This document shows positions 1 to 64,000 of a stretch of 64,000 nucleotides of DNA, in pieces. The position numbers and the translations under genes were made by a program. The number at the start of each line of letters is the position of its first letter. Position 1 is the first letter of the stretch. The stretch covers positions 16,051-80,050 of the forward strand of contig CAYVVG010000003.1 in the NCBI GenBank assembly GCA_964455285.1. Direction: 5' to 3'. The DNA comes from an uncultured Prolixibacteraceae bacterium (lineage in GTDB: Bacteria; Bacteroidota; Bacteroidia; Bacteroidales; FEN-979). The notes under the pieces were generated by a model. The model saw only the letters and a program-made list of their open reading frames with translations, did not search any database and was not told the DNA's origin.

Positions 1-3000
1 ATATCGCCGCGCAGAAAATACCCAAAGAGCCGGGTACGGGCCCCGAACCCGAAACCTTCAACGAGCGGCTCTTTCTGCATCTCTACTTTGATCCACAGGG
101 GCCCCCGGTAAATATACCGCGTAAAGAGCTGATTATCCGACGACCATGGAGTTACACCCGTCCAGGCCGTCCCGGCATCCCCGAAAGCGACCAGCTGGAA
201 GTTGTTGATGAAGTCGGAACGAATGGGGCGGTTGAAGAGGTAGCGGAAGACCGGCCAGCGGAGCTCGGTGTTGAAAACGACGAAACTGTTGCCGTTGCGG
301 ATGTTCTGCGTGAACCCGCGCATGTTGGTGGCCAGGGTCTGGAAGGCATACGACTGGTCGGTGGCAACCGGAACGTCGTTGTTGTAAACCGGGAACAGCC
401 AGTTGTCCACTCCTCCCATATAGTAAAGCAACTTGTTGCTGCCAAAGGAGGTGCTGCCCGCCAGCCGGTTGGCCCACACCAGGGTGCGGTGAAGCCGCTG
501 GTAGTTCCGCAGGTCAAAACCCAGCACCACCACGTTGTTCCCTTTCCGGTTGAGCACGTGGTAATATTCCCCGAAGATCTTGTACCGGGTTCCGTGAAAC
601 AGGTTCAGCCCGAGGCTCCGGGTGTTGTCGTAGGTCAATTCCCCTTTCAGGCTTCCCCATACATCATGCCGGTCGGGTTCCCGGAGGTTTGCCTGGTCGG
701 TCGAAAGGAAGACACTGCGGTCATACCGCAGCGACGCCGTTCCTTTCAGGTTCAGCACCGGGTTGAAGGGATAAGTAGTCACGTAATACAGTTCATGGAT
801 CCGGTGCCTGACGATGGAATAATATCCTGTTTCTTCGACCGATTTCCGGTGAAAGACGATCTGGTGGTCGAGACGGCGCCTGTAATTGCCATAACTGAAA
901 AGATACTCGTTGTTGATCAGGTTGACGTTGAGCCTTACCCCCCCGCTGATCCGGTAGTCCTCCATAAGGTCGGTCACCCCGGCCATGAAGAGGGCATTCA
1001 GACCCGGGTTGATGAAAACGGGGGTCTGGCTTCCGGTAAATGGCTGGTAGGCAAAATTCAGGTAGGTAAAGTCGATCTGGGTGACCATCTGGTCGATGTA
1101 ATACTCGACATTGTAATTCAGCTGTTTGGCATTCCGGTATGGGTCGGCCGTATCCCTCCGGACCCCGGACAGGGTGGCCGGCTGCAGCCGCGCGGTGGGA
1201 ATGTCCGCACGAAAGAAGCTGGCGCGTTCACCGGAAACGGCTCCCTGGCCCCCGGTCCCGGTCCGTTGCGACGCCGAATCTGCGGGGGGGGCCTCGGCCG
1301 TCGCCGGGACCGGCTGCCTGACCACGCGGAAATGCTTTTTTTGTGCAATCCGGAACGGTTCCGCCGGAGGTGCGACACTATCGCGACGGGTGATCTCCGC
1401 GCCGGTCATAACGGGGGCCACCTTTTCGGGGAGAAGATGGGCCGGCTGTGATTCGGCCCTGGGCAGGTTTTCGGGAAGGACCCTGTCGTACAAGTAAATA
1501 CGGTAGTTGCGGTCCCGGTAAAGGATCTCTCCCGTCCGCGCACCCCGCATCGAAACATCGTGTTCGAGGATGCTCCGTGAATAGTTGGTCACAGGGAAGG
1601 AGGTGGTGAAATACCGGTAATGGGCGGTGGTGTCGATGTAGGCGATGGTGCTGTCGTACCGGCCCAGGTACCGGTTGACGATCCCGTTCCGGTCGCTCAG
1701 GAAACAAAAGTACCGGTCGGCATAGGGAAGCGGCTGCGTTTCGTGGGCATCGGTGGTGCTGGTCAGCCTTTGCAGCACGTTGCGTTTGGACGCGTAGTTA
1801 TACAGGAACAGGTCGTTCAGATACCGCATTTTTTCGGCCTTCACCGGTTCGTCGAACCGGATGGTGTCGCCCGGCCGGTTGGACGAAAAGATGATCCCCG
1901 AGGAATGGTTGATAAAGCGCGGATGGAGGTCGTCCCAACGGTCGCGCGTGATCTGTTCATGCGATCCGGAGGCGATGTTGAAGACGAAGATGTCCGACTG
2001 TCCCTTTTGTACCGCCGACAAGACCAGCAGGGTGCCGTCGTCGGAATAGGACATGTCGAGCACCTTCTGGAAGTTGACCAGAAGCTGGTGCTCCAGGAGC
2101 TTTTCGCCGGTGTGGTAGAAATAGAGCCATAGTCCCCCTTTTCTCTCCACCAGGAAAGCCAGGACCTCTCCCGAAGGATGCCAGGCCACCAGCGGGTACG
2201 AGTCGTCGGGGCGGTCGGCCAGGCGGTACCCCCCGCGGAACACCCGTCTCTTTTTCCCGGTCTCCGCATCCTGGATGATCACTTTATAGATCCCGAGCTG
2301 CAGGGTGGCATAGGCGATCTTTTGTCCGTCGGGACTGATCTTCAGGGAATGGAACAACCGGTCGGGTTTGTTCCGGTTGTTCACCGGGGGACCCGCGGGC
2401 AAGTCGCGGCTTGCCTCCTGTTCCCTGTAGAACTTTTTATAGAAGGCCAGCCATTCCTGGACGATGCCCTGGAACCCCGTTCCCAGCACGTACTGGAACC
2501 CGCGTTCCACATTCCGGCTGAGCCGGGCCATATACACGATGTTGGGGATGGTGGCGGGACCGTACCTGATGGCGATGTAATGCCAGAGCGAATGCCCCGC
2601 ATACGTAGCCTCCTCGCCCGTAAGACCGTTGAACTTGTCGTATTTCCGGTTGAGGATGGCATCGCGGACCTGGTTCTCGATGCCGGCATCCCATTTTCTT
2701 GAGATGAACGATACCAGCCCGTTGATGTACCAATCGGGCACGGTGAAAAGCGCGGTATTCTTGATCTGCGCCCCGATCCCGGTCCCGTAGATCATGTTGT
2801 TGAGGATCACCTGGGCAATCCCGGCCCGGATCTGCCGGTCGAAATGCTCATAACTTCCGTCGAAAAAGAGCAGCACCCGTCCGCCGATGATCCGGGTCAC
2901 CCCGCCGGTGTTGTAATAGTCCCAGTCGCCAAACAGTCCGATATTGCTCTGCTTGAGGTCCGACAGGGTGTTGAAGATGATGAACTGCACCTTCTCGCCG

Positions 3001-3290
3001 AGTGTTGCCTGCAGGTCGAGTTCAATCTCCCGGTAGTGTTTTTCGGCATATTCGGCCGCATACAGGGCCAGTTCCCTCCCATTCTGATAAAAATAGGTAT
3101 CGAACTTCTCAAACCGGAAATTGAGCCAGAGGAAGTCGGAATACTGTACGCGGCTTTTCCCGAAAGTAAGCTGGGAGCCGTTATAGAACTGGGCCTGCAG
3201 GAGAAATGACGGCAGCAGGAACAACCCCAGGCAGACCGCGATCCTGGCAGGAAACAAAAATCCGCGGTTCGCTGTGTCGGCCGGTGTCAT
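1..3290 (-). CDS. Large secreted/outer-membrane protein with a TolB-like (PD40) beta-propeller region and a C-terminal beta-barrel-like region; the C-terminus runs off the left window edge
   Basis: My own minus-strand translation starts at ATG 3290-3288 and gives MTPADTANRGFLFPARIAVCLGLFLLPSFLLQAQ, which looks like a signal peptide. The frame is open everywhere I spot-checked (3290-3180, 2360-2281, 1500-1441, 130-1). The ORF is absent from the ORF track because it has no stop inside the window, and no listed minus ORF in 1-3290 uses this frame. SLKISPDGQKIAYATL (about 2299-2346) is a PD40/TolB-type repeat. The last visible residues, GFGFGARTRLFGYFLRGDI, look like Omp85-type barrel strands. 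Confidence 0.6.
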   Translation of the reverse strand, partial: MTPADTANRGFLFPARIAVCLGLFLLPSFLLQAQFYNGSQLTFGKSRVQYSDFLWLNFRFEKFDTYFYQNGRELALYAAEYAEKHYREIELDLQATLGEKVQFIIFNTLSDLKQSNIGLFGDWDYYNTGGVTRIIGGRVLLFFDGSYEHFDRQIRAGIAQVILNNMIYGTGIGAQIKNTALFTVPDWYINGLVSFISRKWDAGIENQVRDAILNRKYDKFNGLTGEEATYAGHSLWHYIAIRYGPATIPNIVYMARLSRNVERGFQYVLGTGFQGIVQEWLAFYKKFYREQEASRDLPAGPPVNNRNKPDRLFHSLKISPDGQKIAYATLQLGIYKVIIQDAETGKKRRVFRGGYRLADRPDDSYPLVAWHPSGEVLAFLVERKGGLWLYFYHTGEKLLEHQLLVNFQKVLDMSYSDDGTLLVLSAVQKGQSDIFVFNIASGSHEQITRDRWDDLHPRFINHSSGIIFSSNRPGDTIRFDEPVKAEKMRYLNDLFLYNYASKRNVLQRLTSTTDAHETQPLPYADRYFCFLSDRNGIVNRYLGRYDSTIAYIDTTAHYRYFTTSFPVTNYSRSILEHDVSMRGARTGEILYRDRNYRIYLYDRVLPENLPRAESQPAHLLPEKVAPVMTGAEITRRDSVAPPAEPFRIAQKKHFRVVRQPVPATAEAPPADSASQRTGTGGQGAVSGERASFFRADIPTARLQPATLSGVRRDTADPYRNAKQLNYNVEYYIDQMVTQIDFTYLNFAYQPFTGSQTPVFINPGLNALFMAGVTDLMEDYRISGGVRLNVNLINNEYLFSYGNYRRRLDHQIVFHRKSVEETGYYSIVRHRIHELYYVTTYPFNPVLNLKGTASLRYDRSVFLSTDQANLREPDRHDVWGSLKGELTYDNTRSLGLNLFHGTRYKIFGEYYHVLNRKGNNVVVLGFDLRNYQRLHRTLVWANRLAGSTSFGSNKLLYYMGGVDNWLFPVYNNDVPVATDQSYAFQTLATNMRGFTQNIRNGNSFVVFNTELRWPVFRYLFNRPIRSDFINNFQLVAFGDAGTAWTGVTPWSSDNQLFTRYIYRGPLWIKVEMQKEPLVEGFGFGARTRLFGYFLRGD

Positions 3291-3369
3291 ACAAGGTCAG
3301 GCAGGGAATTGGATCGAATGCGCTAAGGTACGATTATTTTCATTTGGGGGCCATTCCGGGCCATTTTCA

Positions 3370-3377
3370 TACCTTTG
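3370..3377 (+). promoter_or_regulatory. Candidate Bacteroidota -7 promoter box (TAnnTTTG) for the MBL-fold gene
   Basis: TACCTTTG lies about 22 nt upstream of the ATG at 3400, inside a 109-nt divergent intergenic region. Confidence 0.35.
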
Positions 3378-3399
3378 CGCCCGCATTTGACCTTTTCCG

Positions 3400-4038
3400 A
3401 TGATCATTGTCAAGAAATTCGTTTTCAATACCTTCATGGTAAACTCCTACCTGCTGTGCGACGAAACCGGCGAGGCCGTGCTGATCGATGCAGCCTGTTA
3501 CGGAGGGGATGAGGAGGATCAGCTCCGTGAATGGCTTACTGTCCACAACCTGAAACTGGTAAGAAATCTCAACACCCATTGCCACATCGACCACATTCTC
3601 GGTAACGGATTCATTGCCAGGGAATTCGGTGTGGGGCCCGAATACCATGCCGGTTCCCTTCCTCTCTTTCATACCGCCCGCGAGATCGGGTACTCTTTCG
3701 GTTTCGAGATCAGCGAAATTCCGGCGCCGGCCCGCATGCTCTCCGACGGGGAGACCATCCGCTGGGGCCATTCCTCGCTGGAGGTGTTGTTCACCCCCGG
3801 CCATGCGGCGGGAAGCGTTTGCTTTTACAACCGGGAACAGGGGTTTGTGATCACCGGGGATGTCCTGTTCAAAGATACCATCGGACGGACCGATCTGCCC
3901 ACGGGTGCCTTTGATCAGCTGATGAACAGCATCCGCAACCGGTTGTTTATGCTGCCGCCCGAAACGGTGGTCCATCCGGGTCACGGCCCGGAAACGACGA
4001 TCGGGTACGAGATGGCGAATAATCCGTTTATACGGTGA
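3400..4038 (+). CDS. MBL-fold metallo-hydrolase (hydroxyacylglutathione hydrolase-like)
   Basis: 212-aa ORF with the HxHxDH metal motif in NTHCHIDHILG. TPGHAAGSV and HPGHGPETTIG are typical of glyoxalase-II-like MBL proteins. Confidence 0.85.
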   Translation: MIIVKKFVFNTFMVNSYLLCDETGEAVLIDAACYGGDEEDQLREWLTVHNLKLVRNLNTHCHIDHILGNGFIAREFGVGPEYHAGSLPLFHTAREIGYSFGFEISEIPAPARMLSDGETIRWGHSSLEVLFTPGHAAGSVCFYNREQGFVITGDVLFKDTIGRTDLPTGAFDQLMNSIRNRLFMLPPETVVHPGHGPETTIGYEMANNPFIR

Positions 4039-4043
4039 GGGAT

Positions 4044-4067
4044 ACAGGCGCAATATATTGCGCCTGT
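4044..4067. terminator. Perfect 10-bp stem hairpin between the MBL gene and the GT9 gene (no U-tract)
   Basis: ACAGGCGCAA-TATA-TTGCGCCTGT begins 6 nt after the stop codon at 4036-4038. No T-run follows, so terminator function is uncertain. Confidence 0.3.
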
Positions 4068-4092
4068 ACTGATGAGTGTTGAGTGGAAAGAT

Positions 4093-5121
4093 ATGAAAAA
4101 GATCCTGGTGGTCCGGTTCAGTTCGATCGGGGACATTGTCCTCACGAGCCCGGTCGTGCGGTGCCTGAATGAGCAGATCCCGGGAGCTGAGGTCCACTAT
4201 CTTACCAAAAAAGAGAACGAACCCATCCTCCGGGGGAACCCGAACATCACCAGGATCTGGCTTTACGACGGCGATTTTTCCCTTCTGATCGCGCACCTCC
4301 GGAAGGAAAGGTTTGATTTCATCGCCGACCTGCACCGCAATTTCCGTTCACAGTATGTCCGTTTCCGGCTGGGTGCCGGATCGGCCACCTTCCCGAAATT
4401 GAATGTCAGGAAGTACCTGGCCGTCCGGTTCCATCTCGACCTCCTTCCCGACGTCCACATCGTCGACCGCTATTTCGCGGCTGTCGGGCCCCTGGGGGTG
4501 AAGAACGACGGCAATGGTCTCGACTATTTCATTCCCGCCGGCGAGCAGGATGCGGCTGACAGTCTTCCCCTTAACCATCAAGCGGGATACATTGCGGTGG
4601 TCATCGGCGGGAAACACGCCACCAAGATCTTCCCGGCCGACCGCGTGGCCGAACTGTGCCGGCGGCTCGATCGCCCGGTGGTCCTCCTTGGATCGTCGGA
4701 CGACCGGCCGCGCGGGGAGCAGATCCGCGAAGCGGCCGGCGACCTGGTTTATAACGCCTGCGGGCGCTTCAGCCTCAACGGTTCGGCTTCGCTGGTGCAT
4801 TCGGCATCGGCCGTGGTCACCAACGACACGGGGCTGATGCATGTGGCGGCCGCTTTCCGCAAGCCGGTCGTCTCCTTCTGGGGAAACACCGTACCCGGGT
4901 TCGGCATGTATCCTTACCTGCCGGGCGGACCGGAGCCGATGCTGGCCGAGGTCGAAGGCTTGAGATGCCGTCCCTGCAGCAAGCTGGGATTCGCGGAGTG
5001 TCCGAAAAAGCATTTCCGGTGCATGCGCGACATCGACCTGGGGCCGGTGGTGGGGTACCTGCGGGATGTACCCACCCCCTGCCCCCTCCCTACAAGCGGA
5101 CAAGCGGACAAGCGGACCTGA
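4093..5121 (+). CDS. Glycosyltransferase family 9 (LPS heptosyltransferase-like)
   Basis: MKKILVVRFSSIGDIVLTSPVVRCLNEQIPGAEVHYLTKK is a classic GT9 N-terminus, and TNDTGLMHVAAAF is the GT9 C-terminal motif. The ORF track starts at 4072; the ATG at 4093 (MKKIL) looks more typical. The last ~15 codons are encoded by repeat DNA. Confidence 0.85.
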   Translation: MKKILVVRFSSIGDIVLTSPVVRCLNEQIPGAEVHYLTKKENEPILRGNPNITRIWLYDGDFSLLIAHLRKERFDFIADLHRNFRSQYVRFRLGAGSATFPKLNVRKYLAVRFHLDLLPDVHIVDRYFAAVGPLGVKNDGNGLDYFIPAGEQDAADSLPLNHQAGYIAVVIGGKHATKIFPADRVAELCRRLDRPVVLLGSSDDRPRGEQIREAAGDLVYNACGRFSLNGSASLVHSASAVVTNDTGLMHVAAAFRKPVVSFWGNTVPGFGMYPYLPGGPEPMLAEVEGLRCRPCSKLGFAECPKKHFRCMRDIDLGPVVGYLRDVPTPCPLPTSGQADKRT

Positions 5122-5150
5122 ATCGTCAATCGTAAATCTTAAATCGTAAA
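5092..5150. repeat. Tandem 8-mer ACAAGCGG x3 (5092-5115) followed by AATCGTnAATC-type word repeats (5122-5150)
   Basis: Read directly: acaagcgg acaagcgg acaagcgg acc tga atcgtcaatcgtaaatcttaaatcgtaaat. The second block recurs at 22891-22929, and in degenerate form at 40231-40257. Confidence 0.8.
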
Positions 5151-5918
5151 TTGTTCACCGACACCCATACCCACCTCTATTCGGACGAATTCGACTCCGA
5201 CCGTCCCCGGGCGATCCGCAGGGCCGTGGAGAACGGGGTCACCCGCATGTACCTGCCGGCCATCGACTCGGGGTGGCACGGGAAGATGCTGGAGGTGTGC
5301 CGCGAGTACCCGGGCCAGTGCTTTCCGATGATGGGGCTGCATCCCACTTCGGTGAAACCGGATTATCCGGTCGAGATGGCCCTTGTGGAGAGATATCTTT
5401 CCGATCCGGAGTTGAAATTCCATGCCATCGGCGAGGTGGGGATCGATCTCTACTGGGATAAAACCCATGAAGCCGAACAACGGACCGTTTTCGGTATGCA
5501 CCTCGACCTTGCCCTGCGGCATGATCTTCCGTTGGTGATCCATACCCGCAATTCCATGGATATCGCCCTGCAGATGATCGAAGAACGAAAGGATCCGGGC
5601 CTTCGCGGCGTGTTCCATTGTTTCAGCGGCAACCGGGCGCAGGCAGATCGGGCGATCGCGCTCGGCTTCCTGCTCGGAATCGGCGGAGTGGTTACCTACA
5701 AGAATTCGGGGTTGCAGGCGGTGGTGGAGCACACCCCCCCGGAACACCTGCTCCTCGAGACCGACGCGCCGTGGCTGCCGCCGGTGCCTTACAGGGGGCA
5801 GCGGAACGAGCCATCATACCTGCCGCTGGTCGCGACGAGGATCGCAGAAATTAAATCCGTATCTTTGGAAGTGATCGCCTCGGCGACCACCGAAAACGCG
5901 CGGAGGCTGTTCGGGTGA
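5151..5918 (+). CDS. tatD: TatD family metal-dependent hydrolase/DNase
   Basis: TTG start. FTDTHTHLY at the N-terminus, EVGIDLYW, VIHTRNS, FHCFSG and LLETDAPWLPP match the TatD motifs. Confidence 0.85.
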   Translation: MFTDTHTHLYSDEFDSDRPRAIRRAVENGVTRMYLPAIDSGWHGKMLEVCREYPGQCFPMMGLHPTSVKPDYPVEMALVERYLSDPELKFHAIGEVGIDLYWDKTHEAEQRTVFGMHLDLALRHDLPLVIHTRNSMDIALQMIEERKDPGLRGVFHCFSGNRAQADRAIALGFLLGIGGVVTYKNSGLQAVVEHTPPEHLLLETDAPWLPPVPYRGQRNEPSYLPLVATRIAEIKSVSLEVIASATTENARRLFG

Positions 5919-5978
5919 CCGTATGGACACGGAGACGGTATGGTTGTACTTTTTAATTTGTAATTTTTAATTTCCATT

Positions 5979-7007
5979 ATGATCGGACAAACCAGCATCC
6001 TTGTCATTTACACCGGCGGCACCATCGGGATGGTACAGGATCCGAAGACCCTGACCCTGCGGCCGCTCACCTTTGATATCCTGTACAAGTACCTGCCGGT
6101 CCTGGAGAATTTCGATTGCCGGATCGATTTTTACACCTTCGAGCCGCTGCTCGATTCCTCCAACATGAATCCGGCATTCTGGATCCACCTGGCCGGCGTG
6201 ATCAGTGAGAAGTACGAGGATTACGACGGCTTTGTCGTGCTTCACGGCTCCGACACCATGGCCTACACCGCCTCAGCTTTAAGCTTCATGCTCGAGAATC
6301 TCAACAAGCCGGTCATCTTCACCGGGTCGCAGCTCCCCATCGGGATGGTGCGCACCGACGGCCGCGAGAATTTCATCAACTCGGTCGAGATCGCCGCTGC
6401 GAAGGAATTCGATACACCGATGGTTCCCGAGGTGGCCATCTGTTTCGAGAACAAGCTTTACCGAGCCAACCGCACCTCGAAGCTCAATGCCGAAAATTTC
6501 AAGGCCTTCGTTTCCGGTAATTACCCGCTGCTGGGAGAGGTGGGGGTGCATATCAAATACTACCGCGACCTGATCATGAAGCCCAATTTCAAGAAACTGA
6601 AGGTGTCGCTGGAACTCGACGAGAACATCTCGATCCTGAAGCTCTTCCCCGGGATCTCGCCCCATTCTGTTGAGGCGATCCTGAACACGAAAGGGCTGAA
6701 GGCCGTGATCCTGGAGACCTTCGGTGCGGGCAACGCCCCCACGGTGCCGTGGTTCCTGGAGCAGTTGCAGGACGCGGTAAACCGGGGCATCATCGTGTTC
6801 AACGTGACCCAGTGCAAAGGCGGGGCGGTGGAGATGGGCAAGTACGAGACCAGTGCGGCGCTGGGCAAACTCGGGGTGATCGGCGGGTTTGACATCACCA
6901 CCGAGTCGGCCGTCACCAAGCTGATGTACCTGCTCGGGTGCGGCTATTCGACCGACAGCGTGAAGCAGTTGCTGCAGACTTCGCTGCGGGGCGAAATGAC
7001 CGTTTGA
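5979..7007 (+). CDS. ansA: Type I L-asparaginase
   Basis: ILVIYTGGTIGM carries the catalytic Thr motif. HGSDTMAYTASALSF and the GFDITTESAVTKLMYLL tail are typical of cytoplasmic asparaginase I. 342 aa. Confidence 0.9.
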   Translation: MIGQTSILVIYTGGTIGMVQDPKTLTLRPLTFDILYKYLPVLENFDCRIDFYTFEPLLDSSNMNPAFWIHLAGVISEKYEDYDGFVVLHGSDTMAYTASALSFMLENLNKPVIFTGSQLPIGMVRTDGRENFINSVEIAAAKEFDTPMVPEVAICFENKLYRANRTSKLNAENFKAFVSGNYPLLGEVGVHIKYYRDLIMKPNFKKLKVSLELDENISILKLFPGISPHSVEAILNTKGLKAVILETFGAGNAPTVPWFLEQLQDAVNRGIIVFNVTQCKGGAVEMGKYETSAALGKLGVIGGFDITTESAVTKLMYLLGCGYSTDSVKQLLQTSLRGEMTV

Positions 7008-7024
7008 AATATGGAATTATTTTG

Positions 7025-7032
7025 TACTTTTG
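7025..7032 (+). promoter_or_regulatory. Candidate -7 box (TACTTTTG) upstream of tRNA-Ser
   Basis: TACTTTTG lies about 90 nt upstream of the tRNA 5' end. The same octamer recurs at 33083 and 37835 in front of other genes. Confidence 0.3.
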
Positions 7033-7120
7033 CACACCCATCCCCACACCCACACCCACACCCAAAGCACACCTGCCTGCCGGCAGGCAGGCCCACACTC
7101 AAACCCAAACCCAAACCCTC
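7033..7120. repeat. Simple-sequence cassette: ACACCC hexamers, a 20-bp perfect palindrome, then AAACCC x3
   Basis: ACACCC x3 at 7046-7063, plus a copy at 7034-7039. CCTGCCTGCCGGCAGGCAGG at 7072-7091 is its own reverse complement. AAACCC x3 at 7101-7118. Confidence 0.85.
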
Positions 7121-7123
7121 TTC

Positions 7124-7211
7124 GGAGAGGTGTCCGAGTGGTCGAAGGAGCACGCCTGGAAAGTGTGTGTACCTCAAAAGGGTACCCTGGGTTCGAATCC
7201 CAGTCTCTCCG
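7124..7211 (+). tRNA. tRNA-Ser (anticodon GGA), class II with long variable arm
   Basis: Hand-folded. Acceptor stem GGAGAGG/TCTCTCC. D stem TCC/GGA. Anticodon stem CACGC/GTGTG with loop CTGGAAA (anticodon GGA). Variable arm GTACC-TCAAAAG-GGTAC. T arm CTGGG-TTCGAAT-CCCAG. Discriminator G. CCA is not encoded. Confidence 0.9.
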
Positions 7212-7212
7212 C

Positions 7213-7249
7213 AAAACAAAAACCCGCAGCGAAGCGGGTTTTTTGTTTG
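7213..7249 (+). terminator. Rho-independent terminator after tRNA-Ser
   Basis: AACCCGC-AGCGAA-GCGGGTT is followed by TTTTGTTTG. The flanking A-run and T-run extend the stem. Confidence 0.8.
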
Positions 7250-7352
7250 AAGCAAAGCGGAAGCTTGCTTCCAGATTTGCGGAAAACGAAAAACCGGCAC
7301 GCAGTGCGCGGGGATGGTTTATCACCGTATCTTTGTTTAAAAGCCGATTCCA

Positions 7353-9704
7353 TTGAACCTTCTTTACCGAAAGGCGAGCCCGGCATGCATTCCTTTTCTG
7401 CTGATGATGTTGCTGCCGGCCTCCGGCAGCGCGCAGGAACCGTCGATTCCTGTGACCGGGAGAGCCATCTATTTTGACATATCCTCCCCGCTGAGGGAAA
7501 GACTTCGGGAAAATTCAGGGAAAGCGGATCTGAGCTGGAAAGAAGGGATCCTGCCGAATGATATCCGCAGAAGCGGCTCGGAGGAGCAAGATCGGCCGGG
7601 GTTCCAGGATACGGTTGTACAGCGGGAATTCGGGCGCAACTCCATGGATTCAGCATTGCTGAATTTTGACGGACTCGCGAATGTCAACAACATCGTTCCA
7701 CCGGATACATATGGCGATGTGGGTCCTTCCCATTACGTTCAGCTTGTCAACCTTTCATTTGCCATCTATGACAAAACAGGAGTGAAACTTCTCGGTCCTG
7801 TCAGCACGGGTTCGATATGGGAAGGCATGCCTCACAATTCAAACAACGGCGACGGGGTGGTGCTGTATGATGAACAGGCCGGCCGCTGGCTGATCAGTCA
7901 GTTTTCATTGCCGACATTTCCATACGGACCCTTTTACCAGATGATCGCCGTTTCACAAACGCCTGATCCGACAGGTTCCTGGTACCGTTGGGAATTTGAA
8001 TCTGCCGAATTGCCCGATTACCCGAAGTTCGGGGTCTGGAGAGACGGTTTTTACATGTCGTTTACACGACTTAAGTCAGGGACGCTGCAAAAGAGCGGGA
8101 TCGGGGTGGTGGCCTTTGACCGGACCGCCATGATCAGCGGTGATCCCGGAGCAAGGTATATACAATTCTTATTTTCAAATCCTTACACGATATTGCCTGC
8201 CGATTGCGATGGTCCGTTCGCGGAACCGGGGTCTCCCAATTACTATGGGTTTGTCAGGCCGGGTTTTTTTGTCATCCGGGAATTTCAGGCAAACTGGACC
8301 GACCCGTCTGCCTCTACGTTCGGAAACACCCTGGAATTGCCCATTGCTCAGTTTGCCGGTTGCGGACAGGGGATCCCTCAGAAAGAATCGGATAAACTGC
8401 TGACCCCGCTTGACGACCGGCTCATGTACCGGCTGCAATACCGGAATTTCGGTGACCACCAGGCGATGGTGGTCAATCATACGGTTGGGGTGGGGCCAGG
8501 GGCCGGAATCCGATGGTATGAGCTTCGTAAAACGAACGGGAACTGGTTTGTAAACCAGCAATCTACCTATGCCCCCGATACCCTGAGCCGATGGATGGGC
8601 AGCATTGCCATGGATACGGCAGGGAATATGGCTCTTGGCTATTCGGTGTCGGGGAATTCCATATACCCATCCATTCGTTATACCGGCCGGATGAACCATG
8701 ATCCGCCCGGGGTGATGACCCTTCCCGAACACACGATCATCGCGGGTGCTGGCAGCCAGACAGGAATCTGGAGCGGGCAAAGCCGGTGGGGGGATTACAG
8801 TTCCATGACGGTCGATCCGTCTGCTCCTTCAACCTTCTGGTACACCCAGGAATATTATGCCACCACTTCAAACAATGGCTGGAGCACGAGGATCGCATCA
8901 TTCTCCTTTTCCGGCATCCTCGATATCCAGGCAACAGCAACCCCGCCCACGGTTTGTAAAGGAGATTCGGCACAACTGGATGTAGAGGTTTCAGGCGGAT
9001 CGGGACCCTGCACCTACCAGTGGACATCCGATCCGCCGGGCTTTGCCTCCGGTCTTAGAAATCCTAGGGTTTTGCCGGTCACCCCGACCACCTATATCAT
9101 CCGGGTCACTTCCGGAACGCAGGTGAAAACTGATTCCGTGAGGGTCCCCCTGATCCCGTTGCCGGTGGCGTTTGCCGGTATTGACACAACGATCTGCCGT
9201 TATGTACCGGAACTCCGGATGGCAGGCTCGGTCATCAACAGCGCCGTTTCCAGGTGGTATACCTCCGGCGACGGGTACTTTGATCAACCGGAAGCGCTGA
9301 ACACACTCTATCATCTGGGACTCTATGACAAACAATCAGACAGCCTGACTTTCAGACTTACAGCCTATTCCGTGGCTGACTGTCAGCCGGTATCAGCATT
9401 CCGCCATGTGGGGATAGATGCGTGTTCCGGCATGAGCGGGCCCGGGGAGGACCGGCTGCAGTTGAACCTGAGTCCGAACCCGGCAACCAGCCGGCTGACC
9501 ATCCGCGTCACGGGAGCCCGGCTTCACCGGATCACATTCGTAATTTCGGATGTCCTGGGAAAAGAACTTCACCGGGAAACCCCCGTGGATGGCGATTCCG
9601 AAATTATCAGGACGGTGGATGTGTCGGCATATCCCCGGGGAATCTGTTTCGTAAAGGTGACGATCCATTCCGGGATCCTGGTCAGACCCTTTGTGAAACA
9701 TTAA
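7353..9704 (+). CDS. Secreted protein of unknown function with a T9SS C-terminal sorting domain
   Basis: 783-aa ORF with a TTG start. The N-terminus (CIPFLLMMLLPASGSAQ) is signal-like. An Ig-like module, CKGDSAQLDVEVSGGSGPCTYQWTS, is present. The C-terminus LNLSPNPATSRLTIRV...GICFVKVTIHSGILVRPFVKH fits the T9SS CTD pattern. RWGDYSSMTVDP hints at a propeller-like core. Confidence 0.7.
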   Translation: MNLLYRKASPACIPFLLMMLLPASGSAQEPSIPVTGRAIYFDISSPLRERLRENSGKADLSWKEGILPNDIRRSGSEEQDRPGFQDTVVQREFGRNSMDSALLNFDGLANVNNIVPPDTYGDVGPSHYVQLVNLSFAIYDKTGVKLLGPVSTGSIWEGMPHNSNNGDGVVLYDEQAGRWLISQFSLPTFPYGPFYQMIAVSQTPDPTGSWYRWEFESAELPDYPKFGVWRDGFYMSFTRLKSGTLQKSGIGVVAFDRTAMISGDPGARYIQFLFSNPYTILPADCDGPFAEPGSPNYYGFVRPGFFVIREFQANWTDPSASTFGNTLELPIAQFAGCGQGIPQKESDKLLTPLDDRLMYRLQYRNFGDHQAMVVNHTVGVGPGAGIRWYELRKTNGNWFVNQQSTYAPDTLSRWMGSIAMDTAGNMALGYSVSGNSIYPSIRYTGRMNHDPPGVMTLPEHTIIAGAGSQTGIWSGQSRWGDYSSMTVDPSAPSTFWYTQEYYATTSNNGWSTRIASFSFSGILDIQATATPPTVCKGDSAQLDVEVSGGSGPCTYQWTSDPPGFASGLRNPRVLPVTPTTYIIRVTSGTQVKTDSVRVPLIPLPVAFAGIDTTICRYVPELRMAGSVINSAVSRWYTSGDGYFDQPEALNTLYHLGLYDKQSDSLTFRLTAYSVADCQPVSAFRHVGIDACSGMSGPGEDRLQLNLSPNPATSRLTIRVTGARLHRITFVISDVLGKELHRETPVDGDSEIIRTVDVSAYPRGICFVKVTIHSGILVRPFVKH

Positions 9705-9731
9705 CCCGGCTCAACGGCAATGTCGGTCGGC

Positions 9732-11852
9732 TTACCTGATGACGGCCACCTTTCTCACGAGATCCAGGTCATCTCCGTGAAGGTGGAAAAGGTATAATCC
9801 TGAAGGGTATCGCGACACATCCATCATCTTTCTGACCGATCCTTTGGGCAGGGGAACAGATTCCATGGTCTGCCCGGCGGAATTTGTAACCATGAGCGTA
9901 GCGGCTGCCAAGAGCGGTACGCCAAAATCGATGGTCGCAGACCACCCTGCGGGATTCGGGTATATGTTACATGTCAATCTGTTACGCTGAACACCGTCAT
10001 CCACCCCGAGGAACGAACCTCCCCCGGGAAGCCGGTTGGTCACAAAGGCCTTCCTGACCGTGTCGATCATAGATCGGAGCTTGGTGACCGAGGCCAGCGT
10101 GTCGTCACTTGTATAGTCCCGCGCCCAGATAAAAGCAATATCAATTTCCTGCACGTCGCCGGGGTGAAAGGTGAAGGGTCCTGTTGCCCCGGCGCAGATC
10201 CGGTCGTAAGGCATGTTGTGGGCAGTCTCTTCCGACCATTTTACCGGACCGTTGGGTTGCCGGCATCCGCAACCCCAGTTCAGTGTATCTGATTCGGCGG
10301 GATATATGAACCTGGCTTCCGGCCCGTATCCTCCCGTGGATGGATGACCATTTCCCCCGTAGATCACCGGTGTGCCGTCCATCCATACGGCTTTCATGTA
10401 ATTGTAATATTGTGCCGCTTTTTGGGGCGATTCCATATACCCGGGCGGCGGGAAATAATAAGAATTGCTGAAGACCGAGAAGGTGCTCAGACCCAGGCGT
10501 TCATTATCCGCGATACCATCGCCGAAACCGGTCCCGTTGACACTTTCGTTGCACAGGGGATGCCCGCCGTTGTCGAAGCGCGGCCGGTCGGCTCCGGTCG
10601 GCTCCAGCCAGGGCCCGGCAAGAATGGCGACGGCCTGGGCCGGCGGATGGGCGCCATAGGCTTCCGGCTGCCCTGTCCCGTCAATGGCCTTGCCGTTATA
10701 CCCGATCATGCTTCCGCGCTCCACATCACATTGAACGTAATCATCATTCCAGAAGCCAATATCGAAATCCGTATAGGTCCCCAAAAAAACATCGTGGTAC
10801 GTTCGTGCCGACCGGTTAAAGATTTTGTAATTGAGAAAGATGGTTTTGCTGAAAGCCGAATCGCCCGGCAGGTCAAAAGCATAGCCCATGCCGTGGATCT
10901 CGGCTTTCAGTTTGTTCCCGGTGGTTTCCAGATGGGGTCCCCGGTCATCGTTGAAAATGAAGAACAGGCACTGGTCGCCGCGGATCTCAGGGTAGTCCCC
11001 CTCCAGGGGATGATAGATGCCATCGCCGTTCTCATCATGAAAAGGGGCGAGCATGGCGGCCTGTCCCAGCGATACATTTCCGTTCCCCGGCCAGGTCAGG
11101 ATGTCGCGGACGGGTTTGTATCCCAGCTCGTTCCAGTGACTTTTATGGTATTCTATCTCCGATCTGTCCAGGTTCCAGACTTGATTCCAGGTCGTATCCT
11201 CATCCATGGAATAGCCGGCCGAATCCATGACCGGGCCGGCATAAAAATCGGGTTTGGTTCCGGCAGGTGCAATGTTCGGTCCCTGGCGGTAGCGTTCCGC
11301 TGCGATATGCAGGCTGTCCTGCTCATCCAGTCCGCCGATCCAGAAGGTGTTGGCATAAACCGTTGTCTTTCCCGACCCTTTGGGAATAAAAAACCCCTGG
11401 GGGTGCCAATTATTGAATGGCAGCATGAAGTGGAATCCTGACACCGTAAATACTGCCTCCACATCATTCAGTTTCAGGGTATCATAACTGAAATCCCGGA
11501 TCCTGAATACCATTTGTGCCGTCGAGCTCTGAGCAGATGACAGGTTGATCAGGGTATAGGTCCCGGTAACCAGGGTCCCGACCCCCCGGTTGGGTACGAG
11601 GTACGTGAAGATTCCCTGGTAGTGCCAGGTGGAGATCACCGAGCCTCCTCCTGCGCTGAAACCGCCCGTAACACGCACGGAATCACCAGTGGGAATGACA
11701 TCGTTGGCCAGCAGGTTGACTGTCTTCGAAAAGCCGGGCAACATGTCGATGGTGTCGTTGACGGCCCGAAAATCCTGACCATGGATCGGCTGCACCGGGA
11801 GAACCAGCAGGGTAAGTGGGAAAATAAACAGAAGAAGGGTGGTTGATCTCAT
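9732..11852 (-). CDS. Secreted protein of unknown function with a T9SS C-terminal sorting domain
   Basis: 706 aa. Signal peptide MRSTTLLLFIFPLTLLVLPVQPIHGQ. The C-terminus CNIYPNPAGWSATIDF...GLYLFHLHGDDLDLVRKVAVIR fits the T9SS CTD pattern. Confidence 0.7.
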   Translation of the reverse strand: MRSTTLLLFIFPLTLLVLPVQPIHGQDFRAVNDTIDMLPGFSKTVNLLANDVIPTGDSVRVTGGFSAGGGSVISTWHYQGIFTYLVPNRGVGTLVTGTYTLINLSSAQSSTAQMVFRIRDFSYDTLKLNDVEAVFTVSGFHFMLPFNNWHPQGFFIPKGSGKTTVYANTFWIGGLDEQDSLHIAAERYRQGPNIAPAGTKPDFYAGPVMDSAGYSMDEDTTWNQVWNLDRSEIEYHKSHWNELGYKPVRDILTWPGNGNVSLGQAAMLAPFHDENGDGIYHPLEGDYPEIRGDQCLFFIFNDDRGPHLETTGNKLKAEIHGMGYAFDLPGDSAFSKTIFLNYKIFNRSARTYHDVFLGTYTDFDIGFWNDDYVQCDVERGSMIGYNGKAIDGTGQPEAYGAHPPAQAVAILAGPWLEPTGADRPRFDNGGHPLCNESVNGTGFGDGIADNERLGLSTFSVFSNSYYFPPPGYMESPQKAAQYYNYMKAVWMDGTPVIYGGNGHPSTGGYGPEARFIYPAESDTLNWGCGCRQPNGPVKWSEETAHNMPYDRICAGATGPFTFHPGDVQEIDIAFIWARDYTSDDTLASVTKLRSMIDTVRKAFVTNRLPGGGSFLGVDDGVQRNRLTCNIYPNPAGWSATIDFGVPLLAAATLMVTNSAGQTMESVPLPKGSVRKMMDVSRYPSGLYLFHLHGDDLDLVRKVAVIR

Positions 11853-11879
11853 CTATTTGTAATATCGTTGCATAACAGC

Positions 11880-14168
11880 CTAAAACAATACAATCCTGCG
11901 ATTGGTGATCCCTCCTTTCAGGTAAACAGACACGCAGTAAACGCCTCTTTTTACTTCAGACAGGTCCACGATAAATCCGTTCGCATCCGTTTGAATCTCC
12001 CTTATTGATTCTCCCATTTGATTGTAAATGATGATTTTATCGACATGGCCAGGGGATTTTACATGGATGAGGCCGGTTGACGGGACGGGGAATATCTCCA
12101 AAGAAACATCTTCGACATCTGCTGCGGCTTCCGATTTTCCTGTTTGCGATACAGTAAAATTAACTGTTTTGGCCATCGGAGAGAAAAGATAAAGATCGGC
12201 CTTCCGCTTTCCCGTTGTAAGGTTGGCATTCATGGAATGAAACACGATAGAGTCGTTCCCGGTCCCGCCTGTTTTACCGACCGACAGCCAGTTCGGGATA
12301 AATCCCTGGAGGGTCCATTCAACGCCGGTTTTAATGACAAGGGATGCACTGGCCCCTGTTTCCCACCCTAAAACCAAGGTGTCAGGATCGATCTCAAGGG
12401 TGAAGATATCGGATAAGGCGCACCTCCAGACACCTTTTTGCTGCGTCCCTGCAAAAATATTCATATTATTCATTGCCAGGATATTGACGGATGAATCCGG
12501 TAATCCGTCGTTCACCCTTTTCCAGGTTTCGCCGGGTCCTGCCGAGATAAATATACCCTGGCCATCGGTAGCGGCAAATACCGATTCCAGGCAAAAGCCC
12601 ACCGATCTGACATCGTATTCCGGCAACCCATCCTGGTAAGGCTGCCAGGTTCCCCCCTGGTCGGAGGAATGATAAACACCCCGGGCAGTCCCTGCGAACA
12701 ACTCCGATCCTCTGACCGTGATCATATTGACCTGCAAGCAGTTAAGCCCTGTGTTAACGGATTGCCACAAGTTCCCCGATGTGGCGGAAGAAAAGATGCC
12801 TCCTCCCCTTGTTCCGGCATAAACCCGCCCTTCCGAAAGGGCCAATGAAGAAATGTTAAGGTTGGTCAACCCGCTGTTTACACCCGTCCAATTCTTTCCC
12901 GTGTCGGCAGAGATGAAAACGCCCTCTCCCTGTGTCCCGGCGAAAAGATTACCTCCCTCACCGGCAATGCCGGTAACATAGGGGCTTACTAATCCGTTGT
13001 TTCTTGGATACCAGGTATTTGCATTGTCATTTGACAGGAACACACCCGATCCCATCGTACATGCAAACAGGGCAGCTCCGGTTTTCATGATATCCGAAAC
13101 ATAGGGACAGGTCAGGCCATTGTTCATGGATTCCCAGGAGTAACCATTGCTGTTGGAATGGCTGACACCGGCTCCCCAGGTGCCGGCGAACATATCGGTC
13201 CCGCTGATGGTCAATGCACGGATGCCGGTTTTCACCAGGCCTTCGTTTGACACATGCCATGTTCCCCCGTGGTCGGTTGAATAATAAACGCCATCGCCAT
13301 CGCTGCCGGCAAAGACCTTCTCCGGAGTGGCCGCCAGGCAGTGGATGGTAAGGTTTGCCAGGTGTTGATTGACCGGCAACCAACTGCTGCCGTTATCCAC
13401 GGTACGGAAGACCCCTCCTCCGAAGGTTCCGGCAAAGATCCCGTTGTCGGTCGCCATCAGGGCATTCACAACACTATGACCGGGCAGACCGTTGTTAACC
13501 TCAATCCAGTTGTCGCCGGACAGCCTGAAAACACCATCGCCGTCGGTTCCGGCGAAAACCTCATCATCCTGAACGGCAAGTGACAGTATATGGGTACTGG
13601 CCAGGCCTGCAGACAGGGATATCCATGTAGCACCTTCATCTGCAGAAGAATACACCCCTGCCCCGTAGGTGCCGGCATACAGTTTGGTGCCGGATACCGC
13701 CAGCGCATAAATTTTTGAAATTCCCGGTCCGGCAGGAACATGGTTCCATGTGCCCGCATGATCGGAGGATATGAACAACCCGCCATCAGTCCCGGCCAGG
13801 ATCTTCGCCCCGTAAAAAGCCAGGGATCGTATGTTCGGGTTGGTCAATCCGCTGCCGGCAACCGACCAGGTGTTCCCGCCATCCGCGGAGTGGTAAATTC
13901 CCTTTCCATAAGTTCCGGCAAACAGGTCGGGACCCTTGACCGCAATGGAATAAACCGGCCTTCCCGGGAGGCCGCTGCTTAATTCGGCCCAGGTCATCCC
14001 TTCATCATTGGAAAAAGACACGCCGGAAGGAGTGCCCGCAAATAACGCCGTGCCATTGGCTGCGATCGCATGGATTATCCCTCCACAGGGACCCGCAGTC
14101 GGCCTCCACTGCGCACCCGCAGGATCACACGTCATCACCAGGATGATGAAAAACACTATGTTCTTCAT
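11880..14168 (-). CDS. Asp-box/BNR-like repeat beta-propeller protein (GH74/sortilin/Ycf48-like repeats) with a T9SS CTD
   Basis: At least 11 repeats of the type x-D-x-G-x-(T/S)-W occur about every 45 aa: DEGMTW, DGGNTW, DHAGTW, DEGATW, DNGSSW, DHGGTW, SNGYSW, DNANTW, DTGKNW, DQGGTW, GPGETW. The C-terminus LEIFPVPSTGLIHVKS...GVYCVSVYLKGGITNRRIVLF fits the CTD pattern. I chose the start at ATG 14168 (MKNIVFFIILV) because a promoter-like box overlaps the ORF-track start at 14186. Confidence 0.7.
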   Translation of the reverse strand: MKNIVFFIILVMTCDPAGAQWRPTAGPCGGIIHAIAANGTALFAGTPSGVSFSNDEGMTWAELSSGLPGRPVYSIAVKGPDLFAGTYGKGIYHSADGGNTWSVAGSGLTNPNIRSLAFYGAKILAGTDGGLFISSDHAGTWNHVPAGPGISKIYALAVSGTKLYAGTYGAGVYSSADEGATWISLSAGLASTHILSLAVQDDEVFAGTDGDGVFRLSGDNWIEVNNGLPGHSVVNALMATDNGIFAGTFGGGVFRTVDNGSSWLPVNQHLANLTIHCLAATPEKVFAGSDGDGVYYSTDHGGTWHVSNEGLVKTGIRALTISGTDMFAGTWGAGVSHSNSNGYSWESMNNGLTCPYVSDIMKTGAALFACTMGSGVFLSNDNANTWYPRNNGLVSPYVTGIAGEGGNLFAGTQGEGVFISADTGKNWTGVNSGLTNLNISSLALSEGRVYAGTRGGGIFSSATSGNLWQSVNTGLNCLQVNMITVRGSELFAGTARGVYHSSDQGGTWQPYQDGLPEYDVRSVGFCLESVFAATDGQGIFISAGPGETWKRVNDGLPDSSVNILAMNNMNIFAGTQQKGVWRCALSDIFTLEIDPDTLVLGWETGASASLVIKTGVEWTLQGFIPNWLSVGKTGGTGNDSIVFHSMNANLTTGKRKADLYLFSPMAKTVNFTVSQTGKSEAAADVEDVSLEIFPVPSTGLIHVKSPGHVDKIIIYNQMGESIREIQTDANGFIVDLSEVKRGVYCVSVYLKGGITNRRIVLF

Positions 14169-14185
14169 GATTTTCAACCCTATCA

Positions 14186-14193
14186 CAAAGGTA
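14186..14193 (-). promoter_or_regulatory. Candidate -7 box (minus strand TACCTTTG) for the three-gene T9SS cargo operon
   Basis: The plus strand reads CAAAGGTA, which is the reverse complement of TAnnTTTG. It lies 18 nt upstream of the ATG at 14168. Confidence 0.35.
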
Positions 14194-14353
14194 TGCTATT
14201 ATGTTCGGTACCGGTCCCGGGAACAGGAAATAAAACCATGCTGTCGGCAACAGCCTGTGAGATCATCCCGGGATCCGGTGGAATTTCCATGTCATCCATG
14301 TCTGTCGGTCTTTAATTCATTATATTCGTGTTTCAATAGGAAGCCGCCAAACC

Positions 14354-15019
14354 ATGAGAGAGATCTTATTTTCCGGACTGTTCATTCTTTATCTGTTTGT
14401 ACCCGCAACAGCTCAGGTCGGCATAAATATCGATGGAAGCGCCCCGGATCCTTCGTCGATGCTGGATGTAAAATCGACAACAAAGGGCATGCTTGTTCCG
14501 AGAATGACCCGGATGCAGCGAAACGCCATTGTCAGCCCTGCCACCGGTCTTATGATCTACCAGACAGACAGCACGGCGGGGTTCTACCATTTCAGCGGAA
14601 CGGTGTGGAAGCAGGTGTCGTCGGGCAGTTCGACTATGAAACCCTATTTTGTCAGGTTGACTTATACGAGCGGATCCATCACCGCGATCGAAGAAGCCAA
14701 AGATCCGGACGGCAATAATTTACTGGCAACTTCGGGCTGGACGTTCACCATCAACTCGGCCAGTTCCATTTCAATCATTCACCCCGTCGGAAAGCCCGCA
14801 GCCAATTTCATTACGATGTCGGAAAATCCGACAGGCACCTTTATCACCAAATCAGTTGTCGGAACGGGAACCGGCAACACAGTCAAACAAAACAGCACGA
14901 TGACCTCCATTGATATCATCGGCCTCTCTTCAACTTTCACGGGCATCAACACGGGCGCGGGTCCATTTAAGATGTACATTGCCTGGCAGTTCGCCGACAA
15001 TATGACCTTTCTGCCATAA
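14354..15019 (+). CDS. Conserved hypothetical secreted protein
   Basis: 221 aa. Signal peptide [21 protein letters not shown]. The N-terminal block [51 protein letters not shown] is a motif I recognise from many uncharacterised Bacteroidota proteins. Confidence 0.6.
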
Positions 15020-15066
15020 TTTCCGTCAACCATTTCCGCTTCGCTATTCCTTATAATAAACTCAAT

Positions 15067-16191
15067 ATGAACAGGATATTTCGTCTGATCCCGATTCTCC
15101 TCCTCCTGGTGTGGGTCCCGTCGCAAGCCCAGGACCTGAACCGCCGCGAGTTCTACTCCATGGAGCGGAACAACGCCCGCAAACTCATCGAGGTTCCCTC
15201 CATCGACGGGTATGTAGCGCTCAAATGCGATTTCCATTCCCATACCGTCTTCTCCGACGGCGAGGTGTGGCCCGAAACCCGCGTGGAAGAGGCATGGAGC
15301 GACGGACTCGATGTGATCGCCATCACCGACCACGACCGGTACAAGCCGAAAAGGGAATACCTGCAGGCCGACAATTCCACCCCGTACACCATTGCTGCTG
15401 AGGCCGCCGCCGGCAAGGGGATCCTCCTGGTTCCCGCCGTGGAGATCACCCGCAGGATGCCCCCCGGCCATTTCAATGCCCTGTTCGTCACCGACGCCAA
15501 CCTCCCCGAACTGCAGGATACTTCACGGACGGCTTTCCTGACTGCCGTCGAAAAACTGCATCGGCAGGGTGCGCTCATTGTGTGGAATCACCCGGGCTGG
15601 GCCGCCCAGCAAAAGGATACGGTGAAATGGTTCCCGGTCCACGAAACGCTGCTGAACAACGGCTGGCTCGATGGCATCGAGGTGTTCAACTACATCGAAT
15701 GGTACCCGGTGGCGCTGCAGTGGGCGATCGATAAGAACCTGGCCCCCTTTGCCAACAGCGACGTCCATGGCCCGATCCACATGACCTATGAGTCCCGCCG
15801 GGAGTTCATCCGTCCGATGACGCTGGTGTTTGCCACCGCACGCACCCCCGAAGCCCTTCGCGAGGCCATCCTGGCCCGTCGCACGGTGGCCTGGTTCAAC
15901 GGGATGATGGCCGGCCCGGCGGATCTTCTTCAGAAACTGTTCGCCCGGTCGGTGCACGTGGGGAAGGTGCAGAATAAAAACGGAAAGACGACCTGGCAAC
16001 TGACCAATCCCACCGACCTGACCCTGGAAATGAAAGGCATGTCGGAGACCTGGAAGAAACGGGCCCTGCTCCCCCCGCATTCCGCCATCACGCTGACCCT
16101 TCCCGATACCGTGAATTCACTACCGGTGGAGGTGACCAACTGGCATGCGGGGATGAAAAACAACTTCATCACCGCCCTGGACCTGCAGTAA
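15067..16191 (+). CDS. Secreted PHP-domain phosphoesterase (Sb-PDE-like)
   Basis: Signal peptide MNRIFRLIPILLLLVWVPSQAQ. CDFHSHTVFSDGEVWP and DVIAITDH are PHP-domain metal-binding motifs. 374 aa. Confidence 0.65.
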   Translation: MNRIFRLIPILLLLVWVPSQAQDLNRREFYSMERNNARKLIEVPSIDGYVALKCDFHSHTVFSDGEVWPETRVEEAWSDGLDVIAITDHDRYKPKREYLQADNSTPYTIAAEAAAGKGILLVPAVEITRRMPPGHFNALFVTDANLPELQDTSRTAFLTAVEKLHRQGALIVWNHPGWAAQQKDTVKWFPVHETLLNNGWLDGIEVFNYIEWYPVALQWAIDKNLAPFANSDVHGPIHMTYESRREFIRPMTLVFATARTPEALREAILARRTVAWFNGMMAGPADLLQKLFARSVHVGKVQNKNGKTTWQLTNPTDLTLEMKGMSETWKKRALLPPHSAITLTLPDTVNSLPVEVTNWHAGMKNNFITALDLQ

Positions 16192-16195
16192 TAAA

Positions 16196-16223
16196 GGGGG
16201 CACCCGGATCGCCGGATGCCCCC
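16196..16223. terminator. Bidirectional intrinsic terminator between convergent genes
   Basis: GGGGGCA-C-CCGG-ATCG-CCGG-A-TGCCCCC forms 11 bp with one mismatch. It is flanked by AATAAA upstream and TGTTTG downstream, so a U-rich tail follows on either strand. Confidence 0.7.
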
Positions 16224-16271
16224 TGTTTGCGGGAACATGCAAATCTGTCCCGCATTCAAAATGTCAGCTTC

Positions 16272-17870
16272 TTACCTTCTCTTGAGCAGGAAGATCGTTC
16301 CGATCGCCAGCAGCGATGCCCCCAGCAGGATGAGGAACCACTCCGACAGGGTGGGTACCGTCGGGCCCGAGATGGCAACCTGGGCTTCGATCAGGTATTT
16401 GTAATCATCGTCGAGGAGATAGGGAGTCGGGTCGCCAATGGCGAAGAAGAAGAACGCATTGTCGCGGTAAGGCGAATCCACCATGCAGGCCATCGGGTAC
16501 CAGCCGCCGGCGCTGGCCGGCTGTACGAGACCCACATAGAATTCTTCATTGGTAAACGAGGGAGGCGAGGGGAAAGTGAAGTTGATATAGGTGCCCAGGT
16601 CGCCTGAGGTGATGACGTGGTCGGCCGATTGGGCCACGATGGCGCCGGCGCTGTTGATGACCACGGCGGAGATCGTGTTGCCCACGTTGGCGGCATAGGC
16701 ATACATGCCCAGGTTGGCGCCGGGAACCGTTCCCGTGCCGTTCATGAAAAACCGGCTGGCAAAGATTCCTCCTCCGGTCCCGGCACCATAACCGGTTACG
16801 GGGTTAAAGGAATAGCAATATCCAAACAGGTTGGAGTTGACATTCACCGGGATGGACATGCTGTTGTTGACCAGGAAGTTCTCTCCGGCACCCGGCGATA
16901 CGGAAACCGTCACATCGACGTTTTCAAGGAAGGTCGTTGTCCAGGGCGGGAAGGAGATGATGGCCGCAGCTCCGACAGCCAGCCCGGAAACAGACTGGGT
17001 GGCGGTATAACGCACAGCGGCGTTGGCCTGGCTGGTAATGGTCAGCGTGGCCAGGAAGGAGTCGGGTGCAGGGCCATTGTTGATCACGCGGGCGGAGATG
17101 CCGGCCGGGACGCCGCTCGGTACCGGGGTCTTTTCCATGGCATAGATGTTGGTCACCTGGAACACGTCGGTGATCGAATTATTGACAAACATCGTGGCCG
17201 GACGCCAGTTGGAATAAGCCAGGGTGGTCGGCAGTGCGGTGAGGCTTCTTTGCCCGACCAGGCCATTGGTCAGGTTCAGGTTACACAGGGCAACCACGGG
17301 GCCTGTGCCCACGGCATTCCGGTTGGAGAATTCCCAGGCTACATACACCCCGCCGCCGGTATAGGTGAAAGGAGTGCCCCCGCTGAAATTCACGACATAG
17401 GGACCCGCTGCGATGGGAACCGCGAATGAAGCGATGTTGCTGACCAGTGTAAATCCGGCCGTCGTCCAGGTGGTACCCAGGGTATAGGTGACATCGCTGG
17501 TGTTCATCAGGTAAACCTTGAAGCTTCCGGTTTGAGAGGTCCCCCCGGCTGTGCCGACCAGGAACCCGATGGCATCGATGGTGGCGCCGACGGGAAAGCC
17601 GCTGGCTGCCATCTCGGCGGGGCGGATCAGGTACTGGGTCCTTTGATAATTATAGGTGTTACCCGGGATCCGGGTGTTGCCGGAGGTGCCACCGGTGGAA
17701 GGAAGAGCCCACAGGCTCAATACATCGGTATTGGCCGACTGGGTTCCGAAAGTAGCGCCGCCTTGTGCGTAGCCGTCGGGCGGCATGCCGCCGATCCGTT
17801 GTGGTTTCTGGGCAAAATTAATGCCGGCAAGAAGCAGAAAAACCATGAGCAGGGTAAACTGTTTTCTCAT
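16272..17870 (-). CDS. Secreted protein with an IPTL-CTERM-like C-terminal sorting signal
   Basis: I chose the start at ATG 17870 (MRKQFTLLMVFLLLAGINFAQ, a signal peptide). The C-terminus reads GPTVPTLSEWFLILLGASLLAIGTIFLLKRR: a (I/V)PTLSEW motif, then a TM helix, then a basic tail. The body has no motif I recognise. Confidence 0.7.
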   Translation of the reverse strand: MRKQFTLLMVFLLLAGINFAQKPQRIGGMPPDGYAQGGATFGTQSANTDVLSLWALPSTGGTSGNTRIPGNTYNYQRTQYLIRPAEMAASGFPVGATIDAIGFLVGTAGGTSQTGSFKVYLMNTSDVTYTLGTTWTTAGFTLVSNIASFAVPIAAGPYVVNFSGGTPFTYTGGGVYVAWEFSNRNAVGTGPVVALCNLNLTNGLVGQRSLTALPTTLAYSNWRPATMFVNNSITDVFQVTNIYAMEKTPVPSGVPAGISARVINNGPAPDSFLATLTITSQANAAVRYTATQSVSGLAVGAAAIISFPPWTTTFLENVDVTVSVSPGAGENFLVNNSMSIPVNVNSNLFGYCYSFNPVTGYGAGTGGGIFASRFFMNGTGTVPGANLGMYAYAANVGNTISAVVINSAGAIVAQSADHVITSGDLGTYINFTFPSPPSFTNEEFYVGLVQPASAGGWYPMACMVDSPYRDNAFFFFAIGDPTPYLLDDDYKYLIEAQVAISGPTVPTLSEWFLILLGASLLAIGTIFLLKRR

Positions 17871-18485
17871 AATCCAAGTTTTTAAGGTGAATAGTTCAAA
17901 TGAAAGAGGTATGTTCGGGTTGGTTGAATTCAATGTCATGAAATTGTTGATTCAAGTCGAAAATAGGGCTGATAAATTTATGAAAAAAAAGATAAAACCC
18001 AACAAATCAAAAAAAAAAATATTCTCCCCTATTAATACCCGACAGCAAGCATGGGGCAACGATCACTCTTTCAAACAGATGATGGCCGGTACAGGATGCA
18101 TCCCGCACCCGGTCACCCCATCCGGGTACATTCCGTGTTCCCTTCATGGCTGCTTTATGAAAACATTCCATTTACACACTGCTTTATCCTGTATACTATG
18201 TCATACTCACCTGTGATATTTTTGGCATTTTAATGTTGCATTTGAATGGTTCCCGTGTGTAATAAATTCTGGTTTTCCCGTCCGGAATTTCCGCAAGGAT
18301 TCACCCACTCAGCCCTCATGCTCCCGGGATTGCCACTCCTGTGGCCTGATCCGTCACACGCGCCTGGCACACACACGCGGTAGTCGAACCCGCCCGTGCA
18401 CCTGTATCAAGGTTCCGGCCAGGATTTCCTTGCCGATTATCTGCGGCATTTTTTTCACATTTGCCAGGGATCACATCTATAAAAA

Positions 18486-18493
18486 TACATTTG
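18486..18493 (+). promoter_or_regulatory. Candidate -7 box (TACATTTG) in front of the molybdoenzyme operon
   Basis: TACATTTG ends 13 nt before the ATG at 18507, which would imply a very short leader. Confidence 0.3.
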
Positions 18494-18506
18494 TTCATTT
18501 ATTGAC

Positions 18507-20753
18507 ATGAACCGACGGAATTTCATCAGGATCTCATCGCTGGGAGCCGGGGGCGCCCTGATGGGGACCCTGGGGTTCGGCGCCGCCAGAGAAGCATCCT
18601 TGTTTGACAGGCTGACCGGGAAAGAGGATGCCGCAAGCCGGGCAGGCAGGCCCACCCCCACCTACTGCGAGATCTGCTTCTGGAAATGCGCTGGCTGGGT
18701 GTACAAGAACGACCGGGGCGAAATATGGAAGATCATCGGAAATGAAAAAGATCCGCATTGCAACGGCCGTCTCTGCCCCCGTGGCACCGGCGGGGTAGGG
18801 ATGTACCATGATCCCGACCGCCTGAAAACCCCGCTGATCCGGACCGGGCCCCGCGGAAACCAGGTATTCAGGCGGGCCAGCTGGGATGAGGCCTTTGATT
18901 ATATCGCGAAAAAGCTGGATCATATCGCCAAACAATACGGGCCCGAAACGGTCGCCCTGATCACCCACGGCTCGGGGGGCAAATTGCTTTCCACCCTGAT
19001 GAAGGCCTACGGTTCGGATGCCATCGCCGGTCCCTCCTATGCCCAGTGCAAAGGGCCGCGGGAAGCCGGTTTTGAACTCACCTTCGGCACCGCCCTGGAA
19101 TCGCCCGAGCCGACCGACATCCGCGACACCCGGTGCCTGGTCCTTATCGGCAGCCACCTGGGCGAGAACATGCACAATTCGCAGGTGCAGGAGATGGCCG
19201 ATGCGATCGGCAGGGGAGCCACCCTGATCACCGTGGATCCCCGTTTCTCGACCGCGGCCGGGAAATCGAAATTCTGGCTTCCGATCAAGCCGGCCACGGA
19301 TCTGGCACTTCTGCTGGCATGGACCAATGTCATCATCGGGAACGGTTGGTACGATAAAGAATATGTGGAGAGATACACCACAGGGTTCGACAAACTGAAA
19401 GAGCACGTGGCCCCCTTCACCCCGGAATGGGCTTACGGCATCACCACGATCGCCCCCGACCTGATCCGTGAAACCGCCAGGGAGATGTCGCACGCGGCCC
19501 CCGCGGTCATCATTCACCCTGGCCGGCATGTCACCTGGTACGGCGACGACACCCAGCGGTCGCGCGCCATTGCCATCCTGAACGCCCTGCTCGGCTCCTG
19601 GGGCCGCCGGGGCGGATTCTATCTGTCCGAATCGCAATCGATACCCGAGTACCCGCACCCGCCCTTTCCGCCGGTCAGGCGCTCCTGGCGCGATGTGCTG
19701 GGCGACCGTTACCCCTTCGCCACACTCCCGCTGGCCAACGCCATCGTCGACGGATCGATCGCGGGCAACCTGAACGATTTTCAATACCGCGGCTGGATCG
19801 TCAATGGCAGCAACCTGAACATGACGATGCCCGACACAAGGAAAACTCTGCGCGCTATCCAGGAACTCGAACTCCTTGTTGTCATTGACACCATGCCGAT
19901 GGAGATCACCGGGTGGGCCGATGTCGTCCTGCCCGAATGCACCTACCTCGAACGGTACGACGTGGTCCGTAACGATCCTAACCGGGAGCCGGTGATCGCC
20001 CTGAGGATGCCGGCCGCCGAACCGAAATACGACACCCGGCCCGCCTGGTGGATCACCCGCGAACTGGCGCACAGGATGGGTCTCGGAGCCTATTTTTCCT
20101 GGAAGAGCATCGAAGAATTCCTCGACTACAAGCTGAAGCGGATGGATTCCTCACTGGAGGAGATGCAGAGGGTCGGGGTGAAAAAATATGAGCGCACCGC
20201 CGGAGACCTGTATATTTCGGACAGCAACCCGCCTGTGTTCGAAACCCCGTCGGGAAAGATCGAGCTCTATTCCGACCAGCTGGCCCAGGCCGGATTCGAT
20301 CCCATGCCCCGGTACACCCCCCACCCGGAACCCCCGGAGGGGTTTTACCGGCTGATCTACGGAAGGACCCCTGCGCACACATTCTCCCGCACATCGAACA
20401 ATCCCAACCTGACCGCCATCATGCCCGAGAACAGCATCTGGATCCATCCCATCGTCGCCGCCAACTGGCAACTCAGGGAGGGGCAGGAGGTCTGGCTGAA
20501 GAACCAGGACGGCGTGGTGGCCGATGTTCCGGGCAAGGTTCGGATCACCGAACGCATCCGCTGGGATTCGGTTTATATGGTCCACGGTTTCGGGCATACC
20601 GGCAAACTGTTGAGCCGGGCCTTCCGTAAAGGGGTCAGCGACTCGGCCCTGATCACCCGTGTGATGGTCGACCCCGTGATGGGCGGGACCGGCATGCGCG
20701 GGAATTTCGTTACGTTCCTCACCGAAAATCCGGAGAAGGAGGTGAAAGCATGA
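18507..20753 (+). CDS. Tat-exported molybdopterin oxidoreductase catalytic subunit, polysulfide/thiosulfate reductase (PsrA/PhsA)-like
   Basis: Twin-arginine signal MNRRNFIRISSLGAGGALMGTLGFGAA. An N-terminal 4Fe-4S motif CEICFWKC...C. 748 aa. Followed by 4Fe-4S and NrfD subunits. The substrate assignment rests only on context (YeeE/YedE and rhodanese nearby). Confidence 0.8.
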   Translation: MNRRNFIRISSLGAGGALMGTLGFGAAREASLFDRLTGKEDAASRAGRPTPTYCEICFWKCAGWVYKNDRGEIWKIIGNEKDPHCNGRLCPRGTGGVGMYHDPDRLKTPLIRTGPRGNQVFRRASWDEAFDYIAKKLDHIAKQYGPETVALITHGSGGKLLSTLMKAYGSDAIAGPSYAQCKGPREAGFELTFGTALESPEPTDIRDTRCLVLIGSHLGENMHNSQVQEMADAIGRGATLITVDPRFSTAAGKSKFWLPIKPATDLALLLAWTNVIIGNGWYDKEYVERYTTGFDKLKEHVAPFTPEWAYGITTIAPDLIRETAREMSHAAPAVIIHPGRHVTWYGDDTQRSRAIAILNALLGSWGRRGGFYLSESQSIPEYPHPPFPPVRRSWRDVLGDRYPFATLPLANAIVDGSIAGNLNDFQYRGWIVNGSNLNMTMPDTRKTLRAIQELELLVVIDTMPMEITGWADVVLPECTYLERYDVVRNDPNREPVIALRMPAAEPKYDTRPAWWITRELAHRMGLGAYFSWKSIEEFLDYKLKRMDSSLEEMQRVGVKKYERTAGDLYISDSNPPVFETPSGKIELYSDQLAQAGFDPMPRYTPHPEPPEGFYRLIYGRTPAHTFSRTSNNPNLTAIMPENSIWIHPIVAANWQLREGQEVWLKNQDGVVADVPGKVRITERIRWDSVYMVHGFGHTGKLLSRAFRKGVSDSALITRVMVDPVMGGTGMRGNFVTFLTENPEKEVKA

Positions 20754-21283
20754 GATTTGCGATGGCCGTTGACACCCGGAAGTGTGTCGGCTGCAGCGAC
20801 TGTGTCGTTGCATGTCAGACCGAGAATGAAGTCCCCATCGGTTATTGCCGCGACTGGATCGTGGAGGTGAACGACGGGACTTATCCAAAACTGGAGATGG
20901 AACTGCGTTCGGAACGGTGCAACCACTGCTCCAACTCCCCTTGCGTGCGTTGCTGCCCCACCGGCGCGAGTCATTACAGCGACGGAGGCATCGTGCTGGT
21001 AACCCCGCACAAGTGCATCGGCTGCGGAGCGTGCATCGCTTCCTGTCCTTACGACGCCCGGTACCCGCATCCCAAGGGGCATGTGGACAAATGCACCTTC
21101 TGCATCCACCGGGTGAAGGAGGGTCTGCCTCCCGCCTGTGTGGCCGTTTGCCCCACGAAATGCCTGACTTTCGGCGACACCGACGATCCCCGCAGCGAGA
21201 TCTCCCTGCTGCTGAAGAGCCGGAAATACAAGCGGCTGATCCCGGAAGCAGGGACCGACCCCAATCTCTACTTTTTAACCTGA
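20750..21283 (+). CDS. 4Fe-4S ferredoxin-type electron-transfer subunit (PsrB/NrfC-like)
   Basis: Four Cys clusters: CVGCSDCVVAC, CNHCSNSPCVRCCP, CIGCGACIASCP and CTFCIHR...CVAVCP. ATGA overlap with the upstream gene. Confidence 0.9.
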   Translation: MRFAMAVDTRKCVGCSDCVVACQTENEVPIGYCRDWIVEVNDGTYPKLEMELRSERCNHCSNSPCVRCCPTGASHYSDGGIVLVTPHKCIGCGACIASCPYDARYPHPKGHVDKCTFCIHRVKEGLPPACVAVCPTKCLTFGDTDDPRSEISLLLKSRKYKRLIPEAGTDPNLYFLT

Positions 21284-21288
21284 GCATC

Positions 21289-22230
21289 ATGAGAGAAGAG
21301 CATATCATCAGCGGCCGGATGAACCCCCTGGTGGATCCTTCGCTGAACATATGGCACTGGCAGATCCCTTTGTACCTCTTCGTCGGGGGGGTCGCCGCCG
21401 GCATCCTGTTCTTCGCCGCCCTCTACTACATCCTGGGCCGGGAGAGGGACAACCCAACTGCCGTCCGCGTCGCTCCCCTACTCACCCCGGTTCTGCTGGT
21501 CATCGGCCTGGGAGCCCTGTTCCTCGACCTGAACCACAAAGCCTGGTTCTGGCAGCTTTACATGACCCTCCGCATCGAGTCGCCCATGTCGTGGGGGGCC
21601 TGGACGCTGATGGTCATCACCCCGGCAGCGGTGATCTGGTGCGCCACCTGGGCAAAGCAACTCGATCCGGGCTGGCGCTGGCGATTCCCGTTCCTCGAAA
21701 CCTGGGAGGCCTTTTTCACCCGTCACCGGATGGTCCTGGCATGGATCCTGCTGGTTTCTGCGATCATCCTGGGGGTTTATACCGGCATCCTGCTCTCGGC
21801 CTTCAACGCACGGCCGCTATGGAACACCAGCATCCTGGGGCCCCTGTTCCTGGCTTCGAGCCTTTCGACCGGGGCTGCCGTGATCATGCTGATGGCACGC
21901 ACGCATGCCGAGCGGCTGCTTTTCAGCCGCATCGACCTGGTGATGATCGGGATCGAATTGTTCCTCATCATTCACATGTTCATGGGATTCCAGGCCAGTA
22001 CGCAGGTTCAGATCGATGCCGCCCGGCTCTTCCTGGGCGGACCCTACACGGGCATCTTCTGGATCTTCGTGGTCGGCCTTGGACTGGCCCTTCCGGCCTT
22101 CCTGGAAACCCTCGAGCTCAGGGGATACAGGATCCCTGTTTATGTCACCTCGGGCCTGGTGCTGCTGGGAGGGATCTTCCTGAGGTTCATCATCGTGTAC
22201 GCGGGGCAGGCCAGCAGGTACCTGTACTAG
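21289..22230 (+). CDS. NrfD/PsrC-type integral membrane quinol-oxidising subunit
   Basis: I chose the start at ATG 21289 (MREEHIISGRMNPLV...WHWQIPLYLFVGGVAAG). The protein is polytopic and hydrophobic. The ORF-track start at 20845 would overlap the whole 4Fe-4S gene. Confidence 0.8.
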   Translation: MREEHIISGRMNPLVDPSLNIWHWQIPLYLFVGGVAAGILFFAALYYILGRERDNPTAVRVAPLLTPVLLVIGLGALFLDLNHKAWFWQLYMTLRIESPMSWGAWTLMVITPAAVIWCATWAKQLDPGWRWRFPFLETWEAFFTRHRMVLAWILLVSAIILGVYTGILLSAFNARPLWNTSILGPLFLASSLSTGAAVIMLMARTHAERLLFSRIDLVMIGIELFLIIHMFMGFQASTQVQIDAARLFLGGPYTGIFWIFVVGLGLALPAFLETLELRGYRIPVYVTSGLVLLGGIFLRFIIVYAGQASRYLY

Positions 22231-22287
22231 TGAAGAGGGAAGAGTGAAGAGTGAAGGGTGTTTGAACGTGAGTAGTGAGTAGTGAAT
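22230..22287. repeat. Stop-rich word repeats (GTGAAGAG-like, then GTGAGTAGTGAGTAGTGAAT)
   Basis: Read directly after the NrfD stop: tag tgaagagggaagagtgaagagtgaagggtg...gtgagtagtgagtagtgaataa. Confidence 0.8.
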
Positions 22288-22301
22288 AAATTCAGTGAAG
22301 G

Positions 22302-22835
22302 ATGGAGAATAAATCATTTTCCCGGAAGAGAGGATACATGAATCCTTATCTGGGCGGGGTGCTGCTGGGGCTGGTGCTGCTGGCGGCCAATTTCATTGCC
22401 GGGCGTGGTCTCGGAGCCAGCGGGGCGATCAAGAGCGCCGTGGTGGCGGGAACCCAGGCAGTGGCGCCGGGAGTGGCTCAGCACACGAAGTTCTTCAAGG
22501 AATACCATGAGGAGCATTCCGGTCCCCCGTTGAAGAACTGGCTTGTATTCCAGATGCTGGGGGTGGTGGCGGGAGCTTTCGCTTCGGGGGCACTGGCCGG
22601 ACGTCTCAAATTCAAGGTGGAACACAACCCGAAGATCACCTCCCGGAGAAGATTGATCTTCGCCCTGATCGGGGGGATCCTGTTCGGGGTGGGATCCCAG
22701 CTGGGACGGGGATGCACCAGCGGCTCGGCCCTGAGCGGCATGGCCGTCCTCTCCTTCGGCGGCATCATCACCATGATGGCCATCTTCGGCGGCGCCTATG
22801 CCCTGGCATGGTTCTTCAGGAAAAACTGGATATAG
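22302..22835 (+). CDS. YeeE/YedE family sulfur-compound transporter, half 1
   Basis: 177-aa polytopic protein. GSQLGRGCTSGSALSG is the conserved Cys motif of the YeeE/YedE (thiosulfate uptake) family. Confidence 0.75.
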   Translation: MENKSFSRKRGYMNPYLGGVLLGLVLLAANFIAGRGLGASGAIKSAVVAGTQAVAPGVAQHTKFFKEYHEEHSGPPLKNWLVFQMLGVVAGAFASGALAGRLKFKVEHNPKITSRRRLIFALIGGILFGVGSQLGRGCTSGSALSGMAVLSFGGIITMMAIFGGAYALAWFFRKNWI

Positions 22836-22857
22836 GGAATGAGTGGCCGGTGGTGCG

Positions 22858-22929
22858 TGGTGAGTGGTGAGTAGTGAATGGTCAGTTGCAAATCGTAAAT
22901 CGTTAATCTTAAATCGTTAATCGTTAATC
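22858..22929. repeat. Word repeats GGTGAGTGGTGAGTAGTGAATGG and AATCGTAAATCGTTAATCTTAAATCGTTAATCGTTAATC
   Basis: Read directly. These are the same two word families seen at 22268-22287 and 5122-5150. Confidence 0.8.
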
Positions 22930-22932
22930 CCC

Positions 22933-23523
22933 ATGGGTCCTTTATCTGTCAATGAAATCATCTCTCCCGACACCAACCTGCTCCTGGCCTTTTTCATCGG
23001 CGTGGGTTTCGGGTTCGTGCTGGAACAGTGCGGTTTCTCCTCGAGCCGGAAGCTGGCTGGCCTTTTTTACGGTTACGACATGGTCGTTCTCAAGGTGTTT
23101 TTCACCGGGGGTGTGACGGCCATGCTCGGACTGCTTTTCTTCAGCCTCTTCGGCTGGATCGACCTGAACATGGTGTACGTCAACCCGACCTACCTGGCTT
23201 CGGCCATCGTCGGGGGGCTGATCATGGGAGCGGGATTCATCACCGGCGGGTATTGCCCGGGCACCAGTTTCTGCGGGGCCGCTATCGGAAAGATCGACGC
23301 CGTGGTCTTCATCGGGGGCCTCTTTCTCGGGGTGATGTTCTTCGCCTACGGATACCCCCTGTTTGAAACGCTGTACAAAGCCGGAGACATGGGAGCGCTC
23401 AAAATCTCAACCCTGGCGGGGACAAGCGACGGTGTGTTCGCGCTGATCCTGGTAGTCGTTGCCCTGGCCATGTTCTACGTATCTGAATGGCTGGAAAAGC
23501 GCTTCGCCCGCGAAGAGTACTGA
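22933..23523 (+). CDS. YeeE/YedE family sulfur-compound transporter, half 2
   Basis: 196-aa polytopic protein. GFITGGYCPGTSFCGAA is the second conserved Cys motif of the family. Confidence 0.75.
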   Translation: MGPLSVNEIISPDTNLLLAFFIGVGFGFVLEQCGFSSSRKLAGLFYGYDMVVLKVFFTGGVTAMLGLLFFSLFGWIDLNMVYVNPTYLASAIVGGLIMGAGFITGGYCPGTSFCGAAIGKIDAVVFIGGLFLGVMFFAYGYPLFETLYKAGDMGALKISTLAGTSDGVFALILVVVALAMFYVSEWLEKRFAREEY

Positions 23524-23573
23524 TCCGTTTTCCACCGGCCCGAATTAACCATTTCAACCTTAACGGAATTTTC

Positions 23574-24203
23574 ATGAAACCCCTTCATTACCTTACCCTG
23601 GTCCTGCTGATCCTCGCCGTGGTCATCGCGCTGGTGCCGCAGAACACCACCCGTCCCTACAAACTGACCGCCGAACAGTTGCTGGGCGAGATCCGCACCG
23701 GCACCCAGTTCATCAGCCCCGATGAAGTGGCCGACCGGATCATCCGAAAAGACCCGTCGATCCAGCTGATCGATGTCAGAAATCCCCGGGATTTCGATGT
23801 TTTCAGTCTCCCCGGCGCTATCAACATTCCGCTGCAGGATATCCTGTCGGAAAAAAACACCGACATCCTGAACCAGGGGACGAAGATGAACATCTTTTAC
23901 TCCAACGGGTCGACCGAGGCCAACGAGGCCTGGCTGCTGACCCGGCAGATCGGGTACCCGAACAATTACGTGCTGCAGGGAGGTCTGAATTACTGGATGG
24001 AGACGATCGTCAACCCGGCGAAACCCGGCAACCTGGTGCCCGACGATGAACTGGCACGGTATGATTTCCGGAAAGCGGCTTCGATGGCACTGGGCGGAGG
24101 CGAACTGGCCCCGGCCGCCGCGACAGCCGCTCCCTCCTCCGGCAAGCCGAATCCCGGCGTGGTGCCCGTCAAGAAGAAGAAAAAAGCGTCGGGGGGCTGT
24201 TAG
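23574..24203 (+). CDS. Membrane-anchored rhodanese-homology protein lacking the active-site Cys and ending in ...KKKKKASGGC
   Basis: I chose the start at ATG 23574 (MKPLHYLTLVLLILAVVIALV, a TM anchor). Rhodanese framework LIDVRNPRDFDVFSLPGAINIP...IFYSNGSTEANEAW...VLQGGLNYW. The position of the catalytic Cys reads Ser. The only Cys in the protein is the last residue. Confidence 0.75.
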   Translation: MKPLHYLTLVLLILAVVIALVPQNTTRPYKLTAEQLLGEIRTGTQFISPDEVADRIIRKDPSIQLIDVRNPRDFDVFSLPGAINIPLQDILSEKNTDILNQGTKMNIFYSNGSTEANEAWLLTRQIGYPNNYVLQGGLNYWMETIVNPAKPGNLVPDDELARYDFRKAASMALGGGELAPAAATAAPSSGKPNPGVVPVKKKKKASGGC

Positions 24204-24781
24204 CGTTCCGTCCGGGTCCCGTCGAGGTCGGCCGCCCGGTTCACATTCAGAAACCAACGTTGCAGATCCTTTTCAGGAACGTCGTCGAGCCTGACGATCC
24301 GGTGCGGGACATTGCGTAGCACTTCCAGCAGCTTGAATTTTCCCAGTTCCGCGTTTGCTTCAATCACCGGGATCAGCTCCCGGTGCCAGAACCCGCAAAG
24401 GGGTTCGGTGAAATCGCCGTGACGGGGCAGCACCAGGAGGACTGCATCGTCAAGGTACCGGGCCATCTGGCGGATGAGCTCAACAGGGATATGGGGCATG
24501 TCGCAGGAAAGCACCAGGTTCCAGCCGGTTGTGCTGGCGGCAAGTCCGGCATGGATCCCCGCCAACGGAGCGCTGACGGGCAGCGTGTCGCCGACCACCC
24601 GGTAGCCCAGGTGATCGAGGTAGGCGGAATTGGCGCTGAGGATCACTTCGCTGTTCAGGGCCTCCGCCAGTGCGGTGGCATAACAGATCAACGGTTTCCC
24701 CCGATAGGGCAGCAGGGCCTTATCTGTTCCCATGCGGGAACTTTTTCCGCCGGCCAGGATCAGGGTCGAAAAGGATGGCAT
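24200..24781 (-). CDS. mobA: Molybdenum cofactor guanylyltransferase
   Basis: LILAGGKSSRMGTDKALLPYRGKPLI and VLSCDMPHIP are MobA motifs. 193 aa. Confidence 0.85.
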   Translation of the reverse strand: MPSFSTLILAGGKSSRMGTDKALLPYRGKPLICYATALAEALNSEVILSANSAYLDHLGYRVVGDTLPVSAPLAGIHAGLAASTTGWNLVLSCDMPHIPVELIRQMARYLDDAVLLVLPRHGDFTEPLCGFWHRELIPVIEANAELGKFKLLEVLRNVPHRIVRLDDVPEKDLQRWFLNVNRAADLDGTRTER

Positions 24782-24798
24782 GGCCCCGACCCGGCTGA

Positions 24799-25185
24799 TT
24801 ACAGTCCGGCAATAATCCCTTCGAGGATGCCGGTGACTTCGGTGGCCAGCTCTCCCAGGGAGGGATTCCTGATCGCCATCATGGAGGCCAGGGGGTTGAC
24901 CGCCGCCACTTCGGTGGTGCCGTCGCCTTTGTCGATCACCAGTACGTTGCAGGGCAACATGGTGCCGATCTTCTCCTCGGCCTGAAGGGCTTTATACGCA
25001 AAGCCCGGGTTGCACATGCCCAGGATCTTGTACTTACGGATGTCAACGCCGAGCTTTTCATTGAGCTTCTGCTTCATGTCGATCTCCGTGATCATTCCAA
25101 AACCCTTGTCTTTCAACGCGGCAAGGACCTTTCCTTCGGCTTCTTCAAACGGACAGGAAAGGAGTTTGGTGAAATAATATTCCAT
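24799..25185 (-). CDS. DUF302 domain protein
   Basis: 128 aa. GFGMITEIDMKQKLNEKLGVDIRKYKILGMCNP and LPCNVLV are typical of DUF302. Confidence 0.75.
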   Translation of the reverse strand: MEYYFTKLLSCPFEEAEGKVLAALKDKGFGMITEIDMKQKLNEKLGVDIRKYKILGMCNPGFAYKALQAEEKIGTMLPCNVLVIDKGDGTTEVAAVNPLASMMAIRNPSLGELATEVTGILEGIIAGL

Positions 25186-25189
25186 AATC

Positions 25190-25234
25190 TGATGTGTTGA
25201 TGTGCTGATGTGCTGATGTGCTAATTTGTTGATG
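25190..25234. repeat. Tandem 8-mer GATGTGCT-like repeat (5-6 units)
   Basis: gatgtgtt gatgtgct gatgtgct gatgtgct aatttgtt gatg, read directly. Confidence 0.85.
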
Positions 25235-25237
25235 TTT

Positions 25238-25315
25238 CCCCTCCCTGTTCGGGGAGGGGTGGCCGAAGGCCGGGGTGGGGTTGGGGGGTGAGGCCGGGGA
25301 GGGGTGGCCGAAGGC
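25238..25315. repeat. CCCCTCCC/GGGAGGGG hairpin plus a 20-bp direct repeat, GGGGAGGGGTGGCCGAAGGC x2
   Basis: Hairpin CCCCTCCC-TGTTCG-GGGAGGGG at 25238-25259. Identical 20-mers at 25251-25270 and 25296-25315, each containing the mini-hairpin GGCC-GAA-GGCC. The block abuts the OsmC stop codon. Confidence 0.85.
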
Positions 25316-25728
25316 TACTTCACCCTGATCTCGTAGGTGACCGGCATCGTTTTCTTATAGACGTGGGAGACGCCGCAGTATCTTTCCTGCGAGAGATCCA
25401 CTGCCTTTTTAAGTTGTTCCATGGGCAGGTTATCGCCGGTGAATTCGTAGATGATGTGCATCCTTTCGTAATGTTTGGGATGCTCTTCCGTGACATCGGC
25501 CTCCACCCTGATCTTCAGGTCGGTAAAAGCGACCCGCATCTTTTTCAGGATTGATGCGACATCCATGCCGGTGCATCCGGCCAGGGCCGCCAGCATCAGC
25601 TCTTTTGGTCTCGCTCCTTTGTTTTCGCCGCCCGCTTCAGGCATGGCATCCATCACCACCGGGTGGCCGCTGACGGAAGCCTCGAACGTCATGTTCCCTT
25701 TCCAGGAAGTATCAACGGAATGTTTCAT
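25315..25728 (-). CDS. OsmC family peroxiredoxin-like protein
   Basis: 137 aa. ARPKELMLAALAGCTGMDV and ERYCGVSHV carry the two conserved Cys motifs of the OsmC/Ohr family. Confidence 0.85.
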   Translation of the reverse strand: MKHSVDTSWKGNMTFEASVSGHPVVMDAMPEAGGENKGARPKELMLAALAGCTGMDVASILKKMRVAFTDLKIRVEADVTEEHPKHYERMHIIYEFTGDNLPMEQLKKAVDLSQERYCGVSHVYKKTMPVTYEIRVK

Positions 25729-25790
25729 GGCGAATGATTATTTAGAATGATTCTGTAAAAATACAACAAAAGGAAGCAAGCCCGGAGAAT

Positions 25791-26411
25791 TCACAAGGAT
25801 TTTCCGGCCGTCAGCAAAAAAACGGGGAACTCCTTCATGATGCCACCGGCCTGGGGACGGCGGATCACAAAACAACGTTCATGCCGGATCCCGCTGAACC
25901 CGGCAGCCTCCAGCTGTTCAGCCAGGGCATCCGGATCGAACCCCGGATGCACCTTCACCCCGGGATCATGAAAGGTCCCGTCCTCGGAATAGAGGTCGGC
26001 CAGCGCCAGGCTGCCGCCGGGTTTCAGCATGTCGAAAAACCTCATCAGCACCAGGGCCACGTCGCCCACATGATGCAACACCATCTGGGAATATATGATA
26101 TCGAACGACGACTCGCGGAAGTGGTGTTGTTCCAGGTCAAAAAGCCGGGTCCGGATCCGGTGGCCCTCCCCGGGTTCCACTTTGGATTCCGCGATCCTCA
26201 GCATCTCCGGCGAGGTATCCATCAGGGTGATGACACCCAGTTGCTCCTTCAGTTCGAAACTCAGCAATCCTGTCCCGGCTCCGAACTCCAGGGCGGTCAT
26301 GGCCGTCGAGAGCGGGATCCTCTCCCGGATCCCCTGAGCCACAGCCACGGTCCGCTCATGATGCATCCGGTTCAGGTCCCATTCTTTCGCCTTATTATCG
26401 AATTCACTCAT
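25791..26411 (-). CDS. Class I SAM-dependent methyltransferase
   Basis: 206 aa. Motif I ALEFGAGTGLLS. DIIYSQMVLHHV and LKPGGSLALAD are typical post-I motifs. Confidence 0.8.
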   Translation of the reverse strand: MSEFDNKAKEWDLNRMHHERTVAVAQGIRERIPLSTAMTALEFGAGTGLLSFELKEQLGVITLMDTSPEMLRIAESKVEPGEGHRIRTRLFDLEQHHFRESSFDIIYSQMVLHHVGDVALVLMRFFDMLKPGGSLALADLYSEDGTFHDPGVKVHPGFDPDALAEQLEAAGFSGIRHERCFVIRRPQAGGIMKEFPVFLLTAGKSL

Positions 26412-26432
26412 AATTTCTTCGGTTTGTTATGG

Positions 26433-27734
26433 CTACCGGATGACCAGTTTGCGGACCCGGGATATTCCTGATGTTTCCAGTTTCAACAGGTAGACCCCGG
26501 AAGGCACACCGTGAAGTTCGAACCCGACCTGGCCGGATCTCCCCGCAACTTCTTTCCGCTCGAGGGTTTTTCCACAGAGGTCGGTAAGGGTGATCTGAAG
26601 TCCCGGTCCGCAAACCCCGTCATAACCGACACTGAAACGATCGGTGCAGGGATTGGGCGATACCGTGAATGAGAAACTGCCCGGATCCTCCATTCCGACA
26701 GGGCCCTCGATGTGGATCACGCGGGAAGAGACCGCCGGGGTTGTACATGGCGACTGGGGATTGGCGGTGAGGGTAAGCGTTACCGATCCCGCGTTGCGGT
26801 CGGCGTCGCTCAGGATGTAATCGCCCGTAAGCGCACCGGCATTGCTGAAAGTGCCGGTGCCGGAAGTGGACCAGAGCACGGAAGAATATCCGCCGGCAGT
26901 TCCGTCGAGGGGAACCGACACCGTAACGTAGGGGAGGGTGACATCTTCACCTGCAGCGGCCGTGGCAGCTTCGTTGACGGTCACCGCAATGTCAGCGTTT
27001 ACCGAACCGTTCCCGTCGGATACCACTACCGTGTAGGTGGTGGTTACCGCTGGGGTGACAACCGGGTTGGGGGACGCGGAGGTGAAACCGGCCGGCTGGG
27101 AAGTCCAAGCATAGGTGTAGTTCCCGGTGCCTCCCGTCGCCGACGCCTCCAGCTGGGAATCCTGGCCGGCACAGATCAGCGACGGCACGGCCGAGGCGGT
27201 CGCAGCCAGCGGCAATGCGGTGCTTTCACCGACGGTCAGCGTGGAGAGTTTGGTGTCGGTCTTTCCCACGGTAAAGGCACCGTAAAAAGTCACGTCGCCG
27301 GTACCGGCCGGCGGTGCGGTCCAGGAGAACGACCAGGTCGCCGTGCCCGAAGAACTTCCTGAAGCATTTTGCGTCACGTATTTGGTGCCTCCCACCAAGT
27401 GGTTGCCGGTGCCGGCGGCAAAAACGCCCAACTGGGTTCCTGTGACATTCTGCGGGGAGACCTCGAATCCCTTTTTGCCGGTACCGCTGACCGTAACAGT
27501 GAGGGTGTAGGTCGAGCCGGCGGTATAGCCTCCCGAAGGAATGTTGGAGGTGATCCAGCCCGAAACAGTGGCGACCGAACCGCCGTGACAACTCTGGCAA
27601 TGATGGCCGTCGCCCGGAGAACCCGTGTACCCGGCGGGCGAGCCTCCGGGATAGGCTACAACGCCGGAGGTGACGAGCAGCAGGGATAAAACGGCAACGA
27701 TCCTGGATGCATAAACGATGATGATCTTTTTCAT
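26433..27734 (-). CDS. Secreted T9SS cargo with an N-terminal CxxCH motif and an Ig-like module
   Basis: I chose the start at ATG 27734 (MKKIIIVYASRIVAVLSLLLVTSGVVA). GYTGSPGDGHHCQSCHGG near the N-terminus. Module ICAGQDSQLEASATGGTGNYTYAWTS. The C-terminus FTVSPNPCTDRFSVGY...GVYLLKLETSGISRVRKLVIR fits the T9SS CTD pattern. Confidence 0.7.
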   Translation of the reverse strand: MKKIIIVYASRIVAVLSLLLVTSGVVAYPGGSPAGYTGSPGDGHHCQSCHGGSVATVSGWITSNIPSGGYTAGSTYTLTVTVSGTGKKGFEVSPQNVTGTQLGVFAAGTGNHLVGGTKYVTQNASGSSSGTATWSFSWTAPPAGTGDVTFYGAFTVGKTDTKLSTLTVGESTALPLAATASAVPSLICAGQDSQLEASATGGTGNYTYAWTSQPAGFTSASPNPVVTPAVTTTYTVVVSDGNGSVNADIAVTVNEAATAAAGEDVTLPYVTVSVPLDGTAGGYSSVLWSTSGTGTFSNAGALTGDYILSDADRNAGSVTLTLTANPQSPCTTPAVSSRVIHIEGPVGMEDPGSFSFTVSPNPCTDRFSVGYDGVCGPGLQITLTDLCGKTLERKEVAGRSGQVGFELHGVPSGVYLLKLETSGISRVRKLVIR

Positions 27735-27856
27735 AACGATCCTTGTGGGTTGTGGAGTTGATTTCACAATTAAGACATAAAAGTACTTAAAAGTTGTTTA
27801 CGGGGAAAATAATATCCCGGCAGCGTAACACATAGGATGCATATACATATCAAATG

Positions 27857-28429
27857 CTACTGTTCCCGTGCCGGCAGATCCCCGGAATGTAGAATGTTTC
27901 TAAATTTCGTCTGCACAAACCGGGTCACTCCCCATCCGAGAAGGATTCCGGCAGCGATCCCCGCAGCCACATCGCTGGGGTAATGAACACCGAGCGCCAC
28001 CCGCGAATAAGCGACCAGGAGCGCCCAGGCGAAGACGGGGAGGATGACCCGGCGCCGGGGGAAGAAGAACGACAGGGCAGTGGCCATGGCAAAAGCTTCG
28101 AGGGTATGACCGGAGGGGAAGGAGGAATCTCCTCCGGAAGAGAGTTTTTCGATGCCGTCGAGAGAATCGAAGGGGCGGTCGCGGTCGATGAGCGCTTTCA
28201 ACCCCTGGCTGAGACCGGCCACCATGAGCAGGAGAACCACCAGGGCCACGAATTTGAGACGCAGCGACCGGCTTTTTCGAAGGGCGGCCGCCAGGATGAC
28301 CCCCACCGCCAGGGCAATGCTGGCCAGCGTGGTGGTGTTGGAGATGAACTGAAGGAAGGGAACCGACATCGGACACCGGTGTTGGTGCAACCAGTGGAGC
28401 AGGGTGATATCCAGTGAGGCGGGATCCAA
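27857..28429 (-). CDS. PAP2 family membrane phosphatase
   Basis: 190 aa. KALIDRDRP, SFPSGHT and RVALGVHYPSDV are the three PAP2 motifs. Confidence 0.85.
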   Translation of the reverse strand: MDPASLDITLLHWLHQHRCPMSVPFLQFISNTTTLASIALAVGVILAAALRKSRSLRLKFVALVVLLLMVAGLSQGLKALIDRDRPFDSLDGIEKLSSGGDSSFPSGHTLEAFAMATALSFFFPRRRVILPVFAWALLVAYSRVALGVHYPSDVAAGIAAGILLGWGVTRFVQTKFRNILHSGDLPAREQ

Positions 28430-28467
28430 GTTGTTTGCGGCGTTAGGTGAATCAGTCTCTTCCGGGG

Positions 28468-28475
28468 CAAAGGTA
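28468..28475 (-). promoter_or_regulatory. Candidate -7 box (minus strand TACCTTTG) for the PAP2 gene
   Basis: The plus strand reads CAAAGGTA, 39 nt upstream of the start at 28429. Confidence 0.3.
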
Positions 28476-28554
28476 CGAAGTCGGGGTCAATCCGGCCGGC
28501 TGAACTTTGGCATTTCCGCGAAAAATCCGATATTTGCCGAATAAACCATCATCC

Positions 28555-29106
28555 ATGATAAAAAAGAGTTTATTGCTGCTGATCCTCCCGCTGGTTTTCC
28601 TGGCAGGATGTCACCCGGGCGCCGACAATGCCCAGGCACCCAAAAACGATACCACCCTTCTCACGGTGCTGACCTTTGAAAAACAGGCCGACAGCTGCAT
28701 CGAAAAACCGGTGATCATCGAAGGCACCGTTTTCCACCTGTGCAAGCATGGCGGAAAGCGCATGTTCCTGGTCGACGGCACCGACAGCATCCGGGTTGAA
28801 GTGACCACCGGTCCCAAAATCGCCAAATTCGACGAAGCCCTGACGGGCAGCCGTGTCCGTGTTTTCGGCACGCTGAAGGAGGAACGCATCGACGCCAAAT
28901 ACCTCAACGAATGGGAGGCCGAGGTGAAGAAGCCGGAAGAGAACCACAATGCGGGTCTTCACACCGGGGCAAAGGGCCATGAGGACCAGGGGATGGAGGA
29001 TAAGCTTGCCCAGATCAACGCCCTGCGTGAGGATCTGAAGAACAGCGGGAAAGACCACCTCTCCTTTTTCTCGATCGAAGCCGATCATTTCATCGAACTG
29101 AAGTAA
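28555..29106 (+). CDS. Hypothetical lipoprotein
   Basis: I chose the start at ATG 28555. MIKKSLLLLILPLVFLAGC is a lipobox-type signal. No recognisable catalytic motif. The stop overlaps the next start by 1 nt (TAATG). Confidence 0.6.
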   Translation: MIKKSLLLLILPLVFLAGCHPGADNAQAPKNDTTLLTVLTFEKQADSCIEKPVIIEGTVFHLCKHGGKRMFLVDGTDSIRVEVTTGPKIAKFDEALTGSRVRVFGTLKEERIDAKYLNEWEAEVKKPEENHNAGLHTGAKGHEDQGMEDKLAQINALREDLKNSGKDHLSFFSIEADHFIELK

Positions 29107-29675
29107 TGGTGCAGGTCAAAACTCTTCGCCGGTGGAACAACATCCTTCACCGCGACATCGGTTATTTGTGCGTGGGGATGACGCTGATCTACGCCATCTC
29201 GGGGATCGTGCTCAACCATTTCAAATCGGGCGACTTTTTGCATCCCGACTACGGAAAATCTTACCAGGACCTGCGGGTTCCATTGCCGGAACAGGGAAAG
29301 ATCGACCTGACGTACATTCATTCGATCCTCGACCGGACCGATCAGCGATCGCACTACAAGAGTTATATCACCGGCGAAGGCTACCTGCAGATCTTTCTCG
29401 ACAAGGGATTCATCTACGTGGACCTGACGACCGGTGAGGCCCAGATGGAGCGGAAGACCACCCGGTACATGATCAGGGAGATGAACACTTTGCATTACAA
29501 CAGCCTGAAGCGCTTATACACCTGGTTTTCTGATCTGTACGCCGTTGGGCTCATCATCCTGGCCATCACAGGCCTGTTCGTGCTGAAGGGGAAAAAAGGC
29601 ATCCTGGGCAGGGGAGCCTGGCTCACGGCCATCGGGATCCTCCTGCCGGCACTGTTCCTGCTCTTCTATTCCTGA
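29106..29675 (+). CDS. PepSY-associated TM-helix membrane protein
   Basis: 189 aa. LRRWNNILHRDIGYLCVGMTLIYAISGIVLNH and MNTLHYN...WFSDLYAVGLIILAITGLF are typical of this family. Confidence 0.55.
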   Translation: MVQVKTLRRWNNILHRDIGYLCVGMTLIYAISGIVLNHFKSGDFLHPDYGKSYQDLRVPLPEQGKIDLTYIHSILDRTDQRSHYKSYITGEGYLQIFLDKGFIYVDLTTGEAQMERKTTRYMIREMNTLHYNSLKRLYTWFSDLYAVGLIILAITGLFVLKGKKGILGRGAWLTAIGILLPALFLLFYS

Positions 29676-29695
29676 TCAGTAACCGGTCAATCCCC

Positions 29696-30739
29696 ATGAT
29701 CCAGTTTAACGATGCCGTCCTGGAAGCACTCGCCGTGCACCGGGTGGGCAATAAATCGGCCGGCGACGGAGTGACCCTCACGAACCGGCTGCTCGAAGTC
29801 GGCGAGGTTGTCAGGCCCCTCCTTCTGACCTATTTCCTCTCTCCGTTCCGGTCGGAGGAGCTGTACACGCTCTCCCATCCTTCGGATCTCCGGATGAATG
29901 AAGTTTTTCATTCCGTATCAGCCATCTTTGACGACCCGTCCTCCCTGCTCGGGGAGTCGCAGAAACTGGCCCGGGTCCTCCACAACCACTCGACCCATTC
30001 CAGGATCCAGGCCGGGGAATTCTATGTCGCCCGGTTCACGGGATGCCGGCTGGGTGAGCAGACCGTGGAGGCGGTGGGGCTCTTCAAATCGGAATCGCGG
30101 GAGACCTACCTGAAAATCTATCCGGCCGGGGGCGCCTTCGAGATCGGCCACGACGACGGGATCAACATTCACAAGCTTGACAAGGGATGCATCATCTTCA
30201 ACACGTCGCCTGAAGAAGGGTATGTGGCCGCCCTTGTCGACCTGGTCAACCGGGGCGACGAAGCCCGGTACTGGCGCGACGATTTTCTGCAGCTCCGGCC
30301 ACGATCCGACAGTTTTACCCATACCCGTGCCGTGATGGACCTCTGCCGGAAATTCGTGGCAGAGAAAATGCCGCAGGAATTTGAGGTCTCCCGCATCGAC
30401 CAGGCCGACCTGCTGAACCGTTCGATGAAGTTCCTGAAGGAGAACGAGGCGTTCGGGATGGAAGATTTCGGAGAACAGGTGCTGGGTTCGCCGCAGGTGA
30501 TCAGCTCCTTTGCCGGGTTCAGGCAGGAGTTCGCCGACGGGCACGACCTTGAGATCCCTGACCGCTTCGACATTTCCGGCAGCGCGGTGAAAAAGCAATC
30601 GAGGTTCATGAAAAGCGTGATCAAACTGGATAAGAATTTCCATATCTATGTCCACGGCGACCGGGAAATGGTGGAGAAAGGCCATGATGAGGCGCGGCAC
30701 ATGGATTATTACAAATTGTATTTCCGTGAAGAACACTGA
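29696..30739 (+). CDS. Nucleoid-associated protein (NdpA/NA37-like)
   Basis: 347 aa. The N-terminal LEALAVHRVGNKSAGDGVTL is the motif I associate with Bacteroidota NA37-family proteins. Confidence 0.6.
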   Translation: MIQFNDAVLEALAVHRVGNKSAGDGVTLTNRLLEVGEVVRPLLLTYFLSPFRSEELYTLSHPSDLRMNEVFHSVSAIFDDPSSLLGESQKLARVLHNHSTHSRIQAGEFYVARFTGCRLGEQTVEAVGLFKSESRETYLKIYPAGGAFEIGHDDGINIHKLDKGCIIFNTSPEEGYVAALVDLVNRGDEARYWRDDFLQLRPRSDSFTHTRAVMDLCRKFVAEKMPQEFEVSRIDQADLLNRSMKFLKENEAFGMEDFGEQVLGSPQVISSFAGFRQEFADGHDLEIPDRFDISGSAVKKQSRFMKSVIKLDKNFHIYVHGDREMVEKGHDEARHMDYYKLYFREEH

Positions 30740-30745
30740 TCCCGT

Positions 30746-33070
30746 ATGATCAAAAAACTCACCCTCCTGTTCATCCTTGCCTGGATCGGGCGGTCTCCGC
30801 TTCATAGCCAGTCACCGGCCTCCTTTGTCAACCCCTTGATCGGCACCCGGGAAATGGGGCATACATTTCCCGGGGCAGCCGTGCCCTTTGGGTTTGTCCA
30901 GCTCAGTCCCGATACCGACACCGTTCCCTACGACAGGGACGGGCGTTATAATCCGCCTGTTTACCGCTACTGTGCCGGGTACCAGTACCTCGACAGGACC
31001 ATCGTCGGGTTCAGTCACACCCATTTCAACGGCACCGGTCATTCCGACCTGGGCGATTTCCTGGTCATGCCCCAGGTGGGGAGACTCCGGCTCAACCCGG
31101 GTACCGCCGACCGGCCGGAAACCGGCTACCGGTCGCGGTTCCGTAAAGAAACCGAGCATGCATCGCCGGGTTACTACCGCGTTCATCTCGACGGCCCGGA
31201 TGTGGAGGCCGAACTGACCGCCACCACCCGGGCGGGTTTTCACCGTTACACGTTCCCCGCTTCCGACAGCGCCCGGATCGTGCTCGACATGGAGCACGGG
31301 ATTTACAATTACGACGGGAAGGTGCTCTGGTCGATGGTCCGGGTGCACAACGACACCCTGGTCACCGGGTACCGGATCACACGCGGATGGGCCCGGACAC
31401 GGTACATCTACTTCGCGATGATCTTCTCAAAGCCCTTTGCAGCTTATGGTTGCAGGAACGACGAGCAGCCCGTGTACCGCGGATTCTGGAGGAAGTTCAA
31501 CCAGCAGGAGAATTTTCCCGAGATGGCCGGAAGGAAGTTGAAAGCCTGGTTCGGTTTCGCCACGGGCCGCGGCGAACAGGTGGGGGTACGCATCGGGTTG
31601 TCGGCGGTCAGCATGGACGGGGCACTTGAAAACCTGCAGGCGGAGATCCCGCACGGCGATTTCGACAGGACCCGCCGGGAGGCCGAAGCGGCCTGGAACC
31701 GGGAACTCGGCCGGATCCGGATCGATGCCCCGGCCGACCGCAAAGTGAACTTTTACACCGCACTCTACCATTCCCTGTTGTCACCGGTGGTCTACCAGGA
31801 CGTGAACGGCCTGTACCGGGGCATCGATCACCAGGTCCACCGGGCCGAAGGATTCACCCATTACACCACCTTTTCGCTGTGGGACACCTATCGTGCCGAG
31901 CATCCGTTGCTGGCGCTCCTCTATCCCGAACGCACCTCCGACATGGTCAACTCGATGCTGGCCCACTTTGATCAGAGCCCTGAACACCTGCTCCCGGTCT
32001 GGTCGCACCACGGCAACGAGAACTGGTGCATGATCGGGTACCATGCCGTGCCGGTCATCGCCGACGCCTATGTCAAGGGCATCCGCGGCTTCGATGCTGT
32101 ACGGGCGCTCCGTGCCTGTATGACCACCGCGGATAATACCCTCCTCGAAGGGGTGGGCGACTACAGGAAACTGGGATTTGTCCCCGACGAAAAAGTCGCC
32201 AATGCCGCCTCGATCACCCTCGAATATGCCTATGACGATTTCACCCTGGCCTCGTTCGCACGGGCGGTGGAGCAGGACCCCCCGACTCCCGACACGGTCA
32301 GGCAGTGGGCCGGAGAGCTGGCCGAACGGTTCCGCCTCCGTTCGGGAAATTACCGCAACCTGGTCGATCCATCGACCCGTTTTGTCCGCTCGAAGCGGTC
32401 GGACGGCTCCTGGAAGAGCCCCTTTGATCCGCTCAGCACGCACGGACAGGGATTCATCGAGGGAAATTCCTGGAATTACTCGTTCTATGTTCCCCACGAC
32501 GTGCCCGGCCTGATCGCCTCTATGGGAGGGGAGAAACCCTTTATCCGCCGGCTCGATTCCCTTTTCACGATGCACCTCGACGACCGCTATTTCAGCGAAA
32601 CCGAAGATGTTACGCGCGACGGGCTGATCGGGAACTACGTGCATGGCAACGAACCCAGCCACCACATTGCTTATTTGTACAACTGGACCTCGCAGCCCTG
32701 GAAAACCCAGCAGCAGATCCACCGGGTGGTGGATGCGATGTACCGGAACCGGCCCGACGGGCTGTGCGGCAACGACGACTGCGGACAGATGAGTGCCTGG
32801 TACATCTTCAGCGTGCTGGGGTTCTACCCGGTATGCCCGGGTACGACCCTGTATGCCATCGGGAGCCCTTGTGTTGGCGGAGCCGAAATCGATCTGCCGG
32901 GGGGGAAGAAACTGACCATCCGGGTGAAAGGGGCGGATAACAAGTACACCTGCATCCGGTCCGTGACGTTCAACGGCAAACCCCTGGCCGGTCTGTTCCT
33001 CGATCACGCAATCGTGTCGGCGGGAGGCACCCTCGACTTCACCCTCGGGCCTCCCCCTGCTGACAGGTAG
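30746..33070 (+). CDS. Glycoside hydrolase family 92 (alpha-mannosidase)
   Basis: 774 aa with a signal peptide. VNPLIGTREMGHTFPGAAVPFGFVQLSPDT is the GH92 N-terminal signature. GNEPSHHIAYLYN and DDCGQMSAWY are the catalytic-domain motifs. Confidence 0.9.
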   Translation: MIKKLTLLFILAWIGRSPLHSQSPASFVNPLIGTREMGHTFPGAAVPFGFVQLSPDTDTVPYDRDGRYNPPVYRYCAGYQYLDRTIVGFSHTHFNGTGHSDLGDFLVMPQVGRLRLNPGTADRPETGYRSRFRKETEHASPGYYRVHLDGPDVEAELTATTRAGFHRYTFPASDSARIVLDMEHGIYNYDGKVLWSMVRVHNDTLVTGYRITRGWARTRYIYFAMIFSKPFAAYGCRNDEQPVYRGFWRKFNQQENFPEMAGRKLKAWFGFATGRGEQVGVRIGLSAVSMDGALENLQAEIPHGDFDRTRREAEAAWNRELGRIRIDAPADRKVNFYTALYHSLLSPVVYQDVNGLYRGIDHQVHRAEGFTHYTTFSLWDTYRAEHPLLALLYPERTSDMVNSMLAHFDQSPEHLLPVWSHHGNENWCMIGYHAVPVIADAYVKGIRGFDAVRALRACMTTADNTLLEGVGDYRKLGFVPDEKVANAASITLEYAYDDFTLASFARAVEQDPPTPDTVRQWAGELAERFRLRSGNYRNLVDPSTRFVRSKRSDGSWKSPFDPLSTHGQGFIEGNSWNYSFYVPHDVPGLIASMGGEKPFIRRLDSLFTMHLDDRYFSETEDVTRDGLIGNYVHGNEPSHHIAYLYNWTSQPWKTQQQIHRVVDAMYRNRPDGLCGNDDCGQMSAWYIFSVLGFYPVCPGTTLYAIGSPCVGGAEIDLPGGKKLTIRVKGADNKYTCIRSVTFNGKPLAGLFLDHAIVSAGGTLDFTLGPPPADR

Positions 33071-33082
33071 AGGAAAAAAGCG

Positions 33083-33090
33083 TACTTTTG
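33083..33090 (+). promoter_or_regulatory. Candidate -7 box (TACTTTTG) for the S8 peptidase gene
   Basis: TACTTTTG lies 31 nt upstream of the ATG at 33122. A small hairpin, CGGACC-TTC-GGTCCG, lies at 33096-33110. Confidence 0.35.
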
Positions 33091-33121
33091 CGTTCCGGAC
33101 CTTCGGTCCGCCTCAAATCTT

Positions 33122-34804
33122 ATGATCATGAAACATCTTGCCATATTCATCCTTTCGTTTTTCCTCCTGACCGGTATCCGGGCCCAGGAACAGAAGCACG
33201 TAGTGTTTCTCAAGAACAAGGACAACAACCCCTATTCGCTTTCCAACCCGTCGGCTTTTCTCAGTCAGCGGGCCCTTGACAGGCGGTTGCGGTCGAATAT
33301 TTCGCTCGGCGCGATGGATCTTCCCGTGACTCCCTCGTATGTTTCGCAGATCGCCGCCACCGGGGCCACGGTCGTTTATTCCCTGAAGTGGTTCAACGCG
33401 GTGGTGGTGAACACCAGCGACCCCGTCGTGTTGGCCCAGATCGCACTGCTACCGTTTGTCGATCACATCGACCAGGTGCTCACCGATTCCCCCGCGAAAC
33501 CTGTGCCCGGCGGAATAAAGAACGGGGGAGCCATACCGCCCTACACCCTGGGCAAGGCCATGCCGGCTGCCCCGTTGAAGTCGGGGAACGTACTCAACTA
33601 CGGGCTGGCATACAACCAGGCCCACATGATCGGTGTCGACGGGCTGCATAACCTGGGACTCACCGGCCAGGGCATCGTGATCGCGGTCCTCGATGCAGGA
33701 TTCGCCAATGCCGACCAGTACCCGGCTTTCGACAGCCTGTGGATGAAGGGAAGGATCCTGGGTTCGCGCGATTTCAGCGTGCCGGGAAACAATGTCTTCG
33801 CTTCCTCCATGCATACGCACGGGACCAGCGTGTTGTCGACCATGGGCGCCAACCTCCCGGGCGAGATCGTGGGAACGGCCCCCTCGGCCAGTTACTGGCT
33901 GATCAGGACCGAGGTAGGGGAATACGAAGCGCTGATCGAGGAGTATAACTGGGCGGCCGGGGCGGAATTTGCCGACAGCCTCGGGGCCGACATCATCAAT
34001 TCATCGCTGGGGTACACCACATTCGACAATATCCTGTTTGATCACACCTATGCGAACATGGACGGCAACAGTACGCCGGTCACCCGCGCCGCCGACATTG
34101 CCGCCGGCCGGGGCATGCTCGTGGTCAACAGCGCCGGCAACGAGGGATCCACGGGATGGCATTACATCGGGGCCCCGGCCGACGGCGACAGCGTATTCAC
34201 CATCGGGGCGGTCGACAGCCAGGGCAGCATCGCCCTGTTCAGCTCCGTCGGGCCTTCCTTCGACGGCCGCATCAAGCCCGACGTCGTGGCCCAGGGACAG
34301 GAGGCGGCGGTGGTCACGGGATGGGGCGGCATTGGCCTGGGCAGCGGCACCTCCTTCTCCTCCCCCATCATGGCCGGATCTCTGGCATGCCTGTGGCAAT
34401 CGTTTCTCTCGCTGTCGGCCGACCAGGTCCGGACGGCTGTCAAAAATTCCGCATCCAAGGCCTCTTCTCCCGATAACAGCTACGGATGGGGGATCCCCGA
34501 CCTGATGGCCGCGCGGACCCTGCTCTCCACCACTGGGACGGACATGCTGCCAAAAGCTCCCTTTTCGCTGCACCCGGTTCCCTTCTCCTCCGCGCCCGTT
34601 CTCAGGGGCGGAATGCCCGCTACCGGAAATATCGATGTGGAGATCTTTGATGTGACCGGTCACAGCCTGTACACGGGCCGCGTGGCCCCGGAGAACAGCG
34701 GGGATATCGTGCTGGCCGCTTTTCGCCCGCTTCCGGCAGGGATCTATTTCGTCCGGATCAGCGGGAATAATCTCCGGCAGGTGATCCGCGCCGTAAAGAT
34801 CTGA
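33122..34804 (+). CDS. S8 family (subtilisin-like) serine peptidase with a T9SS-type C-terminal domain
   Basis: Catalytic triad contexts VIAVLDAGF (Asp), HGTSVLS (His) and GTSFSSPIMAG (Ser). Signal peptide MIMKHLAIFILSFFLLTGIRAQ. The C-terminus FSLHPVPFSS...GIYFVRISGNNLRQVIRAVKI resembles a T9SS CTD. Confidence 0.85.
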   Translation: MIMKHLAIFILSFFLLTGIRAQEQKHVVFLKNKDNNPYSLSNPSAFLSQRALDRRLRSNISLGAMDLPVTPSYVSQIAATGATVVYSLKWFNAVVVNTSDPVVLAQIALLPFVDHIDQVLTDSPAKPVPGGIKNGGAIPPYTLGKAMPAAPLKSGNVLNYGLAYNQAHMIGVDGLHNLGLTGQGIVIAVLDAGFANADQYPAFDSLWMKGRILGSRDFSVPGNNVFASSMHTHGTSVLSTMGANLPGEIVGTAPSASYWLIRTEVGEYEALIEEYNWAAGAEFADSLGADIINSSLGYTTFDNILFDHTYANMDGNSTPVTRAADIAAGRGMLVVNSAGNEGSTGWHYIGAPADGDSVFTIGAVDSQGSIALFSSVGPSFDGRIKPDVVAQGQEAAVVTGWGGIGLGSGTSFSSPIMAGSLACLWQSFLSLSADQVRTAVKNSASKASSPDNSYGWGIPDLMAARTLLSTTGTDMLPKAPFSLHPVPFSSAPVLRGGMPATGNIDVEIFDVTGHSLYTGRVAPENSGDIVLAAFRPLPAGIYFVRISGNNLRQVIRAVKI

Positions 34805-34831
34805 GAACCGGCAGGTTAACTTTTTCTCCGG

Positions 34832-36514
34832 ATGAGCCAGGCCAGGAACAGGGATAAGAAAAAAGGAGCGGCAAAACCCGCCGGCATTGCCGGCATCCTG
34901 GCACGCACCGGGCCCACCCTGGCTCTGCTGGCAGTCATTACCTTTGCGGTTTACGCCCGTTCGCTCTTCCTCGGGTACACCCGGCTCGACGATTCGATCT
35001 TCATCGTTGAAAACGAGAAATACAACGAAGATGCCGGGAACATTGTCGTTTCGTTCCAGAGGGGGCTGTTCAACCCCACCAAAGATGCTTATTACCGGCC
35101 CCTGTTCCTGGTGGATTTCATCCTGGAATCGCGGCTGTTCGGGGTGGAACCGGCCGGGTATCACCTCACCAACCTGCTCTTTCACATCCTTTCGGTCATC
35201 CTGCTGTACCTTTTTCTCCGGCGGTTGAAGATCCCCCCGGAAGACTCCTTTTTCCTCTCCCTGCTTTTTGCCGTCCACCCGGTGCTGACCCAGGCGGTGG
35301 CCTGGATCCCCGGGCGGAACGACATGCTGCTGATGATCTTCTTTTTCGCGTCGTTCATCGCGTTGTTCCGGTATCTCGACCGGCCCTCGCCGGTTCCCTT
35401 CCTGCTCCAGTTCCTTTTACTGCTGGCAGCCCTCTTCACCAAGGAGACCGCCCTGATCATCCCGGTGATCATGGGAGGCTTGCTGCTCTTTTATCTGAAA
35501 ACCGGGTGGAAGAAAATGATTCTCCCGGCCGGGTCGTGGGTGGCAGCCCTTGCGATCTTCCTGTTCGTGCGTTCCAAAGCCACCCTCACCAACAGCTGGA
35601 TATCGCCCCCCGACATGCTTCGCGACGGCCTCGAGCGGCTGGGAGTGATCGTGCAGTACCTCGGCAAGATCTTCCTGCCGGTGAACCTCACCGTCTTTCC
35701 CGAGGCCCGGGAGATCACCCTGGTGTGGGGTTGGATCGCCGTTGCCGGACTGGCCGCCCTGGTCTTTTTCTCGAAAAGCCACACCCGCCCGCTCACCTGG
35801 ATCGGCCTGGGGTGGTTCCTGGTCTTCCTCATCCCGGTGCTGGTGGTTCCGAAATCGCTGAACGACCAGGTCTTCGAACACCGCCTCTACATTCCGGTCA
35901 TCGGCATCCTGCTCATGCTGAGCCAGGCGATCCCCTTCGGCAATACCCTGAAGCCGGAACTCCGCCGGGCGATCCTGTTCGGGATCGCGGCGGTTTTTTC
36001 CATTCAGAGCCTGGTACGCACCGGGTATTTCAATGATCCCATCACCTTCTGGACGCATGCGGCCGAAGGCTCTCCCGGGTCGGCCTATGCCCGGATGCTG
36101 CTGGCCACCAAGCACACCGATCCGGCGGAGATGGAGCGGATCTTCCGAGAAGCCCGCGCCCTGGATCCGCAACTGAAGAACCTCAATTATTACCTGGGGA
36201 AGGTATTGTACGACCGCGATCAGCACGATTCCTCGGCCCGCTACCTACGGTTAGAAGTGGACCGCTATCCCAATCCCGACGCTTATTTCCTCCTCGCCAA
36301 GATCGCCTTTGTAAGAAACGAATTCGACAGTGCCGCCGTGCTGCTCGAAAAAGTGGTCGAACTCAATCCTTACGATCCGCAGGCCAACCACAACCTGGTG
36401 CTGATTTACTGGCAGCACGGACAGCCGGAGAGGTCGAAACAGGTGCTCCGCGGTATGCAGGAGCGGGGCATGGAGGTGGGCGATGACCTGCTGAGGATGG
36501 TCGGCGAAAAATAA
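34832..36514 (+). CDS. Polytopic membrane protein with C-terminal TPR repeats (TMTC/GT39-like putative glycosyltransferase)
   Basis: 560 aa. Roughly 10 hydrophobic segments. The N-terminal YTRLDDSIFIVENEKY resembles the DxD-type loop of PMT/TMTC-like GT-C enzymes. The C-terminal ~170 aa has TPR-like A/L/Y periodicity. Confidence 0.5.
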   Translation: MSQARNRDKKKGAAKPAGIAGILARTGPTLALLAVITFAVYARSLFLGYTRLDDSIFIVENEKYNEDAGNIVVSFQRGLFNPTKDAYYRPLFLVDFILESRLFGVEPAGYHLTNLLFHILSVILLYLFLRRLKIPPEDSFFLSLLFAVHPVLTQAVAWIPGRNDMLLMIFFFASFIALFRYLDRPSPVPFLLQFLLLLAALFTKETALIIPVIMGGLLLFYLKTGWKKMILPAGSWVAALAIFLFVRSKATLTNSWISPPDMLRDGLERLGVIVQYLGKIFLPVNLTVFPEAREITLVWGWIAVAGLAALVFFSKSHTRPLTWIGLGWFLVFLIPVLVVPKSLNDQVFEHRLYIPVIGILLMLSQAIPFGNTLKPELRRAILFGIAAVFSIQSLVRTGYFNDPITFWTHAAEGSPGSAYARMLLATKHTDPAEMERIFREARALDPQLKNLNYYLGKVLYDRDQHDSSARYLRLEVDRYPNPDAYFLLAKIAFVRNEFDSAAVLLEKVVELNPYDPQANHNLVLIYWQHGQPERSKQVLRGMQERGMEVGDDLLRMVGEK

Positions 36515-36516
36515 TC

Positions 36517-37791
36517 CTACCGGGTTTTACGGTTGCTGAGGAGGTCTTCGACAATATCCTCGACCACGATGATCCCCTCCATCTGCCTGTTTTTATTGAT
36601 CACAGGAACGGCGAGGAGGTTGTACTTCGCCACCAGTTCGGCGAGGGTGTCGGCTTTATCGTCGTCGAATACCGAAACCGCATGTTTATCCATGATATCC
36701 TTCAGGAGAAGTGCGGGATCGGCGACCACCAGCCGTCCCAGCGGCACGGCCGAAAGGAATCGGTTGTTCTTGTCGGTCACGATGATCGAATAGATGTGCG
36801 AGGGTTCGGGGCGGAGGCGTCGCAGCTCGGCCAGGGTCTCCGCCACCGTGAGATCTTCGCTGAAGCTGTAATAGTCGGTGGTCATCAGCGACCCCACGTA
36901 TTTGTCGGGATATTCGAGCAGCTCCCGCACCTCCTCCGACGATTCTTTTTCCATCTCGTCGAGCAGCTTGGCGGCTTTGTCTTCGGCCAGCACATCGAGC
37001 AGGTCGGCGGCCTCGTCGGCGGGCATCTTTTCGAGCAGGTCGGCCACCTTCTCGACCGGCAGGCTCTCAACAAGGTCGATCTGGGCGTGGGGCTCCATCT
37101 CTTCCAGTACGTCGGCGGCCTGTTCTTCGTCGAGCGAGGCAAAGATATAGGCGCGCGAAGTTTTGTCGAGATCTTCGATGATGTCGGCCAGGTCGGAGGG
37201 ATGGAGGGTGTTCAGGCGGGAGAACGATTTGGAGAGCTGGATGCTGGCATGCGAATAATCGACCGCCGCGATATCGTCCCACAGGATGAACTTTCCCGGC
37301 AATGAGGCTTTGAAAGGATCCAGCAAAGTTTGCAGGGGCTTGTCGAGCCCGTACCGGCGAAGCAGTCCCTCCGGGCCCACATCCACCGCCAGGGCGTAAG
37401 TGCCCGCCGGGATGATCACCATCCGGATGTCGTTGACCCGCACCAGCTTTCTTCCGCTGATGTCAACGATCTGCTTGTCCAGGATATTCCCGGCCAGCCA
37501 GAGCGGGCTGGTGAACAGATCGGGGGATATGTCGTGGACCTCCAGGCAGGTGATCCGCAGTTTCCTTTTGAATTTCTTGATCTCGAAGGAGGTGAAATCG
37601 AGGACCCGGGTCTCCTTCTCTTTTTTCACCCGGATGGCGACCACCCGGGGACGCAGCGGTTCATTTTCACGGCCTGCCAGCGGAGCCTGTTCCACCAAAA
37701 AATCGACGATCTTTCCCAGCACGCTGCCGCCATCGGAAATGTAGTTCTTTCCAAGGATCTGACTCAGGTAGAAGGTGATCTGGGATGTCAT
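36517..37791 (-). CDS. MgtE_N plus CBS-pair protein lacking the MgtE membrane channel domain
   Basis: I chose the start at ATG 37791. The acidic helical repeats LEKMPADEAADLLDVLAEDKAAKLLDEME match the MgtE N-domain. CBS-like segments follow. The ORF ends (VVEDIVEDLLSNRKTR) with no hydrophobic segment. Confidence 0.65.
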   Translation of the reverse strand: MTSQITFYLSQILGKNYISDGGSVLGKIVDFLVEQAPLAGRENEPLRPRVVAIRVKKEKETRVLDFTSFEIKKFKRKLRITCLEVHDISPDLFTSPLWLAGNILDKQIVDISGRKLVRVNDIRMVIIPAGTYALAVDVGPEGLLRRYGLDKPLQTLLDPFKASLPGKFILWDDIAAVDYSHASIQLSKSFSRLNTLHPSDLADIIEDLDKTSRAYIFASLDEEQAADVLEEMEPHAQIDLVESLPVEKVADLLEKMPADEAADLLDVLAEDKAAKLLDEMEKESSEEVRELLEYPDKYVGSLMTTDYYSFSEDLTVAETLAELRRLRPEPSHIYSIIVTDKNNRFLSAVPLGRLVVADPALLLKDIMDKHAVSVFDDDKADTLAELVAKYNLLAVPVINKNRQMEGIIVVEDIVEDLLSNRKTR

Positions 37792-37815
37792 GTACGACCC
37801 TGTTGCCGTCCATTG

Positions 37816-37823
37816 CAAAGATA
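37816..37823 (-). promoter_or_regulatory. Candidate -7 box (minus strand TATCTTTG) for the MgtE_N/CBS gene
   Basis: The plus strand reads CAAAGATA, 25 nt upstream of the start at 37791. Confidence 0.35.
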
Positions 37824-37834
37824 ACAAACTTCAT

Positions 37835-37842
37835 TACTTTTG
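37835..37842 (+). promoter_or_regulatory. Candidate -7 box (TACTTTTG) for the SDR gene
   Basis: TACTTTTG lies 23 nt upstream of the ATG at 37866 and sits back-to-back with the minus-strand box at 37816. Confidence 0.35.
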
Positions 37843-37865
37843 CTGAAAATTAAAACGTTCCCGCG

Positions 37866-38816
37866 ATGACAGAAAAAATTCTCGTGATTGGCTGCTCCGG
37901 GCAGATCGGCTCGGAACTCACCCTCGAACTACGCAAAATTTACGGCGAATCGAACGTGATCGCCACCGATATCCGCCCGGCCCCGGCCGATGTGGCGGGC
38001 TCCGGCCCCTTTGAGATCCTCGACGTGCTGGATGCCGCCAAGCTCCAGCTGATCCTGGAACATGAAAAGATCACCCAGATCTACCACCTGGCCGCCATCC
38101 TCTCGGGCAACGCCGAAAAACGGCCGCTCGCCTCGTGGGACATCAACATGCGCAGCCTGATCAATGTGCTGGAACTGGCCAGGGAACTGAAGATCCGGAA
38201 ACTCTTCTGGCCCTCCTCCATCGCGGTCTTCGGCCCCTCCACCCCCCGCATGGACACCCCGCAGTTCACGATCATGGAACCCAACACGGTGTACGGCATC
38301 AGCAAACTGGCCGGCGAACGTTGGATCGAGTACTATTTCAACAAGTACGGTGTCGATACGCGCAGCCTCCGGTACCCCGGGCTCATCAGCTACAAGACCG
38401 AAGCCGGCGGGGGCACCACCGATTATGCGGTGGAGATCTTCTACGAGGCGATCCGGCACGGGAAATACGAGTGCTTCCTCGGTCCCCAGTCGGCCCTGCC
38501 CATGATGTTCATGCCCGACGCGATCAAAGCCACCATCGACTTAATGGAGGCCGATGCGTCGAAACTCTCGCTCCGCTCCAGCTATAACGTGGCCGGTATC
38601 TGCTTCACCCCTGCCGAACTGGCCGACGAGATCAAAAAGCATATTCCCGGATTCGGGATCACCTACAAGCCCGATTTCCGGCAGGCGATCGCCGATTCCT
38701 GGCCGGCCTGCATCAACGATTCAGTGGCCCGGAAAGACTGGGGACTGCAGTACGAGTATGACCTCGCAAGGATGACCGAAGTGATGCTCCGGGAGGTCTC
38801 CCGGAAACTCGCCTGA
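37866..38816 (+). CDS. NAD-dependent epimerase/dehydratase family protein, SDR-type L-threonine 3-dehydrogenase-like
   Basis: 316 aa. Rossmann motif ILVIGCSGQIGSEL, catalytic YGISK, and GGGTTDYAVEIF, which I associate with SDR-type threonine dehydrogenases. Confidence 0.65.
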   Translation: MTEKILVIGCSGQIGSELTLELRKIYGESNVIATDIRPAPADVAGSGPFEILDVLDAAKLQLILEHEKITQIYHLAAILSGNAEKRPLASWDINMRSLINVLELARELKIRKLFWPSSIAVFGPSTPRMDTPQFTIMEPNTVYGISKLAGERWIEYYFNKYGVDTRSLRYPGLISYKTEAGGGTTDYAVEIFYEAIRHGKYECFLGPQSALPMMFMPDAIKATIDLMEADASKLSLRSSYNVAGICFTPAELADEIKKHIPGFGITYKPDFRQAIADSWPACINDSVARKDWGLQYEYDLARMTEVMLREVSRKLA

Positions 38817-38822
38817 CAGGCT

Positions 38823-40109
38823 CTATTTCTTCCCTTCCCCGGGGACTTCTTTCTGCCCTTCTTTTTTCCCCTCCTTGTCCGGAGCCCGGGTAAGGCAATA
38901 CACGGTTCCGTCGTAACCGGCCACCACCAGGTGGTCAGCCCCGATGGCCGGGGTCGAAAAGATCCCGCCCAGCTCCCGGTACATCGTAAGCATATCGAGC
39001 GGGGTCTTGATCAGTTTGCTGATGTCGTCGCGGAACTTGTCGTTGCGCTTGAGCCACTTGTCATGGTTGGCTCTGCACGCGTCGAGTTCGACGGTCCACA
39101 GGATCGTGCCCGTGGTCAGGTCGACGCCGCTTACCTTTCCCGCCAGAGTGGCAAAATATCCTATCTGTTTCGCAATGGCGACTCCCCCGTACATGGTGAA
39201 ATTGGACGGAGCTTTCCAGACGTCCTGGCCGGTGCGCAGGTCGATGCAATACAGGAGCCGGTCTTCGGAGGTCCCCACGTAGAGCACCGAATCATTGAAA
39301 GTGACCGGCAGGGCCCATCCGGAGGGGAACGACCTCATCCAGTTGCAGTAACCGCCCCTGACGTCGATCGCGTAGAGGTTATTGTCGCGGGCCCCGGCGA
39401 TGACCATTCCGGCGGCGGCGACCGGGTTACCCGTTACTTCGCCTTTCGGATAGGTGTACCGGCCTGTCGTCTTGAACTTCCATACCGGCTGCCCGGTTGC
39501 GAGGTTGACCGCCCAGAGGTTTCCGTCGAATGAACCCGCGTAAACTTTGCCCTGGCTGATGACCGGCGTGGTATGCACCAGGTCGCCCGTCGGGCAGGTC
39601 CAGCGAAGGAAGCCGTTGCTGAGATCCAGGGCATAGATCGATTCCCCCGAACCGAAATAGAGGGTCGAATCCATCAATACCGGGGTGGAGGAGAAATAAT
39701 CGGCGTAGTCGTGCTGCCGGTCTCCCATGAAACCGTTCAGGGTCTGGAAGAAACCATCGATCCTTCCCGAATCCTTTTGTACCCGGTACAGGAATCCGTC
39801 GGTGCCGAGAAGAAAGAGCCGGTTTTGGTTGACACATACCGACGACCGGATCGCCCCCGAGGTGGCCAGTTTCCATTTCATCCTGCCCGTAACCAGGTCG
39901 ATGGCATAGAGACAGCTGTCGGTGGACCCGACATACACAGTACCGTTGTCAATCACCGGGGCGCCGACGATGGGTCCGTTCGCCTTGAATTTCCACAGGA
40001 CAACCGGTTTGTCGGTAAGATCAGCGGGTTCGACAACGGGGTTCTCAAAAAACTGACCATATGCAGCGGAGAAAAGCAATGTAAGAACGAATGAAAGCCG
40101 GATCTTCAT
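38823..40109 (-). CDS. PQQ-like (BamB-like) beta-propeller repeat protein, secreted
   Basis: I chose the start at ATG 40109 (MKIRLSFVLTLLFSAAYGQ). Repeats of the type TVYVGSTDSCLYAIDLVTGRMKW, KVYAGSFDGNLWAVNLATGQPVW and VLYVGTSEDRLLYCIDLRTGQDVW. Confidence 0.65.
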   Translation of the reverse strand: MKIRLSFVLTLLFSAAYGQFFENPVVEPADLTDKPVVLWKFKANGPIVGAPVIDNGTVYVGSTDSCLYAIDLVTGRMKWKLATSGAIRSSVCVNQNRLFLLGTDGFLYRVQKDSGRIDGFFQTLNGFMGDRQHDYADYFSSTPVLMDSTLYFGSGESIYALDLSNGFLRWTCPTGDLVHTTPVISQGKVYAGSFDGNLWAVNLATGQPVWKFKTTGRYTYPKGEVTGNPVAAAGMVIAGARDNNLYAIDVRGGYCNWMRSFPSGWALPVTFNDSVLYVGTSEDRLLYCIDLRTGQDVWKAPSNFTMYGGVAIAKQIGYFATLAGKVSGVDLTTGTILWTVELDACRANHDKWLKRNDKFRDDISKLIKTPLDMLTMYRELGGIFSTPAIGADHLVVAGYDGTVYCLTRAPDKEGKKEGQKEVPGEGKK

Positions 40110-40126
40110 ACGATGGATTTTTAGGG

Positions 40127-40134
40127 CAAAGATA
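40127..40134 (-). promoter_or_regulatory. Candidate -7 box (minus strand TATCTTTG) for the propeller gene
   Basis: The plus strand reads CAAAGATA, 18 nt upstream of the start at 40109. Confidence 0.35.
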
Positions 40135-40290
40135 GCAAACGCTGACAAGTGATCAAACGGACAGTTCCCCTTGTGAATACTCGAACAATCGATCAACGAT
40201 CTATGATTTCAGAATGACCTTACTTCGCCGATCAAAAATCGTTAATCGATCAATGAGTCCCCTCCGAAAAGTCAATCTACCCACCCCTAG

Positions 40291-40314
40291 CCCCTCCCTA
40301 CCAGTAGGGAGGGG
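40291..40314. repeat. REP-like hairpin CCCCTCCCTA-CCAG-TAGGGAGGGG
   Basis: Perfect 10-bp stem. A near-identical copy (one T for C) lies at 48890-48915. Confidence 0.85.
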
Positions 40315-40371
40315 AATAACCGATACGACCATATTAAAGATTATCAATACTTTATGCAGCACCTTGTAACA

Positions 40372-40393
40372 CCCCTCCCTTGCAAAGGGAGGG
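40372..40393. repeat. REP-like hairpin CCCCTCCC-TTGCAA-GGGAGGGG, 7 nt downstream of the YidC-like stop
   Basis: Perfect 8-bp stem from the same CCCCTCCC/GGGAGGGG family. No U-tract on either strand. Confidence 0.8.
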
Positions 40394-40399
40394 GCGGGG

Positions 40400-41155
40400 T
40401 CAGGGTTTACGGGGGGATGCGGTGAGGCGGTACTGCACGATGTGAAAGATATTGGCGAAGGTCCAGTAGAGCACCAGCCCCGCCGGGAAAGAATAGAACA
40501 GCACAAAGAACATCACGGTCATGGCCAGCAGGAAGAGATCCTGCCATCTTTGCTCCTTCTTCTCGGCCGAGGGGGCCGGCGCCAGTTTGAATGACAGTAG
40601 GGTGAAGACCGACATCAGCACCGGCAGCAGGTTGAAATACTCTCCCAGCAGGGGAATGGAAAAGCCAAAGGAGAAGAGCTGGTCGGGAAGGGCCAGCGAG
40701 TCGATCCAGAGAAAGCCGGCGTTTTTCAGCTCTGCGGCCGACCCCAGCACCTGGAACAGGGCGATCAGGATGGGCAGCTGGATCAGCACGATCAGCAGGG
40801 GTTTCAGCCCGGCAAAGGGGCTCACCCCGTGATCCTTGTACAATTGCAGGATCCGCTCGCTCTGTTCCCCCCCTTTCCAGGTCTTTTTGATCTCCGCCAG
40901 TTCGGAGGCCATGGCCTTCTGCGCTTCCAGGAAACGGACCTGGCTCTTCATCGCCTTGCGGGAAAAAGGAAAGAGCAGGATGCGGATCACAAGCGCCAGG
41001 AGAATGATGGCAACGCCCCAATCGGGGATCAGCGCGTGCAACCCCTTCAGGAGGTACTGCAGGCCCACGCTGAGCCACTCCATCCAGATCCAGATGCCCG
41101 AGAACAACAGCAGGCCGGGGGCGGTGATCCCGGCATGGAAGAACGACACGATCAT
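40400..41155 (-). CDS. Short YidC/Oxa1-family membrane insertase paralogue (no large periplasmic domain)
   Basis: 251 aa. WGVAIILLALVIRILLFPFSRKAMKSQ, LYKDHGVSPFAGLKPLLIVLIQLPILIALF, FLWIDSLALPD and PAGLVLYWTFANIFHIVQ follow the conserved YidC core motifs. Confidence 0.8.
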   Translation of the reverse strand: MIVSFFHAGITAPGLLLFSGIWIWMEWLSVGLQYLLKGLHALIPDWGVAIILLALVIRILLFPFSRKAMKSQVRFLEAQKAMASELAEIKKTWKGGEQSERILQLYKDHGVSPFAGLKPLLIVLIQLPILIALFQVLGSAAELKNAGFLWIDSLALPDQLFSFGFSIPLLGEYFNLLPVLMSVFTLLSFKLAPAPSAEKKEQRWQDLFLLAMTVMFFVLFYSFPAGLVLYWTFANIFHIVQYRLTASPRKP

Positions 41156-41367
41156 GCCGAGGGCTTTTGCGGCGGGTCGGCCTTCCCGGGAGATCCGGTC
41201 TCAACCTTTTTCCGTAATCCAAGAAAACGGAGGATCTTGTGCCAGAAGAGCTTGACGGCGATGGCCGCGCCCACCACGCTGGCCACGATGGCCTGCAGGA
41301 TGATGCTGCCTGTTCCCGGATCGATGTAAGCCAGGATCTGTAACGGAATGTTCAATAATGCACTCAT
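41152..41367 (-). CDS. 71-aa single-pass membrane ORF, ATGA-overlapped with the YidC-like gene
   Basis: MSALLNIPLQILAYIDPGTGSIILQAIVASVVGAAIAVKLFWHKILRFLGLRKKVETGSPGKADPPQKPSA has a hydrophobic core followed by a basic, Pro-rich tail. Its TGA stop (41154-41152) overlaps the ATG of the next gene (41155-41153). Confidence 0.55.
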   Translation of the reverse strand: MSALLNIPLQILAYIDPGTGSIILQAIVASVVGAAIAVKLFWHKILRFLGLRKKVETGSPGKADPPQKPSA

Positions 41368-41484
41368 TATATCGGTTTTTAGATTTTCATAGTGTGGTCG
41401 ATTGTTATTGACCCGGTAAATTTATCAATCGATCTTCAATGATGGCGTAATACTTTCTTATATAGTTTGCAAGAGCCCTTCAGA

Positions 41485-42897
41485 TCAAGCCTTTCTTTTC
41501 ATGCGGTAAAGGGTTCTTTCCGAACCGTCGACCGGACGTTGTTCCAGAATTTCGAAGAACTTCCCGAACTCTTTCCTGAAGTTCTCCTCATCGTAGGTCC
41601 CGAAGATATCCCTCCTCGATTCGAGCAGTTTCTGCACCTGTGAGTCGGGTTTCGGGACGAACTCGATGATGAGGTTTTCGCTGAGGCGGCTCAGGAAGGA
41701 GGCGATATGCCGGAAGGGGAGGTTGTTGGAGATGGCCAGGTGGTGGATCAGGGCGAGGGCGATCACGGCGTCGGGCAGCGACCGGGCTGAAAATCCGGGT
41801 CTCTCGCGGTTGTCCCATCCGATCGAGGGGCTCGGGTTGGTCAGGTCCATCACCAGGGGCAGCAGGTTCACGGTCTGCTCCGCCTTCACCTGCCGGTAAT
41901 TGAGATCGACCGCTACCGGATCGATATCGAAGGCCACGCAGTCGGCTCCCTGCCGGCAGGCGATCCGGGTGAATTCGCCGTTGTTGGCGCCCAGATCCCA
42001 CAAGGTGCCGGGGCGGATCGCCCGGACATAGGCATCGACGATCTCCTTCTTATGGGTGAACGAGCGGTCGGAGTAGTTGGTAAAGGTGTAATACTCCCCC
42101 CATTCGGTGGGCTGGTTCCTGATCTTCAGCTTTTCCGTCAGTTGGATCAGACTGATGATCAGGGCTTTCAGGTTGGCCAGCCGGATCTTCACCTCGCGCC
42201 CGGCGCTCCCCTTGTGCTCGTATTTCACCTGGGTTTTGGCGTGGAGGTGGAGGTGCATCAGCAGCGAAAAATTCCATCTGGTCTTCCGGGGCAGCAGCCG
42301 GCTGGCCAGGTCGAGCGGGATGCCGTCGAGGTGGATCCTGAGCAGCTGGTTCAGCCGGATGTCGGTGTGGCTCATCAGCGCGAGGGGGGCCAGGAAGTGC
42401 TGGCAATATTGCCGATAGGCTTCCCAGGGTTTGCCTTCGCGGTAGAGGTCGAACGAAAGGGTATCGATGAACACGGGTTTTCCCCGGTAAAACTGGATGT
42501 TGTAGGCACTGCCGTCCTTCAGGGTCATGCCGTGTTCCAGGGCGGCCTGTTGGATACGCAGGGTGACCAGCGCCGCATCTTTAAGCTGGCTGAACGACCA
42601 TTCGTAGGGGTAGGAGATGAACGGGATCTGCTCCGGCTCCAGGATCCGGTAAAGATCTCCCCCGGCGCCGGGGTGGCCCTCCAGTTCCCGGTGGGGGATC
42701 AGCAGCCCTTCCTCCGTCAGCTTCCGGTACAGCCCCGACCCGGTCAGATGATCATACTCTTCGCGGTAGCACCGGTTCACCTGTCGCAGCACCTTCCCCC
42801 CTTCGCTGAAAACAAACCCGCTGGGGTCGCGGAAAGAGCTGTCGTGCATAACACCGGAGTTTACCAGGTCGCTCTCTTGTTCCTCGTTATAATCCAT
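41485..42897 (-). CDS. Two-domain protein: N-terminal protein-kinase-like fold plus C-terminal class I SAM-dependent methyltransferase
   Basis: 470 aa. The C-terminal LWDLGANNGEFTRIACRQGADCVAFDIDP is MTase motif I. The N-terminal MTLKDGSAYNIQFYRGKPVFIDTLSF resembles the catalytic loop (D..N) and metal-binding (xID) motifs of RIO/Kdo-kinase-type folds. The kinase call is tentative. Confidence 0.6.
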   Translation of the reverse strand: MDYNEEQESDLVNSGVMHDSSFRDPSGFVFSEGGKVLRQVNRCYREEYDHLTGSGLYRKLTEEGLLIPHRELEGHPGAGGDLYRILEPEQIPFISYPYEWSFSQLKDAALVTLRIQQAALEHGMTLKDGSAYNIQFYRGKPVFIDTLSFDLYREGKPWEAYRQYCQHFLAPLALMSHTDIRLNQLLRIHLDGIPLDLASRLLPRKTRWNFSLLMHLHLHAKTQVKYEHKGSAGREVKIRLANLKALIISLIQLTEKLKIRNQPTEWGEYYTFTNYSDRSFTHKKEIVDAYVRAIRPGTLWDLGANNGEFTRIACRQGADCVAFDIDPVAVDLNYRQVKAEQTVNLLPLVMDLTNPSPSIGWDNRERPGFSARSLPDAVIALALIHHLAISNNLPFRHIASFLSRLSENLIIEFVPKPDSQVQKLLESRRDIFGTYDEENFRKEFGKFFEILEQRPVDGSERTLYRMKRKA

Positions 42898-42947
42898 CCT
42901 CGGTTCTTGTTTATATCTGATCAGGGTCTATGATAATAGTGCGGCCC

Positions 42948-43877
42948 TCATTCTTCAACTTCGAAAAATGTATTGGGATGCACCACGCCTGCTTTCTCTC
43001 CCTTCGTCATGTACAGCCCCACCTGGTAATTCCCGGGTTCCAGCTTCCGGATCGGGATGATCGCGGAAAAGCCTGCGGAATCGAGGTTCAGCCCAAGCTT
43101 TGAAAAATGCGAGGTCACCCCCTTGCGCAGGACTTTCCCCACACGGTAAAAACGCTCCCTGTCGCCTTTTTTCAGCACCACGTAGGTGTTGAGATTCCTG
43201 GTATCGTTGCCATTGAGGAAACCCCACCCCTTTACCAGCAATGCTTTCCCCGACTGCTTTACCTCTTCGAAATAGTAAACGATCTCGCTGGTCGGGTCTC
43301 TCTTTTCAGGAGTGACCTCGCAGTCGGCCGGATCCGGTTCCGCTTCGGCTACAAGGTCGATCAGCTTGTACTTATCCTTCTTCTTTCTGAGTTCGAGGTG
43401 ATGGTTGGTGAAATACCTTCCTGTTTTATCCTCGATGGCGTACCCGATCGTATACACGCTGTCCTTCAGTAAAAATGTCGGCACCATCACGTCAAACCCC
43501 AGATGGGCAAAACGTTCGTCCATGTTGAAATACTCCGTCACCCCTTTCCGGTAGATCGTATCGTTATCGATCCGGAAGATCAGACGGTCGGCTGCCGAGG
43601 TCAGTACCAGGTAGGAAGTGCGCTCCTCCTGGGTATTATCCTTCTGGAACGCCCACCCCTTCAATCGCACATCCTCTTTCCACCGGAGGTTTGCCTTGCT
43701 GACCTCTTCAACCCAGAACTTCACGCTTTCCGATTCGGCAGGCAGTTCGATCCGGGTATGCCGGCCCTCGCAACCGGCCCGGACGAAAACGTAGAAGATA
43801 TAATCGGCAAACCAGAGGTAAAGTCCGAAGAGGACCAGAAACGCGACATAAGCGATGATTTTTATCGTTCTCTTCAT
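42948..43877 (-). CDS. N-terminally anchored protein with two tandem ~110-aa modules (paralogue B)
   Basis: 309 aa. TM anchor IKIIAYVAFLVLFGLYLWF. Modules contain LKGWAFQKD...YRKGVTEYF...LGFDVMVP...YTIGYAI and VKGWGFLNG...LRKGVTSHF...AGFSAIIP...YQVGLYM. Clearly homologous to 45483-46397. Confidence 0.6.
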   Translation of the reverse strand: MKRTIKIIAYVAFLVLFGLYLWFADYIFYVFVRAGCEGRHTRIELPAESESVKFWVEEVSKANLRWKEDVRLKGWAFQKDNTQEERTSYLVLTSAADRLIFRIDNDTIYRKGVTEYFNMDERFAHLGFDVMVPTFLLKDSVYTIGYAIEDKTGRYFTNHHLELRKKKDKYKLIDLVAEAEPDPADCEVTPEKRDPTSEIVYYFEEVKQSGKALLVKGWGFLNGNDTRNLNTYVVLKKGDRERFYRVGKVLRKGVTSHFSKLGLNLDSAGFSAIIPIRKLEPGNYQVGLYMTKGEKAGVVHPNTFFEVEE

Positions 43878-45464
43878 TTATTTGTCCTCCACCTTTGGCA
43901 GTCGCGCATCCAGGTACTTGTTCAGCATCACCCGCAAGGCATTGATCGGGGAGATGCTGTCATAGAGATCCTTATAGTCCCTGTCGGGAAAATATACCGC
44001 GTTGAGCACTTGAAAGGAATGTTCCCGGTTCTTCAGGTACACTTCGTGAGGGCGGGGTCCGTGGTCGCTTTGAACAAAGATGACACTGCCCGCAGGAGGC
44101 TGATTCCTGATCATGTTCGCAGTCACACGGGCGATCTCGCCGGTGATGAAGATATATTGTTCGAGATAGGCAGCGTTGACCGTATTTTGTGCCGTGATGT
44201 ACCCTTCCGACCGCTGACCCTCGGAGCTGGGACCTTCGATGTAATTCCCCGAACGGTCAAATACGAAGGGAACATGCGGGCACATGATGTGCGCATAGGT
44301 GAATCTGGGGCTCTTCAGTTTGCTGGTGTTCTTCTCCAGGCAGGTAAGGATGTGCCGGGTAGCCGTAAAGCTTAAATTTTGGCTCTTGTCAACAGGGATG
44401 AGGAAATTGAATGACGAAAGCATGGAACTGTTGATCAGTTCCTTGTAGAAAGCACCGGATAGGGTTCCCGACAGGTCCGATGGGTCCGCATCCTGGTAAG
44501 CGAACGTCGCATCGGTATTCCCGAAACGGACTCCCGAATAGTGCTGGCTTAATCCTTCCATGACATCGATCGTGTAACCATGCTCCTTCAGAAAACGGAA
44601 AAGCCGGTTGTTATTCATCTTCTCCGTCTGGACACTGTAATCGATCTTATGAAGCTTTTCATGGACTTCCGTACCCACGGTATTCTGCGGATTCTCGATG
44701 TATTTCATAAAATCGGTACGGGTAACCGCTTCGGTAAGATATTCGAAATTCAGCAGGCTGGGTATGTTCCAGGTAGTCTGGTTGTAACGTACCGGACTGT
44801 TCCCGGCAAAGAAAAATCCGTTCTTTGCCATTTCCTCCGCAAAGCTGCCGGCATCATACCCCCACTCCTCTTTCATGGTTTTAACACTCGCCCCTTCATC
44901 GAGGATGATGAGGTAGATGTCGGGAAGTTTTGAGCGGTCGAATGCGTTGCCCGGTCCCTGAATATTCCCCGATTCCTTTTCGCGCTTGCCGGACTTCCGG
45001 ATCTCGCTGGTAACGATGGAAAAAGTGTTGAAGATCACCAATAATCCCACCGGGACCATAAAGATGATGTTGAGACTACCCAGGGTCTTCGGCTGGCGTA
45101 TCCGGCTGATCAGGTAGAACAAGTGAGCGTATACAACCAGGAGGATGGGCAGCACATGCCAGTGCCGGACTTCGGCAATTCTGTTCATACCATTGAATAT
45201 CAATGTGTAATTCCAGAATAACACCAGAAAGAGCAGCGTGACCAGGCTTCCCTTCAGCAGGCTTCTCAGCACTGTCGATGCAAGCCCCAAAAAAATCCCG
45301 GAAAACAACACCGAAAAAAGGAGAGGAAATACCAACTGATGTGCAACCAGCTGGTCGGCATTATGTCCATACAATGCCAGGATGGGATAGACTGCGAAAA
45401 CTAAAACGGTGAGAGCGGGGATCCCTTTACTTTGAAAGTGATCCGGCGTTGACTTTATCTTCAT
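43878..45464 (-). CDS. Sulfatase/alkaline-phosphatase-superfamily membrane enzyme (LTA-synthase/phospho-transferase-like)
   Basis: 528 aa. About 5 N-terminal TM segments. The extracytoplasmic domain has PDIYLIILDEGAS (metal site), YNQTTWNIPSLL (candidate nucleophile Thr) and VIFVQSDHGPR (the SDHG motif of the sulfatase family). Confidence 0.65.
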   Translation of the reverse strand: MKIKSTPDHFQSKGIPALTVLVFAVYPILALYGHNADQLVAHQLVFPLLFSVLFSGIFLGLASTVLRSLLKGSLVTLLFLVLFWNYTLIFNGMNRIAEVRHWHVLPILLVVYAHLFYLISRIRQPKTLGSLNIIFMVPVGLLVIFNTFSIVTSEIRKSGKREKESGNIQGPGNAFDRSKLPDIYLIILDEGASVKTMKEEWGYDAGSFAEEMAKNGFFFAGNSPVRYNQTTWNIPSLLNFEYLTEAVTRTDFMKYIENPQNTVGTEVHEKLHKIDYSVQTEKMNNNRLFRFLKEHGYTIDVMEGLSQHYSGVRFGNTDATFAYQDADPSDLSGTLSGAFYKELINSSMLSSFNFLIPVDKSQNLSFTATRHILTCLEKNTSKLKSPRFTYAHIMCPHVPFVFDRSGNYIEGPSSEGQRSEGYITAQNTVNAAYLEQYIFITGEIARVTANMIRNQPPAGSVIFVQSDHGPRPHEVYLKNREHSFQVLNAVYFPDRDYKDLYDSISPINALRVMLNKYLDARLPKVEDK

Positions 45465-45482
45465 GGGGAACCGGATGCTGAA

Positions 45483-46397
45483 CTAAATTCCGATCTCGAT
45501 GAACTGATTGGAATAGGTCAACCCGATATGCTCTCCGCGAACGATGTATAACAGAACTTCGTATTTCCCCTTTGGCAGGAGTTTGCCATCGATGGTGGCA
45601 GAATACCCCGAATGGTCCAGATTGACCCCGAATTCATCTTTGAAATAAGTGGTCACACCTGTCCTTAGTTGGGGAACCGTAGTAAATATCACGTTTTTAT
45701 TGTCTTTCCGCAAAATAATATATGCCCTTGAAGAATCCGTGTTCAATCCTTTCAAAAAACCCCAGCCGCTGATCGTGAAAACATTATCCGAAACATTAAA
45801 AGTCTCGAAATAGTATTTGATCTTGTCTGTCTCGGGCCGCATGGAAATGGCTACTTTATGAGCTTCTATCTGATAATTCTCGAGCCTGACCGTACCATTG
45901 CCAAGCTTCATTTTTTTACCCGACATGGCATGATATTGTCCGGATTCATCTTTGATCAGGTATCCCACCTCATAGGCTGAATCCTTCAGCATTTCCAGCG
46001 GGATATATCCTTCATATCCATGATTATCAGCACTTCCTGTCAATTTACAGTATTCCGATACGCCGGGCCGGCTTAAATTGTCATTCACCGGATCAAAAAC
46101 AAGGGTGTTGGATCCCGATTTAAAAACCAGCAGAAGATCGCGGGTCTTTTCCTTCACATTTTGCTTTAAAACCCATCCTTTGATCAGAAGATAATCATTC
46201 CAGGTCTTATCAATGATACTGACCTCCTCGATATTCCCGATGATGTTATCCGTATCCGTGGGAAGCGTAATGTCAACGAGGCTGGCTGCCACTATTTTAT
46301 TGTCCGGTTTCAATATGAACCACAAAGCGATGCCGGTGATCACCACCAGGATTGCAACAGCCAGAATGATCTTCACTTTTTTACTCAGGGTTTTCAT
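45483..46397 (-). CDS. N-terminally anchored protein with two tandem ~110-aa modules (paralogue A)
   Basis: I chose the start at ATG 46397 (MKTLSKKVKIILAVAILVVITGIALWFIL). Modules contain IKGWVLKQN...SRPGVSEYC...YEVGYLI and ISGWGFLKG...LRTGVTTYF...SGYSATID...YEVLLYI. Confidence 0.6.
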   Translation of the reverse strand: MKTLSKKVKIILAVAILVVITGIALWFILKPDNKIVAASLVDITLPTDTDNIIGNIEEVSIIDKTWNDYLLIKGWVLKQNVKEKTRDLLLVFKSGSNTLVFDPVNDNLSRPGVSEYCKLTGSADNHGYEGYIPLEMLKDSAYEVGYLIKDESGQYHAMSGKKMKLGNGTVRLENYQIEAHKVAISMRPETDKIKYYFETFNVSDNVFTISGWGFLKGLNTDSSRAYIILRKDNKNVIFTTVPQLRTGVTTYFKDEFGVNLDHSGYSATIDGKLLPKGKYEVLLYIVRGEHIGLTYSNQFIEIGI

Positions 46398-46562
46398 CTT
46401 TTCATCTCCTACTTTAATGTTAACTATGTTGTGGTTTGTTACTTCATTCAGACCAACAGGGAGGTGATATTCAAGGCAGTGCCGGTTCGATGCGCCTCCC
46501 GGGTGCAAAATTACGAATTCACCCCTATAATCAAATGAATTCCTGCACGTACTGCAGGTCCG

Positions 46563-47702
46563 TCAGCCAAACAAACGGGCCAGGGCCTCTTTGGGTTTAT
46601 TATTATATTGATTTACAAAGTCATATGCATTTTTTACCAGGTTGTTGAAGCACCCGGGTTCTTCCACCAGCCGGTTGAGTTGCCTGGCGAACTGATCCGG
46701 GGTGCCGGCCAGCAGGTACGATTTTCCGGCCCCCTCTTCGAGCCCTTCGGCGCCCACCGGGGTCGAGATCACCGCCTTGCCGAAACCCAGCGCCTCGATC
46801 ATCTTGATCTTCAGTCCGGTCCCTATCGTCAACGGGTTGAGCACGATATCGGCCCTGCCGTAGGCCGCCGCAAGATCCTCCACCTCCCCCAGTTTGACAA
46901 CACCCTCGTGGTCATCGATCACGCGGCAGATCTTCCCGGCCAGGATAAGCTCCATGTCGGGGAAACTGCTTTTTATAACCGGAAAATAATCCCTGATAAA
47001 ATCGACCATCGCGTGGTAGTTGCTGGGATTGTCGGACCCGACGAACAGCAACCGATGCGCGGGACGGGGAGCAGGTTCCGAAGGGACCACATCGACCATG
47101 TGACCCACGGTGATCACCTTCCTGCGGGTCAGTTTCCGGTAGAAGGCTGCCTCCACCTCCTGGATCGCCATGACCACGTCGGCCCGGTTGATCCCGGCCG
47201 CCTCCTCCCGCCTTGAGGTGGAATACCAGATCGGGGGCTTCCCGGCACGCAGAAAATGCTTGTGCCGGTCGGTCATCACATCATGGGTATCGACCACCTT
47301 GAGCACCTCCGGTCCGAAATTGAAGAACGCCCGGGTGTTGAAAATGTACTCGGCCACCACGGCCGTGACGGGAACCGCCTGTTTGATCGCGGCGATCTTT
47401 TCGTCCAGCCATTCGTTGTAATGGTCGTCGATGTGCGAATAGTATTTCAGGTTGGGGTTGATCTTCATCAGGTACCGGTTATACCCGCGCTTCACGGGGG
47501 CTTTGTACGATACGTGATGGAACCGCTCTCCCCAGTACCTCACCATCGCATCGAGGTCGGCATCTTCCTGGTCCGAATAGAGAAAGTGCACCTCATGACC
47601 CAGTTCCATGAGGTATTTCGAGTAGGTAAAGATCCGGCTCCGGTTCCCGGCATTGAGCGGATGGGTCGGGGTGGGCGAGACGATCAGGATGGTATGTTTC
47701 AT
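46563..47702 (-). CDS. GT-B fold glycosyltransferase (GT4-like)
   Basis: I chose the start at ATG 47702 (MKHTILIVSPTPTHPLNAGNRSR). The C-terminal NPLTIGTGLKIKMIEALGFGKAVISTPVGAEG has a GT4-type E-x7-E region. Confidence 0.75.
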   Translation of the reverse strand: MKHTILIVSPTPTHPLNAGNRSRIFTYSKYLMELGHEVHFLYSDQEDADLDAMVRYWGERFHHVSYKAPVKRGYNRYLMKINPNLKYYSHIDDHYNEWLDEKIAAIKQAVPVTAVVAEYIFNTRAFFNFGPEVLKVVDTHDVMTDRHKHFLRAGKPPIWYSTSRREEAAGINRADVVMAIQEVEAAFYRKLTRRKVITVGHMVDVVPSEPAPRPAHRLLFVGSDNPSNYHAMVDFIRDYFPVIKSSFPDMELILAGKICRVIDDHEGVVKLGEVEDLAAAYGRADIVLNPLTIGTGLKIKMIEALGFGKAVISTPVGAEGLEEGAGKSYLLAGTPDQFARQLNRLVEEPGCFNNLVKNAYDFVNQYNNKPKEALARLFG

Positions 47703-47724
47703 GGCAGCGTCGGTCGGGTTCCCG

Positions 47725-48804
47725 TTAACGGGTGTTCTGTCTGGCACTCAGGATGGCTTCGAGGTAGGCCCGGCCCCATTGCCGGTCGGGTTCCACATAG
47801 TTCCCTTCGGCCCACTCGTTCCACGATTTCAGGAATACGATCTTCTCGCCGGTTTTTTTATTTTTCACGAATTTCAGGGCACTTTCGAGATGCTGCCGGA
47901 ACAGTCCCGGCGTCGAGCCCCGGAAAACGAAACCTCCCCTCCCCGATCGCGGGGTGTTGTCCCAATTGGGCAGCACGGTGGGGAGAAAATCTTCGCCGTC
48001 GTACCGGCCGAAATCGTTGGTTTTCACCAGGTCGCCGTAATCGACCACCCTGGGCCCCGGGTTCTTTTTCCACCGCGCCAGCAGGGAAGAGCTCTTTTTC
48101 CGGGCGCCATCCAGCACCTCGATGAACTGCCCGGGCTGGTGGATGGTCTTCTCGTCGAATCCGTCGGATTTATGGTCCCAGTAAAGCTGGTGGATCCCGA
48201 TGAAATAAAAGCCGTCGAATCCCTCCTGCACGGCCAGACGGTTCCAGAGGGAGGTGAACCCGGCCGGGTCGGGCAGGCAATCGGGGGTGAAGACGACGAA
48301 CAGCGGCTTGTTGCCGATCCTGATGTACCGGGGATCCCGGAAAGCGGGAAGCAGGTGGTAGAAATGATCGCGGTAATCCTCTTCGCCCGGGTAGAGCTGT
48401 TCGATGAGAATATGATCCTTCAGCCCGTGCCAGACGCCGGTCCACGACTGGTTGGCCCAGGCCAGGCAAAAGGGAAAGTCGGGCGATCCCGATTGCCACA
48501 CCTCGCGGAAGGGTCTTTCGAGCAGCTGTTTCCCGTTCCCGAACCAGTAGTGCCAGTAGCAGAATCCGTCGACCCCGTAAGTCCGGGCCAGCTCCGCCTG
48601 GGCTTCCCTCACCTCGGGTACCCGCAGATCATAGAAACCCAGCTCCGACGGGAGGTTGGGTTGGTGGTGGCCCCGGAAAAGCGGCTTCGCCTTGGTCACG
48701 TTGGTCCACTCGGTGAATCCCTTGCCCCACCAGGTGTCGTTCTCGGGGATCGGATGGTATTGAGGCAGATAGAATGTAAGAATTTTTACTTGGTCATGAT
48801 CCAT
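47725..48804 (-). CDS. WbsX-like (GH99-like fold) glycan biosynthesis protein
   Basis: 359 aa. [46 protein letters not shown] and [15 protein letters not shown] are the family signature. Paralogous to aa 1-350 of the giant protein. Confidence 0.75.
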   Translation of the reverse strand: [359 protein letters not shown]

Positions 48805-48877
48805 CTTAAAACGTTATGTCAAATCGGGGTGACTTTTTTGATTGCATGATCACTTTCAAAGCTGTATCTTTTCGTAC

Positions 48878-49858
48878 CTAACCCCTGCACCCCTTCCCTA
48901 CCAGTAGGGAAGGGGACGGGGGATGGGTAAAATGTTTATAGACACGCTGAATACCTTCCCGGATCCCGGTGCGCGGACTCCATGAGAAGGCCTTCGAGGC
49001 CCGGGTGATGTCGAGTACGTTCAGGGGGACGTCGAACTGCCTTCCCTCCCGGAAGGTCACCTTCACTTCGATGCCCGAAACATTGCGGATGATGGCGATG
49101 ATGTCGTTCAGGCTGTGCCCCTCGCCGCTTCCGATGTTGAACACATGATCGGCGGTCTCAGTCTGAAGTGACCGGGTGAGGACTTCGTTCACGTCGTCGA
49201 TGTAAATGTAATCGCGCACCACGCTGCCGTCGCCCCACACTTCGATCTCCTCCCCCCGGATCGCTTTCCGCAGAAACACGGCGATCACGCCCTGCTGGCC
49301 GAATGGGTTCTGGTGCTCGCCATAGGGGTTGGAAAGCCGGAACACCCGGCAGTTCAGCCCGTAGTTGCGGCGGTACAGGCTGCAATAGCTCTCGATGGCG
49401 CTTTTGATGATGCCGTAAGAGTTGAGCGGGACCAGCGGGTGCGATTCAGGGATCGGGAGGATGGCGGGAATGCCGTACACCGTACCTCCGGAGGAGATGA
49501 AATTGAACGAGCGGATCCGGTTGCCGTTGCGGCACTCTTCGAGCAGCCTGACCGTCGAAACCAGGTTGGACTCGATGTCGAACACGGGATTCGACATCGA
49601 GACCGCGGGGATCGTCGAACTTACCAGGTGAAAAACATGATCGATGCCCACGAGGGCGGCGGCTACATCCTGCCGGTTCTGAAAATCCCCCTCCCGGATC
49701 TCGACCTGGTCCTTTATCTTTTCAAGGTTCCGCGTCGAAAAGTTCCGGATATCGAAGATCCTGACATCGTAACCGGCCTCAAGCAACGACCCGGCCAGGT
49801 GGGACCCGATGAACCCCCCCCCTCCCAGCAGCAGGCATTTCAGTTTCGTCTCACTCAT
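48878..49858 (-). CDS. NAD-dependent epimerase/dehydratase (UDP-sugar 4-epimerase-like)
   Basis: 326 aa. Rossmann motif CLLLGGGGFIGSHL, catalytic YGIIKSAIE (YxxxK). The start overlaps the stop of the giant ORF (ATGA). Confidence 0.8.
   Translation of the reverse strand: MSETKLKCLLLGGGGFIGSHLAGSLLEAGYDVRIFDIRNFSTRNLEKIKDQVEIREGDFQNRQDVAAALVGIDHVFHLVSSTIPAVSMSNPVFDIESNLVSTVRLLEECRNGNRIRSFNFISSGGTVYGIPAILPIPESHPLVPLNSYGIIKSAIESYCSLYRRNYGLNCRVFRLSNPYGEHQNPFGQQGVIAVFLRKAIRGEEIEVWGDGSVVRDYIYIDDVNEVLTRSLQTETADHVFNIGSGEGHSLNDIIAIIRNVSGIEVKVTFREGRQFDVPLNVLDITRASKAFSWSPRTGIREGIQRVYKHFTHPPSPSLLVGKGCRG
48890..48915. repeat. REP-like hairpin CCCCTTCCCTA-CCAG-TAGGGAAGGGG inside the last codons of the epimerase ORF
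   Basis: Perfect 11-bp stem with the same CCAG loop as the copy at 40291-40314. It encodes the tail ...PPSPSLLVGKGCRG. Confidence 0.85.
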
Positions 49859-52800
49859 TTTTTTCCGCTCTTGCGGTTAGCCGACGACCGACCGGCAAAG
49901 ATCTTCTTCAACTGCGCGGGATCATACAGCTCCTTATATTGGGCATCGCCTACGTCGGGCCAGATGCCTCTCAGCTCTTTCGTCACATAATCGACCTGCT
50001 TGCCGAAAGCCTCTTCGCTGATATCGAAATGCTCGTCGATGAACCGGTGGATCCGGAAGTAATCGGGGATCGTGTTTGCGGCGGTGTTCCTGCTTTTCCC
50101 GACCACCGAGCCGTCGTGCCGGCGGTGAAAGTTGAGGGGTTCGGGCAGGTAGGCCACATTTCCCGTACGGATGATGTTCAGATACACGTACCAGTCGCCC
50201 GCACACCGGTAGGAAGTCACCTCCTCGAGGCTGACCTCCAGCAGGGCCGAACGCCGCATGATGACCGCGCTGACGTTCGGAATGATGTTCTTGATCCCAA
50301 GCCCGTCGCTCACTTCGCGGTTTCCGGAATTCACAAATGGCTGTTTCCATTTCTCGCCGCCGGGCAGTCCGGCATAATAACCGGTCGTGTGATAGAAGTG
50401 TTCATGGAGTTTGCCATCCCCGTCGATCACATGCGAGGCGCACCAGGCCAGGTTCACCGTCGGGTCGTTCAGCAGCGGCAGCATCTTTTCCAGGAAGGTC
50501 TCGGCCGACAGGTCATCCGATTCGGCGATCCAGACCAGGTCGCTCTTTGCCTTGCGGATGCCCTGGTACCACTGTTTGAACACGGAGCCGCTGTTCACCT
50601 TGTTCCTGACGATGGTTACGTCATGGTTTTCCGAAAAACGGTCGATGATCCGGTGGCTGTCATCTTCGGAGGCATCATCGAGCAGGATGATCTCGAAATC
50701 CTTGAATGTTTGATTTACAATGCTTTCCAGCCGCTTCTCCAGGTATTTCCCGTAATTGTAATTGGGTACGATGACCGAGACCGCCGGCCTGGCTCCGGCG
50801 ATGGTCCGGCAGCACGTAAGCACACGGGGGAGGTTGATGGCCACCGTATGCCTGGCAAGTACCTTGTGTTTGGCCTGTTGCCCGAGGGTGTGGCACAACG
50901 CCCTGTTTTCGTGAAGTTCGACGATCCGGTTGGCGGCCGTCAGAGTATCCTCGTACGGTACGACGAACCCGGCATCCTGTTCCACGAATTCGGGCATGCC
51001 CCCCGACCGGTCAAAGCAAATGACCGGAAGCCCCAGCTGCGCCGCTTCGAGGCACACCAGGGGGAACGGATCTTCGCGCGAGGAGAGCAGGAACACGTTG
51101 CTGGCGGCGAAATAGTCCTTGAAATCGAGCCGGGTGCCCAGGAAAGTCAGTTCGTTTTCCAGGCCGTACTCCCTGACTTTTGAGAATACCGTATCCCAGG
51201 AACCGTACACCGGGTAAACATTGGTGTCGTCGGTGGGACCGATCCAGTAAAAATGGCAGCTTCCGGGACGGATCTCCTTCACGTGGCGGGCGATCTCCAC
51301 GAAAAGATCGGCGCCTTTCCTCCAGAAAAGTCCGGCCGAGCAAGCCATAACGATGAATTTTTCCTTCTCCAGTCCCAGTTGTTCGCGGAGGCGAAGCTTT
51401 TCTGTCGCCGAAGGGGTTGCGATCTCCTTCCCTTCAATGAAATCGTGGATCACCCGTATCTTATCCTCTTTGATCTTCAGGTCGTTGACCAGGTTGTCGG
51501 CCACTGCCCTGCTCCCCGCGATGTAGAACGCAGTGTGGGCCGTTACATCCCCGACGAAATCGCGGGCGTAATAACCGATGCTCATCTTGAGTTCGTGGAT
51601 GTGGGAGATGACCGGCGCACCCAGGTGCCGGATGGCATGATAGCTTTTCCCGGCCGCGATGGAGCTTCCGAATACCAGGTCGGGTTTCCCTTCGCAGAAC
51701 TTCAGGATCTCTTCAACCTGGTCATCTATCTTCGGATGAAGGTGCTGCAATTCATTGAATACCAGCGTTTCGTCGATTTCATGAAAGCGGCCGAGCAGGC
51801 GTCCGCCGTAGTTGGTCATGATGCGGAGATCGACGGAGGTGTGGTTTTGGAACCACTTCAGCATGGAGATCAGCAGCATCTGGGCGCCCCCGAGGTGAGC
51901 GTCGTGCGAGATGAAAAGCACTTTGAACGGGGATGCCGGTTTCCCGGGTCCGAGATTCGCCCGGGGATGAAGGTCCGGTTGTATGATCGACCACGCCTTT
52001 TCGCGCGAGAAGTTCTCCTTCACGAATTCGAAAGCCTGTTCCGACCTCGACTTCAGCTGATCCTCAGCGGAATAGACGTTTACCACCGCTTCGACGAAGG
52101 CTTCGGCGGTGTCGGCCACCGTGATGGCCGGTCCGGCGCCGTTGAGCCCTTCGGCACCGATGGAGGTGGTGATCACCGGCAGGCCGTGGTACATCGCTTC
52201 GACCAGCTTGCCTTTCAGGCCGGCCCCGAAACGCAGCGGCGCGATCACCAGGCGGCACCGGCGGTAATACTCCATGAGTTCGTCATCATCCACGTACCCT
52301 GTGACATGGATATGTCCGCCGGCCCGGGCCCGGATCTCCTGAGGGGGATGGGAGCCGATGATGAACAGGTCGAGGCCGGGGATCTGCCGGTCGATGAGCG
52401 GGCAGATATCATCGAGCAGCCAGGCGACGGCATCGCGGTTGGGTTCGTGCATGAAACCGCCCACGAACATGATCCCTTTCCGCTCCTCCGGCCTGTACCG
52501 GGGTTTGTGGAAAGTTTCATAGATCAGCAGGGCGATGGTCCGCGCGGGTCCCCGCAGGCGGAATTCCTTCTGCACGATCTCCGTTTCGGCCTGCGACGGG
52601 TAATAGACCGCATCGACATTCTCGATGAGATACTTCTCCATCTCCTTCGAACGCTCGGAGATCTTCAGCAACTCCTCATCCTTTTCGACCAGGTACTTCC
52701 GGTACTCGCGCAGGAAATGCAGGTCATGCCCGTAGAACAGCACCCGTGCCCGGGTAAGTTCGCGGACGACGCCGAGGTATTTGATCGCGACGACGGGCCG

Positions 52801-55800
52801 GCTGATGAATGCCAGCCCGAAATGCATCCCGTTCGTTTTCAGCCAGGTGCGCCAGTTCTTCTCACAACAATCGCCATAGAGGATCTCCACCCCCCGTTGT
52901 TGAAAATAGTCCACGTAACAGCCGATGGGATAGAAATTATCCCCGATGAATTTAAGGACGATGCCGTGATCGGTAAAAAGGTCCATGTACGCTTTCATGC
53001 TCCGCGACCCCGCGTCCTTGTCGAACGTCGGCACGTAATGGTCGATCATCAGCATGTAGGTTTTCCGCTGTCCCCGCTCCCGAGCTACGAAAAGGTTGCC
53101 CGGGGAGGAGGTCATGTGGTGGTTTTCCAGGGTCTCCTGCCATTTCCGGTAAAAGACCTCTCTCGCTTCCGGGAAAATGAAATTCTCGGAACGTCCTGCC
53201 AGGACATGGGCCCGGGGCTGGAAGATGACTTTATACCCCCACCAACGGGTCGCCATGGAAAGGTCGTACGCCAGGAAGGGCCATGGATCGGCCGTGTACA
53301 AGGCATGACCGACCCAATCCCGGAAGATCTGTTTTTTCACCATGACAAACCGGTCGCCTGAATCCACTTCGTGGAGGTAAAGGTGCTCGGGATCGTAGGG
53401 CCCCTGGTTGGCGCCGATCCGGGCGGTGCAACCGTTCTCCCAGATGACCACCCCTGCCGATTCGAGCATCTGATCCCGTTTCCACACCTGGGGCACCACC
53501 ATCGCCCAATCTTCCCGCCGGGCCAGCGTCTCTTCGCAGGCCTCCAGGGCGCCCGGCAGCACCTGCACGCCGGGATGCATGAGGATCACATTCCGGATCG
53601 GGGAGGCCGGGTCCAGCAGGGTCGCGATCTCCTTCGGGGTCATCGTACCGATGCCGGGAACCGGCGGCCCGGCAAAACCGGGATTGCCGGTAACCACGAA
53701 TTTCATGGGCCGCCGGGCATTCGCGGCGACCGACCGGGCCGCTTCTTCCAGCGGAAGCTCACCCGGCTGGAAAAAGACCACCAGGATCTCCGGGTCGGGG
53801 GGATCGGGAAAAGCGAGCCCTCCTTCCGAAGCGGGCCCTGGAGCAGGCCGGGGCGCCTGCACCGGGGAAACGGGAATCGCCCGGGCTGCCTGTGCCCGTT
53901 GTCGCTGGGCCTCCCGTTCCGGGGTTTTCAGCCTCTGCATGAATGCAGCCCAACTGCCCCCGTGGAGAGCCCGGATAAAACGCACGGGATGGGCAACGGC
54001 CCCGGCGAGGGTCTTCACGACCAGCCAGCGCCGGGAGCCGAAAGGAAAAAGCAGATAGAACAGTTTGAAGATCCCGTCGATGGCAAGGCGCAGCGGCCGG
54101 GTCAGGCGCCAGGACAGAGATTGTTCGAGTGCCGTTTGCCGGGATGCCAGCCGCCGGATCTCCGCCTCCTGCCGTTCACTCTTCCGGGCCAGTTCATCCT
54201 TTCGCTGTTCAAGCAGGTCGATGGTTTCGAGCGCGGCGGTGTGCTCCGACTGAAGTCCGGCCGCTTGATCTTCCGATTTTTTCAGCGCGGCGGCGGCCTC
54301 TTCGAGCCGTTGCTTCAGAAGGTCCGTTTCCGACGTCATCGCGGCAACCATCCGTTCCTTCTCTTCTGTGACCGCGGCCAGCAACTGTTCCATTTCCGCC
54401 AGCCCGGCTTCTTTTGCGGCGAGATCCGATGCCAGGCCCGAGACTTTCTCCTCCAGGGTGCGGATAACGTCGTTCTGCCGGTCAATCCGGCCCGTCAATT
54501 CGGCGGTCGTGTCAATCTGCCGCTGCAATTCAAGGTCCCTGAAACGAAGGTCGGCCGACAGCCGGCTCAAGGTGCTGCCGGACTCCTGCAGCCGGTCTGC
54601 CAGTTCCCCGATCCTGGCATCGCGTTCCTGCAATTGCTGCTCGAGCTGCCGGATGACCTCGCCGAACCGGATCAGCTGATTATCCTTGATCTGTATGGAA
54701 TTCTCCTTGTCGGCCAGCTGGCGCCCTTTCGCCAGCAGGAGTTCATCCTTCTCCTGGAGCAGCCCCTCCTTGCCCTGGAGCAGTTGCTCCTTTTCCTGCA
54801 ACTGCGCCTCCTTGGCCAGGATCTGGTCCTCCTTTTTCCCAACGCGTTTTTCCTGTTCGATGATCAGGTCCCGTTTTTGCTGCAGATGGGCCTCCTTATC
54901 GCTGATATGCTGTTCGAGCAGGTTGAGCTGGTTCACCAGTGCCAGGATCTGCCGGTCCTTTTCGGAGACATTCCGGGTCAGTTCTTCGATCTTCGCTGCA
55001 GCCCGTTCATTTTCAGCGCCAAGCCTGCCCGACAGCGCGTCGATCTCTTCACGGGTCGAGGAGAGCTGCGACTGCAGCTGTTCCGCTGCTGCGTAAAAGG
55101 CCCTCGATTCTTCATCCCTTTCTTCGATCTCTTTCATGGTTTGGATGATGTCGGTCTCTTCCGCAAGTGCTTCGCGGGTGGCCTGCAGGAATCGCAGACC
55201 GTATCTTTTATCCGGTTCCAGGTGGGCTCCTTCCGCCCATTCATTCCAGGCATTCAGGAAGACCAGGTTCTCGTCGCCCCGGTTTTCCTTCCGTGTGAGC
55301 CCGATCACGGCTTTCAGGTAAAGCTTGTACAGTTCGGGCGAGGAGTTGAGGTAGACCGTGCTGGCATGGTCTCTCCGTGGCGTGTTGTCCCACGAAGGAA
55401 AGGCGCCGCGGAAAAAGGTGAATCCGGGTTTTGGGATGGTGACCATGTGCTGCACCACGCTCGGAAAGTTGATGAGCCAGTTGTCGGACAGCGAGGCGGG
55501 ATCCATCTGATGAAGGGCGGCAAAGACAGATTTGTCGATCTTGCACCGGTCGGTGTAGTCAAGCGGGAACTGTACCGTGGCGTCGTATCCCAGCGGGCGG
55601 GGGTCGATATCCTTGATAAAGTTGTTGACAGCGCAGATATACAGATCACTCCCGGTCTCCTTCAACACGGCCTGTCGCCATATCTCCGCGGTCTTTGCCG
55701 GATCGGGGAGCAGTTCGGGACGGTACACGAGCAGCAGGAGCCGTTCGCCCACCCGGATATACCGGGGATCTTTCAATGCCGGGAGGATCGATCCGATGAA

Positions 55801-56226
55801 GCGTTTATCGTCCCTGGCCGAATGGGATTGACGGATGAGGATATCATCCTGGTGCCCGTCCCACCGGCGGGACCAATTCTCGTTGGCCCAGCACAGGCAG
55901 AAGGGAAAATCGGGCTTGCCCGATGCCAGCATCTCATCGAGCGGACGGTGAAGCAGGCGTTTGCCGTTGAAATAATAGTAGTAGTAACAAAAACCGTATA
56001 TTCCATGCTCCCGGGCCAGGCGTGCCTGGGCCTCCCTGGCCTCGGGAAGCCGGAGGTCATAAAACCCGAGGTCGGCCGGGAGATGCGGCTGGTAATGTCC
56101 CGGGAACAAGGGTTTCGCGGCGGTCACATTCGTCCATTCCGTAAACCCGGCCCCCCACCAGGCATCGTTCTCCGGGATCGGGTGGAATTGCGGAAGGTAA
56201 AAAGCGATCAGGCGGACGTCGTTCAT
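49855..56226 (-). CDS. 2,123-aa multidomain protein: WbsX-like domain, long coiled coil, degenerate GT-A-like domain, two GT-B (GT4-like) domains and a C-terminal GT2 domain
   Basis: One uninterrupted ORF. I counted the residues, and they total 2123. Domain motifs are listed in the findings. All long plus-strand ORFs across this span are low-complexity shadow ORFs. Confidence 0.85.
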   Translation of the reverse strand: MNDVRLIAFYLPQFHPIPENDAWWGAGFTEWTNVTAAKPLFPGHYQPHLPADLGFYDLRLPEAREAQARLAREHGIYGFCYYYYYFNGKRLLHRPLDEMLASGKPDFPFCLCWANENWSRRWDGHQDDILIRQSHSARDDKRFIGSILPALKDPRYIRVGERLLLLVYRPELLPDPAKTAEIWRQAVLKETGSDLYICAVNNFIKDIDPRPLGYDATVQFPLDYTDRCKIDKSVFAALHQMDPASLSDNWLINFPSVVQHMVTIPKPGFTFFRGAFPSWDNTPRRDHASTVYLNSSPELYKLYLKAVIGLTRKENRGDENLVFLNAWNEWAEGAHLEPDKRYGLRFLQATREALAEETDIIQTMKEIEERDEESRAFYAAAEQLQSQLSSTREEIDALSGRLGAENERAAAKIEELTRNVSEKDRQILALVNQLNLLEQHISDKEAHLQQKRDLIIEQEKRVGKKEDQILAKEAQLQEKEQLLQGKEGLLQEKDELLLAKGRQLADKENSIQIKDNQLIRFGEVIRQLEQQLQERDARIGELADRLQESGSTLSRLSADLRFRDLELQRQIDTTAELTGRIDRQNDVIRTLEEKVSGLASDLAAKEAGLAEMEQLLAAVTEEKERMVAAMTSETDLLKQRLEEAAAALKKSEDQAAGLQSEHTAALETIDLLEQRKDELARKSERQEAEIRRLASRQTALEQSLSWRLTRPLRLAIDGIFKLFYLLFPFGSRRWLVVKTLAGAVAHPVRFIRALHGGSWAAFMQRLKTPEREAQRQRAQAARAIPVSPVQAPRPAPGPASEGGLAFPDPPDPEILVVFFQPGELPLEEAARSVAANARRPMKFVVTGNPGFAGPPVPGIGTMTPKEIATLLDPASPIRNVILMHPGVQVLPGALEACEETLARREDWAMVVPQVWKRDQMLESAGVVIWENGCTARIGANQGPYDPEHLYLHEVDSGDRFVMVKKQIFRDWVGHALYTADPWPFLAYDLSMATRWWGYKVIFQPRAHVLAGRSENFIFPEAREVFYRKWQETLENHHMTSSPGNLFVARERGQRKTYMLMIDHYVPTFDKDAGSRSMKAYMDLFTDHGIVLKFIGDNFYPIGCYVDYFQQRGVEILYGDCCEKNWRTWLKTNGMHFGLAFISRPVVAIKYLGVVRELTRARVLFYGHDLHFLREYRKYLVEKDEELLKISERSKEMEKYLIENVDAVYYPSQAETEIVQKEFRLRGPARTIALLIYETFHKPRYRPEERKGIMFVGGFMHEPNRDAVAWLLDDICPLIDRQIPGLDLFIIGSHPPQEIRARAGGHIHVTGYVDDDELMEYYRRCRLVIAPLRFGAGLKGKLVEAMYHGLPVITTSIGAEGLNGAGPAITVADTAEAFVEAVVNVYSAEDQLKSRSEQAFEFVKENFSREKAWSIIQPDLHPRANLGPGKPASPFKVLFISHDAHLGGAQMLLISMLKWFQNHTSVDLRIMTNYGGRLLGRFHEIDETLVFNELQHLHPKIDDQVEEILKFCEGKPDLVFGSSIAAGKSYHAIRHLGAPVISHIHELKMSIGYYARDFVGDVTAHTAFYIAGSRAVADNLVNDLKIKEDKIRVIHDFIEGKEIATPSATEKLRLREQLGLEKEKFIVMACSAGLFWRKGADLFVEIARHVKEIRPGSCHFYWIGPTDDTNVYPVYGSWDTVFSKVREYGLENELTFLGTRLDFKDYFAASNVFLLSSREDPFPLVCLEAAQLGLPVICFDRSGGMPEFVEQDAGFVVPYEDTLTAANRIVELHENRALCHTLGQQAKHKVLARHTVAINLPRVLTCCRTIAGARPAVSVIVPNYNYGKYLEKRLESIVNQTFKDFEIILLDDASEDDSHRIIDRFSENHDVTIVRNKVNSGSVFKQWYQGIRKAKSDLVWIAESDDLSAETFLEKMLPLLNDPTVNLAWCASHVIDGDGKLHEHFYHTTGYYAGLPGGEKWKQPFVNSGNREVSDGLGIKNIIPNVSAVIMRRSALLEVSLEEVTSYRCAGDWYVYLNIIRTGNVAYLPEPLNFHRRHDGSVVGKSRNTAANTIPDYFRIHRFIDEHFDISEEAFGKQVDYVTKELRGIWPDVGDAQYKELYDPAQLKKIFAGRSSANRKSGKK

Positions 56227-56306
56227 CGGGCAATCCAGTTCTCGATTTGGCTGGTAAAGTTAACTTTTTTATTTTTCTTCGGATGGGAGAGGGTTGCTGC
56301 ATCATG

Positions 56307-57353
56307 CTAACCGATGTCGGAATACCTGATGTACCATTCATAATACCCGCCCGTGTGTTCGTCGACGTGATAGGGATCAGGAAAGGCTGCCTGCAGGTCG
56401 GGCCTGCTCAGGTAAAGACGGCGCATTTCGGGGGTGATGGGTTCCCCGTTCCGGAACCTATCGTAATGCCAAACCGACTTCGCTGCTTCCGCCTGCCCGT
56501 TCCGCTTCAGTTCTTGTTCATACCATTCCCACATTTCCCTGAGCAGGTGGTTATCGCCGCCGTACTGCGACAGGCTGGTGTGACCGGCTCCCGAGTCGAA
56601 CCCGGTGAAGTGGTAAAACCGCAGGGGCCGGCCGCCGGCAAGCAGCATTCCTTCATCCGACATCGTCACGGGCCGCATGTTGATGTTCCAGGTGGCCACG
56701 TTGTAGCCCGGGTCACGCAGGATGTACGATTCGTCGAAGAAAGCGGGCACATGATCGCACCATTTCTGGTCGGTGAAGAGCCCGGAAGCTTTGTCGTCGT
56801 AACAGAAATGGTAGAGGCGGTGAGCCCACCACCGCGCGAAATCCCTGCCCTGCCCTTCGTTTCTCACCGCGAAAAATCCCAGGTTGAAGATCCCGTGTTG
56901 CATGGCGCATATCTCATGGTCGATGATCGCCTGAAGGTCGGTGTTCGGTGTGGTCAGATGCGGGGTGAGGATGACCGGGTGATGGTCAAGCAGGCGTTCC
57001 AGTTCGTCGAGGGGGTTGAAGATCACCATGTCCGGGTCGAAATAGAGCACCTTCCGGGGTTGAAAGGTATCCAGGACATATTGGAGCCCGGGTCCTTTCA
57101 TGGCTGTGCACAGTTCCACCACCGAATGCCTGAATATCCATTGCTGCCGGTTTTCCAGGGGGATCTGCTCAGGACAGATCACGTTGTCGAAAGGTTCCTC
57201 TTCGATCAGGACACCCTCCGGAAGCCGGTCCGACAACAGCACATCGAATGTCCATCCAGGATGGAATTTTTTCAGGCTCTTGGCAAGGATCCTCGCTTTG
57301 GGAAGATACGAAGAGGTGATGGAAGTCAGGCATCTGACGGCAGGTGTATCCAT
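56307..57353 (-). CDS. GT-A fold (GT8-like) putative glycosyltransferase
   Basis: 348 aa. LTSITSSYLPKARILAKSLKKFHPG, YFDPDMVIF (DxD-like) and DPGYNVATWNI form a motif set I associate with an uncharacterised nucleotide-diphospho-sugar transferase family. Confidence 0.5.
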   Translation of the reverse strand: MDTPAVRCLTSITSSYLPKARILAKSLKKFHPGWTFDVLLSDRLPEGVLIEEEPFDNVICPEQIPLENRQQWIFRHSVVELCTAMKGPGLQYVLDTFQPRKVLYFDPDMVIFNPLDELERLLDHHPVILTPHLTTPNTDLQAIIDHEICAMQHGIFNLGFFAVRNEGQGRDFARWWAHRLYHFCYDDKASGLFTDQKWCDHVPAFFDESYILRDPGYNVATWNINMRPVTMSDEGMLLAGGRPLRFYHFTGFDSGAGHTSLSQYGGDNHLLREMWEWYEQELKRNGQAEAAKSVWHYDRFRNGEPITPEMRRLYLSRPDLQAAFPDPYHVDEHTGGYYEWYIRYSDIG

Positions 57354-57358
57354 GGCGG

Positions 57359-59398
57359 TTAGATCAAATCATGGTAGATGTCCGGTTCGCTGTGCTCCGG
57401 TTCCGAGGTGAAAGTGGTGATCCCGGCATGCGCGACCAGCAGTCTCCTCAGCTGTTCCGGTTGTTGAAGTAGATCCATCAGGGCCTCTTCCGAGGGAACG
57501 ACGGAACCGCACTTTTTTGTCGTAACCAGGTGTGCGATATTCCCGCTTTGCGGATGGGTGAGGATGAAACAGCCGGCCGCCATCACTTCGTGGGCGGTGA
57601 GCGAGTAGGTTTCGGGTACGATGGACCAGAGCAGGACCACATCGATGGCATGACGGATCAACTGGTGCAATGCCGATCGTTCGGGTCCTTCGCCGGAACC
57701 GACATAGACAAATCGTTCCGGTGCACGGGACGGATATTTTGATAACTGGAAACAATCGTAGGGGGCAGCGGCCGGTGAATCGGCGAATCTCCTCCACGTT
57801 TCCCACCCTTTCAGCCGCACCGGCGTTCCCAGGAATGCGATCCGGATCCGGTAGGCGGGATCCGCGTAAAGACGGTGAAGGTCCCGCTGCCGGTGAACGG
57901 GTTTAACCATCCTCAGCAGCGGTGCAACCCGGATCTTTTCTGCAATCTCAGGGAATTCCGCCGACAGCATGGAACGGCTTACCTCCGACGGCGTCAGGAA
58001 GGTGAACGGGAACTTGCCGGTAAGCGAACGGAGGACCGGGAGATTGCTCCGGCGCAGGTCGCCGTAACGGCAGATCGTGCAGGCATTGCTGCCGGTACCG
58101 GGCTTGTGGCAGTACTCATGGTCGTTTCGCAACAGGGTCACCTGGGGGCAGATCAGGAAATAATCGTGCAGCCAGAAAATGAGGGGGACATCGCCCAGCA
58201 AACCCAGGAAGCCTTCCAGGACGGGGAGGGGCCAGTGAAGGGTATGGTGGATCAGCACCCCGGCCGTTGCGAGGGAGTTGCGGCGGGAAAGGGATTCTCC
58301 AAATGCCAGGAAACCGGTCCGCGACATTTTTCCGATCGTCCGGTCTCCCATGCAGACCCCTGCCTCGAAAGAAGCAGGGTTCGCCGGTGCCGGCTCTTGC
58401 GTGGCCGGGTGGAACTGCAGGTATACCAGCGATCTGTTTTCAAACCACACCCGTTCTTTGTTCATATAATTCTGCACCCCGCCGGTGATCTCCAGGTAAT
58501 TGTCATGGCTGAATGCCAGGATCACCTTCTTCCCGAGAGATTGCAGCATCTCCATCAGTTCACTGGCTGACAGGGATTTTAGAGGCATCCCGTCGCCGGT
58601 CAACCCGGCATCCGGTTCATTTTCATCCAGGGTGTTCCAGTCCAGCCCGGGATACCGGGGAAGGAGATCGTTGAACGGGGAGCCGGGATCGCGCAGCCGT
58701 TCATCGCCGGGTCGGAGCCCGAAATACCGCTTTACCTTGTATGGGAAATCGACGCTGAGCCGGTCGTGCACTCCTTCGGAGGAACTCCCCCCGGTACGGA
58801 ACCGGGCGATGATCTTGTCCGCATACTCAAATTCCTCTTTCGACCAGCGCCTCAGGTTGAAGTCATAATCGGCGGTGACTTTGTACCGGGTGTCGAAACA
58901 GCCGGAGTCGATGAACACCCGGCGGGGATAGAGGATTGACTGGTGGCAGATATTTTTCGCCAGGATCTTCCTGAGGTCGAAAGGCCCGTCATAAATGGCG
59001 CCATCCCGGGCCCAGGGCAGGTCCCCCTCCACCTGCACATTCCCGTAAACAACCCGGGTGCCGGAGAGGAATCCCTCGCGGTAGAGTTCTGTCAGGATAT
59101 CGGGGGAAGAAAACTCATCATCCCCCCCCAGAAAATAGAGCCAGTCGCCTGTGCTCAGGTGGACGCCCCGGTTCATCGCATCGTAAATGCCGGCATCGGG
59201 GCACGAGTAAACCCGGATGTGGTCGTATTTTCTCCGGTATCGTTCCAGGATCTCCACGGTGCCGTCATCCGAAAGGTTGTCGCAAAAGATATGCTCGATG
59301 GGCCGGTAGGATTGCCGGGCAACGCTGAGGAGCGATTTCTCGACCGTCGCTGCGCAGTTGAACGTCGGGGTGATAACGGTTACGAGAGGATGGTCCAT
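57359..59398 (-). CDS. Two-domain glycosyltransferase: N-terminal GT2 plus a C-terminal GT-B-like domain
   Basis: 679 aa. VTVITPTFNCAATVEKSLLSVARQSYRPIEHIFCDNLSDDGT and WLYFLGGDDEF are GT2 motifs. The C-terminal ~400 aa has a Rossmann-like alternation of secondary-structure elements and a Cys cluster, CHKPGTGSNACTIC. Confidence 0.7.
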   Translation of the reverse strand: MDHPLVTVITPTFNCAATVEKSLLSVARQSYRPIEHIFCDNLSDDGTVEILERYRRKYDHIRVYSCPDAGIYDAMNRGVHLSTGDWLYFLGGDDEFSSPDILTELYREGFLSGTRVVYGNVQVEGDLPWARDGAIYDGPFDLRKILAKNICHQSILYPRRVFIDSGCFDTRYKVTADYDFNLRRWSKEEFEYADKIIARFRTGGSSSEGVHDRLSVDFPYKVKRYFGLRPGDERLRDPGSPFNDLLPRYPGLDWNTLDENEPDAGLTGDGMPLKSLSASELMEMLQSLGKKVILAFSHDNYLEITGGVQNYMNKERVWFENRSLVYLQFHPATQEPAPANPASFEAGVCMGDRTIGKMSRTGFLAFGESLSRRNSLATAGVLIHHTLHWPLPVLEGFLGLLGDVPLIFWLHDYFLICPQVTLLRNDHEYCHKPGTGSNACTICRYGDLRRSNLPVLRSLTGKFPFTFLTPSEVSRSMLSAEFPEIAEKIRVAPLLRMVKPVHRQRDLHRLYADPAYRIRIAFLGTPVRLKGWETWRRFADSPAAAPYDCFQLSKYPSRAPERFVYVGSGEGPERSALHQLIRHAIDVVLLWSIVPETYSLTAHEVMAAGCFILTHPQSGNIAHLVTTKKCGSVVPSEEALMDLLQQPEQLRRLLVAHAGITTFTSEPEHSEPDIYHDLI

Positions 59399-59565
59399 TT
59401 AAGTGAAACGATTTATTCCGGGCCGAAAGCCGGCATCCGGGATTCTGTGTAAAATTAAATCTTTTTTCCCTGGCAAAGGTGGAGACTAGGATCTCGGCAG
59501 GTAATCCCAGAATTCTCCTAAATCGGGGAGCCGAGAAATATGTATCATGGTCGGAAAAATGTAGC

Positions 59566-59573
59566 TATTTTTG
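59566..59573 (+). promoter_or_regulatory. Candidate -7 box (TATTTTTG) for the plus-strand arm of the glycan locus
   Basis: TATTTTTG lies 73 nt upstream of the ATG at 59646, inside the 247-nt divergent intergenic region. Confidence 0.3.
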
Positions 59574-59645
59574 TTGATTGCTATCCGCATTGCGTAAGCT
59601 GCATCACCGCGGGTAATGGTATTGATATTCTGCTCTTCATTCCTC

Positions 59646-61646
59646 ATGAACAAACCTCGGATGGCCATCTTCATCGATCCAGTCGGATTAGGCATCTGGC
59701 GCAGGCCTGTCTCAGGACTTTTCTGGGGATTCATGCTTATCACGCTCATCTCAAAACTGGTACCCTTCTCCCCGCGTATGCCGTCTCTCGGACTTGACCC
59801 ATCCTGGCAGCTCGGACTGAATCAGGCTGTCTCTCAAGGGCTCTGTTTCGGCACCGAACTGGTATTTACCTTTGGTCCGTATGCATCAATCTTTACAAGG
59901 TTGTTTCACCCGGGCACAGATTCTCTCATGCTTTTTAGCAGCATTTATCTGGCTTTTTCATTCTGGTTGTGCTTGTTGATGATCACCCGGGATGTTAGGT
60001 GGTATTGGACTCTTGGCTTTTGTCTCACAATTATCATTCTGGTACATTTTGACACCCTGTTAATCTCTTTCCCCCTGCTTGTCGGATTGCTGTCTTATAA
60101 AAGCTCGTTTGTCAAGGAGAAAAGCAGGCTTTCTCTGTCATTCCGGTGGGCATGTCTGGCAGTCGTATTCTCAGCAATTGGCCTATTGACGCTCGTGAAG
60201 GGTTCGATGCTCCTGATCTGCATGTCAATAATGGCATTGTGCCTGGTCTTTTTTTTCCTGCAAAAGCACGTCGTACCCGCATTTGTTTCGCTATTTGCAC
60301 CGCTGGGGTCAGTGGTCTTACTTTGGATTGCCTCAGGTCAGTGGCTGCCCGATCTTCCATCCTATTTCAAAGGCATTCTGCTGGTCAGCTCCGGCTATTC
60401 GGAAGCCATGGCAACCTCCGGTAATACCTATGAAATTGCCTTGTTTATACTTGCTGCTCTCCTGATTTTGCTCCTGGCTTTCCTGCAAAACGGAATTTCG
60501 TGGCATTCGAGGTTGTTTTTGTTTCTCCTTTTTTCCTCCTTTCTCTTTCTCTCCTTTAAAGCCGGTTTTGTCCGTCATGACATGCATGCCATCCTCTCTG
60601 CCAATTCAGTTTTAATTGCATCCCTTTGCCTGCCCATGATTCTGCACAATCGGTTCACATTCCCGGTGATCTTGTGTTCCATCTTCTTTTGGTATCTTAT
60701 TCATGTCAATTATTATCCTTTAAATATCAATATTTTGATGAACAACACATGGTCCCCCTATATCAAAGCATACAAAGGGATCCATAAACGGCTGACCAAC
60801 AAAGATTGGTTGAGGTCACGTTACGCCACCCGACTGGACAGTCTTGCAAAGAAATCCTCATTCCCCCGGCTGGCCGGCACTTCCGATATATATTCCAGCA
60901 GCCAGTCATCCCTGATCGCTTCGGGAAATAACTGGTCGCCCCGTCCGGTCTTCCAGAGTTATGCAGCCTTCAACCCCCGGCTTGCTGCTATGAACCGCGA
61001 CCACCTTCTCGGAAACAAGGCCCCCGACCATGTTTTCTTCGGCATGGAACCGATCGACGGCAGGCTCCCGTCGTTGGAAGACGGGGTCAGCTGGCCGGTA
61101 CTCCTGAACCTTTACCGGCCCCTGATGATGAACGACAGCCTGTTAGTCCTGGACAGGGTCAGGGACATGGCGGCGGAACCCCCGCTGGATCCCGTTTTTG
61201 ACAGGAGATTCGACACCGGAGAGCCCGTGGCATTGCCGGATACGGGCAGCGTCCTGTTCGCCCAGGTCATCGTCGAACTCGGGATCTTCGGGCGGCTGGC
61301 CGATTTTTTCTATAAACCCGGTTCACTGAGGATAACGCTGGTACTGAACGACGGCAACATCAAGGAGTTTCGCTTCGTGGCAGGCATGGCGGCCTCCGGA
61401 TTTGTCCTTTCCCCGTTGATCGAAAATCCGCACGAATTTTATCTCTTGTACGTCGATCCTGGCAGTCTTGTCAACAAGACCGTCAGATCCATGACGGTCG
61501 TACCGGAAGATCCGGACGATCTTTCCTGGGAAAAAAACTATCGGGTCATTATCAGCCGGCTCCCGGTACGGAAGGCAGATCCCCGGCAGGTCAGGAATTT
61601 TTCGGAGGAAAAGCCCGATTTAACTACTTTTGAGGTGAAAAAGTGA
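59646..61646 (+). CDS. Polytopic membrane protein with a C-terminal soluble domain (candidate GT-C-type glycosyltransferase or polymerase)
   Basis: I chose the start at ATG 59646 (MNKPRMAIF...). There are at least 10 hydrophobic segments over ~390 aa, including GLDPSWQLGLNQAVSQG in an early loop. About 270 aa of hydrophilic sequence follow. The function is inferred from context only. Confidence 0.45.
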   Translation: MNKPRMAIFIDPVGLGIWRRPVSGLFWGFMLITLISKLVPFSPRMPSLGLDPSWQLGLNQAVSQGLCFGTELVFTFGPYASIFTRLFHPGTDSLMLFSSIYLAFSFWLCLLMITRDVRWYWTLGFCLTIIILVHFDTLLISFPLLVGLLSYKSSFVKEKSRLSLSFRWACLAVVFSAIGLLTLVKGSMLLICMSIMALCLVFFFLQKHVVPAFVSLFAPLGSVVLLWIASGQWLPDLPSYFKGILLVSSGYSEAMATSGNTYEIALFILAALLILLLAFLQNGISWHSRLFLFLLFSSFLFLSFKAGFVRHDMHAILSANSVLIASLCLPMILHNRFTFPVILCSIFFWYLIHVNYYPLNINILMNNTWSPYIKAYKGIHKRLTNKDWLRSRYATRLDSLAKKSSFPRLAGTSDIYSSSQSSLIASGNNWSPRPVFQSYAAFNPRLAAMNRDHLLGNKAPDHVFFGMEPIDGRLPSLEDGVSWPVLLNLYRPLMMNDSLLVLDRVRDMAAEPPLDPVFDRRFDTGEPVALPDTGSVLFAQVIVELGIFGRLADFFYKPGSLRITLVLNDGNIKEFRFVAGMAASGFVLSPLIENPHEFYLLYVDPGSLVNKTVRSMTVVPEDPDDLSWEKNYRVIISRLPVRKADPRQVRNFSEEKPDLTTFEVKK

Positions 61647-61664
61647 AACAAACACCTGGAACAA

Positions 61665-62747
61665 ATGGATAAAACGATCGTGATCAGCGGCGGATGCGGT
61701 TTTGTGGGTTCTCACCTCGCGGTCGGTTTCAGGGAAAAGCATCCCGCCTGCACCGTGATCGCCCTCGACAACCTGAAACGCCGGGGTTCCGAACTGAATC
61801 TCCTCCGGCTCCGCCAGGCCGGCGTCAGTTTCCGGCACGGGGATATCCGCATTCGCGAGGACATCGAAGCCCTCGGCCCGTTCGACCTTTTCATCGACGC
61901 CTCCGCCGAACCGTCTGTCGTGGCGGGAATCACCGACTCCCTCGATTATGTGATCTCCACCAACCTGGGCGGAACCCTGCACTGCCTGCAGGCAGCAAAG
62001 AAATATCAAGCCGGCTTTATTTTCCTGTCGACCAGCCGGGTTTACCCCATGACCCGGCTTGGCAGCATATCCTATGAAGAGACCCCGACACGGCTGGCAC
62101 CGGCCGGGACGACACACCTTCCCGGCCTCTCCGAAAAAGGCATTGCAGAGGATTTCCCCCTGGAGGGAGCACGATCCTTCTACGGGGCGACCAAGCTGGC
62201 CTCGGAACTGATGATCGGCGAATTCCATGCCATGACCGGCATGAAAACCGTCATCAACCGCTGCGGGGTGATCGCCGGTCCCCGCCAGATGGGGAAAGTC
62301 GACCAGGGGTTTGTCGTTCACTGGATCGCCCGTCATTTCTGGGAAAAACCGCTCTCCTACTTCGGATACGGGGGCGGGGGAAAACAGGTGCGCGACATGC
62401 TGCATGTCGGCGACCTTTTCCGGCTGATCGACGAACAGGCCGGCAACATGGAGAAATTCAACGGGGGAACCTTCAATGTCGGGGGTGGCCTGCCGGGTTC
62501 GGTATCGCTTTGCGAGCTGACGGAGATGTGCCGGGCGATCACCGGTCGCCGGCTGGAGATCGGCCGGGTGCCCGAAAACCGGGTAGCCGACATCCCTTGG
62601 TTTGTCACCGACCACTCCCTGATCACCCGGCTGTCGGGCTGGGAGCCCCGGATCCGGCCGACGGAGATCGTTTCGGAGATCCATGACTGGATCCGGTCCG
62701 ATCCTCAACCGCTCTTCGACCTGCTCATTAACGAACAACGATCATGA
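61665..62747 (+). CDS. NAD-dependent epimerase/dehydratase (CDP-paratose-2-epimerase-like SDR)
   Basis: 360 aa. [36 protein letters not shown] and YGATKLASE (YxxxK). Confidence 0.75.
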
Positions 62748-63805
62748 ACATTGCTTTGGTTACAGGCTCGGCCGGACTGGTCGGCAGCGAATCCGTCTCA
62801 TTCTTCTCTGCTTTTTTCGACACGGTGCTAGGGATCGACAACGACCTCCGGGCCTATTTCTTCGGCACCGACGCCTCCACCGAATGGAACCGTCGGCACC
62901 TGGAGGAACAATTCACGAATTACAAACACTTCTCCGCCGATATCCGCAATTATCCGGCCATGGAAGAGATCTTCAGGGAGTACGGCACCGACATCCGGCT
63001 GGTGATCCATGCCGCCGCCCAGCCCAGCCACGACTGGGCCGCCAAAGAGCCGCTCACGGATTTCACGGTCAACGCCAACGGTACGCTCAACCTGCTGGAA
63101 CTGACCCGGAAATACTGCCCCGCAGCAGTGTTTATCTACACCTCCACCAACAAGGTGTACGGCGATACGCCCAACTTTCTGCCCCTGGTCGAGCTGGAAA
63201 CCCGCTGGGAGATCGACGCTTCCCATCCTTTTTTCGCCCACGGCATCGATGAGTCGATGAGCATCGACCACAGCAAACATTCCCTTTTCGGTGCTTCCAA
63301 AGTGGCTGCCGATGTACTGTCGCAGGAGTACGGCCGCTATTTCGGCATGAACGTGGGGGTGTTCCGCGGCGGCTGCCTCACCGGGCCGAACCACTCGGGC
63401 ACCCAGCTCCACGGCTTTCTCTCCTACCTGATGAAATGCGCCATCACCGGGGAACATTACACCATTTACGGCTATAAGGGGAAGCAGGTGCGCGACAACA
63501 TCCACAGCCGCGACCTGGTGAACATGTTCTGGCATTTCTACCGGGATCCCAGGCAAGGAGAAGCCTATAATGCAGGCGGAGGCAGGCATTCGCACTGCTC
63601 GATGCTGGAGGCCATCGCCCTGTGCGAGAAGATCACTGGAAAAAAGATGAATTACTCCTACGCCGGGAACAACCGCATCGGCGACCACATCTGGTATGTG
63701 AGCGACCTGTCGAAATTCAGATCCCACTATCCCGGGTGGGGCTGGGAATTCGGCCTGGAAGAGATCCTGGTGCAGATCTACAACGGCATGAGCAAACGGG
63801 TTTAA
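62744..63805 (+). CDS. NAD-dependent epimerase/dehydratase (second SDR, ATGA-coupled)
   Basis: 353 aa. [20 protein letters not shown] and FGASKVAAD (YxxxK-like with F/K). 4-nt overlap with the upstream SDR gene. Confidence 0.75.
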
Positions 63806-63806
63806 C

Positions 63807-64000
63807 ATGGATTACGACCGTATTTACGAATACCGGTTCAGGGGTGTCTCCACCGATAAAAAGCAGGTGACCTGGGATGCGGTTTCCCGTTTCATCATGC
63901 GCGCCCTGGATAACCCCGCGAAAGTGATCGACCCGGCTGCCGGCATGTGCGAGTTCATCAACGCGGCAAAGGCCCCGGAAAAATGGGCGATCGACCTGAA
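63807..64000 (+). CDS. Probable SAM-dependent methyltransferase, N-terminal fragment (runs off the right edge)
   Basis: My own translation from ATG 63807 gives MDYDRIYEYRFRGVSTDKKQVTWDAVSRFIMRALDNPAKVIDPAAGMCEFINAAKAPEKWAIDL. VIDPAAGMCEF resembles MTase motif I. The ORF starts 1 nt after the previous stop and is not in the ORF track because it has no stop in the window. Confidence 0.5.
   Translation, partial: MDYDRIYEYRFRGVSTDKKQVTWDAVSRFIMRALDNPAKVIDPAAGMCEFINAAKAPEKWAIDL

Follow-up and report, generated by a model that had tools for sequence, protein, structure and literature searches.

Within the window, the whole stretch of 64,000 nt analysed here, the minus strand carries a gene for a 71-aa small membrane protein (41152-41367, ATG to TGA) that runs directly into a gene for a 251-aa YidC (40400-41155). 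As had been noted at first inspection, the TGA of the small gene overlaps the YidC ATG in the sequence ATGA (41152-41155, minus strand). A perfect GC-rich hairpin, which is not followed by a T-run, lies just 3´ of the YidC stop (40372-40393, minus strand), and an AT-rich spacer of 117 nt (41368-41484) lies 5´ of the small gene, where the GC fraction is 0.38 across the 160 nt upstream of the start codon. The initial annotation had pointed to a near-consensus box on the minus strand of this spacer. We located the promoter-like -7 box TAAATTTA at 41417-41424, 57 nt before the small-gene ATG, and it differs by one mismatch from the Bacteroidetes consensus TAnnTTTG (the final base is A, not G). In 13 of 23 distinct relative loci, TA(A/T)TTTTG or TAAATTTG is found at -64 to -66, and in these relatives the box comes directly after the stop codon of the upstream gene. 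The best reading of this arrangement is that the small gene and yidC form a bicistronic unit with its own promoter, the putative promoter being assigned by its match to the consensus.

The same 4-nt overlap was found in ten relative loci (L017, L018, L019, L022, L024, L144, L145, L148, L149 and L168). Across the relatives, the spacing between the two genes ranges from -4 to +28 nt, with values of 7-28 nt where the YidC has its own signal anchor or P1 domain. The ATGA overlap would represent ordinary translational coupling, by which the small protein and YidC are co-produced.

The 251-aa protein belongs to an accessory YidC subfamily

The description of the 251-aa protein as a short YidC/Oxa1 core with no large periplasmic domain is borne out by profile scores, model and alignment alike. 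The protein scores 132.2 bits against PF02096 (cut-off 35) and 155.7 bits against TIGR03592 (cut-off 84.3), and its AlphaFold2 model (pLDDT 89.4, pTM 0.85) superposes on the YidC structures of E. coli (6al2) and B. halodurans (3wo7). The closest PDB structures to the model were 6al2, 3wo7 and 3wvf, with TM-scores of at most 0.79 on the target. What is present is the core alone, namely an EH1-like helix, five TM helices, the cytoplasmic C1 hairpin and a short C-tail. TM1 and the P1 domain (PF14849) are absent, a clean deletion in the alignment against long relatives, and PF14849 is retained in the sister long forms L016 and L036. The groove arginine, Arg58 in the first core TM helix, is invariant in alignment A2 and at least 90% conserved in alignment A3. 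The model thus predicts an intact insertase fold in the short YidC. We also noted a signature, K-GGEQSE-RILQLYK, at residues 94-107; GGEQSE sits at the tip of the cytoplasmic C1 hairpin and is, in our alignments, specific to the accessory subfamily.

Much is known, for Gram-positive bacteria and organelles, about YidC paralogues that differ in their clients. Gram-negative bacteria are generally treated in the literature as having a single YidC (PMC10588454). A search of the same genome for the canonical long protein, which the initial annotation had proposed, found a second, housekeeping YidC of 648 aa with TM1 and P1 on contig C1. In the phylogeny, the accessory YidC clade (support 100/99) stands apart from the Bacteroidales housekeeping clade (100/100), a topology that rules out a recent duplication of the housekeeping yidC. 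The short forms make up a nested subclade (99/96) inside the accessory clade, and in their lineage the loss of TM1 and P1 would be secondary; the subfamily shows that both elements can be shed in nature. The paralogue was found in just 12 of 90 genomes of its own family and in 2 of 301 sampled in the order. By these sequence comparisons, the accessory YidC is a separate, patchily distributed subfamily that does not descend from the Bacteroidales housekeeping YidC.

The upstream ORF encodes a member of a very large small-protein family

The 71-aa product has the single hydrophobic helix, at residues 22-40, and the basic, Pro-rich tail first ascribed to it. Residues 1-13 form a short hydrophobic leader, residues 14-21 are the invariant YIDPGTGS, residues 22-42 the single TM helix, residues ~39-54 a conserved basic amphipathic stretch (KLFWHKILRFLGLRK) and residues 55-71 a variable tail. 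In alignment A1, Y14, D16-S21, I22 and Q25 are invariant (YxDPGTGSIxLQ), and the family motif can be written Y-[IL]-DPGTGS, or Y-[IL]-DPGxGS in its wider form. The dN/dS was 0.054 for the core, where dS is saturated, and 0.36 for the C-tail. Judged from such comparisons, selection on the small ORF acts at the amino-acid level. Conservation of this kind, for which the initial annotation had proposed a check, did not extend to the PP-containing tail: DPPQKPSA occurs in the window genome alone.

A word-indexed search with the small ORF gave 91 matches. In an exhaustive search, the number of cluster representatives was 10,666 at E<=1e-3 and, at the stricter E<=1e-10, still 2,824. Family members are nearly all 56-110 aa long, and they are spread over many phyla, from SAR11 to Planctomycetes. 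Pfam and NCBIfam models gave no match to the small protein, which therefore defines a very large family, of at least 2,800 clusters at 50% identity, that has no model in either collection. A literature search for DPGTGS, DPGSGS and YIDPGTGS returned only unrelated papers, and the invariant eight-residue N-terminal motif calls for a biochemical explanation. On the sequence evidence, the best explanation of the 71-aa ORF is a functional small inner-membrane protein rather than a leader peptide. The initial annotation had made its proposal depend on conservation of the small ORF as a protein and on the existence of a second YidC. Both were found, and neither observation could separate a leader from a partner.

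The layout of the family resembles that of a phage procoat. Among 87 distinct members, 73 have Ala immediately ahead of the invariant Tyr (position -1), and 82 have A, I or V at position -3. Canonical signal peptides are present in proteobacterial members, as in one where INAFA immediately precedes YLDPGTGS. The leader in the window, at just 13 residues, is too short for a typical signal peptide, and Bacteroidales leaders have no basic n-region. Across the family, an invariant Asp in the external segment is combined with basic residues after the TM helix. We infer that in most members the leader is cut at an AxA site, so that the mature protein would begin with the invariant Tyr. Y-[IL]-DPGxGS would then lie on the outer side of the inner membrane, followed by one TM helix, the basic stretch and a cytoplasmic tail. 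Procoat-like here denotes a functional class, not homology, and by this analogy the small protein may be both cleaved and dependent on YidC.

In genomic occurrence, the accessory YidC depends on the small gene, and not the reverse

We examined how closely the two genes are linked. For all 12 paralogue-bearing genomes of the own family, the small gene lies directly upstream of the paralogue. It was likewise present in 11 of 11 metagenome loci with a YidC identity of at least 47% and in 5 of 5 assessable distant loci (42-54% YidC identity), including Pseudomonas chlororaphis, and in a Pelagibacter genome with two YidCs it is the paralogue that adjoins the small gene. In every case that could be assessed, the small gene thus shared a locus with the paralogue, and it lay directly upstream of it except in L164, L167, L036 and the convergent L033. 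In the P. chlororaphis locus (L164, at about 37-52 kb of record CP027745.1), the YidC is split. Loci with an accessory YidC span Bacteroidota and Alpha- and Gammaproteobacteria, and a related Verrucomicrobia locus falls just outside the subfamily. In L017 and L018, YidC and the small gene have been kept together after parting from the rest of the module described below; no second small-protein copy was found beside the relocated 470-aa gene in these two genomes, where the single copy stays with YidC.

The reverse dependence does not hold. Of 80 small-gene loci, 65 are without a YidC nearby, and each of five small-protein-bearing genomes from other phyla (5/5) has one YidC. The initial annotation had proposed a check on conservation of the pair. 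The accessory YidC came with the small gene in every locus assessed, and the small gene mostly comes without a YidC. Genomic dependence is one-way: the YidC paralogue is tied to the small gene. One suggestion in the initial annotation, a small protein that serves the YidC as dedicated partner or substrate, gains from the presence of the small gene beside the YidC subfamily in every assessable locus. Whether the small protein is a substrate, a stable partner or just part of a common pathway is more than synteny alone can tell.

The small gene marks a putative glycan-modification module

The gene upstream of the spacer (41485-42897, minus strand) encodes a 470-aa cytoplasmic protein that has a C-terminal class I SAM methyltransferase domain and is devoid of TM helices. 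A homologue (~465 aa) adjoins the small gene in 66 of 80 loci and is its most constant neighbour across phyla. The N-terminal domain is uncharacterised and has invariant D128, N133 and D145. A phmmer search of residues 1-270 against PDB and Pfam at E<=10 gave no match, so the label kinase-like for this domain goes back solely to the D128/N133/D145 pattern, and in a Foldseek search with the whole chain the methyltransferase domain dominated the matches. Further along the minus strand, a 528-aa membrane protein of the sulfatase/alkaline-phosphatase superfamily (43878-45464; weak PF00884 match) has five N-terminal TM helices and an extracytoplasmic domain, a layout like that of LtaS, EptA and BcsG. 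After jackhmmer, a sulfatase-like homologue was found near the small gene in ~55 of 80 loci, as the third frequent member of the module. Other partners of the small gene are a TagF-like transferase, PEP mutase and decarboxylase, PPDK-like or PEP-utilising proteins and phosphonate genes.

These neighbours suggest that modules in many phyla would add phospho- or phosphono-groups to surface glycans and have the small protein as a constant element, a biochemical role that we put forward on the basis of gene content. The small-protein family would mark a surface-glycan modification module that is uncharacterised.

A proposed dedicated insertase or partner for the small protein

Our preferred interpretation, to which we give a probability of roughly 60%, is that the accessory YidC and the small protein are a dedicated pair, with the YidC acting either as insertase and assembly factor for the small protein or as its stable partner, inside loci for glycan phospho-modification. 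The accessory YidC would insert and assemble the small protein, or stay with it as a partner, and the acidic C1 tip of YidC may dock the basic juxtamembrane helix of the small protein. If the pair is indeed an insertase with its client or partner, it would provide a natural minimal system for YidC substrate recognition and handling. Why a dedicated insertase should be needed is not obvious, since the housekeeping YidC alone suffices in most genomes that encode the small protein. We also noted, as a point against this interpretation, that the short YidCs that lack TM1 must move their own N-terminus across the membrane.

Two structural proposals for the pair were rejected. The small protein is not a stand-in for the missing TM1 of YidC, as it also accompanies long forms with their own TM1 and its predicted N-out orientation is opposite to that of TM1. 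A translational fusion of the small ORF to YidC was ruled out on topology.

The accessory YidC could instead have its clients elsewhere in the module, for example in the 5-TM sulfatase-like transferase, the single-pass paralogues or Wzm, with the small protein a mere neighbour. Polytopic membrane proteins are encoded in the same cluster in the window and in several relatives, and YidC is known to help polytopic proteins to fold (PMC7618853). However, L164, L167 and L036 hold YidC and the small gene with no sulfatase-like gene, the L017 and L018 pairs stand apart from the rest of the module, and the small protein is the sole membrane protein that is co-located with the paralogue in every assessable case. 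We consider service to other clients unlikely for these reasons.

Co-option of the paralogue for a role other than insertion is improbable in our estimate. The YidC would then be a fixed subunit of a glycan phospho-modification machine and hold the small peptide permanently in its groove. Rather than working as a general insertase, it would form with the peptide a gate in the membrane, or a scramblase, by which a lipid, lipid-linked or phospholipid donor is presented to the modifying enzymes. Lipid scrambling through the hydrophilic groove has been reported for Oxa1/YidC-type insertases (bioRxiv 10.1101/2023.09.01.555937; PMC11997395), the pair is always found in loci for the phospho- or phosphono-decoration of glycans, and P1 and TM1 are dispensable in the accessory subfamily, all of which would suit such a gate. 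However, conservation of the groove Arg and of the entire insertase core is exactly that of working insertases, and most modules work without the paralogue.

There is a slender chance that the two genes have no functional link and are adjacent just because they descend, in inherited synteny, from a single block that spread by horizontal transfer. In favour of this, the paralogue has a patchy distribution that looks like horizontal acquisition, and a single Bacteroidales genus supplied many of the loci examined. Yet the linkage holds at 42-57% YidC identity in Gammaproteobacteria and Pelagibacter, a degree of protein divergence that argues against the recent transfer of one block, and the distant loci differ in their neighbours, in gene order and even in orientation. 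The linkage has also outlasted the break-up of the module in L017 and L018.

The initial annotation had also raised a sensor of membrane insertion of the MifM type. In such a monitor, the housekeeping YidC would insert the TM helix, and at low insertion capacity the tail would stall the ribosome, altering yidC translation. The layout agrees with this, as the ORF with the TM helix is small and comes immediately before the accessory yidC, and the housekeeping YidC is encoded elsewhere in the genome. D-P-P, which is present in the window tail, is a known weak ribosome-stalling context, and the ~29 residues from the end of the TM helix to the stop codon may make force sensing feasible. The strongest selection falls on the N-terminal motif and the TM helix, however, which is the reverse of the arrest-peptide pattern; constraint is lowest in the tail (dN/dS 0.36), whose PP motif was seen in the window genome alone. 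The mRNA around the YidC start (41100-41230, minus strand) showed no unusual structure (z = +0.42 against shuffles), so the start is not sequestered by a structured element, and because of the stop/start overlap, stalling on the final codons would leave the ribosome covering this start instead of freeing it. The spacing to yidC is variable among relatives (-4 to +28 nt). A leader would be expected solely upstream of the insertase gene that it regulates, and 65 of 80 loci have no YidC nearby, in keeping with a stand-alone family with thousands of members that have no downstream yidC. Collectively, these data leave the MifM-like monitor hardly credible.

Comparison with known systems

The pair invites comparison with MifM-YidC2 (YqjG) of Bacillus subtilis, where a small TM ORF also lies directly upstream of an accessory yidC in the presence of a primary YidC. 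MifM is a lineage-restricted regulatory arrest peptide that has its functional part in the C-terminal arrest motif and works through the opening of an mRNA hairpin. The small protein described here has, in contrast, a variable tail together with an invariant N-terminal motif and TM helix; its ORF overlaps that of YidC, no hairpin was detected around the YidC start, and it belongs to a very large family mostly without a downstream yidC. A parallel for the YidC itself may be Cox18 (Oxa2) of mitochondria and the Gram-positive YidC1/YidC2, in which an Oxa1/YidC paralogue likewise exists beside a general insertase. These paralogues are specialised for a narrow client set. Unlike them, the accessory YidC occurs in Gram-negative bacteria, is encoded beside its presumed client and often lacks TM1 and P1.

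For the small protein, there is a likeness in design to M13 procoat and Pf3 coat. They are of similar size and resemble the family in layout, with an AxA leader, an external segment that is very short and acidic, a single TM helix and a basic region towards the C-terminus. Proteins of this class, among them M13 procoat as the classic YidC-only substrate, are inserted in a YidC-dependent, Sec-independent manner (PMC7886851). The small proteins differ in being cellular rather than phage-encoded, in the external segment, which is just 8 residues long and invariant, and, for the window protein, in the shortened leader.

For the module, the BcsE-BcsF-BcsG trio of E. coli pEtN-cellulose offers a comparison. 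BcsF is a single-pass peptide that recruits the cytosolic BcsE and is encoded beside the pEtN transferase BcsG (PMC11470070). In both systems, the trio includes a cytoplasmic protein of ~470-520 aa. BcsF, like the small protein, is a single-pass protein of ~60-70 aa with a TM helix, an amphipathic extension and a cytosolic tail, and BcsG, like the 528-aa protein, is a 5-TM transferase of the alkaline-phosphatase superfamily with an external catalytic domain. There is no cellulose synthase here and no YidC in the Bcs system, and the cytoplasmic partner here contains a methyltransferase domain, unlike BcsE, which is a c-di-GMP sensor; the likeness comes from the gene trio and its topology. By analogy with BcsF, the small protein probably serves to tether the cytoplasmic enzyme to the membrane or to organise it there.

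An accessory YidC that lacks TM1 and P1

Immediately downstream of the gene for a 71-aa membrane protein (the small gene, 41152-41367, minus strand), a 251-aa ORF (40400-41155, minus strand) matches PF02096 at 132 bits (cut-off 35) and TIGR03592 at 156 bits, identifying its product, by profile, as a YidC core. An AlphaFold2 model built on 73 relatives (pLDDT 89.4, pTM 0.85) superposes on the crystal structures of E. coli and Bacillus halodurans YidC. Alignment with longer relatives revealed the absence of TM1, the N-terminal signal-anchor helix, and of the periplasmic P1 domain; the EH1-like helix, five core helices, the C1 hairpin and the groove arginine (R58) are kept. The long copy implied by the initial annotation was found in this genome (3.75 Mb, 98.5% complete) as a second YidC gene, a 648-aa ORF on another contig. 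Unique to the accessory subfamily is the almost invariant motif K-G-G-E-Q-S-E-R-I-L-Q-L-Y-K, located where the cytoplasmic C1 hairpin has its tip; at this position Bacteroidales housekeeping YidCs have basic, unrelated sequence. The subfamily also has a groove Arg where these housekeeping proteins have Lys (..LTILLKIVLFP..; cores of loci L001, L093-L097 and L113-L140). Directly past the YidC stop we noted a perfect, GC-rich hairpin without a T-run (40372-40393, CCCCTCCC-TTTGCA-AGGGAGGGG).

In a maximum-likelihood tree of 53 YidC cores, the accessory YidCs form a single clade (support 100/99) with a Verrucomicrobia protein as sister (100/98), and Bacteroidales housekeeping YidCs, including the genome's own, form a distinct clade (100/100). 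Two planctomycete YidCs group with the accessory and Verrucomicrobia proteins at lower support (96/82), a placement that is unsure because of long branches. The P1-less forms make up a subclade (99/96) within a set of forms of 525-559 aa that carry P1. The short form thus originated inside the subfamily, by loss of TM1 and P1. The P1 region is split or eroding in some loci. In L013 (1429-1935) and L021 (4697-5044), 430-670 nt without an intact frame separate the small gene from the YidC core and are followed by a partial P1. P1 appears to be decaying in these lineages, which fits its complete loss from the YidC in the window. In Pseudomonas chlororaphis (L164, CP027745.1, 6240-7831), the accessory YidC is encoded by two ORFs with a 4-nt overlap, a 276-aa core and a 254-aa ORF with a signal anchor and P1-like region (e.g. 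WDWVGLQSRYLALILAP), representing either a genuine two-piece YidC or a frameshift.

The accessory YidC is linked to the small gene

The paralogue is present in 12 of 90 genomes of its own family (11/40 in the genus, 1/3 in one other genus and 0 in eleven further genera) and in 2 of 301 sampled genomes of the order. In the family, 18 genomes carry the small gene, and each of the 12 paralogues directly follows it on the same strand. Five pair-bearing Bacteroidales relatives each have two YidC genes, the accessory copy and one with an ORF of 649-657 aa; five genomes of other phyla with the small gene and a homologue of the 470-aa protein encoded next to it in the window have one YidC each. Among metagenome loci, the small gene is directly upstream in 11/11 with YidC identity of at least 47% and present in 0/4 with identity of 39% or less. 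For distant YidC members (42-54% identity), a small-protein family member was found in the operon at all five assessable loci, one from P. chlororaphis; a sixth locus, ending at a contig edge, was left out. Conversely, in 80 small-gene loci, the best of 294 matches in species-representative genomes (Bacteroidales, Alphaproteobacteria including Pelagibacter, Gammaproteobacteria, Planctomycetota, Verrucomicrobiota, Chloroflexota, Acidobacteriota and others), a YidC-like gene was present in 15. The accessory YidC thus appears to depend on the small gene, and not vice versa.

We favor, with a probability of roughly 0.6, a model in which the short YidC would insert, assemble or stably partner a procoat-like small protein, acting as its dedicated insertase, assembly factor or partner, with the small protein itself belonging to the core of a glycan phospho-modification module. 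Of the roles initially suggested for the 71-aa protein, that of dedicated partner or substrate is well supported by comparative genomics. The accessory YidC is unlikely to serve other membrane proteins of the module instead; no membrane protein other than the small one shares its locus in every assessable case, and in L017 and L018 the pair is on its own, with the single small-gene copy of each genome here and the sole 470-aa-type gene on another contig. Just upstream of the promoter box in both loci (~6840-6890 in L017), the end of a 470-aa-type gene, ~15 residues (...SERTIFWMKRR*), is still encoded, a remnant of the rearrangement that parted pair from module. A non-insertase role such as lipid scrambling is somewhat less probable again, even though insertases do scramble lipids (bioRxiv 10.1101/2023.09.01.555937). 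That the adjacency is mere inherited synteny is very improbable: in a Pelagibacter genome with two YidCs, the accessory copy adjoins the small gene in convergent orientation. A Verrucomicrobia genome with two YidCs encodes a related long one within a phosphonate operon, four genes downstream of its small gene.

The small protein belongs to a conserved family and is probably not an arrest leader

A word-indexed search yielded 91 relatives of the 71-aa protein (56-99 aa), and when 1.84 billion cluster representatives were searched exhaustively with a profile, 10,666 matched at E<=1e-3 and 2,824 at E<=1e-10; nearly all of them stand alone as proteins of 56-110 aa. No model for the protein was found in Pfam or NCBIfam, nor anything relevant to its YIDPGTGS-type motif in a literature search. 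Y14, D16, P17, G18, T19, G20, S21, I22 and Q25 are invariant in the alignment; after them come a hydrophobic helix, a basic amphipathic stretch that is conserved (KLFWHRILKFFGLRK) and a variable C-terminal part of 17-20 residues. For 23 distinct sequences of YidC-linked loci, taken together with one near relative, for which synonymous sites are saturated (dS about 1.7), dN/dS was 0.054 for the core, 0.14 for the N-terminal leader and 0.36 for the tail. Judged from sequence, the 71-aa ORF is neither a chance ORF nor a lineage-specific leader. One 161-aa cluster representative (P0246) has two profile matches, the unit being duplicated in tandem within one ORF. Small-gene copies interrupted by stop codons in two genomes of the same bacterial family that lack an accessory YidC (G377 C21:279939-280130 and G355 C104:6720-6866) are probably pseudogenes remaining after module loss.

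The initial annotation described the locus correctly in every point: the 71-aa ORF, the overlap of its TGA with the YidC ATG as ATGA (minus strand), the YidC core without P1, and the AT-rich 117-nt spacer with a promoter-like -7 box (TAAATTTA, minus strand, 57 nt before the small-gene ATG, one mismatch to consensus). At least 10 distinct loci with TM1-less short forms share the ATGA overlap; YidCs that carry a signal anchor of their own or P1 start 7-28 nt past the small-gene stop. The Bacteroidetes -7 consensus TAnnTTTG occurs at -64 to -66 from the small-gene start in 13/23 distinct loci, right past the stop of the upstream gene. Most simply, the two genes would form a bicistronic unit with termination-reinitiation coupling and a putative promoter of its own. 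A MifM-like arrest leader, also proposed initially, is the least credible reading, as the analogy failed every test that could be run: the suspected arrest tail is variable (dN/dS 0.36 vs 0.054 for the core), with DPPQKPSA confined to this genome and D[PS]SEKQGDNKK-like tails in relatives, whose final A-rich codons directly precede the YidC start; mRNA structure at the junction is no more stable than in shuffled sequences (z = +0.42); and the small gene mostly occurs without YidC.

A procoat-like protein in a probable glycan phospho-modification module

The residue preceding the invariant Tyr is Ala in 73/87 distinct family members, and 82/87 have Ala, Ile or Val at -3. In Proteobacteria and other phyla, textbook signal peptides ending in AHA, AYA, AQA or AFA abut Y-[IL]-DPGxGS; the leader of the copy in the window has 13 residues only, and Bacteroidales leaders have no basic n-region. 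We infer cleavage before this Tyr, giving a mature protein of ~45-60 residues with the motif outside, a single membrane crossing and a basic cytoplasmic end. This predicted architecture is shared with M13 procoat, the classic Sec-independent, YidC-dependent substrate (PMC7886851). Contact between the acidic C1 tip of the accessory YidC and the conserved basic juxtamembrane helix of the small protein is a plausible conjecture.

Among the 80 best loci, a homologue of the 470-aa protein (41485-42897, minus strand) adjoins the small gene in 66, often with a stop/start overlap, and a sulfatase-family gene is near it in about 55; gene-call tables of individual loci agreed with this. No TM helix is present in the 470-aa protein, for which AlphaFold2 gave a confident model (pLDDT 90.2). 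Its C-terminal half is a class I methyltransferase; for its N-terminal 270 residues, PDB and Pfam yielded no match by sequence even at E<=10. In this half D128, N133 and D145 are invariant across 32 homologues, as is R38, which sits where kinases carry the beta-3 Lys. Substitute partners elsewhere include a TagF-like glycerophosphotransferase, PEP mutase with phosphonopyruvate decarboxylase, and a PPDK-like PEP-utilising protein. The latter, of ~1,000 aa with PPDK_N and PEP-utilizers domains (L087 3747-6806, L164 398-3328), suggests PEP-dependent phosphotransfer in some module versions. What unites these loci is the decoration of surface glycans with phospho- or phosphono-groups, and in the window the module lies within a long minus-strand polysaccharide cluster.

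The sulfatase-like protein, with five N-terminal TM helices and an external domain, has the layout of LtaS, EptA and BcsG. By analogy rather than demonstrated relationship, this set of three (a cytoplasmic protein, a single-pass peptide and a 5-TM transferase) recalls BcsE-BcsF-BcsG, in which the BcsF peptide recruits cytoplasmic BcsE via its cytosolic tail (PMC11470070).

Follow-up and report, generated by a model that had tools for sequence, protein, structure and literature searches.

A coiled-coil stalk between a WbsX head and glycosyltransferase domains as a candidate chain-length ruler

The giant open reading frame and its neighbouring genes

The window (the whole stretch of DNA analysed here, 64 kb of a 111-kb source contig) carries on its minus strand an open reading frame (ORF) for a giant multidomain glycan-assembly protein, whose parts and neighbouring genes are listed in Table 1. 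An identical copy of this protein was found in NCBI-derived data (P0001). As the giant ORF is backed by a Pfam match with an E-value of 9e-134 and by full-length orthologues, the long plus-strand ORFs lying opposite it (53371-56310 and 51253-53361) were rejected as genes and are considered its shadows. Pfam recognised three glycosyltransferase (GT) modules in the protein (GT4, GT4 and GT2), which places the putative polymerising modules on the same polypeptide as a coiled coil. A previous sequence-only reading had located a WbsX-like domain on one side of this coiled coil and the GT domains on the other, and the domain order agrees with it: the WbsX head is distal, whereas a GT-A-like domain, the two GT4 domains and the GT2 domain are proximal.

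The GT-A-like domain (domain X) had no Pfam match. In structure comparison, its predicted model matched the fold of GT2 and GT27 enzymes. However, the DxD motif expected of a GT2-like GT-A glycosyltransferase is absent from the protein in the window, where the corresponding alignment column reads HPG compared with DD in P0002 and P0131. Because of this substitution, domain X is probably a non-catalytic GT-A remnant here.

Several neighbouring genes have counterparts in the loci of orthologues. The epimerase/dehydratase gene has a 72% identical counterpart after the orthologue in locus L002, the stand-alone WbsX protein is 64-70% identical to a protein encoded downstream of the orthologues in L003, L004 and L005, and the stand-alone GT4 protein is 58-68% identical to its counterparts in the same three loci. 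On the other side of the giant gene, the 679-aa GT2 protein has a 43-46% identical homologue in L002 and L003, encoded upstream of the transporter genes wzm and wzt and the giant gene. Neither the window nor L005 has this wzm-wzt pair in the corresponding place, which in L002 and L003 is between the GT2 gene and the giant gene, and tblastn found no match to Wzm or Wzt, and hence no wzm plus a wzt with a carbohydrate-binding module (CBM), within the 64-kb window. In L002, L003 and L004, wzm and a wzt encoding a Wzt_C module immediately precede the orthologue. Such a gene pair is also present in a sister locus (L087), and the gene for the related protein P0125 follows wzm and wzt(Wzt_C).

Table 1. 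Features of the giant gene and its neighbourhood (positions in the window; aa, residues of the giant protein)
Feature	Position	Strand	Basis
Giant ORF, multidomain glycan-assembly protein, 2,123 aa	49855..56226	minus	ORF list, Pfam
Distal head, aa 1-352: WbsX / GH99-like (beta/alpha)8 domain	55171..56226	minus	Pfam, AF2, Foldseek
Coiled-coil stalk, aa 356-705	54112..55161	minus	COILS-type score, Fourier, Viterbi trace, composition
Tandem 21/42-bp DNA repeat, xKExxLx heptad 'echoes', aa ~464-499	54732..54836	minus	
Conserved stalk-base module, aa 703-756: SWRLTRPLR, amphipathic helix, PFGSRRW turn, second helix	53959..54120	minus	
Pro-rich linker, aa 784-813, predicted disorder	53788..53877	minus	pLDDT <50, composition
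Domain X, aa 814-1036: GT-A fold, Pfam-negative	53119..53787	minus	Predicted structure, DxD column
GT4 domain a, aa ~1050-1415, Glyco_trans_1_4	51982..53079	minus	Pfam
GT4 domain b, aa ~1430-1805, Glyco_transf_4 + Glycos_transf_1	50812..51939	minus	Pfam
GT2 domain, aa ~1810-2123	49858..50799	minus	Pfam
NAD-dependent sugar epimerase/dehydratase gene	48878..49858	minus	
Second WbsX, stand-alone, 359 aa, syntenic partner	47725..48804	minus	
Stand-alone GT4, 394 aa, syntenic partner	46563..47747	minus	
679-aa protein with N-terminal GT2 domain	57359..59398	minus	

The coiled coil, its length among orthologues and the stalk-base module

A coiled coil of about 350 residues had been proposed from the sequence at 54118-55164, and these coordinates match aa 355-703 of the minus-strand ORF 49855-56226 precisely. 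Our analysis of score, periodicity and heptad trace revealed that aa 356-705 form one long canonical coiled coil. As described before, E, L, A, Q, R and K predominate, and Pro and Gly are nearly absent (0 and 13-14 residues in the stretch, respectively). No Pro occurs between P338 and P711 (the Pro-free stretch is given as 366 residues), a span in which 22 would be expected from the Pro content of the rest of the protein (6.0%; P(0) ~1e-10). A COILS-type scorer, which is a proxy with a re-implemented COILS matrix, assigned P>=0.5 to aa 366-705 only within all 2,123 residues, and the strong propensity was continuous except for a single dip at aa 557-565. When the giant protein and ten neighbouring locus proteins were scored, it was the sole carrier of a coiled coil.

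The heptad-like spacing was also borne out by periodicity. Over aa 366-705, the Fourier power of hydrophobicity at period 3.5 was 191, compared with a mean of 10.9 (SD 10.7, maximum 66) for 1000 composition-preserving shuffles (z = 16.8). Since the shuffles fell far short of this coherence, the possibility that the stalk is a low-complexity or compositional artefact was rejected. A Viterbi heptad trace of aa 356-705 contained two register breaks only, both +4 stutters (near aa 404 and 627), and the heptads were unbroken over the 223 residues between them. The stalk thus comprises ~50 heptads and would measure ~52 nm if fully extended. The internal echoes noticed previously were seven xKExxLx heptads, seen in the DNA as the 21/42-bp tandem repeat at 54732-54836, and we read this repeat as the trace of stalk growth by heptad duplication. 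Perfect QEKENVI repeats were present in a paralogue (P0124). On the plus strand, the shadow ORFs 54368-54679 and 54686-55096 are Ser/Cys/Arg-rich, as the Ser-rich character assigned to them before would have it.

To examine how the coiled coil varies, seven proteins (P0002, P0003, P0007, P0008, P0010, P0011 and P0125) whose WbsX domains form one clade with the head (~600 bits versus <=415 bits for all other WbsX domains) were compared. Every member has the N-terminal head, then the coiled coil and then the SW module at the stalk base, so that the coiled coil was kept throughout the clade. The distance from the NEWAEG motif of the head to the SW motif was 261, 261, 233, 275, 205, 198 and 254 residues in these proteins, and all of these values equal 2 mod 7. 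Counted in heptads, the stalks have lengths of 28, 29, 33, 36, 37 and 39 (25-37 nm), and the chance of six distinct lengths falling in one residue class is ~(1/7)^5 = 6e-5, a statistic that comes from eight proteins only, some of them close relatives. In the protein from the window, the distance is 377 residues, that is, 2 mod 7 plus 4 (53 heptads and one extra stutter), and the additional 4 residues are matched by the stutter near aa 627 in the heptad trace. Thus, the indels among these seven orthologues occur in whole heptads, and the heptad register is conserved at both ends of the stalk.

These single-heptad steps fit an in-register parallel coiled coil. They also bear on an alternative in which the stalk serves some unrelated structural purpose or forms an antiparallel hairpin: it would fold back at aa 548-565, the head would lie beside the base and the GT body, and the stalk length would be irrelevant. 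Such a hairpin is conceivable because a candidate soft spot, aa 548-565, lies near the middle of the stalk, where the dip at aa 557-565 is close to an SGST stretch; in addition, the xKExxLx heptads have one strong core position only. However, the paired arms of a hairpin would have to change together, which single-heptad steps do not suggest, and in orthologues such as P0003 the coiled coil runs on without interruption at its centre. Moreover, the stalk contains neither Pro nor a Gly-rich loop, and the Viterbi trace keeps its register through aa 548-565. A folded-back stalk is therefore highly improbable in our opinion.

The coiled-coil stretch ends in LEQSLSWRLTRPLRLAIDGIFKLFYLLF. The earlier reading had described this end as an SWRxTxPLR amphipathic segment. 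Its amphipathic character and its position at the end of the stretch were both confirmed (aa 702-725, muH 0.55-0.59 at <H> ~0-0.24), although it is not a stand-alone helix but the N-terminal part of a module of ~55 aa with the consensus S-W-[KR]-x-T-x-P-L-R-W ... F-Y-x-F-x-P-[YF]-G-S-[KR]-R-W ... K. This module is conserved, unannotated and always found right after the coiled coil. AF2 predicted helices in it with moderate confidence. Pfam (aa 350-1190), NCBIfam and single-sequence PDB searches gave no match to the module, and literature searches for the SW motif gave nothing useful. A transmembrane helix was rejected for the SW segment because its Kyte-Doolittle (KD) 19-residue maximum is only 1.34; the maximum for the whole protein is 1.58, and no stretch of transmembrane-grade hydrophobicity was observed anywhere in the 2,123 residues. 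Searches for ruler proteins could use the SWKITxPLRW...PYGSKRW module as a sequence marker.

The WbsX head and the role of the stalk

The head matched PF14307 (Glyco_tran_WbsX) over aa 6-349, nearly the whole model, with 446.8 bits against a cut-off of 25.1; proteins with this domain are named GH99-like domain-containing protein at NCBI. Its AF2 model (pLDDT 85) had GH99 enzymes as best Foldseek matches (E 2e-11 to 1e-8, TM 0.55-0.61), among them BtGH99, BxGH99 and human MANEA, with which it has an N-E-W-x-E-G...E-P motif in common. The NEWAEG motif (E329 and E332 in the head) was invariant across 22 WbsX domains and, together with the following EP, aligns with the catalytic NEWHEG..EP of GH99, a motif that holds the two catalytic glutamates and for which the variants E333Q and E336Q are named. 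On the other hand, sequence identity to GH99 enzymes is only 11-16%, the WbsX head appears to be cytoplasmic and is fused to biosynthetic transferases, and Pfam labels the WbsX family a glycosyltransferase. OpGH99A (5NGW), a GH99-like protein, differs from both WbsX and GH99 in having NNWNIG at the position of the catalytic motif. In a profile search, the head reached 5.7e-6 for OpGH99A and only 0.011-0.15 for active GH99 enzymes, and a single-sequence PDB search with the head gave no match. On the basis of the structural model, the head is a TIM barrel of GH99-like type in which the catalytic Glu-x-x-Glu of GH99 is preserved.

This similarity raises the possibility that the head is a retaining glycosidase or transglycosylase on a 50-nm ruler, which would set length by cutting or transglycosylating the chains that reach the tip rather than by capping them. 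The match to GH99 endo-alpha-mannosidases (best E 2e-11, TM ~0.6), the alignment of the invariant WbsX motif with their catalytic motif and a fold that is not that of a Leloir glycosyltransferase (neither GT-A nor GT-B) would all agree with such an activity. However, in a chain growing at its non-reducing end, endo-cleavage would simply allow extension to resume, unless the exposed residue is unusable by the polymerase, and hydrolysis in the cytoplasm would be wasteful. In addition, WbsX domains occur in tandem within polymerase proteins, a setting that is difficult to reconcile with a hydrolase, and the Wzt_C modules of characterised systems read an added cap (PMC11231755). We thus regard cutting as quite improbable, although, if true, it would represent a 'measure-and-cut' length control distinct from the known 'measure-and-cap'.

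WbsX domains are very widespread (>5,000 matches at E<=1e-100 among the candidates scored), and no biochemical function for them was found in the searchable literature. In ~100 of the best 120 homologues, the domain lies in a contiguous WbsX-GT4-GT2 or WbsX-GT4-WbsX block, and because of this predominant arrangement a role in polymerisation is suggested for the family. It is then conceivable that WbsX is a polymerase part also in the giant protein, with the head contributing a sugar of the repeat unit or a side branch, that the coiled coil acts only in oligomerisation and as a scaffold organising a multi-enzyme complex, and that chain length is set otherwise. For example, in Klebsiella O2a the length depends on the stoichiometry of transporter to polymerase. 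Besides the WbsX blocks, several observations point in this direction: the gene two places downstream encodes another WbsX, WbsX proteins of a sister clade work without a stalk in similar loci, there is no CBM-bearing transporter in the window, and O1/O2-type systems are able to control length without a CBM (PMC11231755).

Nevertheless, other observations argue against a mere scaffold. The clade of the head is distinct from the WbsX of polymerase modules, as the bit scores above indicate, and Wzt_C is present in three orthologous loci. A heptad-phased stalk of 25-52 nm exceeds the needs of oligomerisation, and in the stalkless sister loci a different enzyme carries a coiled coil. Furthermore, the head slot is interchangeable with methyltransferases on a body of 48-66% identity: from its last heptads to the C-terminus (~1,480 aa), P0122 is 66% identical to P0002 and 48% to the protein in the window, and its head is Methyltransf_11-like on a stalk of ~80 aa. 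Methyltransferase heads on the same base module are also present in P0127 and P0129, and the heads in carriers of this module other than P0122 are of the Methyltransf_24 or GT2 type. A scaffold with length set otherwise therefore seems unlikely to us, though less so than the other alternatives. The natural series of stalks (28-53 heptads), together with the natural head swaps on a conserved body, provides material for testing the relationship between stalk and glycan length.

Coiled-coil rulers are established length setters for O-antigens and related glycans in ABC-transporter-dependent pathways. On balance, we lean towards the view that the segment analysed here serves as the stalk in a glycan-assembly protein built as 'head, stalk, base and body' on the design of WbdD, WbbB and K. 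pneumoniae O7 (KpO7) ORF6. The 'molecular ruler' suggested by the sequence-only reading is partly supported. All computational checks that this reading had put forward turned out in its favour, and the coiled coil, the domain order and the whole-heptad lengths favour it, whereas a window without Wzm/Wzt, the usual place of WbsX in polymerase blocks, its GH99-like fold with the hydrolase Glu pair, a stalkless sister clade and the lack of a coiled coil in the stand-alone proteins most closely related to the head (61-69% identical, ~435 aa) do not speak for it. By analogy with these systems, we infer a ruler function for the stalk, and the parallel oligomer, membrane binding, terminating chemistry and length control proposed below are inferred on the same ground. 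The stalk would be a parallel homo-oligomeric coiled coil of ~50 heptads and ~50 nm that rises from the amphipathic base module on the cytoplasmic face of the membrane. Beside the base, the transferase domains (GT-A-like X, GT4, GT4 and GT2) would polymerise an undecaprenyl-linked glycan, with the neighbouring stand-alone WbsX and GT4 possibly joining in. The WbsX head, held at the far end of the stalk, would reach and hence act on only those chains that are sufficiently long, and would modify them at the non-reducing end, where the addition of a capping sugar is the most likely reaction. This step might stop extension and license export via an ABC transporter with a cap-binding module on its Wzt.

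To our knowledge, the terminator heads described so far are methyltransferases, kinase-methyltransferases and Kdo transferases. WbsX appears to be a head type not described in a ruler role: searches of the accessible literature for WbsX or GH99-like function gave nothing useful, although the terminator survey of Mann et al. 2019 (Glycobiology) may list some. At the terminator position, the family has a TIM barrel resembling GH99 in which the catalytic pair of the hydrolases is intact, and WbsX could represent a new TIM-barrel class of glycan-terminating enzyme. It should be noted that the general logic is not new, because the design of a terminator on a ruler is established, with the extended coiled coil as its 'characteristic marker' (PMC11231755).

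Comparison with known systems

We compared the protein with the functional class of rulers represented by WbdD, WbbB, KpO4 ORF7 and KpO7 ORF6. In this class, the coiled coil bears the terminator at its distal end, and the cap is read by the CBM on Wzt (PMC11231755). An extended coiled coil that separates a head domain from the polymerase region is also present here, since aa 356-705 have the WbsX head on one side and the base module with the GT domains on the other. Homology to the WbbB or WbdD families was rejected, as Pfam and NCBIfam gave no match to a GT99 head or a WbdD kinase/methyltransferase head in the protein. This is consistent with the earlier proposal of a WbbB-like logic with a head of a different family (here PF14307), and on these domain assignments the protein is an analogue, not a homologue, of WbbB and WbdD.

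WbbB (K. pneumoniae O12/Raoultella terrigena) similarly has an N-terminal distal head, a coiled coil and C-terminal polymerising GTs on one polypeptide. The ABC transporter with which WbbB operates has a CBM on its Wzt (PMC11231755), and the orthologues of the protein in the window are likewise encoded directly after wzm and wzt(Wzt_C), whereas no transporter is encoded in the 64-kb window itself. The two proteins differ in the head (a GT99 beta-Kdo transferase versus the GH99-like TIM barrel), in the body (GT102/GT103 versus the four domains GT-A-like, GT4, GT4 and GT2) and in the conserved ~55-aa stalk-base module found in the latter. KpO7 ORF6 resembles the present locus in having extra GTs on separate proteins, as the window does with a stand-alone WbsX and GT4, and the methyltransferase heads of P0122, P0127 and P0129 provide a second likeness. 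In contrast, the family and chemistry of the head are different, the O7 body has two GT2 modules, and the protein in the window has no recognisable methyltransferase or kinase.

Finally, WbdD (E. coli O9a/O8 and K. pneumoniae O3/O5) has an N-terminal catalytic head, an extended coiled coil and then a membrane-interacting region, an order that the protein in the window would repeat with its head, stalk and base module. Insertions or deletions in the coiled coil of WbdD shift the modal chain length (PMC5082667). In WbdD, the head is a kinase/methyltransferase, polymerisation is left to a separate protein (WbdA) that WbdD recruits, and the coiled coil measures ~20 nm compared with ~52 nm here and 25-37 nm in the orthologues. 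Within the clade of the head, P0125 consists of head, stalk and base only (639 aa), and this combination of WbsX, coiled coil and base module is exactly the WbdD format.

The coiled-coil stalk and the module at its base

The stretch singled out in the sequence-only reading as a coiled coil belongs to a 2,123-aa protein, of which an identical copy exists in NCBI-derived data, on a 111-kb contig. In Pfam this giant protein matched at its WbsX head, two GT4 domains and a GT2 domain (see the table below), and no match was found from aa 350 to ~1190. The long plus-strand ORFs opposite the giant ORF are Ser/Cys/Arg-rich shadows.

Features of the giant protein and of the related loci (window coordinates unless stated otherwise)
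Feature	Amino acids	Nucleotides	Strand	Remark
Giant ORF	1-2,123	49855-56226	minus
WbsX/GH99-like domain (PF14307)	6-349			Pfam, E 9e-134
N-E-W-x-E-G..E-P motif site	326-339	within head, 55171-56226		also in stand-alone WbsX
Coiled coil as first noted	355-703	54118-55164
Tandem repeat, 21/42 bp		54732-54836
Domain X, GT-A fold	814-1036	53119-53787		undetected by Pfam
GT4 domains	~1250-1385, 1506-1787			Pfam
GT2 domain	1817-1947			Pfam
Stand-alone WbsX		47725-48804
Downstream GT4		46563-47747
348-aa protein, directly upstream of giant gene		56307-57353	minus	no Pfam match
Two paralogous proteins, ~310-340 aa		45483-46508, 42948-43877	minus	no Pfam match; 30% identical to a gene of orthologous locus L003
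Polytopic membrane protein, 676 aa		59616-61646	plus	no Pfam match
YidC/60KD_IMP-family insertase, 251 aa		40400-41155	minus
MgtE_N + CBS protein, 436 aa		36517-37827	minus
GH92 alpha-mannosidase		30746-33070
NAD-dependent epimerase/dehydratase		62744-63805	plus
Proteins with T9SS sorting domain (Por_Secre_tail)		7353-9704, 9732-11852, 11880-14186, 26433-27767
Sister-clade WbsX genes		L086 10001-11305, L087 10001-11308		locus coordinates

The coiled coil proved to be real by several measures that agreed with one another. Proline is absent from P338 to P711, where 22 residues were expected from the remainder of the protein (P ~1e-10), and glycine is depleted in the same span. A COILS-type scorer, with a re-implemented matrix whose scores are a proxy for the original, gave P>=0.5 at aa 366-705 except for a dip at 557-565 and nowhere else in the protein, the remaining 1,780 residues serving as an internal negative control. 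A matrix-free analysis of all 340 aa gave a hydrophobicity power of 191 at a period of exactly 3.5 residues (z = 16.8), compared with 10.9 +/- 10.7 (maximum 66) in 1,000 shuffles. At a period of 3.6, the value of a plain alpha-helix, z was only 2.5 in this segment; thus, the heptad phase is coherent along its entire length. The Viterbi trace kept its register except at two +4 stutters, one near aa 404 and the other near aa 627, and the 223 residues between them are uninterrupted. At 0.1485 nm per residue, the stalk (aa 356-705) would span ~52 nm. The internal echoes first noticed by eye turned out to be seven consecutive xKExxLx heptads, which form a tandem repeat at the DNA level.

The SWRxTxPLR segment said to follow the coiled coil is indeed present, and it opens a conserved module of ~55 aa whose first helix is amphipathic (muH 0.55-0.59). 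Among eight aligned proteins, the invariant residues of this module are, in order, S, W, T, P, L, R, F, Y, P, G, S, W and K. With moderate confidence, AF2 predicted a helix at aa 704-726, a PFGS turn, more helices to ~aa 783, a disordered Pro-rich linker (aa 783-812) and then a folded domain (aa 814-1036). No stretch of the giant protein reached transmembrane-level hydrophobicity. Searches of Pfam, NCBIfam and PDB sequences gave no match to the base module, and when 1.84 billion representative proteins were scanned exhaustively with HMMER, only 19 matches at E<=1e-3 were obtained; thus, the full module is rare. A shorter SW[KR]xTxPLR motif occurs in many other glycan enzymes with several domains, where it directly follows a coiled coil.

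The best structural matches of the folded domain, here called domain X, were hyaluronan synthase, FKRP, GalNAc-transferases and GlfT2. At the DxD position, the window protein has HPG and the relatives P0002 and P0131 have DD. With this position degenerate, domain X of the window protein may be a pseudo-glycosyltransferase and is probably a non-catalytic remnant.

Heptad-quantised stalk lengths and exchangeable heads

The search for relatives yielded more than 4,000 multidomain WbsX proteins, most of which have a contiguous WbsX-GT4-GT2 block with another N-terminal domain ahead of it, often with a short coiled coil. The window head falls in a distinct clade with seven orthologues (P0002, P0003, P0007, P0008, P0010, P0011 and P0125), which scored ~600 bits versus <=415 for every other WbsX domain. 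Every member has its head at the N-terminus, then a helical stalk without proline and then the SW module. The bodies vary (X-GT4-GT4-GT2, GT4-GT2 or X-GT4), and P0125, like WbdD, has no body after the base module.

As a measure of stalk length in the seven orthologues and the window protein, we took the distance between the invariant NEWAEG motif and the SW motif. The distance was 261 aa in both P0002 and P0003, 233 in P0007, 275 in P0008, 205 in P0010, 198 in P0011 and 254 in P0125, which is 2 mod 7 in 7/7 orthologues. The expectation that homologous stalks would differ by indels of whole heptads was thus borne out among the seven orthologues (28-39 heptads), and the chance of six distinct lengths in one residue class is ~6e-5. 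The window distance (377 aa) is 6 mod 7, that is, 2 plus 4, and the register trace contains exactly one additional +4 stutter; thus, the heptad register at both stalk ends is the same as in the orthologues. The stalk ends are held in fixed phase while the length is free to vary by heptad units. Single-heptad steps and the lack of a loop both argue against a stalk folded back as a hairpin, which we consider very improbable.

Proteins sharing the base module carry other heads: Methyltransf_11 (P0122, P0127, P0129), Methyltransf_24 (P0124, P0128) or GT2 (P0123, P0126). P0122 has a methyltransferase head and a stalk of ~80 residues; its remaining ~1,480 residues align with P0002 at 66% identity and with the window protein at 48%. 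The aligned part begins at the last heptads, takes in the base, X, both GT4 domains and GT2, and reaches the C-terminus. Thus, head plus stalk behave like a cassette that is exchangeable on a conserved body. The classical chain terminators, those of WbdD and KpO7 ORF6, are methyltransferases (PMC11231755). The paralogue P0124 contains five perfect QEKENVI heptads (aa ~270-312), which together with the repeats of the window protein show how the stalk grows. Near-perfect tandem heptads of the EKEVxINEKNN type were also seen in P0129 (aa ~330-400), and the repeats of P0124 and P0129 imply recent stalk expansion by 21-bp slippage.

A GH99-like head

For aa 1-360, AF2 modelled a (beta/alpha)8 barrel (pLDDT 85, pTM 0.88). 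The top PDB matches of this model were without exception GH99 endo-alpha-mannosidases or the GH99-like OpGH99A, with GH71 next (E 2e-11, TM 0.56-0.61). A profile of 22 WbsX domains aligned INAWNEWAEGxxLEPD with ITSFNEWHEGxQIEPA of GH99, a motif holding both glutamates mutated in the E333Q and E336Q structures; the corresponding E329 and E332 are invariant in the WbsX alignment. On this model and alignment, WbsX, labelled a glycosyltransferase by Pfam, has a predicted glycosidase-type fold and active-site motif. Taken at face value, such an active site would make the head a cutter or transglycosylase on a ruler, which seems unlikely to us.

The WbsX family is very large (>5,000 matches at E<=1e-100), and its enzymology appears uncharacterised: no experimental work on WbsX activity was found in the literature searched. 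The sole functional mention there is a phage-resistance study of B. gladioli, in which mutations hit a giant 'wbsX' gene in an O-antigen cluster also encoding wzt, with aberrant or truncated O-antigen as the predicted effect (PMC13391952).

Locus context and comparison with known ruler systems

The nearest relatives come from Bacteroidota, which, like the T9SS sorting domains encoded elsewhere in the window, suggests a source organism of the Bacteroidota/FCB group. Three orthologous loci (L002, L003, L004) have wzm and a wzt with Wzt_C immediately upstream of the orthologue. In characterised systems, this domain binds the terminal cap and thereby restricts export to terminated chains (PMC11231755). 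The downstream stand-alone WbsX (64-70% identical to the window gene), the downstream GT4 (58-68%) and the GT2 upstream of the giant gene are conserved. In L002 and L003, the wzm-wzt pair sits between the giant gene and this GT2; in the window and L005 it is absent at that place. No Wzm or Wzt homologue was found anywhere within the 64-kb window, and because of this the 676-aa membrane protein, one of four locus genes lacking a Pfam match, could bear on glycan export.

Several other genes of the window should be mentioned. Four large proteins end in a T9SS C-terminal sorting domain, a GH92 alpha-mannosidase is present, and a short YidC-family gene borders the glycan locus. The epimerase/dehydratase shows unusual conservation, with identities of 66-75% in many Bacteroidota and also in Nitrospinota, Planctomycetales and Deferribacterales MAGs. 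The MgtE_N-CBS protein has an N-terminal extension of ~200 aa, and no MgtE transmembrane domain was reported in its domain search; it may be a soluble MgtE-like sensor, or a truncated or mis-started ORF.

The closest stand-alone relatives of the head (P0141-P0161; 61-69% identical, ~435 aa) have no coiled coil; thus, WbsX catalysis as such does not require the stalk. Their Pro-containing tail ends in an amphipathic helix, NSxTF[KR]VG[KR]xIMWxP, resembling a degenerate SW motif. The loci of this sister clade are similar; in L087, wzm and wzt(Wzt_C) are accompanied by WbsX, a GT4-GT2 protein and another WbsX. Here other enzymes carry a coiled coil (GT2 in L086; GT2 and a methyltransferase in L087), and in the window locus the giant protein is the only one with a coiled coil among eleven proteins scored. 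Each locus still has a coiled-coil enzyme, matching the published generalisation.

The observed anatomy, its conservation, the heptad quantisation, the exchangeable heads and the transporter type of the orthologous loci are best read, with somewhat better than even confidence, as an assembly protein of the WbbB/KpO7-ORF6 format in which a WbsX head terminates chains on a stalk ruler. The base module would anchor the protein at the membrane beside the polymerising GTs, and a parallel coiled coil would keep the head ~50 nm away. The head would then act only on chains long enough to reach it, and its modification would end growth and license export. The main rival shares the same anatomy and takes the stalk as a scaffold and WbsX as a polymerase component; we regard it as considerably less probable, while still the strongest competitor.

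As the ruler principle and its coiled-coil marker are already established (PMC11231755, PMC5082667), the giant protein, read as a terminating ruler, is not a new kind of system. Within the literature searched, a GH99-like WbsX in the terminator slot, a conserved unannotated module at the stalk base and a natural heptad-quantised length series appear to be new. The stalk of the window protein is the longest of this series and ~2.5 times the length of that of WbdD.
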